A model generated the notes under the pieces. It searched no databases. It worked only from the letters and a program-made list of their open reading frames with translations, and was not told where the DNA came from. Of a stretch of 47,910 nt of DNA, positions 1-47,910 are shown in pieces; within the stretch, counting starts at the first letter, position 1; each line of letters opens with the position of its first letter. Source of the DNA: Candidatus Sericytochromatia bacterium (GTDB lineage: Bacteria; Cyanobacteriota; Sericytochromatia; S15B-MN24; UBA4093); contig JAKFCT010000035.1 in the NCBI GenBank assembly GCA_036676495.1, forward strand, positions 1-47,910. The letters are read 5' to 3'. A program made the translations under genes and the position numbers.

Positions 1-62
1 TGGAGTTCGCCGTCGAGGCGACCAAGCTGCTGGGCCTCAAGCTCGAAGGGAGTGTCGGCTAA
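1..62 (+). CDS. sufB: Fe-S cluster assembly protein SufB, C-terminal fragment cut by the window edge
   Basis: Frame from position 3 reads [19 protein letters not shown], the typical SufB C-terminus. Its TAA overlaps the sufC ATG (TAATG). Confidence 0.9.
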
Positions 63-847
63 TGGCCAAGGGAGACATCATTCTGGAGGTTCGCGACCTG
101 ACGGCCTCGGTCGCGGGCGTCGATATCCTCAAGGGGATTTCCCTGACGGTCCGCGCCGGCGAGATCCACGCCATCATGGGCCCCAACGGTTCCGGCAAGA
201 GCACCTTCTCCAAGGTGCTGGCCGGACACCCCGACTACACCGTCACGGGCGGCACGGTCCGCTTCATGGGCCAGGACCTCTTCGCGCTGGAGCCCGAGGA
301 GCGCGCCAAGGCCGGCATGTTCCTGGCCTTCCAGTACCCCATCGAGATCCCCGGCGTCTCCAACGCCACCTTCCTGCGCCTCGCCTACAACTCGGTCGCC
401 GAGTCGCGCGGCTGGGAGGAGCTGGATCCCCTGGAGTTCGATGACTTCATCCGCGAGAAGCTGCAAGTCGTCGAGATGGACCCCGCCTTCCTGGATCGCT
501 CGGTCAACGAGGGCTTCTCGGGCGGTGAGAAGAAGCGCAACGAGATCCTCCAGATGGCCGTCTTGCAGCCCTTCCTCGGCGTGCTCGACGAGATCGACTC
601 GGGCCTCGACATCGACGCCCTGCGGATCGTTTCCCAGGGCGTGAACGAGATCTCCAACGACTCCAACGCCATGATCATGGTGACCCACTACCAGCGTCTC
701 TTGGACTACATCACCCCGGACTTCGTCCACGTGGTTTCCGACGGCCAGATCATCAAGACCGGCGACAAGGAGCTCGCGCTCGAGCTCGAGCGCCGCGGTT
801 ACGACTGGGTGCGCGAGGAGTTCGAGCGGCGGACCGTGACGGCATAA
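62..847 (+). CDS. sufC: Fe-S cluster assembly ATPase SufC
   Basis: Walker [61 protein letters not shown]. Confidence 0.97.
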
Positions 848-857
848 GGAGGCAGGA

Positions 858-2249
858 ATGACGACCGAAGTCCATACCTCTCGCCTGATGCCCTCGGAGG
901 CGGCCCATGCGACGGCTCCCGCCGAGCACGGCCATGATCCCTTCCTCGAGGCCCTCTTGGCCGCCCGGCAGCCGCTGGCGCAGGCCGCGCCGGCCGGCCT
1001 GGTCGCGCTGCGCCAGGCGGCCGAAGCCCGGCTGGAGCATCTGAGCCTGCCGACCGTGCGCGACGAGGACTGGCGTTTCGCCAACCTCAAGCCCCTGCGC
1101 GCGATTGCCTTCACCCCCGCGCCGGCGCCCGCCGCCCCGAGCCCGGAGGCGATCGCCCCCTTCCTGCTGCCCGAAGCCGACGCCAGCTACCTGGTCTTCC
1201 TCAACGGCCACTTCGCCCCCGAGCTCTCCCAGGTCTCCGGGCTTCCGGCCGGGGTCACCGTGACCTCCCTGGCGGGCGCCCAGGGCCAAGGCGAGCAGGT
1301 GGCGCGTCAACTGGGGCGCCTGGCCGGAACGGATGCCTTCACGACCCTGAACGCGGCCCTGGCCACGGACGGCGCGCTCGTGGTGATCCCGCGCGGAACG
1401 GTCGTCTCAGCTCCGATTCACCTCTTGTTCATCGGAGTGCCTGCTGAGCAGCCGCTCGCCGCGAGCCCCCGCGTGCTGGTCGTCGCCGAGGCCGGCGCCA
1501 CCCTCACCCTGGTCGAGGACTACGTGACCCTCGGGGCCCAAGGGGTCGAGTCCCAGGGGGACGCGCCGGTCTTCACCAACGCGGTGACCGAGCTGGCGAT
1601 CGCCGAGGACGCGGTCGTCAACCATGTCCGCCTCCAGCGGGAGAGCCTCTCGGCCTTCCACATCGGGCGGAGCGTGGCGGAGCTCGGCCATACGGCCACC
1701 TACCACCAGGATGCCGTGACCATGGGCGGCCGCTTCACGCGCTTCGAGCCGGTCGTCCTCCAGAACGCCGAAGGCATGGACGCCTCGCTGAACGGCCTGA
1801 TCGTAATCGGGGACGGCCAGTTCGCCGATACCCACTCGACCCTCGACCACGCCCGTCCCATGGGCAAGAGCCTCCAGGTGCAGAAATGCGTCCTCGACGG
1901 CGATGCCCGCGGAGTCTTCAACGGCAAGATCCTGGTCCGGAAGGGCGCTCAGGCGACCAACTCCTCCCAGCAGAGCCGCAACTTGCTGCTCTCGGAGAAG
2001 GCCAAGATCGACACCAAGCCCCAGCTCGAGATCTTCGCTGACGACGTCCGCTGCGCCCACGGCGCCACGGTCGGTCAGCTCGATCCCGATTCGATCTTCT
2101 ACCTGGTGAGCCGCGGCCTCAGCCAGGCCGAGGCCCATGGCCTCTTGGTCTACGCCTTCGCGGCGGAGGTGATCGACCGGATTCCCCTCGCGTCGCTCCG
2201 CGATGCCCTGCGCACCCGGGTCTCGGCCTCGGTGCCCGGTCTCGAGTAA
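858..2249 (+). CDS. sufD: Fe-S cluster assembly protein SufD
   Basis: LPTVRDEDWRF, VFNGKI, IDTKPQLEIFADDVRCAHGATVGQLD, FYLVSRGL; AAGGAGG RBS. Confidence 0.95.
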   Translation: MTTEVHTSRLMPSEAAHATAPAEHGHDPFLEALLAARQPLAQAAPAGLVALRQAAEARLEHLSLPTVRDEDWRFANLKPLRAIAFTPAPAPAAPSPEAIAPFLLPEADASYLVFLNGHFAPELSQVSGLPAGVTVTSLAGAQGQGEQVARQLGRLAGTDAFTTLNAALATDGALVVIPRGTVVSAPIHLLFIGVPAEQPLAASPRVLVVAEAGATLTLVEDYVTLGAQGVESQGDAPVFTNAVTELAIAEDAVVNHVRLQRESLSAFHIGRSVAELGHTATYHQDAVTMGGRFTRFEPVVLQNAEGMDASLNGLIVIGDGQFADTHSTLDHARPMGKSLQVQKCVLDGDARGVFNGKILVRKGAQATNSSQQSRNLLLSEKAKIDTKPQLEIFADDVRCAHGATVGQLDPDSIFYLVSRGLSQAEAHGLLVYAFAAEVIDRIPLASLRDALRTRVSASVPGLE

Positions 2250-2259
2250 GGAGGGCCGC

Positions 2260-3501
<1,242 letters not shown>

Positions 3502-3556
3502 CGGCCGCGGCACGGCTGACGCCGTGAGCCCCTAGAGTTTGCAAGAGGAAGGTTCG

Positions 3557-4042
3557 ATGAACGCCACGAAGGCGCTATACCAGGAGGTCATCCTGGAGCA
3601 TAACAAGAAGCCCCGCAACTACGGGCTGCTGGAAGGGGCGAATCGCCGCTCGGAGGGAGTCAATCCGCTCTGCGGCGACCATATCCAGCTGACGGTCGAC
3701 GTCCAGGACGACAAGGTCGCCGACATCCGCTTCGAGGGCCATTCTTGCGCCATCTGCAAGGCCTCGGCCTCGATGATGACGACCAACGTCAAGGGCAAGA
3801 CCGTCTCCGAAGCCGAAACCCTGATCCAGGAGTTCCGGGACATGACCACCGGGAAGCTCGATCCCGAGGTCCCGGGCCACCACCTGGGACGCCTCACGGT
3901 CTTCTCGGGCATCTCGGGCCTTCCCTCGCGGGTGAAGTGCGCGGTCCTGCCCTGGCATACCCTGCATGCGGCCTTCGCGAATCGGGACTCCGTGTCTACC
4001 GAGGGATCGGCCGATGATCTGGTTCCCGGAGGAGGTGCGTAA
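3557..4042 (+). CDS. sufU: SUF system NifU-family protein SufU
   Basis: LYQEVILEH, NPLCGD, CAICKASASMM, RVKCAVLPWH. Confidence 0.93.
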   Translation: MNATKALYQEVILEHNKKPRNYGLLEGANRRSEGVNPLCGDHIQLTVDVQDDKVADIRFEGHSCAICKASASMMTTNVKGKTVSEAETLIQEFRDMTTGKLDPEVPGHHLGRLTVFSGISGLPSRVKCAVLPWHTLHAAFANRDSVSTEGSADDLVPGGGA

Positions 4043-4593
4043 TGCCCAAGATCGCTGAAATCGAATACACCCCCAACCCCAACGCCCGGAAGTTCGTGCT
4101 CAAGGAGCCGATCACCAACGGTCCGTCGCGGTCCTACCAGGACGCGTCCTCGGCCCAGGGCGATGGCTTGGCGTCGGCCTTGTTCGCGGTGCCGCACGTG
4201 ATCAGCGTCTACTACGTGGATCGCTACGTCACGGTCACGCAGGACGGCCAGGCGGACTGGCAGGAGCTGCTGCGCAAGGTGGCCGATCCGATCCGCGCGG
4301 CCCAGCCGATCACCATCCAGGCGTCTCCGGACGGGGAGCGCAAGCCCGTTGCGGCGACCCCGGAGGACGAGGTGAAGCTGGCGCAGATCACCGAGCTGCT
4401 GGATACGCGGGTGCGCCCTGCGCTCATGATGGACGGCGGCGGCCTCGAAGTGCTGGAACTCTCCGGCGGCGTGCTCAAGGTCCACTACCAGGGCGCTTGC
4501 GGCACGTGCCCCAGCTCGATGTACGGGACGCTCGCGGCGATCGAGAACCTGGTTCACCTCGTGGATCCGACCTTGCGGGTGGTTGCCGTCTAG
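4042..4593 (+). CDS. Nfu-type Fe-S carrier (Nfu N-terminal domain + NifU C-terminal domain)
   Basis: TPNPNARKFVL N-domain; VRPALMMDGGG and YQGACGTCPSS CxxC. Confidence 0.9.
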   Translation: MPKIAEIEYTPNPNARKFVLKEPITNGPSRSYQDASSAQGDGLASALFAVPHVISVYYVDRYVTVTQDGQADWQELLRKVADPIRAAQPITIQASPDGERKPVAATPEDEVKLAQITELLDTRVRPALMMDGGGLEVLELSGGVLKVHYQGACGTCPSSMYGTLAAIENLVHLVDPTLRVVAV

Positions 4594-4607
4594 ATAGGGG
4601 GGAGGCG

Positions 4608-5051
4608 ATGAAGCTCACGAAGGCGTCGGAATACGGGATCCTGACCCTGCTTTATCTGGCCAAGCAGCCGGAAGGACAGCTCAGTGACACGGCGCGCATC
4701 GCCGAGGTCGAGCGGATTCCGTTATCCTTTTTGATCAAGCTGGTGCCGTCCCTGGTCAAGGCGGGGCTCATCCGCTCGCACCGGGGCGCCAACGGAGGCC
4801 TGGAGCTGGGACGTCCCGCCGAGAGCGTGACCCTGCGCCATGTCATCGAGGCCACGGAAGGGGAGATTGCCGTCAACGACTGCACCACCTCGGCACCCTA
4901 CGATTGCTTCCGCCTGGGTTGCGCGGTTCACGTCGCGCTCAAGAACGCCCAGGACCAGTTCCTGAAGGCTCTGGACGAATGCACGCTGGCGAGCCTCGCG
5001 CAGCAGGAGCAGGCCCCACCGGTTCGCTTCGAGGTCATGCCGGTCCGCTAA
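4608..5051 (+). CDS. Rrf2-family (IscR-like) transcriptional regulator
   Basis: MKLTKASEYG, LVKAGLIRSHRGANGG, C-x7-C-x4-C-x2-H ligand-like motif; GGAGG RBS. Confidence 0.88.
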   Translation: MKLTKASEYGILTLLYLAKQPEGQLSDTARIAEVERIPLSFLIKLVPSLVKAGLIRSHRGANGGLELGRPAESVTLRHVIEATEGEIAVNDCTTSAPYDCFRLGCAVHVALKNAQDQFLKALDECTLASLAQQEQAPPVRFEVMPVR

Positions 5052-5078
5052 TCGCTCGTTTGAATGGAGGGGGAAATC

Positions 5079-5438
5079 ATGGCCACGGAAACGAATACCC
5101 AGGCAGCGCCCAAGCTGATCTCGGTGACCCCGAAGGCGGTGGGTCACGTCAGAACCTTGCTGGAGCGCCAGGAAAAGCCCGACGGTTACCTGCGCATCGC
5201 GGCCGTCGGCGGAGGGTGCTCGGGGCTCAGCTACAAGCTCAGCGTCGAGGACGAGCCCGGCCCTTCGGATTACATCTTCGAGGAAAACGGCCTCAAGGTG
5301 CTGCTCGACATGAAGAGCTCGCTGGTCTTGGCCGGCATGGAGCTCGACTACAACGACGACCTCATGAACGCCGGGTTCTCCTTCAAGAACCCCAACGCGA
5401 CGCATTCCTGCGGCTGCGGAACGAGCTTCGGGGTCTAG
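5079..5438 (+). CDS. A-type Fe-S carrier (IscA/SufA/HesB family)
   Basis: GGGCSGLSY and FKNPNATHSCGCGTSF. Confidence 0.95.
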   Translation: MATETNTQAAPKLISVTPKAVGHVRTLLERQEKPDGYLRIAAVGGGCSGLSYKLSVEDEPGPSDYIFEENGLKVLLDMKSSLVLAGMELDYNDDLMNAGFSFKNPNATHSCGCGTSFGV

Positions 5439-5457
5439 CCGCCGGCGCCTCAACGTC

Positions 5458-5497
5458 GCGAATGAGCCCCCCGTGACCGCACGGGGGGCTCATTCGC
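5458..5497. terminator. Probable bidirectional terminator between convergent genes
   Basis: Perfect 18-bp stem GCGAATGAGCCCCCCGTG-accg-CACGGGGGGCTCATTCGC. Confidence 0.75.
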
Positions 5498-5508
5498 TTG
5501 GCTGGAAG

Positions 5509-5826
5509 TCAAAGCCCGATCGCGCCCCGATGTTCCGGGTGAATCAAATCGTGGGTCTCGGGGTGGCGCTGCATGTAGCGCGCGATGAACGTACACGTCG
5601 GAATCACCTGAAGCTGCGCGCTGCGGGCATGCGCGAGCCCCGCCTCCGCCAGACGGTTGCCGAGTCCCCGGCCCCCGAGTTCAGGCGGTACCTCGGTATG
5701 GGTGAAATCGATGCTACCCGCTCCCAGCTCGTACTCCGCGAGGCACATGAGCCCGTCGACCTCGAGTTCGAAGCGCCCGAGGTCGGGATTGTTCCGGACG
5801 GAATTGCGCGCGTTCTCTTGCTCCAT
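5509..5826 (-). CDS. Small GNAT-family N-acetyltransferase (YjdJ-like)
   Basis: IDFTHTEVPPELGGRGLG and VIPTCTFIARY. Confidence 0.88.
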   Translation of the reverse strand: MEQENARNSVRNNPDLGRFELEVDGLMCLAEYELGAGSIDFTHTEVPPELGGRGLGNRLAEAGLAHARSAQLQVIPTCTFIARYMQRHPETHDLIHPEHRGAIGL

Positions 5827-5983
5827 GTCTCTACCTTTCATCAGTGTCTGATGGCATCCTATCAGGTCCGTGGGCGTGGGGAATAGCCATGGTGGGGGCG
5901 ATCGCGGATACTAGGTCGACCGTCCACCCCACGCGCTACCTGCGGCGGTAGAATGGCAGGGGCAACTGGAAACGGAGGTGGTG

Positions 5984-8311
5984 ATGCTGTCCCTGCGTGA
6001 ATGGCACCTGGATGACGATGCGTTCGTGGCCTCCATGCCGGGCCACGACTTACGGGTGACTTGCGTGACGCCGGGGGTGATGCGCGTCTCGCTGAGCCCC
6101 AAGGGCCACCCGTGGCCACCGTCCCCGGCGATCGCCCTCTCCGACGCGCCCCGTCCATTCTCCGTCAAGGACCTGGGCGACTCCTTGACGTTCGAGACGG
6201 AAGGCCTCTCGCTCACGATCAATAAGGCTCACCCGAGCCTCTCGCTGGCCGATTCAGGCGGCGAGCCCCTGCTCGCGGACATCACCCCGATTCTGGAGGG
6301 CGGCGTCTGGCGCCTGGAGGCCCCGCTCACCGCCGAGACTCGCTGCTATGGACTGGGCGAGAAGACCGGCTTCCTGGACAAGCGCGGTCGCCGCTACACC
6401 ATGTGGAACACGGACGACCCCAGTCCCCACATCGAGACCCTCGATCCCCTCTACGTCTCGATCCCCTGGGCCATCCTCGCTACGGGGGGCAGGGCCGTGG
6501 GACTCTACCTCGACGATCCGACCCGGACGGTCTGGGACGTCGGCAGCTCTAGCCCCGATCGCCTGGTCGTCACGACTCCGCGGGATGGCCTCGATCTCTA
6601 CATGGTGGCCGGCCCCGAGCTCGCTCAGGTGGTCGAGCGTTACACGGCCGTCACGGGTCGCATGCCCTTGCCGCCCTATTGGGCCATCGGCTACCAGCAG
6701 TCGCGCTGGAGCTACGACTCGGCCGATCGCATGCGCGAGGTGGTCCGGGAGTACCGTGAGCGCGGGATCCCGCTGGACGTGCTCTATGCCGACATCGACT
6801 ACATGGATGGCTACCGGGTCTTCACCTGGAACCCCGAGACCTTCCCGGATCCCGAGGCCCTCATGGCCGACCTCGCGGAGCAGGGAGTGCGCGTGGTGCC
6901 GATCGTGGACCCGGGGGTGAAGAAGGACGGCGACAGCCCGCTCTTCGTCGAGGGCGCGGAGCGCGGCATGTTCGTGAGGGACCGCGACGGCCTGCCGCTG
7001 GTCGGGGAGGTCTGGCCGGGACAGGTCTGCTTCCCGGACTTCGCGCGCTCCGACGTGCGGCACTGGTGGGGGGAGTGGCATCAGGGCTACCTGGACGCGG
7101 GGGTGGCGGGCATCTGGACCGACATGAACGAGCCCTCGAATTTCGATTCTCCCACCAAGACCCTGCCGCTGGACGCGCGCCATGGGGAGGACGGGAGCTT
7201 GACCCATGACATGGTGCATAACCTTTACGGTTCCTGGATGGCCCAGGCGACCCGCGAGGGCTTGCGGCGCCTGAGGCCCGACGAGCGCCCCTTCGTGCTG
7301 AGTCGGGCCGGCTTCGCGGGGATCCAGCGCCATGCGGCGGTCTGGACCGGGGATAATTTCAGCATCTGGGGGCATCTCGAGCAATCCCTGCCCATGGTCA
7401 TGAACATGGGGCTCTCGGGCCTGGCCTTCGTGGGGGCGGATGTCGGAGGCTTCTCGGGGGATTGCGTGGGCGAGCTGCTCGCCCGCTGGACGCAGGTGGG
7501 AGCCTTCACGCCCTTCTTCCGCAATCATGCCGCCAAGGGCACCTGCGATCAGGAACCCTGGGTCTTCGGAAGCGAGGTCGAGGAGATCTGCCGGCGCTAC
7601 ATCCGGATGCGCTACGCGTGGCTGCCCTACCTCTATACGGCCTTCTGGCAGGCCTCTCGTACGGGGCAGCCCATCATGCGGCCGCTGGTCTACGAGCATC
7701 CCGACGATCCGGAGCTGGCGGACTGCTACGATCAGGCCATGGTGGGCCCGGATCTCATGATGGCTCCGATCGTCCGGCCGGGGGGCCGAAAGCGCTTGGT
7801 TTACCTGCCGGAAGGGGAGTGGCTCGACTTCTGGACCGGTGAGCGTCACGGTGGGCGTACGACTGTCCTGGTCGATGCCCCGCTGGAGCGCTTGCCGCTC
7901 TTCGTCCGGGCGGGAGCGGTCATCCCCCGCGGGGAATGGGCGCCTTGCGTCGATCAGCGCGATCGCGCGCGCCTGGAGCTGCACGTCTACCCGGCGGCGA
8001 GGATCCGGGGCCAGTGGTATGACGACGACGGGAGGAGCCTGGCCTACGTGCAGGGTGGCTACAATCTCTGGACGCTCGAAGGAGCGCGCGACGCGGAAGG
8101 GATCCGGCTCGCGCTCAGGGCGGAACACGCGGGTTACGCGTCGCCCACGCGGACCGTGCGGATCGTGCTGCATGGGGCAGCCGGAGCGGGCGCGGTCGTG
8201 GCCGAGGGCCCGACGCCGGGTGGGCCGGTCGATTGGCAGCGGGACGGGGAGGATCTGGTGATCACGGTGCCCTGCGCCCCGGGAGCCTGGCGGGTGAGCG
8301 GCCTAGCGTAG
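5984..8311 (+). CDS. Glycoside hydrolase family 31 (alpha-glucosidase-like)
   Basis: YGLGEKTG, GYQQSRWSY, DIDYMDGYRVFTW, catalytic WTDMNEPS and WTGDN; GGAGG RBS and upstream TAGAAT. Confidence 0.95.
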   Translation: MLSLREWHLDDDAFVASMPGHDLRVTCVTPGVMRVSLSPKGHPWPPSPAIALSDAPRPFSVKDLGDSLTFETEGLSLTINKAHPSLSLADSGGEPLLADITPILEGGVWRLEAPLTAETRCYGLGEKTGFLDKRGRRYTMWNTDDPSPHIETLDPLYVSIPWAILATGGRAVGLYLDDPTRTVWDVGSSSPDRLVVTTPRDGLDLYMVAGPELAQVVERYTAVTGRMPLPPYWAIGYQQSRWSYDSADRMREVVREYRERGIPLDVLYADIDYMDGYRVFTWNPETFPDPEALMADLAEQGVRVVPIVDPGVKKDGDSPLFVEGAERGMFVRDRDGLPLVGEVWPGQVCFPDFARSDVRHWWGEWHQGYLDAGVAGIWTDMNEPSNFDSPTKTLPLDARHGEDGSLTHDMVHNLYGSWMAQATREGLRRLRPDERPFVLSRAGFAGIQRHAAVWTGDNFSIWGHLEQSLPMVMNMGLSGLAFVGADVGGFSGDCVGELLARWTQVGAFTPFFRNHAAKGTCDQEPWVFGSEVEEICRRYIRMRYAWLPYLYTAFWQASRTGQPIMRPLVYEHPDDPELADCYDQAMVGPDLMMAPIVRPGGRKRLVYLPEGEWLDFWTGERHGGRTTVLVDAPLERLPLFVRAGAVIPRGEWAPCVDQRDRARLELHVYPAARIRGQWYDDDGRSLAYVQGGYNLWTLEGARDAEGIRLALRAEHAGYASPTRTVRIVLHGAAGAGAVVAEGPTPGGPVDWQRDGEDLVITVPCAPGAWRVSGLA

Positions 8312-8372
8312 CTTGCCCTCGGGGAGCGCGAGCGCTAGGATCCAGAACGACCCCTTGGAATGGAGGGCGACC

Positions 8373-9041
8373 ATGCGGGAACGGATCTTCAGGGATCGCG
8401 AGCATGCCGGCCATCTGCTCGCCGAACAGTTGCAAAGCCACCGGGATGAGCCCGGTGTGGTGGTCTTGGCCTTGGCGCCGCAGGGCTTGCCGGTCGCAAA
8501 GCCGATTGCCGACCGGCTCTGCGCCAGGCTGGATGCGATCAGCGCGCGGAAGATCCTGGATCCCTCGAACTCGGACAACCCGGTCGGGGCGGTCACGTCG
8601 CATGGGGTGCGGATCCTCGACGAGGGGCGCCTGCGCGAGACCTTCTTGCCTCCCGGCACCCTGGAAGAGGCGACTGAAGCTCAGCTCGGCATCCTGAGAC
8701 GTCGGGAGGCCTTCCTGCGTCGCTACCATGCCCGCGTTCCCCTGAGCGATCGCACGGTGATCCTGGTGGATGACGGGGCAATGAGCGGGCTGACGATGCG
8801 GGCGGCGATCGCCGACGTCCGCGAACAAAAGCCGGAGGCCGTCTTCGTGGCGGTTCCCGTGGCTCCGCTGCGGGTGATCAAGGCGCTTCACGACCAGGCG
8901 GACCGGGTCGTCGTCTTCGAGGCGACCGAGGACGTGGCCGACGTCTACGAGGCCTATGAGCACTTCCCCCCCGTCTCGGATCCGGAAGCGGCCGAATTGC
9001 TCGCCGAGCATATCCGCTGCCTGCGCTTCCCCTACCACTAA
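8373..9041 (+). CDS. Phosphoribosyltransferase-family protein
   Basis: FRDREHAG N-terminus, VILVDDGAMSGLTM PRPP-loop-like motif, VAVPVAP. Confidence 0.85.
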   Translation: MRERIFRDREHAGHLLAEQLQSHRDEPGVVVLALAPQGLPVAKPIADRLCARLDAISARKILDPSNSDNPVGAVTSHGVRILDEGRLRETFLPPGTLEEATEAQLGILRRREAFLRRYHARVPLSDRTVILVDDGAMSGLTMRAAIADVREQKPEAVFVAVPVAPLRVIKALHDQADRVVVFEATEDVADVYEAYEHFPPVSDPEAAELLAEHIRCLRFPYH

Positions 9042-9134
9042 CCTCGCGACGGCGCGCGGCGCCTCAGGCACCGCGCGGCTCGGACCCCGACTCCAGCCTT
9101 CGCGGTACAATGGAGGCTTCGGAGGACCCGACGC

Positions 9135-10082
9135 GTGCGCATCAGCTACCATCCCGATTACACGATTCCCTTGCCCGAGGGCCATCCCTTCCCCATGGAG
9201 AAGTACCGGGCCCTGTACCGGGTCTTGAAGGCCCAGGGGCTGCTGGCGGATGCCGATATCGTGGAGCCTGAGGAGGCCGACTGGGCGGATCTCGCCTTGG
9301 TGCATACGCCGGAGTACCTGACGATGCTGCGCGAAGGCGGCATGGATCGCGCCACCTCCCGAAAGCTGGGGTTTCCCTGGTCGGATGCGGTTCTGAGGCG
9401 GGCGCGCCTCGCAGTTCAGGGGACGATCAACGCGGCCATGATGGCCTTGCAGGACGGGCACGCCGCCAATCTCGCCGGAGGCACGCACCATGCCTTCCCC
9501 GATCGCGGGGAAGGGTACTGCCTCTTACACGACGTGGCGATCGCCATCCGGGTGCTCCAGCGCCGCCGCTGGATTCGCACGGCCCTCACCGTCGACCTCG
9601 ACGTCCACCAGGGCAACGGGACCGCCGCCATCTTCGCCGAGGACCCTTCGGTCTATACGTTCTCGATGCATGGCGCCAAGAACTACCCCTTTCGCAAGGA
9701 GCGCTCCAGCCTGGACGTCGAACTGACCGATGGCTGCGGGGACGCGGAGTACCTGGGCTTGCTGGTAGAGCACCTGCCGCGAGCGATTGCCGAGAGCGGT
9801 GCCGACCTGGCGTTTTACCTGGCGGGAGTGGACCCGGCGGCAGGCGATCGCCTGGGCCGCCTCAATCTTTCCGAAGCCGCCCTCTTCGAGCGGGACCGCA
9901 TGGTGCTTTCGGCGCTCGACTCCGCCGGCGTGCCCGTGGTGCTCGTGCTCGCGGGAGGTTACGCGGCAAGTGCCGAGCGTACGGCAGAACTCCATGCGAT
10001 AGCGCACCAGGCCGCCCGGGCCGTCTTCGGACCGGACACGATAGAGAGACGGGTCGACGCCTCCTTGCCCTCGCAGGCCTGA
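9135..10082 (+). CDS. Zn-dependent histone deacetylase-family protein
   Basis: HPFPMEKY, AGGTHHA, DLDVHQGNGT, GVDP..GDRLG, LAGGY. Confidence 0.93.
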   Translation: MRISYHPDYTIPLPEGHPFPMEKYRALYRVLKAQGLLADADIVEPEEADWADLALVHTPEYLTMLREGGMDRATSRKLGFPWSDAVLRRARLAVQGTINAAMMALQDGHAANLAGGTHHAFPDRGEGYCLLHDVAIAIRVLQRRRWIRTALTVDLDVHQGNGTAAIFAEDPSVYTFSMHGAKNYPFRKERSSLDVELTDGCGDAEYLGLLVEHLPRAIAESGADLAFYLAGVDPAAGDRLGRLNLSEAALFERDRMVLSALDSAGVPVVLVLAGGYAASAERTAELHAIAHQAARAVFGPDTIERRVDASLPSQA

Positions 10083-10088
10083 ACGCGA

Positions 10089-10835
10089 TTACCTCCCGGT
10101 TGCGGCGAGCCGTTCGAGGGTTTCTCCGATGGTGCCATCGAGGCGAAGGTCCGCCACGGCGTCGAAGGCCGTGGACTCCCGGTTGAGGATGACGAGCTTG
10201 GCCCCGTGGGACTTGGCGACCTGTGGAAACCAGTTGGCCGGCGAAACCTGAAGTGACGATCCCAGGACGATGAACAGCTCCGCGCGCTCGCTGGCGTCTT
10301 GGGCCTTGCGGAGCGCTTCCTCGGGCAGGGCTTCGCCGAAGAGCACGACTCCGGGACGCAGCCTGTCCCCGCAGCGCTCGCAATGGGTTCCCTCATCGGT
10401 GAGGAAGCGCTCGGAGTCCGCCTCGGCCCCACAGCGCTGGCAGCGGATGGTTCGCAGGCTGCCATGCAGCTCGATGACCTCGGGGCTGCCGGCGCGGGCA
10501 TGCAGCCCGTCCACGTTCTGGGTGATCAGGGCCTGCACCCGGCCCTCGCGCTGCCACTCGGCAATCCGCCGGTGCCCCGCATGCGGTTCCACCCCCTGGA
10601 GCATGCGGATGCGCCAGCGGTAGAACTCCACGAACTCCGGAAAGTCATGTCGCAGGGCCGAGACCGAGGCCAGCTCCTCGAAGCGCCGGTTCTGCTTCCA
10701 GAGGCCGCCCGCGGAGCGGAAGTCGGGTAAGCCGGACTCCGTGCTCATCCCCGCTCCCGTGAAAACGGTGGTATAGCGTGATTCCTGGAGCCAACGCCTC
10801 AGCGTCGCTAGCGGGGTTGCCGGGGGGTGGGGCAT
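10089..10835 (-). CDS. cobB: NAD-dependent protein deacylase (sirtuin, CobB-like)
   Basis: TGAGMSTESGLPDFRS, ITQNVDGLH, ELHGS, two CxxC, LRPGVVLFGE, GSSLQVSPA. Confidence 0.92.
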   Translation of the reverse strand: MPHPPATPLATLRRWLQESRYTTVFTGAGMSTESGLPDFRSAGGLWKQNRRFEELASVSALRHDFPEFVEFYRWRIRMLQGVEPHAGHRRIAEWQREGRVQALITQNVDGLHARAGSPEVIELHGSLRTIRCQRCGAEADSERFLTDEGTHCERCGDRLRPGVVLFGEALPEEALRKAQDASERAELFIVLGSSLQVSPANWFPQVAKSHGAKLVILNRESTAFDAVADLRLDGTIGETLERLAATGR

Positions 10836-10856
10836 GCGTCCCTCCAGATCACGTCG

Positions 10857-11348
10857 TCAGGCGCGCCCATGCTGCGCCAGCCAAGCTTCCGTCCGGGCTT
10901 GATGGTCGGGGGTGAATTTTTCCGTGAGCTCGGCAGCCAGGTCGGCGATGGTCCGCTGAGCCAGGACCGCCATCCAGGCGGCCTCGGCCTCCCGCATGGT
11001 CCGGTTGATCGCGCACGGAAGCCGGCACATGTCCGGCGGCGCCTTGACCGGTCCTCGCTGCCGGATCTCGGTGCAGCGGAACGCGGGCTCCGCCCCCTCG
11101 ATCGCCCGCGTCACATCCAGAAAGCTGATGGTCTCCGCAGGACGGGCCAGCCGGTAACCGCCACGCGGCCCCGGCACCGAGATGAGGATGCCGGCCGCGA
11201 CGAGTGCCTTCAGGTGCTTGAGCATGTAGCTTTCCGACACCCCATGGAACTCCGCCACCGCCTTACCCGGCATGGTGGCGTTCTCGGGCAGGCCCGATAG
11301 CAGCAATACGCTGTGGAGACTCCACTCCACCCCTTCACTCATTCGCAT
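10857..11348 (-). CDS. Rrf2-family regulator, RsrR-like [2Fe-2S] redox sensor
   Basis: MRMSEGVEWSLH (E8/W9/H12), GPRGGYRLAR, FRCTEIRQRGP and LPCAI match the Glu/His/Cys/Cys ligand pattern I recall for Streptomyces RsrR. Confidence 0.85.
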   Translation of the reverse strand: MRMSEGVEWSLHSVLLLSGLPENATMPGKAVAEFHGVSESYMLKHLKALVAAGILISVPGPRGGYRLARPAETISFLDVTRAIEGAEPAFRCTEIRQRGPVKAPPDMCRLPCAINRTMREAEAAWMAVLAQRTIADLAAELTEKFTPDHQARTEAWLAQHGRA

Positions 11349-11389
11349 GCCTTCACCTTACCAGGCTTGCCGCCGATCCTCAATCGCGG

Positions 11390-11435
11390 ATAACCCTAAT
11401 CATGGATTGATTATATCCATGATTAGGGTTATGCT
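11390..11435. promoter_or_regulatory. Palindromic operator overlapping a sigma70-type promoter of the AhpD-like gene
   Basis: Perfect 18-bp arms ATAACCCTAATCATGGAT-N7-ATCCATGATTAGGGTTAT; TTGATT(11407)-N17-TATGCT(11430). Confidence 0.8.
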
Positions 11436-11505
11436 CGTCCGCAACGTGGACAAGCGCGCCGAAGCCCTCCGAGAGCCTCGGCGCATGAGGAAAGCGAGGT
11501 CGAAC

Positions 11506-11976
11506 ATGCAACCGCGGTTGAACTACTGGAGCTTGGCCCCGGCGGTCCCGGGCAAGCTGATGGAGGCGACGGCGCTCGTCGAGCAAAGTGGCCTGGAGCC
11601 TCGTTTGCTGCATCTGGTCACCATCCGGGCGTCCCAGTTGAACGGGTGCGCGTTCTGCCTGGAGCTGCACACCCGCGAGGCCCGCGAGGGCGGTGAATCG
11701 GAAGATCGCCTCTACGCCTTGAGCGCCTGGGATGACTCGCCGCTCTTCAGCGAGCGAGAGCGCGCGGCCTTGGCCTGGACCGAGGCGGTGACGCACGTGA
11801 GCGTGGATCGCGTCTCGGATCCGGTCTGGGAGCGCGTGCGCCCCCACTTCGAGGAGACCGAGCTGACGTGGTTGACCTACGCCGTCGCGCTGATCAACAC
11901 CTGGAACCGCCTGGCGATCGCCTTCAAACCCGTCCCGGGTTCCTGGAAGAAGCCCAAGGCCGCCACGTCCTCCTAG
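11506..11976 (+). CDS. Carboxymuconolactone decarboxylase/AhpD-like protein
   Basis: IRASQLNGCAFCLELH, FSERERAALAWTEAVT, INTWNRL. Confidence 0.92.
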   Translation: MQPRLNYWSLAPAVPGKLMEATALVEQSGLEPRLLHLVTIRASQLNGCAFCLELHTREAREGGESEDRLYALSAWDDSPLFSERERAALAWTEAVTHVSVDRVSDPVWERVRPHFEETELTWLTYAVALINTWNRLAIAFKPVPGSWKKPKAATSS

Positions 11977-12010
11977 AGAGCTGGGTGCCTTTGCAGCCTT
12001 GGCTCGTGCT

Positions 12011-12058
12011 AATAATACCCGGGTAATATTGACTCCTGAATTTTACCCGGGTATTATT
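12011..12058 (+). promoter_or_regulatory. Sigma70-type promoter with two TACCCGGGTA palindromic boxes
   Basis: TTGACT(12029)-N17-TATTAT(12052). Arms 12011-12030 and 12039-12058 form a 20-bp inverted repeat with one mismatch, each centred on TACCCGGGTA. Confidence 0.8.
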
Positions 12059-12091
12059 GAGCCCACAGCACCCCAAGGAACGGAGGAATCC

Positions 12092-12706
12092 ATGGCCATC
12101 GACCCCACGTCTTTCACAGCTTTCAGCGGCCAGCGCCGGATCGCGTCGGGCTCCATCGAGGAGGTGGCGCTCGCAGTCAAGGCATGGATCGACGCGGGGC
12201 GGGACTCCGTGCTCGTCTTCGACGATGCTAGCGGCCAGCAGATCGACCTGGACCTGCGGGGAACGCCCGATGAGGCGCTGGAGCGGCTCGCGCAGCATCC
12301 TTGGCTCGCGACCCAGCGCGAAAAGGACGCACGCCGCGCGGGGCCCGGGCGCCCCAAGCTCGGGGTGACCAGCCGCGAGGTCTCGCTCTTGCCGCGTCAC
12401 TGGGACTGGCTCAGCGAGCAGCCCGGCGGGGCTTCGGGGACGCTCAGGAAGCTCGTCGAGGAACGCATGAAGGCCGGCCTGGGCCGGGATCGCGCCCGCA
12501 AGGCCTATGAAGCCGCTTCCAAGTTCGCCTGGGTGATGGGCGGCAACCTTCCGGAATTCGAAGAGGCCTCGCGCGCCTTGTCCCGCAAGGACTACGCCCG
12601 CCTCGAGGTTCTGACGGATACTTGGCCGGAGGATATCCGGGATCACCTCAAGACGCTGGTGACACGAGCGGCCGAGGCCGAGACGGAGGTGCAAGATGAC
12701 GACTAG
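12092..12706 (+). CDS. DUF2239-family protein
   Basis: FTAF.G.RRIASG, VFDDASGQQIDLDLRG, GPGRPKLGVTSREVSLLPRHWDWL, GNLPEFEEASRAL; GGAGG RBS. Confidence 0.88.
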   Translation: MAIDPTSFTAFSGQRRIASGSIEEVALAVKAWIDAGRDSVLVFDDASGQQIDLDLRGTPDEALERLAQHPWLATQREKDARRAGPGRPKLGVTSREVSLLPRHWDWLSEQPGGASGTLRKLVEERMKAGLGRDRARKAYEAASKFAWVMGGNLPEFEEASRALSRKDYARLEVLTDTWPEDIRDHLKTLVTRAAEAETEVQDDD

Positions 12707-13058
12707 AGAGGCCATGAAGGCCGCGTACAAGCAGGAGCGCCATCGCCTGAGGACGATGGGCGTCTTCCAGATCAAGAACCAGGCGAATGGCAAGGTCTTC
12801 CTCGACGCCAGTCCCAACCTCGACGGGACGATCAGCCGCGATCGCTCATGGCTGGCTCGGGGCTTCCACATGAACTCCGAACTCTTGAAGGAGTGGAAGG
12901 CCTTCGGCGCGGAGGCCTTCACCTTCGACGTCCTGGAGGTCCTCAAGCCCACGGACGAGCCTCGAAACTACTCGGAAGAACTTGCCATCCTCTTGGAGGT
13001 CTGGAAAGAGACCCTCCAGCCCTACGGCGAGCGGGGCTATATGAAGCCGCCGCGCTGA
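12696..13058 (+). CDS. GIY-YIG-like nuclease-family small protein
   Basis: MGVFQIKNQANGKVFL, LLKEWKAFGAEAFTFDVLE, LQPYGERGY; overlaps the DUF2239 gene by 11 nt. Confidence 0.78.
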   Translation: MTTREAMKAAYKQERHRLRTMGVFQIKNQANGKVFLDASPNLDGTISRDRSWLARGFHMNSELLKEWKAFGAEAFTFDVLEVLKPTDEPRNYSEELAILLEVWKETLQPYGERGYMKPPR

Positions 13059-13150
13059 TCCCGCAAAACGGATCCTTCCCGGGTGACGGGGCGGAGGGCG
13101 AAGAGTACGCTGATCCCGTTCCGACCCCAGACGTTTCAAGGAGGCCTCCC

Positions 13151-13552
13151 ATGAGCTTTCATCTCAACCTCGACGAGGCGACCCGTGCCAACGGGTTCTT
13201 CCGCAAAGAGCTCTACACCACGGAGCGCACCCAGATCGTCGTCATGAGCGTGGAACCGGGTGACGACATCGGGCTCGAGACCCATGACCTCGATCAGGTG
13301 CTCTACTTCGTTTCGGGCAAGGGAGAGTACAGCGTGGGCAACGATCGCGGGGAGATCCGCCCGGGAGACGTGGTCGTCGTGCCGGCCCATACGCAGCACA
13401 ACTTCCTCAACACGGGCGACGCGCCGATGAAGCTCTTCACCGTCTACGCGCCGCCCGACCATGCTCCCGGAACCCTTCACCGCACCAAGGCCGAGGCCAT
13501 GGAGGCGGAGGCCGCGGAGCATGCGGCCTCACGCGCGGTCCCGGGAATGTAG
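13151..13552 (+). CDS. Cupin-domain protein
   Basis: IGLETHDLDQVLYFVSGKG, PGDVVVVPAHTQHNFLNTG, LFTVYAPPDH; AGGAGG RBS. Confidence 0.9.
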   Translation: MSFHLNLDEATRANGFFRKELYTTERTQIVVMSVEPGDDIGLETHDLDQVLYFVSGKGEYSVGNDRGEIRPGDVVVVPAHTQHNFLNTGDAPMKLFTVYAPPDHAPGTLHRTKAEAMEAEAAEHAASRAVPGM

Positions 13553-13626
13553 CCTCGAAGCGCTCCCGGCTGCCGGGAGCGTGTTAGAGTGGAGCGTCGA
13601 CCCACGTCAACCAGGAGGCGGATCCG

Positions 13627-14598
13627 ATGGCCCTTCGAACCCTTGGACGTACCGAGCTTCGCGTTTCTCCGCTCTGTCTCGGGGGCAACGTCTTCGGCTG
13701 GACCGCCGACGAGGCGGCCTCCTTCGCCGTCCTGGACGCGTACGTGGAAGGCGGAGGCAACTTCATCGACACGGCGGAGAGCTATTCCCGCTGGGTTCCC
13801 GGCCACCAGGGGGGAGAGTCGGAGGCGATCCTCGGGCGCTGGCTGCGATCGCGCCAGCACCGGGACGCGGTCGTGATTGCCACCAAGGTCGGCCTTCCCA
13901 TGGGCGATGCGCCCGAGCAGAAAGGGCTCTCCCGCCGGCGGATCCTGGACGCCGTGGAGGGCTCCCTGCGCCGCTTGCAGACGGACGTGATCGACCTCTA
14001 CCAGGCCCACGCCGACGATCCCGAGACGCCCCTCGAGGAGACCTTGGCCACCTTCGACGAGCTGATCGCGGCGGGAAAGGTCCGTCACATCGGGGCTTCC
14101 AACTACACGGCCCCCCGCTTGAAGCAGGCCCTGGAGGCGGCGCGTCACGCGGGGATTCGTCCCTTCGAAACCTTGCAGCCCGAGTACAACCTCCTGGACC
14201 GCGACGACTTCGAGGGGGAGGTGCAGGCGTTCTGCCTGGAGCACGAACTGGGAGTGATCACCTACTTCTCGCTGGCGAGTGGCTTCCTGACCGGCAAGTA
14301 CCGCAAGGGAGAGCCTCTGCCGACCTCTGGGAGGGCGGCGTCGGTGCAGCGCGCGTACATGAACGAGCGAGGGTTCAGGGTCCTGGACGCACTCGAGCAG
14401 GTGGCGACGCAGCACGGGGCCACTTACGCTCAGGTGGCGCTGGCCTGGGTCATGGCCCAGCCGGGGGTGACGTCGGCGATCGCGAGCGCGACGTCGCCCG
14501 AGCAGACGCGCGACCTGCTCGGCGCGCTGCGGCTGCAACTCGACGAGGCCGCCTTGCGCCGGCTCTCCGAGGCGGGGCTATCCCCCGCGCGCGGCTAG
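13627..14598 (+). CDS. Aldo/keto reductase
   Basis: LCLGGNVFGWT, GNFIDTAESY, IATKVG, SLRRLQTDVIDLYQAH, IGASNY, LQPEYNL. Confidence 0.95.
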   Translation: MALRTLGRTELRVSPLCLGGNVFGWTADEAASFAVLDAYVEGGGNFIDTAESYSRWVPGHQGGESEAILGRWLRSRQHRDAVVIATKVGLPMGDAPEQKGLSRRRILDAVEGSLRRLQTDVIDLYQAHADDPETPLEETLATFDELIAAGKVRHIGASNYTAPRLKQALEAARHAGIRPFETLQPEYNLLDRDDFEGEVQAFCLEHELGVITYFSLASGFLTGKYRKGEPLPTSGRAASVQRAYMNERGFRVLDALEQVATQHGATYAQVALAWVMAQPGVTSAIASATSPEQTRDLLGALRLQLDEAALRRLSEAGLSPARG

Positions 14599-14632
14599 AC
14601 AACGTTTCCAAGAAATGGAAGGACCTCCGCGC

Positions 14633-15517
14633 GTGACCCCGACCCTGTCCGATTACCGATCCCTCATCGCGCTGGACGAGCCCTTCGTGGCGCCGCCTCC
14701 GCTCTCCGCCGAGGAGGCGCCCCGCGTCACGCGCGAGGTGCTCGACCTGCTGCTTCAGGGAGAGCGCGCCCCATGGCTCGTCAGGCTGCTGAAGCCGCTC
14801 GCCCGGGTCTCGGATCGCGACGCCCTACAGGCCCTGTTGACGGCGCGTCCGGCCCGCCCGTTCCTCTCGGAGGAGCTGCACGGCCTGCTGGATCGTTTGC
14901 TGGCCTTCGAGCGCCTCCAGCGCCCATGCGTCGAGGCGATGGATCTTGCGACCGTCACCTCCCTTTCGCTTTGGCAGGGGGATATCACCACGCTGCGGGT
15001 CGATGCCATCGTGAACGCGGCCAACGACGCGCTCTTGGGTTGCTTCCAACCTTTCCACCGCTGTATCGACAATGCCATTCACGCCGCTGCCGGCCCCCGG
15101 CTCCGGGAGGATTGCGCGCGCCTCATGGAGCTTCAAGGCTTCCGGGAGCCGACCGGCCACGCCAAGATCACCCGCGCCTACCATTTGCCTGCGCGCTACG
15201 TCCTTCACACCGTCGGCCCCATCTACGGGGAAGCGGGAGAGGAGCCGGGAGCGCGGGACCGGGAGGCGCTCGAAGCCAGCTACCATTCGTGCCTGGAGCT
15301 CGCCGCCGCGCTGCCGGAGATCCGCAGCCTGGCCTTCCCGTGCATCTCCACGGGAGTCTTCGGCTTCCCGGCGCGGGCCGCTTCGCGGATCGCCGTGGAC
15401 ACGGTCTCGGCGTGGTGCGCTCAGCATCCGGGACGCTTCGACCGCGTGGTCTTCAACGTCTTTCTCGACTCGGATTTGGCACTCTACCAGGAGCGCCTCG
15501 GCATGGCGACCCGCTGA
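14633..15517 (+). CDS. Zn-binding macrodomain protein-ADP-ribose hydrolase
   Basis: WQGDITTLRVDAIVNAAN, GCFQPFHRCIDNAIH (Cys/His/Cys Zn loop), VLHTVGP, AFPCISTGVFGFP. Confidence 0.92.
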   Translation: MTPTLSDYRSLIALDEPFVAPPPLSAEEAPRVTREVLDLLLQGERAPWLVRLLKPLARVSDRDALQALLTARPARPFLSEELHGLLDRLLAFERLQRPCVEAMDLATVTSLSLWQGDITTLRVDAIVNAANDALLGCFQPFHRCIDNAIHAAAGPRLREDCARLMELQGFREPTGHAKITRAYHLPARYVLHTVGPIYGEAGEEPGARDREALEASYHSCLELAAALPEIRSLAFPCISTGVFGFPARAASRIAVDTVSAWCAQHPGRFDRVVFNVFLDSDLALYQERLGMATR

Positions 15518-15532
15518 CCCCAGGAGATCCTC

Positions 15533-16426
15533 ATGACCCCGCGTTGGATTGAACCCTCCCCGCTCACTCAGGAGACGCTCGCGGCGATCGCCACGAAGCT
15601 GCGCCACGCCGATCACGTGCTCATCGGGGCGGGGGCCGGCATGTCCGCGGACGCGGGCATCGATTATGCCGACGAGGCCTACTTCGCCCGCCGATTTCCG
15701 GCGATGCTTCAGTACGGCCTCCGTTGCCAGTATGAGACCATCGGCTTCCAGGGCTGGAGCGAAGCCGTGCAATGGGGCTTCCTGGCCGATCACGTGAACG
15801 CGGTTCGCTTCGAGAGCCAGCCGCAGCCGAATTACACGCAGCTGCTCTCGCTCGTTGCCGGCAAGGACCACTTCGTCATCACCAGCAACGTGGACGGCAT
15901 GTTCGCCAAGAGCGGTTTCGACGAGTCCCGGATCTACACCCCGCAGGGCAGCTACGCCCTCTACCAGTGCCTCACGCCCTGCACGACCCAGACCTGGCCG
16001 TTCAAGCCGATCCTCGATCGGATCCTTCCGGCGATCGATCCGGCCACGCAGGCCGTGACCGACCCCGCGCTCATCCCGCTCTGCCCGAATTGCGGCGGGC
16101 CCGCCTTCCTGAACGTCCGGGGAGGTTCCTGGTTCATCGAGGAGCCTCAGCGCGAAGCGCGCGCCCGGTACGTCGATTGGGTCAATGCGACGGCAGACGG
16201 GACGCTGCTCGTGATCGAGATCGGCTCCGGGTTCAACACGCCAGGCGTCGTGCGCTGGCCGATGGAGCAGATCACCGACTGGCATGACCAGGCCCACCTC
16301 CTGCGGGTGAACGCCGATTACCCCCAGATTTCGGTGGAGCTTGCCGACCGCGCCACGGCGATCCAGGCCCGCGGGCGGGAGGTCATCGCCATGCTCGTGC
16401 AGGAGATGGCGCGTTCAGGCGGCTAG
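15533..16426 (+). CDS. Class M sirtuin (SirTM, macrodomain-linked ADP-ribosyltransferase type)
   Basis: IGAGAGMSA, FVITSNVDG, YTPQGSY (Gln where deacylases have His), CLTPC and CPNC, EIGSGFNTPGVVRWP; 15 nt downstream of the macrodomain gene. Confidence 0.88.
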   Translation: MTPRWIEPSPLTQETLAAIATKLRHADHVLIGAGAGMSADAGIDYADEAYFARRFPAMLQYGLRCQYETIGFQGWSEAVQWGFLADHVNAVRFESQPQPNYTQLLSLVAGKDHFVITSNVDGMFAKSGFDESRIYTPQGSYALYQCLTPCTTQTWPFKPILDRILPAIDPATQAVTDPALIPLCPNCGGPAFLNVRGGSWFIEEPQREARARYVDWVNATADGTLLVIEIGSGFNTPGVVRWPMEQITDWHDQAHLLRVNADYPQISVELADRATAIQARGREVIAMLVQEMARSGG

Positions 16427-16600
16427 CGTACGCTGCCGGAAGCGCGGGGCGCCGATGATCCGAGTGATCCCCGAGACCCCGCGGCTGAAGGCCGCTTGCG
16501 TGATCCGGATCGGCAGGCGGTGGCCGACCAGGATGCCGAGGAGGTTGAAGCTGGCGATGCCCGCAGCCAAAGCCTCCTGGGCCAGCAGGGCTAGAACCAT
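16415..16600 (-). pseudogene. Possible remnant of a membrane transporter C-terminus (TauE/SafE-like)
   Basis: 61-aa hydrophobic ORF GILVGHRLPIRITQAAFSRGVSG..IIG resembles the last helices of TSUP transporters; similarity judged by eye only. Confidence 0.25.
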
Positions 16601-16624
16601 CAGCCTGCCATGTCGGCGGCGGGA

Positions 16625-17659
16625 TTACCCGGGAACGAGGACCGCGCGGCCGAGGATCTGGCCTTTATCGAGCTTCTCGTAGACCTCGGCGGCCTCGTCC
16701 AACTTGAAGAAGGTCGTATCGGCCTTGATGCGTCCCGCCTGGGCGAGCGCGATGACCTCCATGAGCTCCTTGCGCGAGCCCCAGTAGGGCGTCATGAGCG
16801 AGCAGCCGAACGGCAAGGCGTAGCAGTTCCAGTCGATCTTGCCGCCTCCTAGGCCCACGACCGTGAGCTGGGAGTGCATGCCGACGGCCTTCGTGGCGAG
16901 GGTCACGGTGGGTTGTACGCCGACGCAGTCGAGGACGAGGGTGCAGCCGCGCTTGCCCGCGACCTCCTGGATGGCCTTCAGGGCGGCCTCGGAGTCGCGC
17001 GTGTTGACGACGACGTCCGCTCCGCGCTCCTTGGCATGCGCGAGCTTGGCGTCGTCCACGTCGCCCGCGATGATCCGCGTCGCGGAGACGGCGCGCAGGA
17101 TCTGGACGGCCATGTGGCCGAGCCCGCCGACCCCCAGGACCAGGGTCGTCGTGTCGGGAGTCAGCAGCGGCAGGGCGTGCTTGATCGCGTGGTACGGGGT
17201 CAAGGCGGCGTCCGAGAGCGGCGAGGCCTCCCGCGGATCGAGGTTCCCCAGGCGTATCAGCAGCCGAGGGGACGGAACGATCATGTACTCGGCCATGCCG
17301 CCGTCGTAGCCGAGGCCGCCTGCGAGCTTGTCGGGAAGCCTGACGTTCTCGCAGTAGGACTCGTTCGAGGTCGTGCATTCGGGGCATTGGCCGCAGCCCC
17401 AGGGGCCGTAAACGGCCACGGCCTCACCGACCTTCCAGCCGCTGACGCCCTCGCCCAGCTCCTCGATCCAGCCCGCGTTCTCGTGGCCCAGGGTGAAGGG
17501 CCCGGGGATGCCGATGCCCTCGTGAAGGACATGCAGATCCGAGTGGCAGACCCCCGCTCCGCCGATCTTGATCAGCACCTGCCCCGGGCCGGGCTTCGGC
17601 TTCGGAATGTCCGCGATCTCGGGGGGCTTGCCCACGTCAATGAACCGCACCGCTTTCAT
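16625..17659 (-). CDS. Zn-dependent NAD(P) alcohol dehydrogenase
   Basis: GVCHSDLH, LGHENAG, CGQCPEC..C structural Zn site, GVGGLG, GRAVLVP. Confidence 0.95.
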   Translation of the reverse strand: MKAVRFIDVGKPPEIADIPKPKPGPGQVLIKIGGAGVCHSDLHVLHEGIGIPGPFTLGHENAGWIEELGEGVSGWKVGEAVAVYGPWGCGQCPECTTSNESYCENVRLPDKLAGGLGYDGGMAEYMIVPSPRLLIRLGNLDPREASPLSDAALTPYHAIKHALPLLTPDTTTLVLGVGGLGHMAVQILRAVSATRIIAGDVDDAKLAHAKERGADVVVNTRDSEAALKAIQEVAGKRGCTLVLDCVGVQPTVTLATKAVGMHSQLTVVGLGGGKIDWNCYALPFGCSLMTPYWGSRKELMEVIALAQAGRIKADTTFFKLDEAAEVYEKLDKGQILGRAVLVPG

Positions 17660-17855
17660 CGTCGTCCTCCTCGCTCCAATTCAACTCGGGCGCATCGATG
17701 CCCCTACCGTAATTCGTCGACGCGCAGAGTCAACACGGAGGCGAGCTTTGGCACCGACGCCGGCCCGGCACGCCGGGAAAGGCAAGCAGGCCATTTGAAA
17801 CCCCCGCCGACCGGGCACAAGAAAGGACCCCCATGGACTCTAAGAGGCGGATGAC

Positions 17856-19262
17856 TTGCTGCGACTTGCCCTGACCTTGGCCCTGGTTTCGAGCGTCCTC
17901 GTGGCGGCGCCGGCCGATTCGGCGGCGCCTTACCAGGTGAAGGTCGAACGGAACCGGACGGTGCTCACCCTCTACGACGCGGTCCTGGAGGCGCATGACA
18001 CGCCGAAGGTGGCGACCTGGCACCTGAGTGGCATGAGCACTGACAAGACGCCGTGGAAGGCCACCCTCCGGCCCGCCGGGAGCGTGATCCGCCACGTGGT
18101 CCTGACGTCGTCGGGCGGCAAGATCCAGATCGACGCCGCCTGGCGCCATGCGGTCGCCACCCAGGTGATCCCCCGCGCGAACCGCCTGGAGGTCATCTTC
18201 CCGCATCAGCCGGCCAAGCCCACCTACCGCCCGATCGCCGAGGGCGTGGGCTACTGGGAGGGACAGCGCTGGACCGGCGGCGGGCCGGCCCGGGTTCGGA
18301 CCGTGCGGGTCGATCCCCGGCGTGCGGAAGTGCGGCCCGCCATGGCCGCGCCCGGATCCCATGGGCGGATGGGCCTCGAGCCCGTGAGCCGGATCGCCGA
18401 GCGCCATCGGGCGATCGCCGCCATCAACGGCACCTTCTTCTCGCCCCAGACCCGCGAGCCGCTCGGCTTGCTGGTCATCGGCGGCCAGCTCGTCAGCAGC
18501 CAACTCTACAACCGCTCGGCGTTCTACTTCCTCAAGGACGGCCGCTCGCTGATCAGCAATGCCAACCTCATGGCGCAGGTGACCACTCCCGGCGGCGGAC
18601 TCCTTCAGCCGCATGCCGTCAATCAGCCGGCCGCCCGGCACCAGCTCACGCTCTACACGGATCACTACGGCTTCAAGTCCGGGACCTGGCCCGACCCCAG
18701 CCGCTGGGAAGTCGCCCTCTCCCCCCTGGGGCAGATCGTGAACATGGGCACGGGAAACCTCTCCATCCCGATGGGCGGGGTGGTCCTCAGCGCCCAGGGC
18801 ACGGAACGCGCCACGCTGATGCAGGCCCTGGAGCCCGGCAGCCAGACCAGGGTCTCCGTGGGCCTCGAGAAATCCGGCAAGAACGTCGCGCATGTCATCG
18901 GCGGCGGTCCGACGCTCGTCCAGAAGGGCAAGGTCCGGATCACGGCCGTCGAGGAGCGCTTCCGCAATGACGTCTCCCAGGGGCGCGCTCCCCGGACGGC
19001 CATGGGCGTCGATGCCAAGGGAAATCTCCTGCTTACCACCGTGGATGGGCGCCAGCCGGGCTACAGCGCCGGCATGACCCTGCGCGAACTCGCCCGTACC
19101 CTGGATGAGCTGGGAGCCCAGGAGGCGATCAATCTGGATGGGGGGGGATCCACCACCATGGCGATCGCCGGTGACGTTATTAACAAGCCCTCCGACGGCA
19201 AGGAGCGCTGGGTCAGCAACGCGCTGATCGTCACTCCGCGCAAGACTCCCCTTCTCAACTAG
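17856..19262 (+). CDS. Secreted phosphodiester glycosidase (NAGPA-like) family protein
   Basis: Signal peptide, AAINGTFF, GGGPTLV, PRTAMG, VDGRQPGYSAGMTL, NLDGGGST, VSNAL; TTG start. Confidence 0.88.
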   Translation: MLRLALTLALVSSVLVAAPADSAAPYQVKVERNRTVLTLYDAVLEAHDTPKVATWHLSGMSTDKTPWKATLRPAGSVIRHVVLTSSGGKIQIDAAWRHAVATQVIPRANRLEVIFPHQPAKPTYRPIAEGVGYWEGQRWTGGGPARVRTVRVDPRRAEVRPAMAAPGSHGRMGLEPVSRIAERHRAIAAINGTFFSPQTREPLGLLVIGGQLVSSQLYNRSAFYFLKDGRSLISNANLMAQVTTPGGGLLQPHAVNQPAARHQLTLYTDHYGFKSGTWPDPSRWEVALSPLGQIVNMGTGNLSIPMGGVVLSAQGTERATLMQALEPGSQTRVSVGLEKSGKNVAHVIGGGPTLVQKGKVRITAVEERFRNDVSQGRAPRTAMGVDAKGNLLLTTVDGRQPGYSAGMTLRELARTLDELGAQEAINLDGGGSTTMAIAGDVINKPSDGKERWVSNALIVTPRKTPLLN

Positions 19263-19293
19263 CGACCCGCCCGTCTGACGCGTCGACAAGAAA

Positions 19294-19329
19294 GTGCCGC
19301 CGAGCGCCACATGCGGCGCTCGGCGGCAC
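19294..19329. terminator. Hairpin between convergent genes
   Basis: 15-bp stem GTGCCGCCGAGCGCC-N6-GGCGCTCGGCGGCAC. Confidence 0.65.
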
Positions 19330-19355
19330 GATTACTTAACCGCGGGAGGCCGGCC

Positions 19356-19889
19356 TCAGCCTTCAGACGATAGGGCCTCGAGGTCCTTGAAGATCTGGGT
19401 GTGGTCGGGCATGCCCTCGTAGACCTGGCGGATCGTCCCGGCCTTGTCGATCAGGAAGGCGCGGCGCTTCGGCAGCTTGACCATCAGCATGCCGCCCGCG
19501 GAGTCGTATTTCTGAGCGATCTTGCCGCCGTCGTCACTGAGGAACGGGAAATCCGCCGCGCAATGAGCCGCGAACTTGCCGAGAGTCTCGGGGGTGTCGT
19601 AGCTGATGCCCAGGACCTGGGTGTCGAGTGCCTTGAACCTGGGAAGGTCCTTGCCCAGGGTCTGCATCTCTTTTTCGCAGCCGGGGGTGAAGGCCTTCGG
19701 GAAGAAGGCCACGAAGACGTTTTGCTTGCCTTGGTACTCCGAGAGCGTGACGGTGTCGCCGCGATCGGAGGGCAGGGCGAATTCGGGAGCTTTCTTGCCG
19801 ACGAGAGTGGACATGGGGCTTGCTCCGTGGGCCATGGGGGCGATCGCCACCATCGCCGTGATCGTCAAGGGGGTCAAGAGCTTGAGCAT
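19356..19889 (-). CDS. Peroxiredoxin (BCP/AhpE-like) with N-terminal signal peptide
   Basis: FFPKAFTPGCEKE (Cys codon is TGC), VLGISYD, FPFLSD, AFLIDKAG. Confidence 0.9.
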   Translation of the reverse strand: MLKLLTPLTITAMVAIAPMAHGASPMSTLVGKKAPEFALPSDRGDTVTLSEYQGKQNVFVAFFPKAFTPGCEKEMQTLGKDLPRFKALDTQVLGISYDTPETLGKFAAHCAADFPFLSDDGGKIAQKYDSAGGMLMVKLPKRRAFLIDKAGTIRQVYEGMPDHTQIFKDLEALSSEG

Positions 19890-19917
19890 AGGGTTTCCTC
19901 CTGTTCCTCCGATCTTA

Positions 19918-20733
19918 CTAGTCCTTTACGGCCCCCTCAAGCATGCCCCTCACGAAATGGCGCTGCCCTGCGAGGAAAACCAGCAGGGCCGGCGCGACGG
20001 CCACGGTCGTCGCGGCCATCAACAGTCCCCAGTCGGTGGCTTCCCGCATCGCGCTTTTGAAGGCCGCGAGCCCCACCGGCAGCGTCCGCAGGGCCTCCGA
20101 GTGGGTCGCGACCAGCGGCCAAAGAAGCGTGTTCCAGGACGCCAGGAACTCGAAGATGGCCAGCGTCGCGATGGCCGGCCAGGCCGTCGGCAAGGCGATT
20201 CGCCAGTACAGGTCCCAGGGGCTACAGCCGTCGATCCGGGCCGCATCTTCCAGCTCGGAGGGCAGGTTGAGGAACCACTGCCGGAAGAGGAAGATCCCGA
20301 AGGCCCCGGTCAGCCCCGGCAGGATCAAGGCCTGATAGGTGTCCACCCAGCCGAGCGAAGCCATGATGGCGTAGAGCGGCACCAGGGTGACGTAGACCGG
20401 CACCATCATGGTGGCCAGCACTGCGAAGAAGAGCGCGTCGCGCCCCTTGAAGCGAAGGCGGGCGAACGCGAAGCCCGCCATCGAGCCCGTCAGGACTTGC
20501 CCGACGACCGTCACCCCCGCCACCAGGAGGGAATTGCCCAGGTAGCGGAGCAAGGGCGTCTCGGTGAGCGCCTTCCGGAAGTTCTCAAGGGTGGCGGGCC
20601 GGGGCCAGAACTCGGGGGGGTAGGCCACGGTCTGGGCGTAGCCCATCAGCGCGGTCGCGAGCATCAGGACGAAGGGAGCCGCCATGAAGACGGCGCCGAT
20701 GACGAGCACTCCCAGGGCGATCAGGCGCGGCAT
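19918..20733 (-). CDS. Carbohydrate ABC transporter permease (MalG/UgpE-like)
   Basis: AGFAFARLRFKGR, LPSELEDAARIDGC EAA loop, LRTLPVGL. Confidence 0.94.
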   Translation of the reverse strand: MPRLIALGVLVIGAVFMAAPFVLMLATALMGYAQTVAYPPEFWPRPATLENFRKALTETPLLRYLGNSLLVAGVTVVGQVLTGSMAGFAFARLRFKGRDALFFAVLATMMVPVYVTLVPLYAIMASLGWVDTYQALILPGLTGAFGIFLFRQWFLNLPSELEDAARIDGCSPWDLYWRIALPTAWPAIATLAIFEFLASWNTLLWPLVATHSEALRTLPVGLAAFKSAMREATDWGLLMAATTVAVAPALLVFLAGQRHFVRGMLEGAVKD

Positions 20734-20734
20734 C

Positions 20735-21622
20735 TCAGTCCTCCTGGTGGCTCAGGCGCTTGCGCGCCCACCACTGAACGGCGCTCAGGGCCAGGAGCGC
20801 CATGAAGAGCACGTAAGCCAAGGCCGAGGCCTTGCCGAGCTTGAAGGTCGTGAACGCGTTCTGGAAGAGCCAGTAGCCCACGATGGTGGTCGAGCGATGC
20901 GGCCCGCCCTCGGTCATCAGGTAGACGGTGTCGAAGGTCTGAAAGGCCCGGATGGTCGCGAGCATGCTCACCATCACCAGGCTAGGGCCCAGCAACGGCA
21001 GGGTGACATGCCAGAACCGCTGCCAGGCACCGGCCCCGTCCAGGCTCGCGGCCTCGAGTTGCCCCCTGGGGATCGCCTGCAACCCTGCGAGGAAGAGCAA
21101 CATGTCGTAGCCGAGGTTCTTCCAGACGCTGACGACGACCAGCGACGGAAGGGCCCAGCGGGAATCGCTGAGCCAGCGGACGGGATCGAGCCCGATGCCG
21201 GCCAGCGCGGCGTTGAGGGCGCCGTAGCGGGGATCGAAGATCCAGCTCCAGAGGATGGCGCCGGCCACCATGGACGAGACCACCGGGATGAAGTACGCGG
21301 CGCGCAGGATTCCCAGGCCGCGGATCTTCTGGTTGAGGGCGATCGCCAGCCCCAGCGCCATGCTCACGTCCAAGAGCAAGTACAGGCCCACGAAGAAGCC
21401 CGTCTGCCCCATGACTTTCCAGAACAGCGGGTCCTGGGCCAGATCCAGGTAGTTGGAAAGGCCCACCCAGCGCGGGCTTCCGAGGAGATCCCAGTGCATG
21501 AAGCTGAGCCCGAACGAGCCGAGCATGGGCAGGGCCGTGAAGAGCCCGAGGCCCAGCAAGGCCGGCAGCAAGAGCCAGAAGGCTCCGCGCGCTTCCTGCT
21601 TGGCGAAGGTCGGCTTGCTCAA
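20735..21622 (-). CDS. Carbohydrate ABC transporter permease (MalF/UgpA-like)
   Basis: WVGLSNY, LAGLQAIP, EAASLDGA, VTLPLL; TTG start overlaps the binding-protein stop. Confidence 0.93.
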   Translation of the reverse strand: MSKPTFAKQEARGAFWLLLPALLGLGLFTALPMLGSFGLSFMHWDLLGSPRWVGLSNYLDLAQDPLFWKVMGQTGFFVGLYLLLDVSMALGLAIALNQKIRGLGILRAAYFIPVVSSMVAGAILWSWIFDPRYGALNAALAGIGLDPVRWLSDSRWALPSLVVVSVWKNLGYDMLLFLAGLQAIPRGQLEAASLDGAGAWQRFWHVTLPLLGPSLVMVSMLATIRAFQTFDTVYLMTEGGPHRSTTIVGYWLFQNAFTTFKLGKASALAYVLFMALLALSAVQWWARKRLSHQED

Positions 21623-22893
21623 TGCCCTTCCTCCTTCAGCAGCGCGTCGATCCGCGTGACGATGGGCCTCAAGGTCTCCTCCAGCTCCGCCTCGCCGTTC
21701 CAAGCGGGGCCCAGGCCATCGATCAACTCGTACTGGATCTCGTCGTAGGAGGGAGTGGTCGGAGTCGGGCGGGCCGTGTCGATCACGTCCAGGAAGACCT
21801 GGCTGGAGGCCGGAAGCCCCGACTTGAACGCGGGAGAATTTGCCACGTCAGGCCGGCTGGGCACGATCAGCCCGCTCTCCGTGAAGGCCGAGATGGCTTG
21901 CTTCCCCGCCAGGAAGCGGATGAGCCGCCAGGCTTTTTCGGGTTGCTTGCTGCTCGCCGAGATGCACCAGCCCGAGGCGTCCGCATCCACGATGGAGCCC
22001 GCCTTTCCCCGGGGAAAGGGCGCCACGTCCCACGGAAAATCCAGCTTCTTGCGGAAGCCCGGCACCACCCAGCGCCCCCCCACCATCATGGCGAGCTTGC
22101 CCTGCGCGAAAAGTTGACTCATCCTCGCATTTCCCACCTGAGCTTCCGTGGGAGCGACATGATACTTGAATCGTAGGTCGCGGTAGCGCTGGAGCGCCGC
22201 CAGACTCTCGGGTTCGAGCAGGGTGCTGCGCGTGCGCTCCGGATCGAAAAGGTCTCCCCCGTCGCTCCAGAGGTAGGGCAGCCAGTAAAGCGGGTAGGGC
22301 GCAAAGCCCACGCCGAATTGATCCCCTCGCGTGAGCCGCTGGGCCTTTTCGACCATGTCCTCGTAGGTCCAGTTCGCCTCGGGGTACGGGACTCCGGCCT
22401 CGTCGAAGAGGCGGCGATTGTAAAACATGACCAGGTTGGAGAGGTCGCGCGGGATGCCGTAGAGCGTTCCCTTCCAGCTCATGGCGTCCATCACCGGGCG
22501 GTAGAAGTCGTCCCGCTTCAGCTCGGCATCGGAGGCGAGGAAGGGGCCGAGATCGCGCAGGACCCCGCTCTTGGCGAAGCCGGGAAGGATCTGGCTCTCC
22601 ATGAAGAGCACGTCGGGCATCTTCCGGGAGGCGGTCATCAGGCGGATCGCTTGAGGGTACGCGTCGGGGATGTGGATCAGCTCGACGGGCACGTCGGGGT
22701 TCTGGCGCTCAAACTCGGCCAACAGGGGCTTGAGGGTCTCGATCTCGTCGAGAGAGCCCCACGTGGAGAAGCGCAGCGCCTCGGTCTCGGCGGGCGCGCA
22801 CGCAGCGGCAGCCACGGTCGCCATCAGCGCCATGAGGGTCAGGATCCCCTTGCGGAGCCGGTCGGCTCCCCGTAAGATCGGCTCGATGATCAC
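21619..22893 (-). CDS. Sugar ABC transporter substrate-binding lipoprotein
   Basis: Lipobox-like AAAAC, FERQNPDV, LYGIPRD, FYNRRLFDEAGV, FAQGKLAM. Start uncertain: GTG 22893 or ATG 22833. Confidence 0.9.
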   Translation of the reverse strand: MIIEPILRGADRLRKGILTLMALMATVAAAACAPAETEALRFSTWGSLDEIETLKPLLAEFERQNPDVPVELIHIPDAYPQAIRLMTASRKMPDVLFMESQILPGFAKSGVLRDLGPFLASDAELKRDDFYRPVMDAMSWKGTLYGIPRDLSNLVMFYNRRLFDEAGVPYPEANWTYEDMVEKAQRLTRGDQFGVGFAPYPLYWLPYLWSDGGDLFDPERTRSTLLEPESLAALQRYRDLRFKYHVAPTEAQVGNARMSQLFAQGKLAMMVGGRWVVPGFRKKLDFPWDVAPFPRGKAGSIVDADASGWCISASSKQPEKAWRLIRFLAGKQAISAFTESGLIVPSRPDVANSPAFKSGLPASSQVFLDVIDTARPTPTTPSYDEIQYELIDGLGPAWNGEAELEETLRPIVTRIDALLKEEGH

Positions 22894-23848
22894 CCTCGTT
22901 CCTTATCGCCGCGAACTCGCCCCCGATCTGCTCGCCGTCTGGCATGCCGCCTTCGGCGAACGCTACCCCATTATGCCCGCCCTCTGGGACGCCATCACCC
23001 TAGGCGATCCCAGCTTCCGGGAATCGGACGGCCTCGTGGCGATGCATGGGGAAAAGCCCGTGGGATTCGCCCTCGCCAAGCGCTTTCGCGAGTCGTTCCC
23101 GGGCTGCGAGCGCTTCAAACCCCTCGGTTACCTGACCCTCATGGCCGTCCATCCCGACCACCAGCGGCTGGGCATCGGGTCCCGGCTGATAGGGGCCGTC
23201 GAGAGCCGCCTCCGGGACGACGGAGCCTCCAAGATCCTCCTGGGCGGCAGCTTTCACCATGTCTTTCCGGGCATCCCCGTGGCGTCCGACGAGGCCGCGG
23301 AGCCCGCGGTCGCGTTCTTCACGGCGCACGGCTACGCGCTCGGTCAGGAGGTCTGGGACGTCCGGCGCAACCTCGCGCAGCCACCGGACCTTCCTGCCCT
23401 CGGGGAGCTTCGCGCGGGCGTCGAGCTGCGCCCCACGCGCCCGGAGGAGACGGCGCGGATGCAGGAATTCCTGGAGCGGGACTTCGCCGGCCGCTGGCCC
23501 CGCGACGTGGCGCATCACCTCGCACACGGGGGTTCCGCCTCCCGAATTTTCGGCCTTTTCGTCGAGGGCGATCCCCTAGGCTTCGCCCTCTTGCACCTCC
23601 CGGCTTCCGTGGGCGCCCTGCGATGGGCGGGTTTCACCCCGGAGATCGCCGCGCTGGGCCCGATCGGCGTCAGTCCGGCGCTGCGGGGGCAGGGCATGGG
23701 CCTCGCGCTCTTGGTTCGCGCCTTGGAGCAGCTGCGGGTTTGGGGAGCCACCGAGACGGTGATCGATTGGACCGATCTTCTGGATTTCTACTCCCGCTGC
23801 GGATTTGCCCCCTGGCTGCGTTACCGCCTCGCCCAGAAGCCGCTATGA
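22886..23848 (+). CDS. Tandem two-domain GNAT acetyltransferase (GlmA/Ngs1-GNAT-like)
   Basis: Two acetyl-CoA motifs VHPDHQRLGIG and VSPALRGQGMG; LGGSFHHVFPGIP; IDWTDLLDFYSRCGF. Confidence 0.85.
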   Translation: MITLVPYRRELAPDLLAVWHAAFGERYPIMPALWDAITLGDPSFRESDGLVAMHGEKPVGFALAKRFRESFPGCERFKPLGYLTLMAVHPDHQRLGIGSRLIGAVESRLRDDGASKILLGGSFHHVFPGIPVASDEAAEPAVAFFTAHGYALGQEVWDVRRNLAQPPDLPALGELRAGVELRPTRPEETARMQEFLERDFAGRWPRDVAHHLAHGGSASRIFGLFVEGDPLGFALLHLPASVGALRWAGFTPEIAALGPIGVSPALRGQGMGLALLVRALEQLRVWGATETVIDWTDLLDFYSRCGFAPWLRYRLAQKPL

Positions 23849-24930
23849 CGGTGGGGACGGGGGGTGGCAAGCCCAAAATCGGGGCCGAGGCGCTGGGTTT
23901 GGTGCTTTCGGCGTATCCGGAGCTCGGGAGCTTGGGGGGGCTGGTCCATGATGGGCTCAGTCAAAACACGGCCGCGTGTCTGTTTCGGACGGCGCGCGGC
24001 ACTTTCTTCGCCAAGCGTTACGACCCCACGAAGCGAGATCGGGCGGGCCTGGAGGCCGAGCATGCGATCGTGAACGCGTTGCTGGCCCGGGATTACCCGA
24101 CTCCTCGGCTCTATGCGAATCGCAACGGAGCGACCCTGACCTGGGAAGGGGGAGCGCCCTATGCGCTCTTCGACGTCGCCCGGGGCGAGGACCGCTACCG
24201 CGACGCCTCGGTTTTTGCCCCGTTCCGGTCGTTACGCGAGGCCCATTCGGCTGGCCAGTGGCTCGCGCGCTTTCACCTGGCCCTGGCGGATCTTCCGCTG
24301 CCGCCCGCCAAACCTTTCCAAGGGATCACGGCCCGCTACCAGTGGCTATTGGCGCCTGATAGCGCGCAGGGGTGGGCGGAGTTGCGGGCGGCGGCTCCGA
24401 TCCTGGAGCCGTTCCTGGAGGCGCAGCCGGAGCTTCCCGCGCTCATGGCGTTCATGCACGAGCGGCATGCGCGTCTGGCGCCCGTCGCGGCGGCCTTGCC
24501 CGTCGGCATCATCCACGGGGATTTCATCAAGCGCAATCTGTTCTTCGAAGGCGACGCGGTTTCGGCCGTGCTGGATTTCGACCTGTGGAACGTGGGGCCG
24601 TGGGTCTACGATCTGGCCCTGGCCTTGCTGCCCTGCGGATTCGATTGGGGGGCGATCGCCCGTGGCGAGGAGCCGCGTTTCACCGACATGAGGGCCTTCC
24701 TGGAGGGATACCTGGCCGTTCGCCCGCTCGCCGAGAGCGAGGCGGCGGCCCTGCCGATCGTCATGGAGAGCGCCCGCGTCGAGATCTACCTGAGTCTCGT
24801 CGCCATGGCGCTTCAGCAACGTGATGATGAAAAAGCCATGTTGTTCTGGGGATTTATCGTCACGCTGGTTTCGTGGTTTGGCGTCAATGGGGACTGGTTG
24901 ATAAGGCTACGCGAAGGCGGGGCCGCCTGA
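23845..24930 (+). CDS. APH/homoserine kinase type II-like phosphotransferase
   Basis: IIHGDFIKRNLFF and VLDFD motifs, YDLA; ATGA overlap with the GNAT stop. Confidence 0.85.
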   Translation: MTVGTGGGKPKIGAEALGLVLSAYPELGSLGGLVHDGLSQNTAACLFRTARGTFFAKRYDPTKRDRAGLEAEHAIVNALLARDYPTPRLYANRNGATLTWEGGAPYALFDVARGEDRYRDASVFAPFRSLREAHSAGQWLARFHLALADLPLPPAKPFQGITARYQWLLAPDSAQGWAELRAAAPILEPFLEAQPELPALMAFMHERHARLAPVAAALPVGIIHGDFIKRNLFFEGDAVSAVLDFDLWNVGPWVYDLALALLPCGFDWGAIARGEEPRFTDMRAFLEGYLAVRPLAESEAAALPIVMESARVEIYLSLVAMALQQRDDEKAMLFWGFIVTLVSWFGVNGDWLIRLREGGAA

Positions 24931-26481
24931 GGGCGGGGGAGCGTCATCCACGGGGGCCACGAGTCCGGTGGGGATGTCGACGGGGAGGCGTCCCGGCATG
25001 CCCGAGCCATGGGCGAGGGCGGTAATTGCCGCCTCGATCTGGAAGTCCCGCGAGCCGTAGGTGAGTACCCAGGCCTCGGCCTCCGGGAACTGTCCGACCA
25101 GGAAGGGGCTCGAGAAGGAGAGCACGGTCGTCGGCCGGCGTCGGCAGAGCTCCCGCAGCGGCGTGACGAGCGAGGCCGGCAGCAGGCTTCGATCCTTGCT
25201 CACCCGGATGGGCGAGAAGACTCCGACCAGGACGGCTTCCGCCGTTTCGGCTTGCTGGAGGATCGCGTCCCAGTCGGCCGTGGAAGTCCCATGGCTGGCG
25301 ATCGCTCCGGCCCAGCCGTGCCGCTGAATGGCGTCAGCCCAGCATGAGAGCCGATCGGGCTCGGCGCCGTCGTCGATGGCGAGGGCGAAGGTGCGGGCCG
25401 GCAAGCGCATGGCCGGGTCACCCTTGGCGGCGGTCAGGGCTTTGGCGGCGACTTCTTCGGCCAGCATGGCTGCCGAACGTTGGGGAAGCGGCTTGCGGCC
25501 AGAGCCGACCCGGGCCTTGGCCCGGAGGACGCGGGTCACGGCGTCCCGGATCCGGGATTCGGGGAGGCGGCCGGATTCGACGGCCTGCCGGATGGCCTCG
25601 TGGGTCGCCACCGGATCGGGGGGCATGAGCAGCATGTCGCAGCCTGCCAGCAGGGCGTCGATGGCCGCGTCCACCGGATCTTGACTGCGGCGGATGCCAC
25701 CCATGACCAGGGCGTCCGTGATGATCAAGCCGTTGAATCCCAGCTCTTCGCGTAGCAGCCCGGTCATCACCGCGGGGCTGACGGTCGCAGGGACGTCATG
25801 CGCTCCCAAGGCGGGGACGGCCAGGTGGGCGGTCATGATCGCGGCGACCTCCGCTCGGATGGCGGCCCGGAAGGGCGGCAGCTCGACCGCGTCGAGCCGC
25901 GTACGGTCGGCATGGACGGTGCCCAGGCGGGTATGCGAGTCGGTCTCGGTGTCGCCGTGACCGGGGAAGTGCTTGGCGCAGGCCAAGGCTCCTTGATCCT
26001 GGCAGCCCCGGATGAAGGCCTCCACTCCGCGCGCGACCCGCTCGGGATCGCCTCCGAAGCTGCGGATGGAGATGATCGGGTTGCGGGGGTTGTTGGTCAC
26101 GTCGGCCACTGGAGCGAGAATCCAGTTGACGCCGACTTCCATGGCCTCCGAGGCGGTCCAGGCTCCCAGCTCGTAGGCGAGCTGGGGATCGGCGGCGGCG
26201 CCGAAGGCCATCGCCGTGGGGAAGACGTGGAGCCCGCGGATTTGCTGGCCCGCGCCGTGCTCCATGTCGGCGGAGACGAGCAGCGGGATGCGACTTTCGG
26301 CCTGCAGGTCGTCGAGGCGTTCCCGGGTCGTGTCGCGATCGCCGTGGAAAAGAATGTAGCCGCCCCAGCCGTACCGGTCGAGGTCGGCGTGGATGCGCGC
26401 GCGGTCGTAGGGGCGATCGCGCAGCTGACCGCCGAAGAGCGTGGGGCAGATCAGCTGCCCGATGGCCTCGTCGAGTCGCAT
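24907..26481 (-). CDS. nagZ: GH3 beta-N-acetylhexosaminidase
   Basis: ADMEHG, APVADV, RSFG, KHFPGHGDTETDSH (NagZ Asp-His loop), MTAH, ITDALVMGG. Confidence 0.9.
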   Translation of the reverse strand: MRLDEAIGQLICPTLFGGQLRDRPYDRARIHADLDRYGWGGYILFHGDRDTTRERLDDLQAESRIPLLVSADMEHGAGQQIRGLHVFPTAMAFGAAADPQLAYELGAWTASEAMEVGVNWILAPVADVTNNPRNPIISIRSFGGDPERVARGVEAFIRGCQDQGALACAKHFPGHGDTETDSHTRLGTVHADRTRLDAVELPPFRAAIRAEVAAIMTAHLAVPALGAHDVPATVSPAVMTGLLREELGFNGLIITDALVMGGIRRSQDPVDAAIDALLAGCDMLLMPPDPVATHEAIRQAVESGRLPESRIRDAVTRVLRAKARVGSGRKPLPQRSAAMLAEEVAAKALTAAKGDPAMRLPARTFALAIDDGAEPDRLSCWADAIQRHGWAGAIASHGTSTADWDAILQQAETAEAVLVGVFSPIRVSKDRSLLPASLVTPLRELCRRRPTTVLSFSSPFLVGQFPEAEAWVLTYGSRDFQIEAAITALAHGSGMPGRLPVDIPTGLVAPVDDAPPPSGGPAFA

Positions 26482-26484
26482 GGC

Positions 26485-27147
26485 TTACCAGACCGCCATG
26501 CCGTCGCGGGCTTCTTCGAGCAGCTCGGCTGCGGCGTCCAGGATGCCCATGCCCTCGACGATCAGGTCCACGTCGTAGCTCTGGCTGAACTCCCGGAAGT
26601 CGCCCAGCGCGTCCTCCACTTGCCGGATGCCCTGGCTGTAGAGGTTGAGAGCGTTCATCAAGGGGGAGGGCCAATCGGAGCGCTGAAGCAGGTAGTCGAG
26701 GTCGGTGACGAGCCGCTCCGTCCGCAGGACGGCCTTTTCGAAGCGGGAGACGTAGGTGTCGTCGTAGATGTCGTAGGCGACCTCTTCGAGGGCGGCGTTC
26801 AGCTCGACGAGCGCCGCCGCGAGTTTCTGGTCGAGGGGATGGAAGACCTGCATGACGAAGAGCAGGGGATCGGGTCCTCCCGGCACTCCACCCGGCGAGG
26901 CCTGGCGGCGGCCTGGACGCCGGGCGGTCGGGAACGGCGTCGGCGCGGGAGCCAGCGTGGCGTCGTACTCCCGCCGCCGGCGTTGATCCTTCAGGATGTC
27001 GTAGGCCTGATTGAGTAGCACCATGTCGGCCTCGGAACCGGCCACCGTATCGGGGTGACGTTCCTTGGCGCGATCCCGGAAGGCCCGGCGGATGGTCTCG
27101 GTGCTGGCATTGGGTGCCACCCCGAGGATCTCGTAGAAGTTCGCCAT
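26485..27147 (-). CDS. J-domain (DnaJ class C) protein
   Basis: NFYEILGV, HPD motif, LNQAYDILKD..RRREYD, helical C-terminal domain. Confidence 0.9.
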   Translation of the reverse strand: MANFYEILGVAPNASTETIRRAFRDRAKERHPDTVAGSEADMVLLNQAYDILKDQRRRREYDATLAPAPTPFPTARRPGRRQASPGGVPGGPDPLLFVMQVFHPLDQKLAAALVELNAALEEVAYDIYDDTYVSRFEKAVLRTERLVTDLDYLLQRSDWPSPLMNALNLYSQGIRQVEDALGDFREFSQSYDVDLIVEGMGILDAAAELLEEARDGMAVW

Positions 27148-27151
27148 GGCG

Positions 27152-28456
27152 TCATGATAATGCCGGCAGGACCGGATGTATACCCGGGGCGGGGGAGGCC
27201 AAGATGAGCGTCGCGGCGCGTTCCGCGCTGGCCAGGCCCGCATCGGCGAGCATGCCGTGCGGGCCGACCCAATCTCCCGCCAGGTACAGGCCCGACACGC
27301 CTGCCGCATCGGACGCGGGGCGTCCCGCCGGGGTGTCGAGGGCGTTCGTGACGGTCAGGCTGGGCATGAAGCGCCGGCGGATCACCCACTGGCGCCAGCC
27401 GGGCTGAAGCCGATCGAGGACGGCCTCGAGCTCGCGTTCGAGCATGTCGGCCTGCTCCGGGCGATCGGGGTCCACGTACCAGGCCGCATGGACCACCGCG
27501 CCCCCCGCGGGAGCGAGGCTCGCCGTGCCGGAATGCTCGGACAGGTACCAAGGTCGGTCGATGCCGAGCGCGAAGCGGGTTTCCGGGCGCGGTAAGCGGC
27601 TCAGCGCAAGATCCATGCAGGCGGCTTTCACGGGAATCAGCGCCTCGCTCCAGTGCTGGAGGCGCCGGCGGGCCTCGCCCTCGAGCAACGTTGCCGCTTG
27701 GCCCGGAGACGTCGTGAGGACGACGGTTTCCGCGGCGATCGTCTCTCCCGTCGTGAGCAGGACCCCCTGGACGCGCTCCGCGTGGAGGATGCGGGCCACG
27801 CGGCCCGTGCGAAGGGTGACGCCAGCTTGCTCGGTAGCCGTGGCCAAGGCCTCCACCATGCTTTGCCAGCCGCCATCCACGTACATGGTTCCGGAGCGGA
27901 CGGCCATGGTGAGCTGGCGAAGGGCCGCTCCGGCATCCTGCCGCTCCGGCGCGTTCGCGTAGGACGTGAGACGCAGGAAGATCGCGATCAGCTGACGCAA
28001 GTCGGGATCCATGGGCTGCAGCCAGTTGCTGACGGTCATGCCCGTCAAGTCTCGAGGGGATTTCAGGAGGAGGCTGGCGAAGAAGCGCAGGGCGGCGGCC
28101 TTGTTCCTGCCGTCGAGGAGGCGGGTCGTCAGAAGGGCGCCGGGGCCGGCAGGGAGCTGGAAGAGCTCGGTTCCGCGCCCCACGACCCCGCGGGTCGAGG
28201 CCAGGCCGCCCCGAGGTTGGATGCCCAGCTGCTTGAGGACGCGCAGCGCATGGCCTCCGCGATAAAGGGCATGGGGACCGAGGTTCAGGGAGTAGCCGTC
28301 CTGGTGTTGCGTGAGGGCACGGCCTCCGAGTTGAGGCGCGCGCTCCACCAGGGTGACGCGTTTTCCGCCTCGGGCGAGCAAGAGGCTGGCGGTGAGGCCG
28401 GAAAGGCCGCCGCCGATGACGATGACGTCGGTCGGAGAGTGGGAGTCAGGCTGCAT
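27152..28456 (-). CDS. FAD-dependent oxidoreductase (phytoene desaturase/amine oxidase superfamily)
   Basis: VIVIGGGLSGL, LGGRA, NLGPHALY, GLYLAGDWVG. Confidence 0.88.
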   Translation of the reverse strand: MQPDSHSPTDVIVIGGGLSGLTASLLLARGGKRVTLVERAPQLGGRALTQHQDGYSLNLGPHALYRGGHALRVLKQLGIQPRGGLASTRGVVGRGTELFQLPAGPGALLTTRLLDGRNKAAALRFFASLLLKSPRDLTGMTVSNWLQPMDPDLRQLIAIFLRLTSYANAPERQDAGAALRQLTMAVRSGTMYVDGGWQSMVEALATATEQAGVTLRTGRVARILHAERVQGVLLTTGETIAAETVVLTTSPGQAATLLEGEARRRLQHWSEALIPVKAACMDLALSRLPRPETRFALGIDRPWYLSEHSGTASLAPAGGAVVHAAWYVDPDRPEQADMLERELEAVLDRLQPGWRQWVIRRRFMPSLTVTNALDTPAGRPASDAAGVSGLYLAGDWVGPHGMLADAGLASAERAATLILASPAPGIHPVLPALS

Positions 28457-28477
28457 GGGAACCTCCTCGAGACGGTG

Positions 28478-29110
28478 TCAGCGGGGCATCAAACCGTGGA
28501 GTAGCAGGTGGACGATGTGGCGCTTGCGCGCTTCGAGGAACGCGGGATCCTGGGCGTCGAGCCCGAGTGCCGGAAGCAAGGTCCGGGACTGGGAGAGCGG
28601 AAACCAGCACAGGGCCATCACGCTCAGCAGGAGTTGGCGGGGGTCCTCCTGCAAGCCCAGGGGTTCTCGGGCGGCCTCGAGCCCCGCGCGAATCGCGGCA
28701 AGGTGGGGCAGGTTCCGGGCCAGGCGACTACCGCCGCTCAGCGATTCGCGCTCGACCAGGCGGATGAAATGGGGGTTCGCGTCCAGGAAGTCCAGGTAGC
28801 TGCCGACCAGCTCCGTCAAGCGGCTATCGAGATCGTCCCCTTGCGCGAGCGCCCGTGCCTCGGCGGCCTCGATCCGCTCCTGGGCCCGCGCGAAGGCTCG
28901 ATTGAGGACGGCTTCGTAGAGCCCGTCCTTGGAGCCGAAGAAGTAGGCGGGCGTGGCGCGGGAGGTGCCTGCGCGCTCGCCGACCTCCTTCAGGCTGGTG
29001 GCGTCGTAGCCGCGCTCGGCGAAGAGGGCTTCCGCCGCGTCCATGATGGCCTGGCGGCTGCGCTCGGGATCGCGGCCGCGCCGCTCCTCCGGGGGGATGG
29101 CGTGGGGCAT
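28478..29110 (-). CDS. TetR/AcrR-family transcriptional regulator
   Basis: IMDAAEALFAERGYDATSL, YFFGSKDGLY; AGGAGG RBS. Confidence 0.93.
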   Translation of the reverse strand: MPHAIPPEERRGRDPERSRQAIMDAAEALFAERGYDATSLKEVGERAGTSRATPAYFFGSKDGLYEAVLNRAFARAQERIEAAEARALAQGDDLDSRLTELVGSYLDFLDANPHFIRLVERESLSGGSRLARNLPHLAAIRAGLEAAREPLGLQEDPRQLLLSVMALCWFPLSQSRTLLPALGLDAQDPAFLEARKRHIVHLLLHGLMPR

Positions 29111-29123
29111 GGGCTCCTCCTGT

Positions 29124-29149
29124 TACTTGCTATTCGGCAAGCAAGTATA
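29124..29149 (-). promoter_or_regulatory. Probable TetR operator overlapping the tetR -10
   Basis: TACTTGCT-N8-AGCAAGTA inverted repeat; minus-strand TATACT at 29149-29144. Confidence 0.6.
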
Positions 29150-29166
29150 GCCGATCGCGTCCGCGC

Positions 29167-29201
29167 TTGAAACCATGTTGAAACGAACGCGGCGGTATAA
29201 T
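29167..29201 (+). promoter_or_regulatory. OmpR-type tandem direct-repeat box and -10 of the two-component operon
   Basis: TTGAAAC at 29167 and 29178 (11-bp period); TATAAT at 29196. Confidence 0.6.
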
Positions 29202-29209
29202 GGGCCCAA

Positions 29210-29881
29210 ATGACCATGTCGACCCGAAAGCTGCTGCTCATCGATGACGATCAGGACCTGGCCGAACTTCTCGGCGACTTCCTGGCCCGTCACGGCTACG
29301 CGCTGGACTGGGCGGATCGTCCCTCCGAGGGCATGAAGCGCCTGGCGGATCGGCCCGATCTGGTCCTTCTCGACATCATGCTCCCCGAGGCGGATGGCTT
29401 CGAGGTCTGTCGCCGCCTGCGCGAATCCGGCTCCGCCGTTCCCGTCATCATGCTCACCGCCCGAGGTGACGATTCCGACCGGATCCGGGGCTTGCGCGGG
29501 GGGGCCGACGATTACCTGCCGAAGCCCTTCAACCCCATGGAGTTGCTGGCCCGGGTGGAGGCGGTCCTCCGGCGGGTGCCCCCCGCGGAGCCCTCTGGGC
29601 ATGGCCTCGACCCCGATCGGCGCAGCCTCAAGCTGGACGGCCGGGAGATCCCGCTGACTCCCACGGAGTACCGGATCCTGGAGGCCATGGTGGAGCAGCC
29701 CGGGCGGGCCTTCACCCGCGATCAGCTGCTCGACCTGATGGATGACGCCGGAGCGGTGGAAAGCTTCGATCGGGCCATCGACATCCACGTCAGCCGCCTG
29801 CGCGCCAAGCTCGAGGAGGATCCCAAGCAGCCGCGCCACCTCGTGACCGTGCGCGGAGTGGGGTACCGCTTCGAATGGTGA
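29210..29881 (+). CDS. OmpR/PhoB-family response regulator
   Basis: LLIDDD, LLDIMLP, MLTARG, GADDYLPKPF, LTPTEY, IDIHVSRLRAKLE, TVRGVGY. Confidence 0.96.
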   Translation: MTMSTRKLLLIDDDQDLAELLGDFLARHGYALDWADRPSEGMKRLADRPDLVLLDIMLPEADGFEVCRRLRESGSAVPVIMLTARGDDSDRIRGLRGGADDYLPKPFNPMELLARVEAVLRRVPPAEPSGHGLDPDRRSLKLDGREIPLTPTEYRILEAMVEQPGRAFTRDQLLDLMDDAGAVESFDRAIDIHVSRLRAKLEEDPKQPRHLVTVRGVGYRFEW

Positions 29882-31173
29882 GACGCTCCCTCATCCTCAA
29901 GAGCTTCCTTTACGCCATCGGCGCGCTCACGGTGACCTTTCTCCTGACGTTCGCCGCCAGCCGCGTGCTCATGGCCCATGGCCTGGGAGACTCCTACCGG
30001 GAGCTGGGCGCGGACTACGCGCTCTTCATCGGGCGGGAGCTGGAGGCCAGTTTCCAGGACGGCAACCCCTCGCAAAGCCGCCTCGACGAACTCACCCAGT
30101 CGCTGCATGTCCGGTTGGAGTTCCTGCCGCCCGCCTCCGGCTCCGCGATCCCCGCGGCGCTGGCCGATCGGAAGTGGACGAGCTGGCACCACCCCTGGGC
30201 ACCCCAGCACGTCTACTGGGTGCGGCTCGATCCCGGGGGGCAGACGCTTGGAGCCGTCCGGGTCGAGTTCATGCCGCCCCGCCCGGCGGGAGGCCGTGCC
30301 GGCTGGATCTTCTCCGGCATCCTGATGCTGGCTCTGGGCCTGATGATCGTGCCTCCACTCTATGTATGGGTCATCCGACCCCTGCGCGGCATGGTCGAGA
30401 CGGCCCATCGCCTGGGAAGCGACCTGTCGACACCGGTCACGATCGACCGCCGGGACGAGTTCGGGGATCTCGAGGAGGCCTTCGAGTCGCTGCGCCAGCG
30501 GATCCAGCGCATGCTCACCCAGAAGGAGCGATTGCTCACGGATATCTCTCATGAGTTGCGTGGTCCCTTGTCCCGGATGGCGATCGCCCTCCCCCTCGTG
30601 CGCGCCGACGGCGAGGCCAGCCCCTACCTGGATCACCTCGAGCGCAACATGCACGCCATGGACCGCCTGATCGGAGAGCTCTTGGCCCTTTCGCGCGGCC
30701 AGACGCCCCCTGCTCGGGAGCAAGAGCCGCTCGACCTGGCGGAGATGGCCCAGGAGCTTGTCGCTGAACGGGCGTTGGTGATGGAGCAGCGGGGCTTGTC
30801 GCTGGATGTGGCGTTGCAGGAGGCGCCGGTGCGGGGCGATCGCCTCATGCTCGAGCGGGCCATGGGCAACCTCCTGGATAACGCCATCAAGTACGGGGCG
30901 GGTCGGATTCGGATCGAGACGGGCCGCAGCGGCGCCGAGGCGCAGTTCACGGTCAGCGATCAAGGTCCCGGCATTCCCGAGCAGGATCTGCCTCATCTCT
31001 TCGAGCCGTTTTACCGGCCGGACACGTCGCGCAGCCGCCAATCCGGGGGCACCGGGCTGGGCTTGGCCATCGTCCACGCCGTGGCCCAGAGCCATGGGGG
31101 CGCGGCGACGCTGGCGTCGACGCTCGGCGAGGGCACCGAGGCCAGCCTCCGGCTGCCCGCCCGGACGGCATAA
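29875..31173 (+). CDS. HAMP-domain sensor histidine kinase
   Basis: Two TM helices, DISHELRGPL H-box, NLLDNAIKY, DQGPGIP, LFEPFYR, GTGLGLAI. Confidence 0.95.
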   Translation: MVRRSLILKSFLYAIGALTVTFLLTFAASRVLMAHGLGDSYRELGADYALFIGRELEASFQDGNPSQSRLDELTQSLHVRLEFLPPASGSAIPAALADRKWTSWHHPWAPQHVYWVRLDPGGQTLGAVRVEFMPPRPAGGRAGWIFSGILMLALGLMIVPPLYVWVIRPLRGMVETAHRLGSDLSTPVTIDRRDEFGDLEEAFESLRQRIQRMLTQKERLLTDISHELRGPLSRMAIALPLVRADGEASPYLDHLERNMHAMDRLIGELLALSRGQTPPAREQEPLDLAEMAQELVAERALVMEQRGLSLDVALQEAPVRGDRLMLERAMGNLLDNAIKYGAGRIRIETGRSGAEAQFTVSDQGPGIPEQDLPHLFEPFYRPDTSRSRQSGGTGLGLAIVHAVAQSHGGAATLASTLGEGTEASLRLPARTA

Positions 31174-31255
31174 ACCTCTCCTTTCGGCGGTTTCGAACCA
31201 TCGGTCTCCCCTCAAAACACGCTACAATGGGGAAGATGCCGAAAGGAGGCCCGCC

Positions 31256-32329
31256 ATGAACCCCCCGAGGATCAACCCCGCCGTCGCTCCCCTGAATCGC
31301 TTCCTGGAGCATGCCCGGATCGAGGTTCCGCTCGTTTGCGGCGCCATGTACCCGTGCTCCAATCCCGAACTGGTGGCCGCCGTCTCCGAGGCGGGCGGCA
31401 TCGGCATCATCCAGCCGCTCTCGATGGTCTTCGTGCACCGGCATGACTTCCGGGAGGGCCTCAAGCTCATCAAGCGCCTCACCTCCAAGCCCGTCGGCAT
31501 GAACGTGATCGTCGAGAAATCCTCCAAGGTCTACCAGCAGCGCATGGAGGAGTGGGTGGACATCGCCCTCGAAGAGGGCGTCCGCTTCTTCGTCACCTCC
31601 CTGGGCAACCCCCGCTGGGTGGTGGACAAGGCCCATGCCGTGGGCGGGGTGGTCTACCACGACGTCACCGAGCGGAAATGGGCGGAAAAGGCCCTGGAAG
31701 GTGGCGTGGACGGCCTGATCGCCGTCAACGACCAGGCAGGAGGCCATGCGGGCCGCCTTTCGCCTCAGCGCCTCCTCGATGACCTCGCGGATCTCGGCGT
31801 CCCGGTGCTGGGCGCCGGCGGGGTGGGCAGCCCCGAGGACTTCGTCCGCATGCTGGAGATGGGCTATGCCGGGGTCCAGATGGGCACCCGCTTCATCGCC
31901 ACCGAGGAGTGCCGGGCCCATGCGGATTACAAGTCGGCCATCGTCAAGGCGTCCGCCGCCGACATCGTTCTCACCGAGCGGATCACCGGGGTGCCCGTCT
32001 CGGTGATCGCCACGCCATACATCCGCAAGGTCGGCACGCAGGCGGGCCCCATCGCCCGCGCGCTGCTCAAGCACCGCAAGACCAAGCACTGGATGCGCAC
32101 GTTCTACACCTTGATGGCGGCCCGCAAGCTCAAGGACGCCTCGCTCAAGGGTGGTTCGTACCTGGATTACTTCCAGGCCGGCAAGAGCGTCGCAGGCGTG
32201 AGTTCGGTGGAGCCGGCCGCAACGGTCGTGTCACGTTTCGCCCAGGCCGCGGGGTTCATGCCGGCGGCAGCCCCGCAGGAGCCCTCCCCCCCGGTGGGGA
32301 CGGCGCAAGAGGAGGAATCGGTAGAGTGA
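31256..32329 (+). CDS. Nitronate monooxygenase / FabK-like flavoprotein
   Basis: AVSEAGGIG, AGGHAG, AGGVG, GVQMGTRFIATEEC, FQAGKSV; AAGGAGG RBS. Confidence 0.9.
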   Translation: MNPPRINPAVAPLNRFLEHARIEVPLVCGAMYPCSNPELVAAVSEAGGIGIIQPLSMVFVHRHDFREGLKLIKRLTSKPVGMNVIVEKSSKVYQQRMEEWVDIALEEGVRFFVTSLGNPRWVVDKAHAVGGVVYHDVTERKWAEKALEGGVDGLIAVNDQAGGHAGRLSPQRLLDDLADLGVPVLGAGGVGSPEDFVRMLEMGYAGVQMGTRFIATEECRAHADYKSAIVKASAADIVLTERITGVPVSVIATPYIRKVGTQAGPIARALLKHRKTKHWMRTFYTLMAARKLKDASLKGGSYLDYFQAGKSVAGVSSVEPAATVVSRFAQAAGFMPAAAPQEPSPPVGTAQEEESVE

Positions 32330-32808
32330 GCAACGCAGCAAACGCCCCCGGCGCGATGATCCGGAACATGTGGGACAGCCTGAGCGCGAAGCCCGGCGGC
32401 AAGTGGATCTTCAGCGCGCTCTTCGGCCGCATGGTCCCCTACTCGGGGTCGATCCGGCCGCTGGTCCTCGAGCTCGCCCCCGGCAAGGCGCGGGTGGCCA
32501 TGCAGGATCGCAAGGCGGTTCGCAACCACCTCAACTCGGTCCATGCGATCGCGCTGATGAACCTCGCCGAGATGGCCACCGGCCTGGCCTTCGCCTACGG
32601 CATGCCCGCAACGTCCCGCTCCATCATCACGAACCTCTCCATGGAGTACCTCAAGAAGGCCCGTGGCCCCCTGGTCTCCGAGTGCGACTTCACGCTTCCC
32701 GACTTCCAGGAGAAGGGCGAGCACGTCGTGGAGGTGCAGATCCGCGATCAGGCCGGAGACGTGGTCGCGCGCGCCCAGGCCACCTGGCTGGTCGGCCCCA
32801 GGGCCTGA
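32326..32808 (+). CDS. Hotdog-fold thioesterase (DUF4442/PaaI-like)
   Basis: VRNHLNSVHAIALMNLAEMATG, EYLKKARG; GTGA overlap with the upstream gene. Confidence 0.88.
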   Translation: MSNAANAPGAMIRNMWDSLSAKPGGKWIFSALFGRMVPYSGSIRPLVLELAPGKARVAMQDRKAVRNHLNSVHAIALMNLAEMATGLAFAYGMPATSRSIITNLSMEYLKKARGPLVSECDFTLPDFQEKGEHVVEVQIRDQAGDVVARAQATWLVGPRA

Positions 32809-32886
32809 AGCGCGGGGTCATGATAGGATGAGGGATTCGACGCGTCAGCACGCCTCCGCCGCAGGCGTTACCGGGAAGAGGTAGGA

Positions 32887-33210
32887 ATGACCACGCAGAA
32901 CAAGCCTTTCATCACGGGCATGGCCCTTGGGCCGGGACGATCGCTCGAGGTCGACTGGAGCGACGGGCATCAGAGCACGTTTCCTCCGCGCTACCTGCGC
33001 GAGCGCTGCCGCTGTGCCGGCTGCGTGCATGAGTGGACCGGAGCGCCCCTCCTGGATCCCAGCACGATCCCGCCCAACATCGTTCCCGCGGAAGTGGCGC
33101 CGGTCGGCAACTACGCCCTGCAGATCACCTGGAGCGACGGCCACAACGCCGGCATCTACTCCTACGAGCACCTGCGCAAGATCTGCCCCTGCTGCCAGGA
33201 GAAAGTCTAG
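32887..33210 (+). CDS. DUF971 / GBBH N-terminal-like protein
   Basis: WSDGHQS, LRERCRCAGC, PVGNYALQITWSDGHNAGIYSYEHL. Confidence 0.9.
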   Translation: MTTQNKPFITGMALGPGRSLEVDWSDGHQSTFPPRYLRERCRCAGCVHEWTGAPLLDPSTIPPNIVPAEVAPVGNYALQITWSDGHNAGIYSYEHLRKICPCCQEKV

Positions 33211-33213
33211 CGC

Positions 33214-33369
33214 ATGGAGCCGCATTCCCAGGAAGCCCCGCGCGACGGGCAGGCCAAGCCTGCCCGTAAGGTGACGTCATGCGACCTCTGCGGGGCCCCG
33301 ATGCTCGACCTCCACTGTAAGCTGAGCTGCCGGAACTGCGGCTACAAGCGGGACTGCTCGGACCCCTAG
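33214..33369 (+). CDS. 51-aa zinc-finger micro-protein (below the ORF-track cutoff)
   Basis: Hand translation MEPHSQEAPRDGQAKPARKVTSCDLCGAPMLDLHCKLSCRNCGYKRDCSDP*; starts 3 nt after the DUF971 stop. Confidence 0.75.
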   Translation: MEPHSQEAPRDGQAKPARKVTSCDLCGAPMLDLHCKLSCRNCGYKRDCSDP

Positions 33370-33439
33370 AGAAAAAAATGTTGCTGCAGGTCAGCCTCGC
33401 TTTCCCAACCCTAGCCGCAGGCGCTAACCCTCGATCCGA

Positions 33440-35164
33440 CTAGATGTCGCGCTTGCTTCCGAAGCGCGTTTCGACTTCCGCTGGGGTCAGGTTCTGCCTG
33501 AGCATCGCGAGCGCCGCCGCCAGTTGCACGTCCTGACCTCGAGGCGAGCGGGGGCCCATGGCGATCGCGGCATCCGGCTGCAGCCCCTTCCATGCGATCG
33601 TCTCCTCCGTCGGAGTCAGGTACGCCTGGGTCGTGAGGCGGATCCCACTGCCATCCCCGAGCGGAAACAAGGTATGGACTAGTCCTAACCCGAACGTCGG
33701 AGTTCCCAGCGTGGAGCCCCGGCGATTTTCTTGGATGGCCGCCGCCAAGACCTCCGCGGCTCCCGCACTCCCTCGATCGACCAGCACCACGAGCGCTTGG
33801 TTCTCGGGGTAAGCGACCTGACCGTCGGCGGAAAGCGTATTCGACTCGGCACTGATGACGTGGGTGAGGATGCCGCGCTTCACGAACATCCGGGCGATGC
33901 TCACCGCCTTGTGCATGGCTTCCGAGGCCGAGTTCCGCAGGTCGAGGATCAAGCCGTTCGAAGCCTTCAACTCGTCGAGGGCCTTCTGGACCTCCGCTTC
34001 CGTGCTCGCGGCATCGAAGCTCGCGATCCGCAGGTAGCCGATCTTGCCAGGAAGCATCCGGGACTCGACGGCTTGGCCGGACGGGCGGGCGAAACTCAGC
34101 TCAACCTCCCGCGTTTTCTCATCCTCGCGCTGAATGAGGACCTTGACGCGCGATCCCTTGAATCCCTGCAAGGAGGTCAAGGCGGCATCATAGCTCATGC
34201 CCCGGGTCGGGACGTCGCCGATCCGGAGGATCCGATCGCCTGTCCTCAAGCCGGCTTTCCAGGCGGAGCTTTCCTCGCGGGCACCGATGACGATCAGGTG
34301 CTCGGGTCCCGGGTAGACGCTCAGGCCCGCATCGCCGAGCTGCTCGGGGTCGAGGGCGACGTGCCGCTTGAAGAGGGCGGGCTCCAGGAAGGCATTGTAG
34401 GGGTTGTGCAAAGAGGCGGCCATGCCGTCGATGAGGGCATGCTCGAGGCCCGGGTCGTCCGACTTGAGGCCCAGGTCCTGGTAGATCTGGTCGATCACCT
34501 GGAACGGGTTTTCGCCCGTCCGGCGGAGGTAGACGGAAGCCTCGGATGGCTTGCCCGCCTTGGCTAGCAGGCTCTGGATGCCGCCTTCGGCGAGTTGCCG
34601 ATCTCCCGAGCGAAGGATGCACTGGTTCTTGATGAGCGAATAGGCGTAAGAGGCCGTCCGGAAGGTCTCCGGACGCGGCGCCGGAGTCTCTCCCGGGTTC
34701 ATGGCGAGGGTCTGGCGTCGCTCGACGTCGACGCGGTAAACCGGATCGAACCGCTGGAGGCTCAGGAATGACAGGGGGCTGATGGCCAGCATGATGAGGG
34801 ATGCCGCCGTGCGATCTCCCCGGGAAACACTTGGATCCGGACTGTCGGTGACCAGTCCGAAGAGGCCGATCCCGGCGAAGAAGGCGGTCCAGAGCCCCGC
34901 GAGCCATGGATCGGGCCGCGATTGGATCGTGGTCACGTAGGGGGGGTAGGGGGCTTGTTCCACCCGGAGGGTGTACGCGCGCGGAAGGCCGTAGGGCTGA
35001 TCGAGCTTGATCTCGGTTCCGCCTCGCCCGCGGGGCTCACCGTCGACGTAGACCCGGGCGGTGTCGGGTTGCGTTTCGATCTGAATGAGCCGAGGGGCGC
35101 AGCCGGAAAGCGTCAGCGAGCTTGCCAGCACGCCAGCGGCCAGGGCGTTGATCGACGACTTCAT
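33440..35164 (-). CDS. Lipoprotein with PEGA-like, 2 TM, PDZ and S41 (CtpA-like) domains; catalytic residues substituted
   Basis: LTLSGC lipobox, AGLRTGDRILRIG PDZ, IGYLRIASF, LILDLRN, DRGSAGAAEV, TFGLG; AAGGAGG RBS. Confidence 0.82.
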   Translation of the reverse strand: MKSSINALAAGVLASSLTLSGCAPRLIQIETQPDTARVYVDGEPRGRGGTEIKLDQPYGLPRAYTLRVEQAPYPPYVTTIQSRPDPWLAGLWTAFFAGIGLFGLVTDSPDPSVSRGDRTAASLIMLAISPLSFLSLQRFDPVYRVDVERRQTLAMNPGETPAPRPETFRTASYAYSLIKNQCILRSGDRQLAEGGIQSLLAKAGKPSEASVYLRRTGENPFQVIDQIYQDLGLKSDDPGLEHALIDGMAASLHNPYNAFLEPALFKRHVALDPEQLGDAGLSVYPGPEHLIVIGAREESSAWKAGLRTGDRILRIGDVPTRGMSYDAALTSLQGFKGSRVKVLIQREDEKTREVELSFARPSGQAVESRMLPGKIGYLRIASFDAASTEAEVQKALDELKASNGLILDLRNSASEAMHKAVSIARMFVKRGILTHVISAESNTLSADGQVAYPENQALVVLVDRGSAGAAEVLAAAIQENRRGSTLGTPTFGLGLVHTLFPLGDGSGIRLTTQAYLTPTEETIAWKGLQPDAAIAMGPRSPRGQDVQLAAALAMLRQNLTPAEVETRFGSKRDI

Positions 35165-35174
35165 GGGCCCCTCC

Positions 35175-36860
35175 TTAGCGCGACCCGTACTTGCTGCGGA
35201 CTTCTTCGGCGCTGAGGCCGTAGATGAGCAGGTCCTTGGCCGCATCTAGCGAGCGATCGCCCGCAACGAGGATGTCCGGCTGGAGGCCCATCCCGTGGAT
35301 CCGTCGGCCCGCCCCGGTGAGGCCCTCATGCATGGGAAGCTGCACCCGGTCGCCGTTCGCCAGCGGGATCATCGCATGGAAGCGCGTGTCACCGAAGCTG
35401 GGCTCGCCAAGTACCCTGGCGCGTCCCGCCTCTTGGAGCGAGCCAGCCAGCACCTCAGCAGGCCCGCGGGTTCCCGCATCGACCAGCAGCACCATCGGGA
35501 CGTGCTCCGCCAGGGCCGGTTTGCCAGAGACGGCAAGCGCCTCGGGCATGCGCCCCGCGTTCCGGGCGACATTCCCCTTCTTGAGGAGCATGCTGCCGAC
35601 CACCTTGACGTCATAAAGACTGCCTCCCTGGGTTCCCCGCAGGTCCAGGATCAGCCCTCGTCCTCGGTTGACGATTTCCAGGCTCCGCTCCAGATCCATG
35701 GCGTAGAACGAGGAAACGAGCCAGTTGAGGCGCAGGTAGCCGATTCCAGGAGGGATGGCCATGGCTTCGAGCGCAGCGTAGCGCTTTTCGCTGTGCGGGG
35801 CCGTGAGGGTGAGGGTCTTACCGTTTCGCCGGATCGCCATGGTGACCTTGGAGCCCACAGGCCCGTCGGTCCAGTCGGGGCGCTCGTCGGGTGGCATGGC
35901 GGCCACGGATTTGCCGTTGACGGCCAGGATGCGATCGCCGCGACGGATACCCGATTCCTCGGCGGGGGAGCCCGTCAGCACCTGGACGGCGATGAGCTGA
36001 TCCCCCTTCATGGCGAGGCTGAGCCCGAGCCTTCCGGCGTGATCCTCGGGAGGCCTTGCCGGCAGGTAGGTCGCTGTGGGCTCTTTCAGCGCGTCAAGCA
36101 TCCCGTGAACGGCCTTGAGGCTCATGGACTCGGACGATTGGGTTTTTGCGACCTCCTGATAGGCCTGCCGGAAGGCAGCCAGAGGCTGCTTGGAATCGAC
36201 TCGATTCAGATAGGGCTCGGCTTGTCGACCGGAACCGTCGAAGAGGGCGCGGATGGCCCCCTTCTCCACCGCAGCCATGTCCGCTTTCCGGTCGTAAAGG
36301 GTTTGGATCTGTTCGTAAAGGGTCACGATGTCCTTCAGCCCCGGATCGCCCTTGATCGGGCCTGCGATTTCCGGCTGGGGGGGATGGGTGACCTGACGGC
36401 TGGCCATGTCGAACTGGTAGGTCGGCTCCAGACGCTGGTTGTGGAAGGTGAGGAAGTAGGTCAGGGCGGCAAAGAGGGTCGCGCCGGCCAGGTTGATCTC
36501 GTCGTTGAAGCTGCCATCCTGCCGCCCCGTGCGCAGGTACTGGGCGATGAAGTAAGCGGCTCCTCCCAGGCTCGCGGCGGCTCCGGCGTACATGGCGGGC
36601 TCGGGTCGGCTGCTGATGGTCGCCTCGTAGGTCTTGAACGACGGGGCCTCGAGCTTGACCTGGAAGGAGCGGGCGGGGCCGTACCCGTTCAGCGTACGGT
36701 CTGGCAGGGTGGTGGTGCCCGTTCCGGCGTAGTGGCCGTTGACGGAGATTTCGGCGTCGGCGGGAACGGAGTCGACCCGGGAGAGGAGGGGGGCGCAGCC
36801 ATGGAGGAGCAGGGTGCCAGCGGTGAGAAGGGCGAGGTGGCGGGCGGCGATGGCTTTCAT
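35175..36860 (-). CDS. Paralogous lipoprotein with PEGA-like, 2 TM, PDZ and S41 domains; catalytic residues substituted
   Basis: LLLHGC lipobox, SGIRRGDRILAVNG PDZ, IGYLRL, LILDLRG, DAGTRGPAEV, SFGDT. Confidence 0.82.
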   Translation of the reverse strand: MKAIAARHLALLTAGTLLLHGCAPLLSRVDSVPADAEISVNGHYAGTGTTTLPDRTLNGYGPARSFQVKLEAPSFKTYEATISSRPEPAMYAGAAASLGGAAYFIAQYLRTGRQDGSFNDEINLAGATLFAALTYFLTFHNQRLEPTYQFDMASRQVTHPPQPEIAGPIKGDPGLKDIVTLYEQIQTLYDRKADMAAVEKGAIRALFDGSGRQAEPYLNRVDSKQPLAAFRQAYQEVAKTQSSESMSLKAVHGMLDALKEPTATYLPARPPEDHAGRLGLSLAMKGDQLIAVQVLTGSPAEESGIRRGDRILAVNGKSVAAMPPDERPDWTDGPVGSKVTMAIRRNGKTLTLTAPHSEKRYAALEAMAIPPGIGYLRLNWLVSSFYAMDLERSLEIVNRGRGLILDLRGTQGGSLYDVKVVGSMLLKKGNVARNAGRMPEALAVSGKPALAEHVPMVLLVDAGTRGPAEVLAGSLQEAGRARVLGEPSFGDTRFHAMIPLANGDRVQLPMHEGLTGAGRRIHGMGLQPDILVAGDRSLDAAKDLLIYGLSAEEVRSKYGSR

Positions 36861-37069
36861 GGTCGGGGATCCTCGGTGCGTGGCCAATCGATCCTGGTGA
36901 GGGGAACGTGGGGGAAGGTCCAGAATGTCGGATGACCGGGTGGGTGAAATCAGGCAACCGAGCATACCTTACCCTGCTGGGCGGGAGAAATCATCGGTCT
37001 GCGCTCACGTTCTGCCTGTTAGGCCGGCGTAAAGGGCGCGCCTCGCCCCACGTGGGGCAGACTCGCCTG

Positions 37070-37111
37070 AAAAAGCCCCTGGGCGCGCCAATCGGCGCGC
37101 CCAGGGGCTTT
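37070..37111 (-). terminator. Rho-independent terminator after the fadF-like gene
   Basis: 18-bp stem AAAGCCCCTGGGCGCGCC-aatc-GGCGCGCCCAGGGGCTTT with flanking A/T tracts. Confidence 0.8.
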
Positions 37112-37135
37112 CTGAGTCGGACGGAACGGTCGCGT

Positions 37136-39199
37136 TTACGCGTCCGGCGTTTCGTCGCTGGTCTTGGGTAGCGACGGCGCGTTGTCCACCTTGATCTGGA
37201 CGTTGCCTCCCGCCATCGGCAGGGGGATCACCATGGATTCGGCGACGATCTCGGCGATGTCCAGGGTCCGGACATGCTCGGCGTCCTTGGCGGCGACCCC
37301 GTCCTTCATCATGACCAGGCAGAAGGGGCAGCCCGAGGCGATGACCGAGGGGTTCTTCTCCAGGCCTTCGCGGACGCGCTCTTCGTTGATGCGGCTGCCG
37401 ATGGTCTCTTCCATCCACATCCGGCCTCCGCCGGCGCCGCAGCAGAAGGAGCTTTCGTGGTGCCGGTCGAACTCCATCACGCCGTTCTTGCTCGCGGCGC
37501 CAAGGACGGCGCGCGGCTGGTCGTAGATGCCGTTCTGGCGGCCCAGGTAGCAGGGGTCGTGGAAGATCACGTCCTCGAAGGCTTGCTGGAGGTTGATCTT
37601 GCCGTCCTTGATGAGCTGGTCGATCAGCTCGGTGTGGTGCATGACCTTGTAGTTGCCGCCCAGCTGCGGGTACTCGTTCTTGATGGTGTTGAAGCAGTGG
37701 GGGCAGGTCGTGAGGACCGTCTTGATGTCGTAGGAGTCGAACTTCTCGATGTTGTACTTGGCGAGCTCCTGGAAGAGCATCTCGTTGCCGGTACGCTTGG
37801 CGGTGTCGCCGGTGCAGCCTTCCTCCTTGCCGAGGATGCCGAAGTTGAGGCCGGCGGCGTTGAGGATCTTGGCGAGGGCGCGGGCGATCTTCTGGTTACG
37901 CTCGTCGAAGGAGCCCATGCAGCCCACGAAGTACAGGATGTCCAGGTTCTTGCCTTCGGCCTTGAGCTGGGCCACGGTGGGAACGGGAACGTCCAGGCCC
38001 TTGGTCCATTCTTCGCGCTTGTCGTAGCCGATGCCCCAGGGGTTGGAGTTGCGCTCCATGCCCTTGAAGACCTTGTTGAGCTCCTGGGGGAAGTCGCCTT
38101 CCATCATGACGAGGTTCTGGCGCATCTCGACGATGCGGGGCACCTGGTCGATGAAGACCGGGCAGGCCTGTTCGCAGAAGCCGCAGGTGGTGCATGCCCA
38201 GATGGTGTCGGGGCTGATGATGTTGCCGGCCAGGGGGGGCAGCTCGTCGAGCTTGTTGGCCAGGAGGGCTTCCTTGGAGTCGACGAGGTGATGCTTCAGC
38301 TGGTCGTTGAGCATCTTGAGCGAGAGGGGCTTGTCGGTGACGAACGTGGGGCAGGAGGTCTTGCAGCGCCCGCACTCGGTACAGGTGTAAAGGTCGAGGA
38401 TCTGCTTCTGGGAGAGGTCGGCGATGGTGACGGTGCCGAACTTCTCGGCGTCCTCGTCCTCGAGGTTGAGGGCGTCGAGCTTGCCCGACGTGTCGAGGCG
38501 GCGGAAGAAGACGTTGGGAAGCGCCGTGATGACGTGCATGTGCTTCGATACGGTCAGGAAGACGAGGAAGCCCAGCAGGGTGGCGATGTGGATCCAGTAG
38601 GAGCCGACGTAGACGACCTGGTTGAAGGCCGCAGGCGCGCCGGCGAAGAGCAGGGAGACCAGGCTGCCGATGGGGGCGGAGGCGCGCTCGGCGGCGGCCC
38701 AGTCGTGGAGGGCGAACTTGCTTCCGTCGAAGAGGAAGTCGGTGACCATGAGGATCCCGATCAGGGTCAGGACGATCCAGGCGTCACGGGAGTTCTCGAG
38801 GCGCTTGGGGCGGATGACGAGGCGGCGGTAGACGGCGTAGCCGATCATCAGGAGGACGAGGCCCTCGGTGAGGTCCTTGAGGACGTTGTAGCCGGCGCCG
38901 ATGAAGGTCGGGATGTGGAAGGGCTCGTAGTACCCCATGATGATCAGGGTCAGGGATCGGACGAGCAGGATGAGGAAGCCCCAGAAGATGAGGGCGTGCA
39001 TCCAGCCGGAGGAGGCGTCGCCCGTGATCAGGCGCTTCTGGCCCAGTCCATAGACCAAGAGCCCCTTGAAGCGCTCGGGAAGGTTATCGAAGCGGATGTC
39101 CTTGCGCGCGCGCAGAAGCAGGTTGAGCTTGCTCTTGCCGAAGTAAGCGAAGGCGGCAAGGGCGGCGATCAGCATGAGGGTAATGAGTATCGGCCCCAC
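37136..39199 (-). CDS. fadF: Membrane Fe-S oxidoreductase with CCG domains (FadF/HdrD-like), likely an ETF partner
   Basis: TM N-terminus, CTECGRC and CTTCGFC..CP, FVGC, TCPHC, HDPCYLGR, CCGAGGG, GCPFC; downstream of etfBA. Confidence 0.88.
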   Translation of the reverse strand: MGPILITLMLIAALAAFAYFGKSKLNLLLRARKDIRFDNLPERFKGLLVYGLGQKRLITGDASSGWMHALIFWGFLILLVRSLTLIIMGYYEPFHIPTFIGAGYNVLKDLTEGLVLLMIGYAVYRRLVIRPKRLENSRDAWIVLTLIGILMVTDFLFDGSKFALHDWAAAERASAPIGSLVSLLFAGAPAAFNQVVYVGSYWIHIATLLGFLVFLTVSKHMHVITALPNVFFRRLDTSGKLDALNLEDEDAEKFGTVTIADLSQKQILDLYTCTECGRCKTSCPTFVTDKPLSLKMLNDQLKHHLVDSKEALLANKLDELPPLAGNIISPDTIWACTTCGFCEQACPVFIDQVPRIVEMRQNLVMMEGDFPQELNKVFKGMERNSNPWGIGYDKREEWTKGLDVPVPTVAQLKAEGKNLDILYFVGCMGSFDERNQKIARALAKILNAAGLNFGILGKEEGCTGDTAKRTGNEMLFQELAKYNIEKFDSYDIKTVLTTCPHCFNTIKNEYPQLGGNYKVMHHTELIDQLIKDGKINLQQAFEDVIFHDPCYLGRQNGIYDQPRAVLGAASKNGVMEFDRHHESSFCCGAGGGRMWMEETIGSRINEERVREGLEKNPSVIASGCPFCLVMMKDGVAAKDAEHVRTLDIAEIVAESMVIPLPMAGGNVQIKVDNAPSLPKTSDETPDA

Positions 39200-39228
39200 G
39201 GCTTGGCTCCTGTTCTATCAGAACGGTG

Positions 39229-39256
39229 AAAAAGGGGGCGCCCCGAGGCGCCCCCT
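39229..39256 (-). terminator. Terminator-like hairpin between etfA and fadF
   Basis: AGGGGGCGCC-ccga-GGCGCCCCCT followed by a U-tract on the minus strand. Confidence 0.6.
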
Positions 39257-39261
39257 CTGGG

Positions 39262-40230
39262 CTAGACGGCGACGGTGTTTCCTGCCTTGAGGCGTTTGAA
39301 TTCCTCGGTGAGCAGGGGCACCACGGTGAAGAGGTCGGCCACGATGCCGAAGTCGGCAATCGAGAAGATCGGCGCGTCGGGGTCGGTGTTGATGGCCACG
39401 ATGACCTTCGACCCGGTCATGCCGGCGGTGTGCTGGATGGCGCCCGAGATGCCGATGGCGATGTAGATATCGGGGGCGACCGTCCGGCCGGTCTGTCCAA
39501 CCTGGCAGGAATGCGGGAAGTACCCGGAGTCGCAGGCGGCACGCGACGCGCCGACGGCGGCGCCCAGCGCATCGGCCAGGTCCTCGATCAGCTTGGCGCC
39601 CTCGGGCCCGCGAACCGAGCGGCCACCGGCCACCACGATCCGGGCGTCGCCCAGGTCCACGCGCTCCGAGGTCTCCTTGAGGACCTCGCGCACGATGGCG
39701 CGGAGGTCGGCCTGGGGCACGGAGAGGGTTTCGCTGGTCGCGGATCCGCCGGTTTCCTTGACTTCGAAGGTGCCGGCCTTGATCGAGACGACGGCGGGCA
39801 GGGGCGCTTCGAGGGTCTCCATGACCTTGCCGGCGATGGAGGTCCGCTTGGCGACGAGCTTGCCGGCCTCGGGAGTCACGACGACGGCGCCGGGGACGAA
39901 GGGCAGCGAGAGCTTGGCGGCGACGCGGGGGGCGAGGTCCTTGCCGACTTCGGAGTCCGCGACGAGGATCAGGTCCGCGCCGGACTTCTGGAAGGCCTCG
40001 ACGGTCAAGGCCGCGAAGGGGGCGGTCATGTACATGCCCAGGGAGGCGTCATCGGCCAGGTAGACCTTGGAGGCGCCATGGCGGCCGAGGGTTTCTACCT
40101 CGCCGGCGACTCCGGACCCGGCCAGGAGGACCTCCGCGGTGGCTCCCCAGGAGCTGGCGGCTCCCAGGAGCTCGAGGGTGCCCTTCTTGACCTTGCCCTG
40201 CTTGGTTTCGGCAATCACCAGAACTTTCAT
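39262..40230 (-). CDS. etfA: Electron transfer flavoprotein alpha subunit
   Basis: [47 protein letters not shown]. Confidence 0.96.
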
Positions 40231-40242
40231 TGCGCTCTCCTC

Positions 40243-41028
40243 CTACGCCAACACGCGGGCTTCATTGACCAGGTAGTCGACCAGCTGCTTGGCGAGATCC
40301 GGACCTTCTCCGGTCAGCTTGCGGCCGGCAGCGCGACCTGCGGGCCGCTCGCGGCCCACGACCTGGGTCTTGGACCCGCTCGCGCCCACCTTGGAGGCGT
40401 CGAGGCCGAGATCCGCCAGGGCGACGGTGTCGAGGGGCTTCTTCTTGGCGCCCAGGATGCCCTTCATGGTGGGCAGGCGGGCTTCGCCGAAGTCGTTGGA
40501 GACGGTGATGACGGCGGGGGCTTGGACCGAGACGACCTCGCGGCCGTCGTCGCCCACCCGGCGGGTCAGGAACTTGCCGTCCGACTCCTGCTCGAGGGAG
40601 ACGATGTTGGTCACCTGGGGCAGGCCCAGCAGCTCGGCGAGCATGGGGCCGGTGCCGGCGGCATCGGTGTCCTGCGCCTGGCGGCCCATCATGATGAGAT
40701 CGAAGCCCTTATCCTTGGCGTAAGCGGCGATCGCCTGGGCGGCCGCGCCCGAATCCCCGCCGACCAGCGCCGGATCGTCCAGGTGGACGGCCCGATCCGC
40801 GCCCATCGCGAGCGCCTTCTTGAGCACGTCGGTCACCCGGTCGGGACCCATGCTCAACACCTCGACCTCGCAGTCGATCTTGTCCTTGAGCTGCAAGGCC
40901 GCCTCGAGCGCCGACTCGTCGTAGGCGTTCATGGCGTACTGGAGCCCTTCCTCGACGATGCGGCCGTCACGCAGCTGCACGTTGAGTTCGACGTCGATGA
41001 CTTGCTTCAAACAAACCAGGATTTTCAA
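40243..41028 (-). CDS. etfB: Electron transfer flavoprotein beta subunit
   Basis: TTG-KILVCLKQVID after a GGAGG RBS, MNAYDE, ALAMGADRA, GRQAQD. Confidence 0.95.
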   Translation of the reverse strand: MKILVCLKQVIDVELNVQLRDGRIVEEGLQYAMNAYDESALEAALQLKDKIDCEVEVLSMGPDRVTDVLKKALAMGADRAVHLDDPALVGGDSGAAAQAIAAYAKDKGFDLIMMGRQAQDTDAAGTGPMLAELLGLPQVTNIVSLEQESDGKFLTRRVGDDGREVVSVQAPAVITVSNDFGEARLPTMKGILGAKKKPLDTVALADLGLDASKVGASGSKTQVVGRERPAGRAAGRKLTGEGPDLAKQLVDYLVNEARVLA

Positions 41029-41370
41029 TGGAACCCTCCTCTGGGTTTTTGCCCGGTCCACGATGACCACTTCTTTTGACCACGACCCGATCACGCCGCT
41101 GGGGCCTCGGGGCCTGCGCCGGCGTTTGCCGCCCAAGCGGGCCGAAATGGCGGCAATCCTTCCTTATTAGGCCATTTCCAGCCTGCTTTGGCAAGCCCGG
41201 CGCCGCTCATGCTTTCTATTATACCAAGCATGGTGAGTGAGTGCTCGCTAACCATGGAAAAGATCTCCTCCGCGCGCGGAGGCGCGCGAGGATCGTGCCC
41301 GTGTTTCGCCTCGACAGCCGGCCGTTCGCCGGGTAGAATGAGGAAGCCCCGCCGCCCACGAGGAATGCCC

Positions 41371-41832
41371 ATGCGTTGCCCCTTTTGCCATAGCGCCGAG
41401 AGCCGGGTCCTGGAGTCCCGCCTCCTCGAAGAAGAGACCTGCCTGCGCCGGCGGCGCGAATGCGCCGACTGCACCCGCCGCTTCACCACCTACGAGCGGA
41501 TCGAGACCGTTCCCTTGATGGTCATCAAGCGGGACGGCAGCCGCCAAGGCTTCGATGCCGCCAAGCTCAGCCAGGGCATCATGCGCGCATGCGTCAAGTG
41601 CTCCGTCCCCGCGACCGAGATCGAACGCCTCGTCCTCGACGTCGAAGCCGATCTCAGCAAGCGCTTCGTCCGGGAGGTCCTCTCCACCGAGATCGGAGAG
41701 CTGGTGCTCGAGCGCCTGCGCGGCCTCGACGAGGTCGCCTACGTGCGCTTCGCCTCGGTCTACCGCTCGTTCTCGAGCATCGAAGATTTCATCGCCGAAC
41801 TCTCCAGCCTGCGCGCCGGCGCGCTCTCCTAG
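41371..41832 (+). CDS. nrdR: Transcriptional repressor NrdR
   Basis: MRCPFC, SRVLESR, RRRRECADC..RFTTYE, VIKRDG ATP cone, DEVAYVRFASVYR; alternative start 41365. Confidence 0.96.
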   Translation: MRCPFCHSAESRVLESRLLEEETCLRRRRECADCTRRFTTYERIETVPLMVIKRDGSRQGFDAAKLSQGIMRACVKCSVPATEIERLVLDVEADLSKRFVREVLSTEIGELVLERLRGLDEVAYVRFASVYRSFSSIEDFIAELSSLRAGALS

Positions 41833-41927
41833 AGCGAAAAACGTGGTTACAGGTCAGCTACGCTGCCTTTCACCACAGCCGCAGGCGCTCATCCATCGCG
41901 CTGCCGCCGGGCAGCTTTGAGGACGCC

Positions 41928-43895
41928 ATGCAGACCACTCTCGAGCAGATCAAGAAGCGGGACGGGCGGATCGTCCCCTACGACCCCCAGCGGATCGCCC
42001 AGGCGATCGCCAAGGCCACCGGGGCCGTCCACGGCATCGACCCCGCCCTCTCCGACTCCCTCGCCCAGAGCGTCGCCGCCATGGTCGAGCGCCAGGCGGA
42101 CTCCGGCCTCGCCACCGTCGAGCAGATCCAGGACGCCATCGAGGCCGTCCTGATCGAGGCGGGCCTGCCGCGCGCCGCCAAGGCCTTCATCCTCTACCGC
42201 GCCCGCCGCAGCCGCATCCGCGAGGGCAAGTCCGAGCTGATGCTCGCCGTCAACGACGTCCTCGCCGGCGAGGATCCCGCCCTGCCCCCGGCGTCCCCCG
42301 CGAGCAAGCTCCTGGCCGTGGGCTCTGCCGCCAGCCAGGAATACTACCTCAAGCGCATGCTCCCCGAAGAGGACGCCGTCGCCCACATGCGCGGCGAGCT
42401 CCATGTCGAGTCCCTGGATTCCTACGCCAAGGCCCCTTCCTCCCTGGTCGTCCCCCTGCAATCCCTTTTAGAACACGGCCTGCGCCTGCCCAGCATGACG
42501 CTCGCTCCCTGCCGCGACCCGCATGCGGCCACGCTGGGCTTGACCCTCGCCCTGCAGGCCCTGGCCGGTGAACTCAGCGGCGCGATGGCCCTCGAAAGCT
42601 TCGACACCGTCCTGGGCGACCACCTCATGGACGCGGAGGACGCCGAGGTGCATGCGGCCGTCTCCGCGCTGCTGCAAGCGCTCGCCATGCCGACCTGGCG
42701 CGGGGACGCTCCCTTGCCGGTGACGATCGCCTTCGGGGCCGATCCTGCGCCCGCCGCCCGCCGGGTGGCGCGCGCCCTCCTGGACGTCGCCGCCCAGGGG
42801 GAGCCCCGCTTGGCCCCGACCCTGGTCATGCGCCTGCGCCCCGGCGTCAACCTGGACCCCGGCGATCCCGGCCATGACCTCTTCCAGGCCGCTGTCAGGC
42901 TGGCCGCGCGCCGCCTGACGCCGCTCTTCGCCTTCGGGGACGAGCCGATCCTGGGGGGCGGCATGCGCCTCGCTCCCGATCGCTTCGGAGCCCCCGCCGC
43001 AGGTCGCTCGGTCGTCGCCTCGGTCACGATCAACCTGCCGCGCATCGCCTTCCAGGCCCGCCGGGACCACCAGGCCTTCGACTCCCAGCTCTTGCAGGTC
43101 CTGGATCGGGCGGGCCGCCACCTCGCCTATCGCATGCACGTCCTGGGGCAACTGAAGGGCCGCGACCTTCCGCTCTTGATGCAGCGGGGCCTGCACGCGG
43201 GCTCCGACGATCTCGGCGCGCATGATCCCTTGGGCTTCGCCCTGCGCCACGGCCAGCTCAACATCTCCTTCGTGGGGCTCGCCGAGGCCTTGACCCTCAT
43301 GGAAGGCGCCCATCACGGGGAGGCCGCCTCCTCGCAAGAGCGGGGACTGGCGATCTTGCGCCTCATGCGCGACGCGGTCTCGGCCATGGCCGAGCGGCAT
43401 GACCTCAACATGGTCCTTTCCGCGCAGGCCTCGGATGAGGCGGCCGTTCGCTTCGTGGCCCTGGACCGGCGCGACTTCGGCAGCCAGCCCCATGTGACCG
43501 ATCGTCCCGCCTATACGGCCTCGTACCTGCTGCCATCGGACTTCGCCGCCTCGGTGGAGCGCCGCCTCGCGCGGGAGGCCGGGTACCACAAGTTCTGCGC
43601 CGGGGGCAACGGCGTCCTGCACGGCGGGAGCGGCGACGATCCCGAGGCCCTCGAGGGCTTGATCCGTCGCATGCACACCGAAGGGGCGGGGCTGCTTTGC
43701 TTCGGCGACGCGCTCGATCTCTGTCCGGCCTGCGGTCGGGAGGAGCGCACTCCCTCCGGTGACGCCTGTCCTTGCGGAAGCCGGGACTGGCGCCGCCTCC
43801 GGCGTCCTTCGGTGGAGCTTTCGCTCTGGGAGTCCCTCGGCCCCGAGCGCCAGGCGGAACTCCAGGCCCGCCGATCGCCTTCCGCGAAGGGGTAG
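41928..43895 (+). CDS. ATP-cone-containing NrdD (class III RNR)-like protein, apparently catalytically dead
   Basis: IKKRDG..VEQIQD..AKAFILYR ATP cone; scaffold motifs GVNLDPGDPGHDLF, TINLPRIA, SFVGLAEAL, EAGYHK; C-terminal CPACG..CPCG. No Gly-radical or thiyl motif. Confidence 0.8.
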   Translation: MQTTLEQIKKRDGRIVPYDPQRIAQAIAKATGAVHGIDPALSDSLAQSVAAMVERQADSGLATVEQIQDAIEAVLIEAGLPRAAKAFILYRARRSRIREGKSELMLAVNDVLAGEDPALPPASPASKLLAVGSAASQEYYLKRMLPEEDAVAHMRGELHVESLDSYAKAPSSLVVPLQSLLEHGLRLPSMTLAPCRDPHAATLGLTLALQALAGELSGAMALESFDTVLGDHLMDAEDAEVHAAVSALLQALAMPTWRGDAPLPVTIAFGADPAPAARRVARALLDVAAQGEPRLAPTLVMRLRPGVNLDPGDPGHDLFQAAVRLAARRLTPLFAFGDEPILGGGMRLAPDRFGAPAAGRSVVASVTINLPRIAFQARRDHQAFDSQLLQVLDRAGRHLAYRMHVLGQLKGRDLPLLMQRGLHAGSDDLGAHDPLGFALRHGQLNISFVGLAEALTLMEGAHHGEAASSQERGLAILRLMRDAVSAMAERHDLNMVLSAQASDEAAVRFVALDRRDFGSQPHVTDRPAYTASYLLPSDFAASVERRLAREAGYHKFCAGGNGVLHGGSGDDPEALEGLIRRMHTEGAGLLCFGDALDLCPACGREERTPSGDACPCGSRDWRRLRRPSVELSLWESLGPERQAELQARRSPSAKG

Positions 43896-44226
43896 CCCTC
43901 GGCCTCCGCTGGCCACTTCCGCCAAGACTTGACCGGATACTTTGTGCGGCTTCCCGGGACCGCCTTCCTGCTGCCGGGAGGCGAGCCGTCGCGCGCGCGT
44001 CGCCGCATGTCCCCGGCAGGTTAGGGCGTTTCGGACAAGAGCCTTCGTCAACGCCTCCAGCGCGGGCGGCCTCGCGGTCGCTGAGAATCGCCACGGCGGC
44101 AAGGCGAAGTCCTGCCTGCACTGTCCAACGCCGAATGCCGGCAAGCGTCGATGGCGCGGGCCCGTCGCCGTCAGGCGCGCATGAGACAGCTTGGCCGGCC
44201 GCCTTCCTGGCAAGCGAGGAGGGTCT

Positions 44227-45246
44227 ATGCGAGCGAGCGTCCGGTGGAACCTTTCCGAGGCGGACTGGGAGGCTTTCCTGGGGGCATGTCCCCGGGCCAC
44301 CTTCTACCACAGCCCTGCCTGGTACCGGGCCAACTCGGAGACGTTCGGCCTGGAGCTGGCTCCGGCCGTGATTCGCCTGTCGAATGGCGAGGAGGCCCTC
44401 CTGCCGATGGCGATTCGCACCAAGTACCGGGGGTTGCTCCGCGAGGCCGTCGCCGGCGTGGGGGGAGGCTACGGGGGGCTGGTGACGCCCCGGCCGTGGC
44501 CGCTGGACTGGGTGCAGCTGGCGTTTCGGGAGGTGGCGACGCGCTTTCCCGAGCTCTTCGTCTACTCCAACCCGTTCGAGCTTTACTTCAACGCTCCGTT
44601 GCCGGGATTCGGCTTCCGCATGACGGAGACGTCCACCCAGGCGCTGGCCCTGGCGGATCTCGAGCTGCTGCGGGAGCGCTACTCGCGCAGCCGTCGGAAG
44701 CAGTGCCGCAAGGCCATGGCCGAGGGCTACCAGATCCAGACGCTTCCAGCCCAGGGGGAGCTGGAGCGGTTCTACCGGGTCTACGAGGAAGCGGTGACGG
44801 GGTGGGTCAGTCAGCGCTGGGTGAGGCCCAAGCCCTTCTTCGAGCGCCTTTTGGCTTACGGGGGCGATCGCCTGCGCGTCTGCTTCGTCCTCCACGACGG
44901 GACGCCGATCGGCGCGCGCCTGATCGCCAGCTATGGCGCGGTGGGGGTCGGGTTGATCTACGCCTTGAAGCGCGGCCATGACCAGGGGGCGGCCTCGAGT
45001 GCGCTCACCGAATCGGCGCTCGCCCTCTGCTACAAGGAGGGGCTGAGGTACTACGACTTCGGCGCCTCGGGAAGCCTGGCGGGGATCCGCTACTTCAAGG
45101 AATCGTTCGGTGCCGTTCCCTTGCTCGGAGTTTTGGCTCAGCGGCAAGGCTTCGCGGGGAGGGTGCTCGGCCATGCGCGCGCGGCGGCGCTCTGGGGGGC
45201 GCGCTTGGTTCACCAGGCCGACGGCGCCGGCAAGCCCACGGGATGA
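44227..45246 (+). CDS. FemAB-like GNAT-fold protein
   Basis: ATFYHSPAW, GGYGG, YYDFGASGSLAGIRYFKESFGA; GAGGAGG RBS. Confidence 0.82.
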   Translation: MRASVRWNLSEADWEAFLGACPRATFYHSPAWYRANSETFGLELAPAVIRLSNGEEALLPMAIRTKYRGLLREAVAGVGGGYGGLVTPRPWPLDWVQLAFREVATRFPELFVYSNPFELYFNAPLPGFGFRMTETSTQALALADLELLRERYSRSRRKQCRKAMAEGYQIQTLPAQGELERFYRVYEEAVTGWVSQRWVRPKPFFERLLAYGGDRLRVCFVLHDGTPIGARLIASYGAVGVGLIYALKRGHDQGAASSALTESALALCYKEGLRYYDFGASGSLAGIRYFKESFGAVPLLGVLAQRQGFAGRVLGHARAAALWGARLVHQADGAGKPTG

Positions 45247-45338
45247 TCGCGCGCTCCGCGCGAAACACCTTGGCGGGGATGACGAGGCCTCCGCCTCTCG
45301 GCCTGTCCACCATGGGGGAGGGATCGGAAGGAGGGGGC

Positions 45339-46349
45339 ATGGACGTATTCTCGGAGCTCTCGCGCTCGGAGTGGCTCGACCGGCTTGCCGCATGTCCGGA
45401 CGCGACCTACTTCCACACCCCGAGCTGGCTCGAGGCGGTGGTGGTCGGCTTCGGCGGCCGCGTGCAGGGCCTGGAGTTCCGCTTCCCGGACGGCAACTGG
45501 GCCCTTTTTCCCATGACGGTCAAGCCCTATGCCAAGGGCATGTTCTGCCACGGGTACTCGGGCGAGTCCGGGGTGTACGGAGGGCCGCTCTCCCCGCGGC
45601 CGCTCGCGCCCGATCAGGAGGCGGCGCTTTACGCCTGGCTCGCGGTTCAGTACCCGAACCTCCAGGTTTTCGGCAACCCCTTTTCCGAGGGCTCCCTGCC
45701 CGAGGGGGCGCCTCCTCGAGGGGTGAACTGGGAGCATGCGGAGCATGAGACCCATGTGCTGGAGCTGGGGGCTCCCGAGGTCATGCGCGCCGGCTTCAGT
45801 CGCGGCTGCCGGGCCCGGGGCAACAAGGCGCGACGGGCGGGCATCACGACCGAGGTCTACTCCGGGCGGGATGCCGCCGCCGTCTTCTACGCCCTCTACC
45901 TCGATTCGGTCCGCCGCTGGGGCGAGAAGGTCACCTGGATTCGCCCGCTGCGCTTCTTCGAGGCGGTGCTCGCGGCGGGCGAGCCGCATGCCGCCCTGCA
46001 CCTGGCGCGTTTCGAGGGACGCCCCGCCGCGGCGATGATCGTCTGCGCCTGGGGCGCGCGCGCCCACTACCTGGCCGGAGCTGCGGATTCGAGCCTGATG
46101 GAGCATTGCCCGAGCAACCTCCTGATGGAGGAAGTGGCCCTGGTCTGGCATGCGCGAGGCAAGCGCGTCATGGATCTCGGATCCAGCAACGGCCTGGAAG
46201 GCGTCATGCGTTTCAAGGAGTCTTTCGGCGCCAAACCCCTTGCCTACGCCGAGATCCGCCGCCAGGGAGCGCTCGGCAGGCTCTACTTCACCCTCCACCG
46301 CCCCTACCGGCGCCTGAAGCAATCCGTCAGCGAGGTCTTGAATCTGTGA
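45339..46349 (+). CDS. FemAB-like GNAT-fold protein (paralog)
   Basis: ATYFHTPSW, GVYGG, PSNLLM, DLGSSNGLEGVMRFKESFGA; AAGGAGG RBS. Confidence 0.85.
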   Translation: MDVFSELSRSEWLDRLAACPDATYFHTPSWLEAVVVGFGGRVQGLEFRFPDGNWALFPMTVKPYAKGMFCHGYSGESGVYGGPLSPRPLAPDQEAALYAWLAVQYPNLQVFGNPFSEGSLPEGAPPRGVNWEHAEHETHVLELGAPEVMRAGFSRGCRARGNKARRAGITTEVYSGRDAAAVFYALYLDSVRRWGEKVTWIRPLRFFEAVLAAGEPHAALHLARFEGRPAAAMIVCAWGARAHYLAGAADSSLMEHCPSNLLMEEVALVWHARGKRVMDLGSSNGLEGVMRFKESFGAKPLAYAEIRRQGALGRLYFTLHRPYRRLKQSVSEVLNL

Positions 46350-46423
46350 CCATGATCGTGGATCCGCGCAGCCGGAGATCGCTATCATGAGGCAGCTTGT
46401 CAACAACCTGTCGAGGAGGATTC

Positions 46424-46756
46424 GTGGCGCGCCACTCCAAAGCCGCTCAGGCGCTCGAAAGTCGCCTGCTCCGCTGGGTGATCCTGGGACTGATCGTCTC
46501 CATGGGGATCAACCTCAGCCGGCTCATGGTTCAAGAGTGGCGCCTGTTGCGGCAAGGACAGATCCTGCGCCAAGAGCAGGATAGCGTCGAAGCGCGCGCC
46601 CAGGAAGTCCTCAACGAGATTCGGCTCTCCCAGGCCGCCCCCGGCATCCAGCGCCTGGCTCGGGAGCGCCTGGGCTTCGGCATGCCCGGAGAGATCCCCG
46701 TGCACTTCACCGGAAAGATTCCCCCCGCCGAGGCGATGCCGATCCCGATCCCTTGA
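46424..46756 (+). CDS. Septum formation initiator (FtsB/DivIC family)
   Basis: One TM helix, coiled coil, IQRLARERLGFGMPGEIPV; GAGGAGG RBS. Confidence 0.8.
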   Translation: MARHSKAAQALESRLLRWVILGLIVSMGINLSRLMVQEWRLLRQGQILRQEQDSVEARAQEVLNEIRLSQAAPGIQRLARERLGFGMPGEIPVHFTGKIPPAEAMPIPIP

Positions 46757-46843
46757 TCGTGGTATGCTAAGAGCATCTGAAGCAACCCGCCGTTGTCAAC
46801 GCGGTAGCGCCACACGCGGGGGCTTTGGACGCTCTCGATTCTC

Positions 46844-46926
46844 GGGCGAGTGGCGGAATGGCATACGCAGCCGACTTAAAATCGGCCGAGGGAAACCTCT
46901 TGCGGGTTCGACTCCCGCCTCGCCCA
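46844..46926 (+). tRNA. tRNA-Leu(TAA), intron-less
   Basis: Acceptor GGGCGAG/CTCGCCC+A, anticodon arm GCCGA-CTTAAAA-TCGGC, long variable arm, GGTTCGACTCC; CCA not encoded. Confidence 0.96.
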
Positions 46927-46987
46927 CTGAAGAGACGCTGAATAGGCTTCTCTTCCCGCTCCCACTTTCACCGCCGGAGGTGCTCAC

Positions 46988-47272
46988 TTGACGTCGCAGA
47001 CCCCGCATGGCTCTCAGGAACTTCCCCTCAGCCTGGTCCCCAGCTTTGACGAGATCGAAGACCATTTCCGCTCCAACCTCACGACCATCGTGAGCAGCTA
47101 CTTCGAGATGAAGCAGGCCGCCCTCGCCGACGGTCGCACGCCGGATGAGGCCGAAGTGATCGCCATGACCTGGGTCGTCAACCGCTCCTTGGGGGTCTAT
47201 AGCAGCCTTCTCAAGCCCAAGCTGGCCGAAGCCTTCGCCGCCTTGAGCCAGAGCCCCAGCACCTCGCGCTGA
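46988..47272 (+). CDS. Hypothetical protein (94 aa)
   Basis: TTG start after GGAGGTG, host-like codon usage, followed by a long hairpin; no family recognised. Confidence 0.6.
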   Translation: MTSQTPHGSQELPLSLVPSFDEIEDHFRSNLTTIVSSYFEMKQAALADGRTPDEAEVIAMTWVVNRSLGVYSSLLKPKLAEAFAALSQSPSTSR

Positions 47273-47277
47273 ATTCC

Positions 47278-47327
47278 CCTCAAAAGCAGAACGGAGAGCC
47301 CAAGGGCTCTCCGTTCTGCTTTTGAGG
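47278..47327. terminator. 24-bp perfect inverted repeat between convergent genes
   Basis: CCTCAAAAGCAGAACGGAGAGCCC-aa-GGGCTCTCCGTTCTGCTTTTGAGG. Confidence 0.7.
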
Positions 47328-47364
47328 ATGTGGTTAGCCTTGCCTGCGCCAAGGCGCTTTTCGA

Positions 47365-47742
47365 TTAGCGGGACGGCGCGTAGTCGAGCAGCTCGATCTC
47401 GTAGCCGTCGGGATCCTCGATGAAGGCCATCGCGCCCGACGATCCCGCCATGGGCTCCTCGGTGATCTTGACCCCCGCCTTGCGCAGGCGCTCGACGGTC
47501 TCGGAGACGGAGTCGACCTGGAAGGCGAGGTGGAAGATATCCTCGGCCAGCTGGAAATCGGGATCCCAGGGGAGGTAGGCCAGCTCGAGATCGGCGTCGA
47601 CGCCGGGGAGCTTGAGGAAGGCGAGCTGGGTGCCGCGGGGGGAGGTGCTGCGGCGGGTCACCTCGCAGCCGAGATGCTGCGTGTAAAAGGCGATCGCCCG
47701 TTCCATGTCCCGAACCTTGAGGCGGGTGTGCAGAAAACGCAT
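47365..47742 (-). CDS. gloA: Lactoylglutathione lyase / VOC-family protein
   Basis: MRFLHTRLKV, FYTQHLG, LELAY, HLAFQV, AFIEDPDGYEIEL; AAGGAG RBS. Confidence 0.85.
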   Translation of the reverse strand: MRFLHTRLKVRDMERAIAFYTQHLGCEVTRRSTSPRGTQLAFLKLPGVDADLELAYLPWDPDFQLAEDIFHLAFQVDSVSETVERLRKAGVKITEEPMAGSSGAMAFIEDPDGYEIELLDYAPSR

Positions 47743-47760
47743 GGGAGTCTCCTTTCGAGC

Positions 47761-47791
47761 AAAAAAAATCGAGCCCCCGAAGGGACTCGAT
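47761..47791 (-). terminator. Rho-independent terminator after tRNA-Gly
   Basis: Minus strand ATCGAGTCCC-TTCG-GGGGCTCGAT followed by a T run. Confidence 0.85.
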
Positions 47792-47793
47792 AG

Positions 47794-47865
47794 AGCGGAT
47801 GAAGCGATTCGAACTCTCGACCCCCTCCTTGGCAAGGAGGTGTTCTACCACTGAACTACATCCGC
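47794..47865 (-). tRNA. tRNA-Gly(GCC)
   Basis: Acceptor GCGGATG/CATCCGC+T, anticodon loop TTGCCAA in a CTCC/GGAG-containing stem, TTCGAAT T-loop. Confidence 0.95.
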
Positions 47866-47910
47866 GTGGTTGGCGTTCCGTCACGCTTTCGCGATCCGCG
47901 CTCAACACAA

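Follow-up and report, generated by a model that had tools for sequence, protein, structure and literature searches.

We found that the gene directly behind nrdR in a 47,910-nt stretch of DNA from a Candidatus Sericytochromatia bacterium (the whole stretch analysed, referred to here as the window) encodes a homolog of the class III ribonucleotide reductase (RNR) NrdD that has lost the residues of radical chemistry, and that appears to have been maintained despite that loss. We favor, with moderate confidence, the explanation that this NrdD-like protein is a maintained non-catalytic ATP/dATP-binding protein, sensing nucleotides within the control of dNTP supply.

The nrdR/nrdD-like locus

The features of the locus are given in Table 1. 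The nrdR product scores 182.6 bits against TIGR00244 (cut-off 124.65), with a Zn_ribbon_NrdR domain at residues 1-42 and an ATP-cone at residues 50-135. A reading made earlier from the sequence only had described an intact ORF shortly behind nrdR, and its coordinates and uninterrupted frame were verified. GAGGA-like Shine-Dalgarno motifs precede the ATGs of both genes. Between positions 40900 and 44400 there is a single promoter-like site, against 0.1 expected from shuffles, and there are two terminator-like sites only, both on the minus strand. Since the spacer holds no terminator-like site on the plus strand, the two genes are probably co-transcribed. The order nrdR - nrdD-like - divIC is common to the window and to the related loci L001 and L014, two FemAB-like genes being inserted in the window. 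The GC content of the nrdD-like gene is 0.72, compared with about 0.67 for the window; by codon position it is high at the first (0.78) and near the low end at the third (0.81), a combination that fits drift toward Gly, Ala, Arg, and Pro and weak expression.

Table 1. Features of the nrdR/nrdD-like locus and its surroundings, in window positions
Feature	Position	Strand	Remarks
Sigma-70-like promoter candidate, TCGACA-17-TAGAAT	41311..41339	+	32 nt 5' of nrdR; consensus match only
nrdR	41371..41832	+	153 aa; repressor of RNR genes with Zn-ribbon and ATP-cone
Intergenic spacer, nrdR / nrdD-like	41833..41927	+	95 nt; without plus-strand terminator-like site
nrdD-like gene	41928..43895	+	655 codons plus stop, uninterrupted; predicted catalytically dead class III RNR homolog
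ATP-cone of NrdD-like	41946..42212	+	Residues 7-95; Pfam and alignment to PcNrdD
NxN (ENAN) flap site	42267..42308	+	Residues 114-127 = GEDPALPPASPASK; without Asn
Degraded HxHD and second-Cys site	42402..42443	+	HIHD to H159-V-E-S162; NC/TC to PSS
Finger-loop remnant	42948..42968	+	YMGCR to ILGGGMR, residues 341-347
Zinc ribbon, retained	43722..43775	+	CPACG...CPCG: C599, C602, C614, C616
Glycyl-radical loop remnant	43800..43820	+	RRITGYL to RRPSVEL, residues 625-631
Two FemAB-like genes	44191-45246 and 45243-46349		Between nrdD-like and divIC in the window
divIC/ftsB-like gene	46397..46756	+	Downstream context

The window holds no gene for the activase NrdG, as the sequence-only reading had stated: a Pfam scan of its 45 ORFs gave no Radical_SAM or Fer4_12 match, nor any other RNR gene, and a tblastn search with the NrdG of locus L009 as the query returned a best E-value of 0.62.

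Domains and fold

The domains proposed for the protein are borne out by Pfam and by structure prediction. The ATP-cone (PF03477; 2e-20) scores 73.5 bits against a gathering cut-off of 25.8, and the NRDD domain (PF13597; 1.9e-69) covers residues 122-626. The NCBIfam equivalog models for NrdD all score far under their cut-offs (PRK07111, 367.8 vs 764; TIGR02487, 219.4 vs 326.35). The AF2 model (pLDDT 92.7, pTM 0.88) finds its best Foldseek matches in the PDB in the NrdD of P. copri (PcNrdD, 8p23/8p2s; query-normalized TM 0.79) and then in T4 NrdD, and in this model the protein is shown to retain the NrdD fold. With both active enzymes (8p23 and 1h78) it shares the domain order of ATP-cone, linker, 10-stranded barrel, zinc ribbon, and C-terminal loop, as well as the binding residues of the cone, the zinc cysteines, and the asparagine of the NLPR motif. 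The cone residues K10, R11, Y90, R94, and R98 correspond to Lys7, Arg8, Tyr83, Arg87, and Arg91 of PcNrdD, and the four zinc-ribbon cysteines are kept in 8/8 full-length close orthologs.

Loss of catalytic residues

We mapped residues through a HMMER alignment to 8p23, with the PcNrdD residues named in the available text of PMC11226230 as the reference. Every motif change listed in the sequence-only reading is present in this alignment. The radical glycine (G711 in PcNrdD, G580 in T4) is V629, a valine in 8/8 full-length close orthologs, and its neighbor Tyr712 is E630. The thiyl-radical cysteine of the finger loop (PcNrdD C416, T4 C290) is G344, and S172 occupies the place of the other mechanistic cysteine (C171 and C79), in the first strand of the barrel. 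QND..GGQ reads AGELSGAM (residues 213-220), and Asn298 and Gln309 of PcNrdD, which read out the specificity site, are both replaced. Together with the degraded HxHD motif and the NxN flap, these losses set the protein apart from PcNrdD and T4 NrdD. The HHD motif itself occurs in 90 of the 92 active sequences, compared with 13 of 75 degenerate ones.

The change of TPAE to QASD (residues 500-503) is milder, its glutamate (PcNrdD E581) being replaced conservatively by D503; this position is D or E in 9/9 close orthologs and E in 92/92 active sequences. The NLPR asparagine is kept as N369 and occurs in all 75 degenerate sequences, and H159 and R258 are also kept. The retained acidic position, N369, H159, and R258 leave room for some ligand binding at the old active site.

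A glycine loop or thiyl cysteine in another register, which the sequence-only reading had allowed for, was sought and rejected. The protein has seven cysteines, none of them between residues 196 and 556; a finger-loop cysteine is therefore not available in any register. Of the cysteines, only C557 and the four zinc ligands are conserved among close orthologs. Judged by these residues, the NrdD-like protein cannot carry out glycyl-radical RNR chemistry.

Selection in close orthologs

Eight orthologs (66-76% identity) show this same class of substitutions, in open frames that are almost free of indels. Seven of them are 647-657 aa long; the other, P0010 (582 aa), ends ahead of the zinc ribbon. 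In their alignment 267 of 655 columns are invariant (41%), and gaps fall in just 13 query columns. Among named sources, those closest by NrdR, SufD, and the NrdD-like protein are MAGs labeled Stenomitos, Pantanalinema, Sericytochromatia, or Tanganyikabacteria. One of the clusters that hold close orthologs is assigned to a compost metagenome.

The claim that the gene is maintained despite its dead chemistry stands up in these orthologs. When 300 copies were allowed to drift neutrally in simulation, 3.3% remained free of stops at 76% identity and 1.0% at 66%. SufD orthologs are 78, 77, and 68% identical where the matched NrdD-like proteins are 76, 75, and 69% identical (contigs paired by their equal length); if the contigs are indeed the same, the NrdD-like protein would diverge at about the rate of SufD. 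The constraint appears clearly relaxed, however, and not strong: where the NrdD-like proteins are 71-77% identical NrdR is 93-96% identical, and at a like divergence of NrdR active NrdDs are 89-93% identical. The sequence-only reading had also named a decaying pseudogene, with dN/dS near 1, as the alternative to a maintained gene. Among 15 locus pairs, of which 10 yielded dS, NG86 dN/dS is 0.19-0.40 in other dead lineages vs 0.04-0.12 in active ones; the close orthologs, present as proteins only, stand outside this comparison and are judged from their protein sequences.

The constraint is unevenly spread over the protein. Mean identity among close orthologs is 0.88 in the cone, 0.68 in the core, 0.74 in the flap, and 0.63 in residues 136-235; the corresponding values for two active sets are 0.65-0.73, 0.76, 0.87-0.90, and 0.83-0.84. 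The ATP-cone is thus the most conserved region of the close orthologs, with 70% of its columns invariant. Its five binding positions spell KRYRR in 74 of the 75 degenerate sequences; the exception is N-terminally truncated. Residues 346-500 are also well conserved, with 50%-55% invariant columns. Compared in this way, constraint is shown to have shifted away from the active-site regions and onto the ATP-cone, the opposite of what is seen in active NrdDs. The gene is, on the pattern of its substitutions, under purifying selection, and as a conserved gene with its catalytic residues lost it falls under the definition of a pseudoenzyme.

Operon history and recurrent inactivation

A scan of the genome collection gave at least 80 related loci, and none of those listed exceeds 45% identity to the NrdD-like protein. 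The picture of a special two-gene module behind nrdR holds only in part. The adjacency is real, but it is no mark of the dead copy, since nrdR lies directly upstream in 30 of the 80 related loci listed, active nrdR-nrdD-nrdG operons included. Among the loci listed, nrdG is adjacent in 18 of the 19 nrdR-linked active loci that could be assessed, and it is found in the flanks of none of 15 degenerate loci. As read from gene order, the operon nrdR-nrdD-nrdG is ancestral in this NrdD subfamily, and the adjacency of the dead copy to nrdR is therefore inherited synteny. The sequence-only reading had proposed a search for orthologs with the same substitutions and the same nrdR synteny; the substitutions recur in all eight orthologs, but nrdR is missing upstream in 8 of the 15 degenerate loci among those listed (none within about 10 kb upstream in L004, L005, L019, L008, L012, L023, L025, and L032). 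Since several dead lineages lack an upstream nrdR, a role tied to NrdR cannot be general.

The single-gene picture also has to be given up, since the window copy belongs to a large degenerate set. When a tree of 76 rows is scored as alive vs dead, it requires at least four changes of state, which shows predicted inactivation to be recurrent across the NrdD subfamily. The window copy is a member of an all-degenerate clade with Cyanobacteriota-labeled relatives. There are graded stages in the family, from forms that keep both the glycine and the finger cysteine, through forms that have lost the finger cysteine, to forms that have lost the glycine, and in a separate lineage the entire C-terminal domain is gone. 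In the dead loci of Bacillota, the nrdD-like gene adjoins pgeF, HlyD-like, and YggS-like genes.

With ACACWATATWTWGTGT, which we take to be the NrdR box consensus, there were no matches in the window at up to three mismatches. Tandem boxes (up to four mismatches, 31-32 nt spacing) lie just 5' of nrdR in seven active loci (L006, L016, L017, L024, L026, L030, and L031) and in none of the seven degenerate loci that have nrdR. This contrast is weak, because the boxes are also missing in ten other active loci.

Explanations for a maintained pseudoenzyme

The explanation we favor, a nucleotide-sensing protein, would take the catalytic subunit of the ancestral operon as its starting point. The activase gene has vanished from the locus and the reductase has shed its radical chemistry, with the radical glycine, both cysteines, HxHD, the NxN flap, N298, and Q309 lost, while the fold and the zinc ribbon stayed and purifying selection bore most heavily on the N-terminal ATP-cone, its binding residues intact. 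Most likely the mode of action is then non-catalytic: on binding ATP or dATP, the cone would make the barrel scaffold change its conformation or its oligomeric state. The protein would thereby act as a reporter or buffer of the dATP/ATP ratio, probably in dNTP-supply control. Its regulatory output or partner is a matter of inference, and may be NrdR, another RNR, or none.

A specific partnership with NrdR is a narrower form of this explanation: the cone of the dead NrdD would associate with NrdR and tune repression of the real RNR genes. NrdR works through oligomers mediated by its ATP-cone, according to the available text of PMC9110341, and such a partnership is consistent with the close spacing of the two genes on one strand, uninterrupted by a plus-strand terminator-like site, with the order kept in L001 and L014, and with the presence of both proteins in three further close relatives (contigs of 10040, 34689, and 573184 nt; pairing presumed). 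We nevertheless think it unlikely, since an adjacency handed down from active operons carries no specific information and since about half of the degenerate loci listed (8 of 15) lack nrdR upstream. A predicted complex of the two proteins scored 0.00 against a mark of 0.32; this gives no support, and we count it neither for nor against the partnership. The retained pocket residues (N369, the acidic position at Glu581, H159, and R258) and the conserved stretch at residues 346-500 would suit a neofunctionalized protein, in which the remodeled pocket binds another small molecule or performs non-radical chemistry under regulation by the cone. These segments may instead be structural, because they are also kept in active NrdDs, and a newly fixed active site would fit poorly with the variability of HxHD (HES, HEG, HDG, HER, and HEA), the flap, and loop 2 among close orthologs; we rate this reading as quite improbable. 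The gene neighborhoods, with divIC downstream in L001 and L014 as in the window, FemAB-like genes inserted in the window, and the pgeF, HlyD-like, and YggS-like neighbors in Bacillota, could point to a nucleotide-independent regulator or decoy, acting through protein contacts on another RNR or on cell-envelope or division functions. Active copies have the same neighborhood, however, and the strongest constraint falls on the nucleotide-binding part of the cone, so that such a role seems very unlikely.

That the gene is a decaying pseudogene or relic, open by chance in the source genome, would agree with its relaxed rates relative to both NrdR and active NrdD, with its raised GC and first-position GC, and with the loss of the C-terminal part in P0010. 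This reading is largely refuted, and we give it only a slight chance: the eight open-frame orthologs with few gaps and many invariant columns, the scarcity of stop-free copies per lineage in the simulation (just 1%-3%), and a divergence equal to that of SufD all speak against it, as does a strongly uneven constraint centered on the ATP-cone. Least probable of all, to the point of being contradicted by the sequence, is that the protein is still a ribonucleotide reductase, using another register or an unfamiliar radical source. NrdD active sites can look atypical, as the crystal structure of T. maritima NrdD without a pre-positioned radical cysteine suggests (PMC4493059, available text), but here residues 196-556 hold no cysteine, the glycine is valine throughout the full-length orthologs, HxHD and the NxN flap are gone, and nrdG is missing from the window.

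Comparison with known systems

Many active relatives also lie behind nrdR; the NrdD-like protein differs from active class III NrdDs in the lack of an adjacent nrdG, in equivalog scores under the cut-offs, and in a cone more conserved than its core. NrdR, encoded by the adjacent gene, belongs to the other protein family built around an ATP-cone, and ATP vs dATP is thought to drive a change of oligomer without catalysis (available text of PMC9110341). However, NrdR is a protein of 153 aa with a DNA-binding Zn-ribbon, whereas the NrdD-like protein has a dead barrel of 550 residues and no recognized DNA-binding domain. The R1 homologs of betaherpesviruses (HCMV UL45, MCMV M45, and HHV-6B R1), described as catalytically inactive in the available portions of PMC5469499 and PMC11772975, set a precedent: there, too, the catalytic subunit of an RNR lost its activity and was retained for a non-catalytic role. 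These are class Ia proteins of animal viruses that interfere with host signaling; the NrdD-like protein is class III and bacterial, and the ATP-cone is its most constrained part.

For an NrdD-like gene of this kind, the literature searched gave a single published precedent, an entry in Table 1 of PMC12816986, "NrdD-like paralog (no NrdG)," for aerobic or micro-oxic bacteria with other RNRs. In this entry, too, the NrdD-like gene lacks an activase; in the text at hand it is a table note only, without analysis of residues, selection, or function, and we liken it to the present gene by description alone. Nothing was found in the literature searched on an NrdD pseudoenzyme, on an RNR pseudoenzyme with an ATP-cone, or on class III RNR in Sericytochromatia, and the titles and abstracts listed for inactive or paralogous anaerobic RNRs and absent NrdG held nothing of relevance. 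A search by terms gave no mention of inactive NrdD in the available text of PMC9531940, PMC3019208, and PMC2795772, and the Protein Atlas has generic NrdD clusters only. The curated RNR database takes in only sequences with all key motifs, according to the accessible part of PMC2795772, a rule that may explain why degenerate forms went unremarked.

Significance

Wherever sources name such proteins, they call them "anaerobic ribonucleoside-triphosphate reductase." Anaerobic dNTP synthesis could therefore be assigned in error when metabolism is reconstructed from MAGs with such a gene, some of which are labeled Cyanobacteriota or Sericytochromatia. Since the ATP-cone is essentially confined to RNRs and NrdR (PMC11226230, available text), a conserved cone attached to a dead scaffold lends itself to asking what the cone does once there is no catalysis to regulate. 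The graded stages and parallel origins make the family a good system for studying the passage from enzyme to pseudoenzyme.

It is conceivable, though we would not expect it, that bacteria have repeatedly made the class III reductase a stand-alone ATP-cone sensor, working with NrdR as a second reader of dATP/ATP, for example through co-oligomers of the cones. If this is true, it would give Cyanobacteriota-related lineages and some lineages of Bacillota an extra layer of control over dNTP pools, and the repeated changes of state would represent convergent exaptation and not parallel decay.

Domain architecture and lost residues

By fold and domain architecture the window protein is an NrdD. Pfam places an ATP-cone at residues 7-95 (2e-20) and the NRDD domain at residues 122-626 (1.9e-69), and the closest solved structure is Prevotella copri NrdD (PcNrdD; 8p23, 9e-56), followed by the S. 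thermophilus and phage T4 enzymes. An AlphaFold2 model built from an 86-sequence alignment (pLDDT 92.7, pTM 0.88) superposes on PcNrdD with a query-normalised TM of 0.79 and on T4 NrdD with a TM of 0.67-0.71 by query and 0.79-0.82 by target. As an NrdD enzyme, it lacks the defining features: the Gly, both Cys, HxHD, the flap and an adjacent activase are missing, and the NCBIfam NrdD equivalog models all score far under their curated cut-offs (top, PRK07111, 368 vs 764).

Residues named for PcNrdD in PMC11226230, whose numbering lies four residues below the PDB chain numbering of 8p23, were transferred through a HMMER alignment. The zinc cysteines (599, 602, 614, and 616), the NLPR asparagine (N369), and Arg305 (as R258) are retained. 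Substrate-phosphate and flap elements are lost, with no activase adjacent, and the protein, although of NrdD fold, can neither generate nor employ a glycyl or thiyl radical. The sequence-only reading had called these motifs altered, and all of its motif readings proved right in the alignment to 8p23 and by residue position. A Gly or Cys in an alternative register is excluded: The protein has seven Cys in total and none at residues 196-556, so a thiyl Cys from a shifted register is impossible.

PcNrdD residues and their equivalents in the window protein
PcNrdD	Window protein	Remark
Gly711-Tyr712	V629-E630	RRPSVEL
Cys416	G344	ILGGGMR
Cys171	S172	
HxHD (157-160)	H159-V-E-S162	
NxN flap	GEDPALPPASPASK (114-127)	no Asn
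Asn298	A251	specificity site
Gln309	A261	loop 2
Glu581	D503	conservative

The nrdR/nrdD-like locus

GAGGA-like ribosome-binding motifs lie 5′ of both ATGs, and co-transcription of the two genes is likely, since no terminator-like site on the + strand parts nrdR from the nrdD-like gene. Upstream of nrdR, on the opposite strand, are etfB, etfA, and a gene for a CCG-domain Fe-S oxidoreductase; downstream of the nrdD-like gene are two genes for FemAB-like acetyltransferases, a divIC/ftsB-like gene, and tRNA-Leu. Among 45 candidate ORFs drawn from the whole window, Pfam searches detect no radical-SAM activase or further ribonucleotide reductase, and tblastn with the NrdG of locus L009 gives a best E of 0.62, in agreement with the earlier statement that the window contains no nrdG.

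The window has a G+C content of 67%. The nrdD-like gene (window 42001-44000) reaches 0.72, against ∼0.67 for the window, with an unusually high first-position value (0.78) and a third-position value (0.81) near the low end of the window's genes, in keeping with a relaxed constraint and a weak bias in codon use. A consensus scan for NrdR boxes finds none in the window. Tandem boxes lie directly 5′ of nrdR in seven active loci, compared with none of the seven dead loci carrying nrdR, but this contrast is weak because such boxes are likewise absent upstream of nrdR in ten further active loci.

Elsewhere in the window there is a suf cluster for Fe-S assembly, and the histone-deacetylase-family, Sir2-family, and macro-domain genes may be clustered for a role in protein deacylation or in the handling of ADP-ribose. 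The unusually long tRNA-Ala predicted within the Sir2-family ORF is probably a false call.

Features of the window discussed in the text
Feature	Position	Strand	Description
suf cluster	1-5438	+	complete-looking; sufC, sufD, sufS, NifU-like, Nfu, A-type carrier
sufD	858-2246		
Histone-deacetylase-family gene, convergent Sir2-family gene, nearby macro-domain gene	9042-10856 and 14471-15517		
Sir2-family ORF	10089-10856	opposite to tRNA-Ala	
tRNA-Ala (CGC)	10512-10606	+	ARAGORN, 95 nt
Sigma-70-like site	41311-41339		TCGACA-17-TAGAAT, consensus match
nrdR	41371-41832	+	TIGR00244, 182.6 bits vs cut-off 124.65; Zn-ribbon and ATP-cone
Spacer, nrdR to nrdD-like			95 nt
nrdD-like ORF	41928-43895	+	ATG at 41928, 655 codons, uninterrupted frame
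Two tandem FemAB-like (Acetyltransf_6) genes	44191-46349	+	between nrdD-like and divIC

A family of degenerate NrdDs

Among 5.8 billion proteins, a word-indexed search gave 238 matches in the 8000 candidates scored; a full HMMER scan matched 4323 of 1.84 billion cluster representatives. Eight proteins (P0003-P0010) are close orthologs, 66%-76% identical to the window protein; seven are 647-657 aa long, and P0010 (582 aa) stops before the zinc ribbon. All eight have Val at the Gly position and lack the finger-loop Cys and the Cys171 equivalent. The next relatives are ∼40%-47% identical, and the fully canonical NrdDs among the matches listed do not exceed 41%. For three window proteins the nearest named relatives are MAGs labeled Stenomitos, Pantanalinema, or Sericytochromatia (45%-70% identity).

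The sister group (P0011-P0027 and L001:4604-7110) is labeled Stenomitos, Pantanalinema, Sericytochromatia, or "Cyanobacteria bacterium" where named. It keeps RRxxGYL and the finger-loop Cys (SGCAR) and has neither the NxN flap nor a Cys171 equivalent, and no nrdG occurs within ∼5-7 kb at L001; this group could represent a step on the way to inactivation or an enzyme of altered chemistry. In a second group (Sericytochromatia or "Cyanobacteria bacterium" where named) GHEAR replaces the finger Cys, and part of this group lacks the Gly as well. The L001 contig, from a MAG labeled Stenomitos sp., has a G+C content of 68%, which seems high for this cyanobacterial genus, so its label may be unreliable.

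We scored 184 sequences (104 search matches plus the ORFs of 80 loci, proteins and loci not being de-duplicated against each other), 177 of which span both Cys columns. Both Cys and the Gly are present in 92 of the 177; at least one Cys is missing in 75; and 10 have both Cys with a truncated or ambiguous Gly. The window protein is one member of a family and no singleton.

Recurrent loss in the NrdD phylogeny

In a 76-row tree (IQ-TREE quick search, LG+C20+F+G4, SH-aLRT support only), which includes several long-branched or odd-composition rows and is rooted by distant NrdDs, the close orthologs form a clade with support of 100. They nest with the two Cyanobacteriota-labeled groups described above in a 28-row clade (support 100), itself within a 32-row, all-degenerate clade (support 98). 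Further degenerate forms are scattered among active Bacillota-type NrdDs: a 13-row clade (support 95) uniting a long-branched Bacillota group with a Dethiobacter/Desulfovibrio-labeled group, a trio around L008, and P0068. Scoring the rows as alive (26), dead (47), or unscored (three) requires at least four changes of state.

The long-branched Bacillota lineage, an independent one carried by MAGs, still lies behind nrdR (L029:9553-12585, L034:3069-6176, L038:9543-13189, and L033:1187-3438). The Dethiobacter/Desulfovibrio-labeled lineage (L012, L023, L025, and L032; P0081 and P0133) retains the ATP-cone and barrel, but its zinc ribbon and glycyl-radical domain are gone entirely; neither nrdR nor nrdG was found in the flanks of its four loci.

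Genomic context

The context set comprises 80 of 581 matching loci from a species-representative genome collection, with at most 45% identity to the window protein. Thirty of these 80 loci have nrdR directly upstream on the same strand. Pfam searches of flanking ORFs show the order nrdR-nrdD-nrdG, often followed by pgeF, in the active nrdR-linked type; by tblastn, nrdG adjoins nrdD in 18 of 19 assessable active nrdR-linked loci (the exception is L035; the sequences of L003, L007, and L030 stop too soon for a judgment). The same search finds nrdG in the flanks of none of 15 degenerate loci (L001, L004, L005, L008, L012, L014, L019, L023, L025, L029, L032, L033, L034, L038, and L046), two of which, L012 and L014, have <1 kb of downstream sequence.

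In two dead Bacillota loci (L029 and L034), the order is nrdR-nrdD-like-pgeF with a HlyD-like gene downstream: The neighbors are as in active loci, and nrdG alone is absent, between the nrdD-like gene and pgeF. L038 has HlyD-like and YggS-like genes downstream. L001 and L014 share the window's order (nrdR-nrdD-like-divIC) without the two FemAB-like genes, and nrdR is missing upstream in eight of the 15 degenerate loci. Since active nrdR-nrdD-nrdG loci show the same arrangement, the nrdR adjacency is inherited from an ancestral operon and is no new association by the dead copy. This weakens the earlier proposal that the two genes form a module.

Evidence for maintenance

An uninterrupted frame might persist by chance in a decaying copy. 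We therefore simulated neutral drift of the nrdD-like gene by random mutation, with bases drawn according to the composition of the window, in 300 runs for each identity target. Stop-free copies made up 3.3% at 76% protein identity (mean 3.4 stops) and 1.0% at 66%. Across the window protein and its close orthologs, 267 of 655 columns (41%) are invariant, compared with ∼12% expected by arithmetic under equal site rates; summed branch lengths in this clade are ∼2.1 changes per site, and apart from the absent C terminus of P0010, gaps affect no more than 13 query columns.

Pairing orthologs by equal contig sizes in nucleotides, we compared rates with two other genes. SufD is 78%, 77%, and 68% identical on contigs of 61550, 51318, and 573184 nt, and the NrdD-like counterparts (P0003, P0004, and P0010) are 76%, 75%, and 69% identical; the dead NrdD thus seems to diverge at a rate close to that of a functional housekeeping protein of moderate conservation. 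The shared contig sizes also suggest long-range synteny among these genomes. NrdR is 96%, 96%, and 93% identical on contigs of 10040, 34689, and 573184 nt, against 75%, 77%, and 71% for the NrdD-like protein; in active loci with NrdR 96%-99% identical, NrdD is 89%-93% identical. Because the NrdD-like values are lower at comparable NrdR identity, constraint appears relaxed roughly two- to threefold, though present. In dead lineages other than the close orthologs, NG86 dN/dS is 0.26-0.40 (Sericytochromatia-labeled loci) and 0.19 (Bacillota), compared with 0.04-0.12 for active pairs, with dS at or near saturation. The conserved columns and few gaps across eight orthologs, the rarity of stop-free drift, and the SufD-like rate uphold the view that the gene is dead but maintained.

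Where the constraint lies

The regional profile of constraint is inverted: The most constrained parts of the enzyme are now the least constrained, and the ATP-cone is now the most.

Mean pairwise identity by region in the close orthologs and in two active sets of similar depth
Region	Close orthologs	Active sets
ATP-cone	0.88	0.65-0.73
Linker/flap	0.74	0.87-0.90
136-235 (HxHD, first-strand Cys)	0.63	0.83-0.84
236-345 (specificity helices, loop 2)	0.68	0.80-0.81
Core (136-590)	0.68	0.76

In the close orthologs 70% of ATP-cone columns are invariant. The nucleotide-holding residues of PcNrdD (Lys7, Arg8, Tyr83, Arg87, and Arg91) correspond to K10, R11, Y90, R94, and R98, and KRYRR occupies these five positions in 74 of 75 degenerate sequences (the 75th is N-terminally truncated) and in 78 of 92 active ones. 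An independent dead lineage without the entire C-terminal Gly domain still has its ATP-cone. At the sequence level, conservation of the window protein is evidently centered on an intact ATP-cone.

A predicted sensing role

The presence of a dead NrdD homolog behind nrdR is confirmed, and its earlier interpretation as a maintained, probable nucleotide sensor finds support at the level of the family. We propose that the ATP-cone would bind ATP or dATP, that its occupancy would set the conformation or oligomeric state of the dead barrel, and that the protein, probably expressed together with NrdR, may serve dNTP supply as a sensor, a buffer, or a regulator. Its output may pass through NrdR, through the organism's functional RNR, which lies outside the window, or through another partner. 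Modeling of a complex between the NrdD-like protein and NrdR gave no support, a result that counts neither for nor against this scheme.

The nearest system in working principle is NrdR itself, whose ATP-cone reads ATP/dATP without catalysis; the nearest precedent for a dead ribonucleotide reductase is the inactive R1 homologs of betaherpesviruses (PMC5469499, PMC11772975). The freely searchable literature contains no description of a conserved inactive NrdD, and term searches of three RNR phylogeny and database papers (PMC9531940, PMC3019208, PMC2795772) find no mention of one. Table 1 of PMC12816986 lists an "NrdD-like paralog (no NrdG)" for aerobic or micro-oxic bacteria with other RNRs. RNRdb admits only sequences with all key motifs (PMC2795772), so degenerate NrdDs would be kept out. 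The NrdD-like family appears to be a new and recurrent pseudoenzyme variant of a well-known enzyme family, with a predicted sensing role, whose degenerate members are mis-annotated as active reductase.
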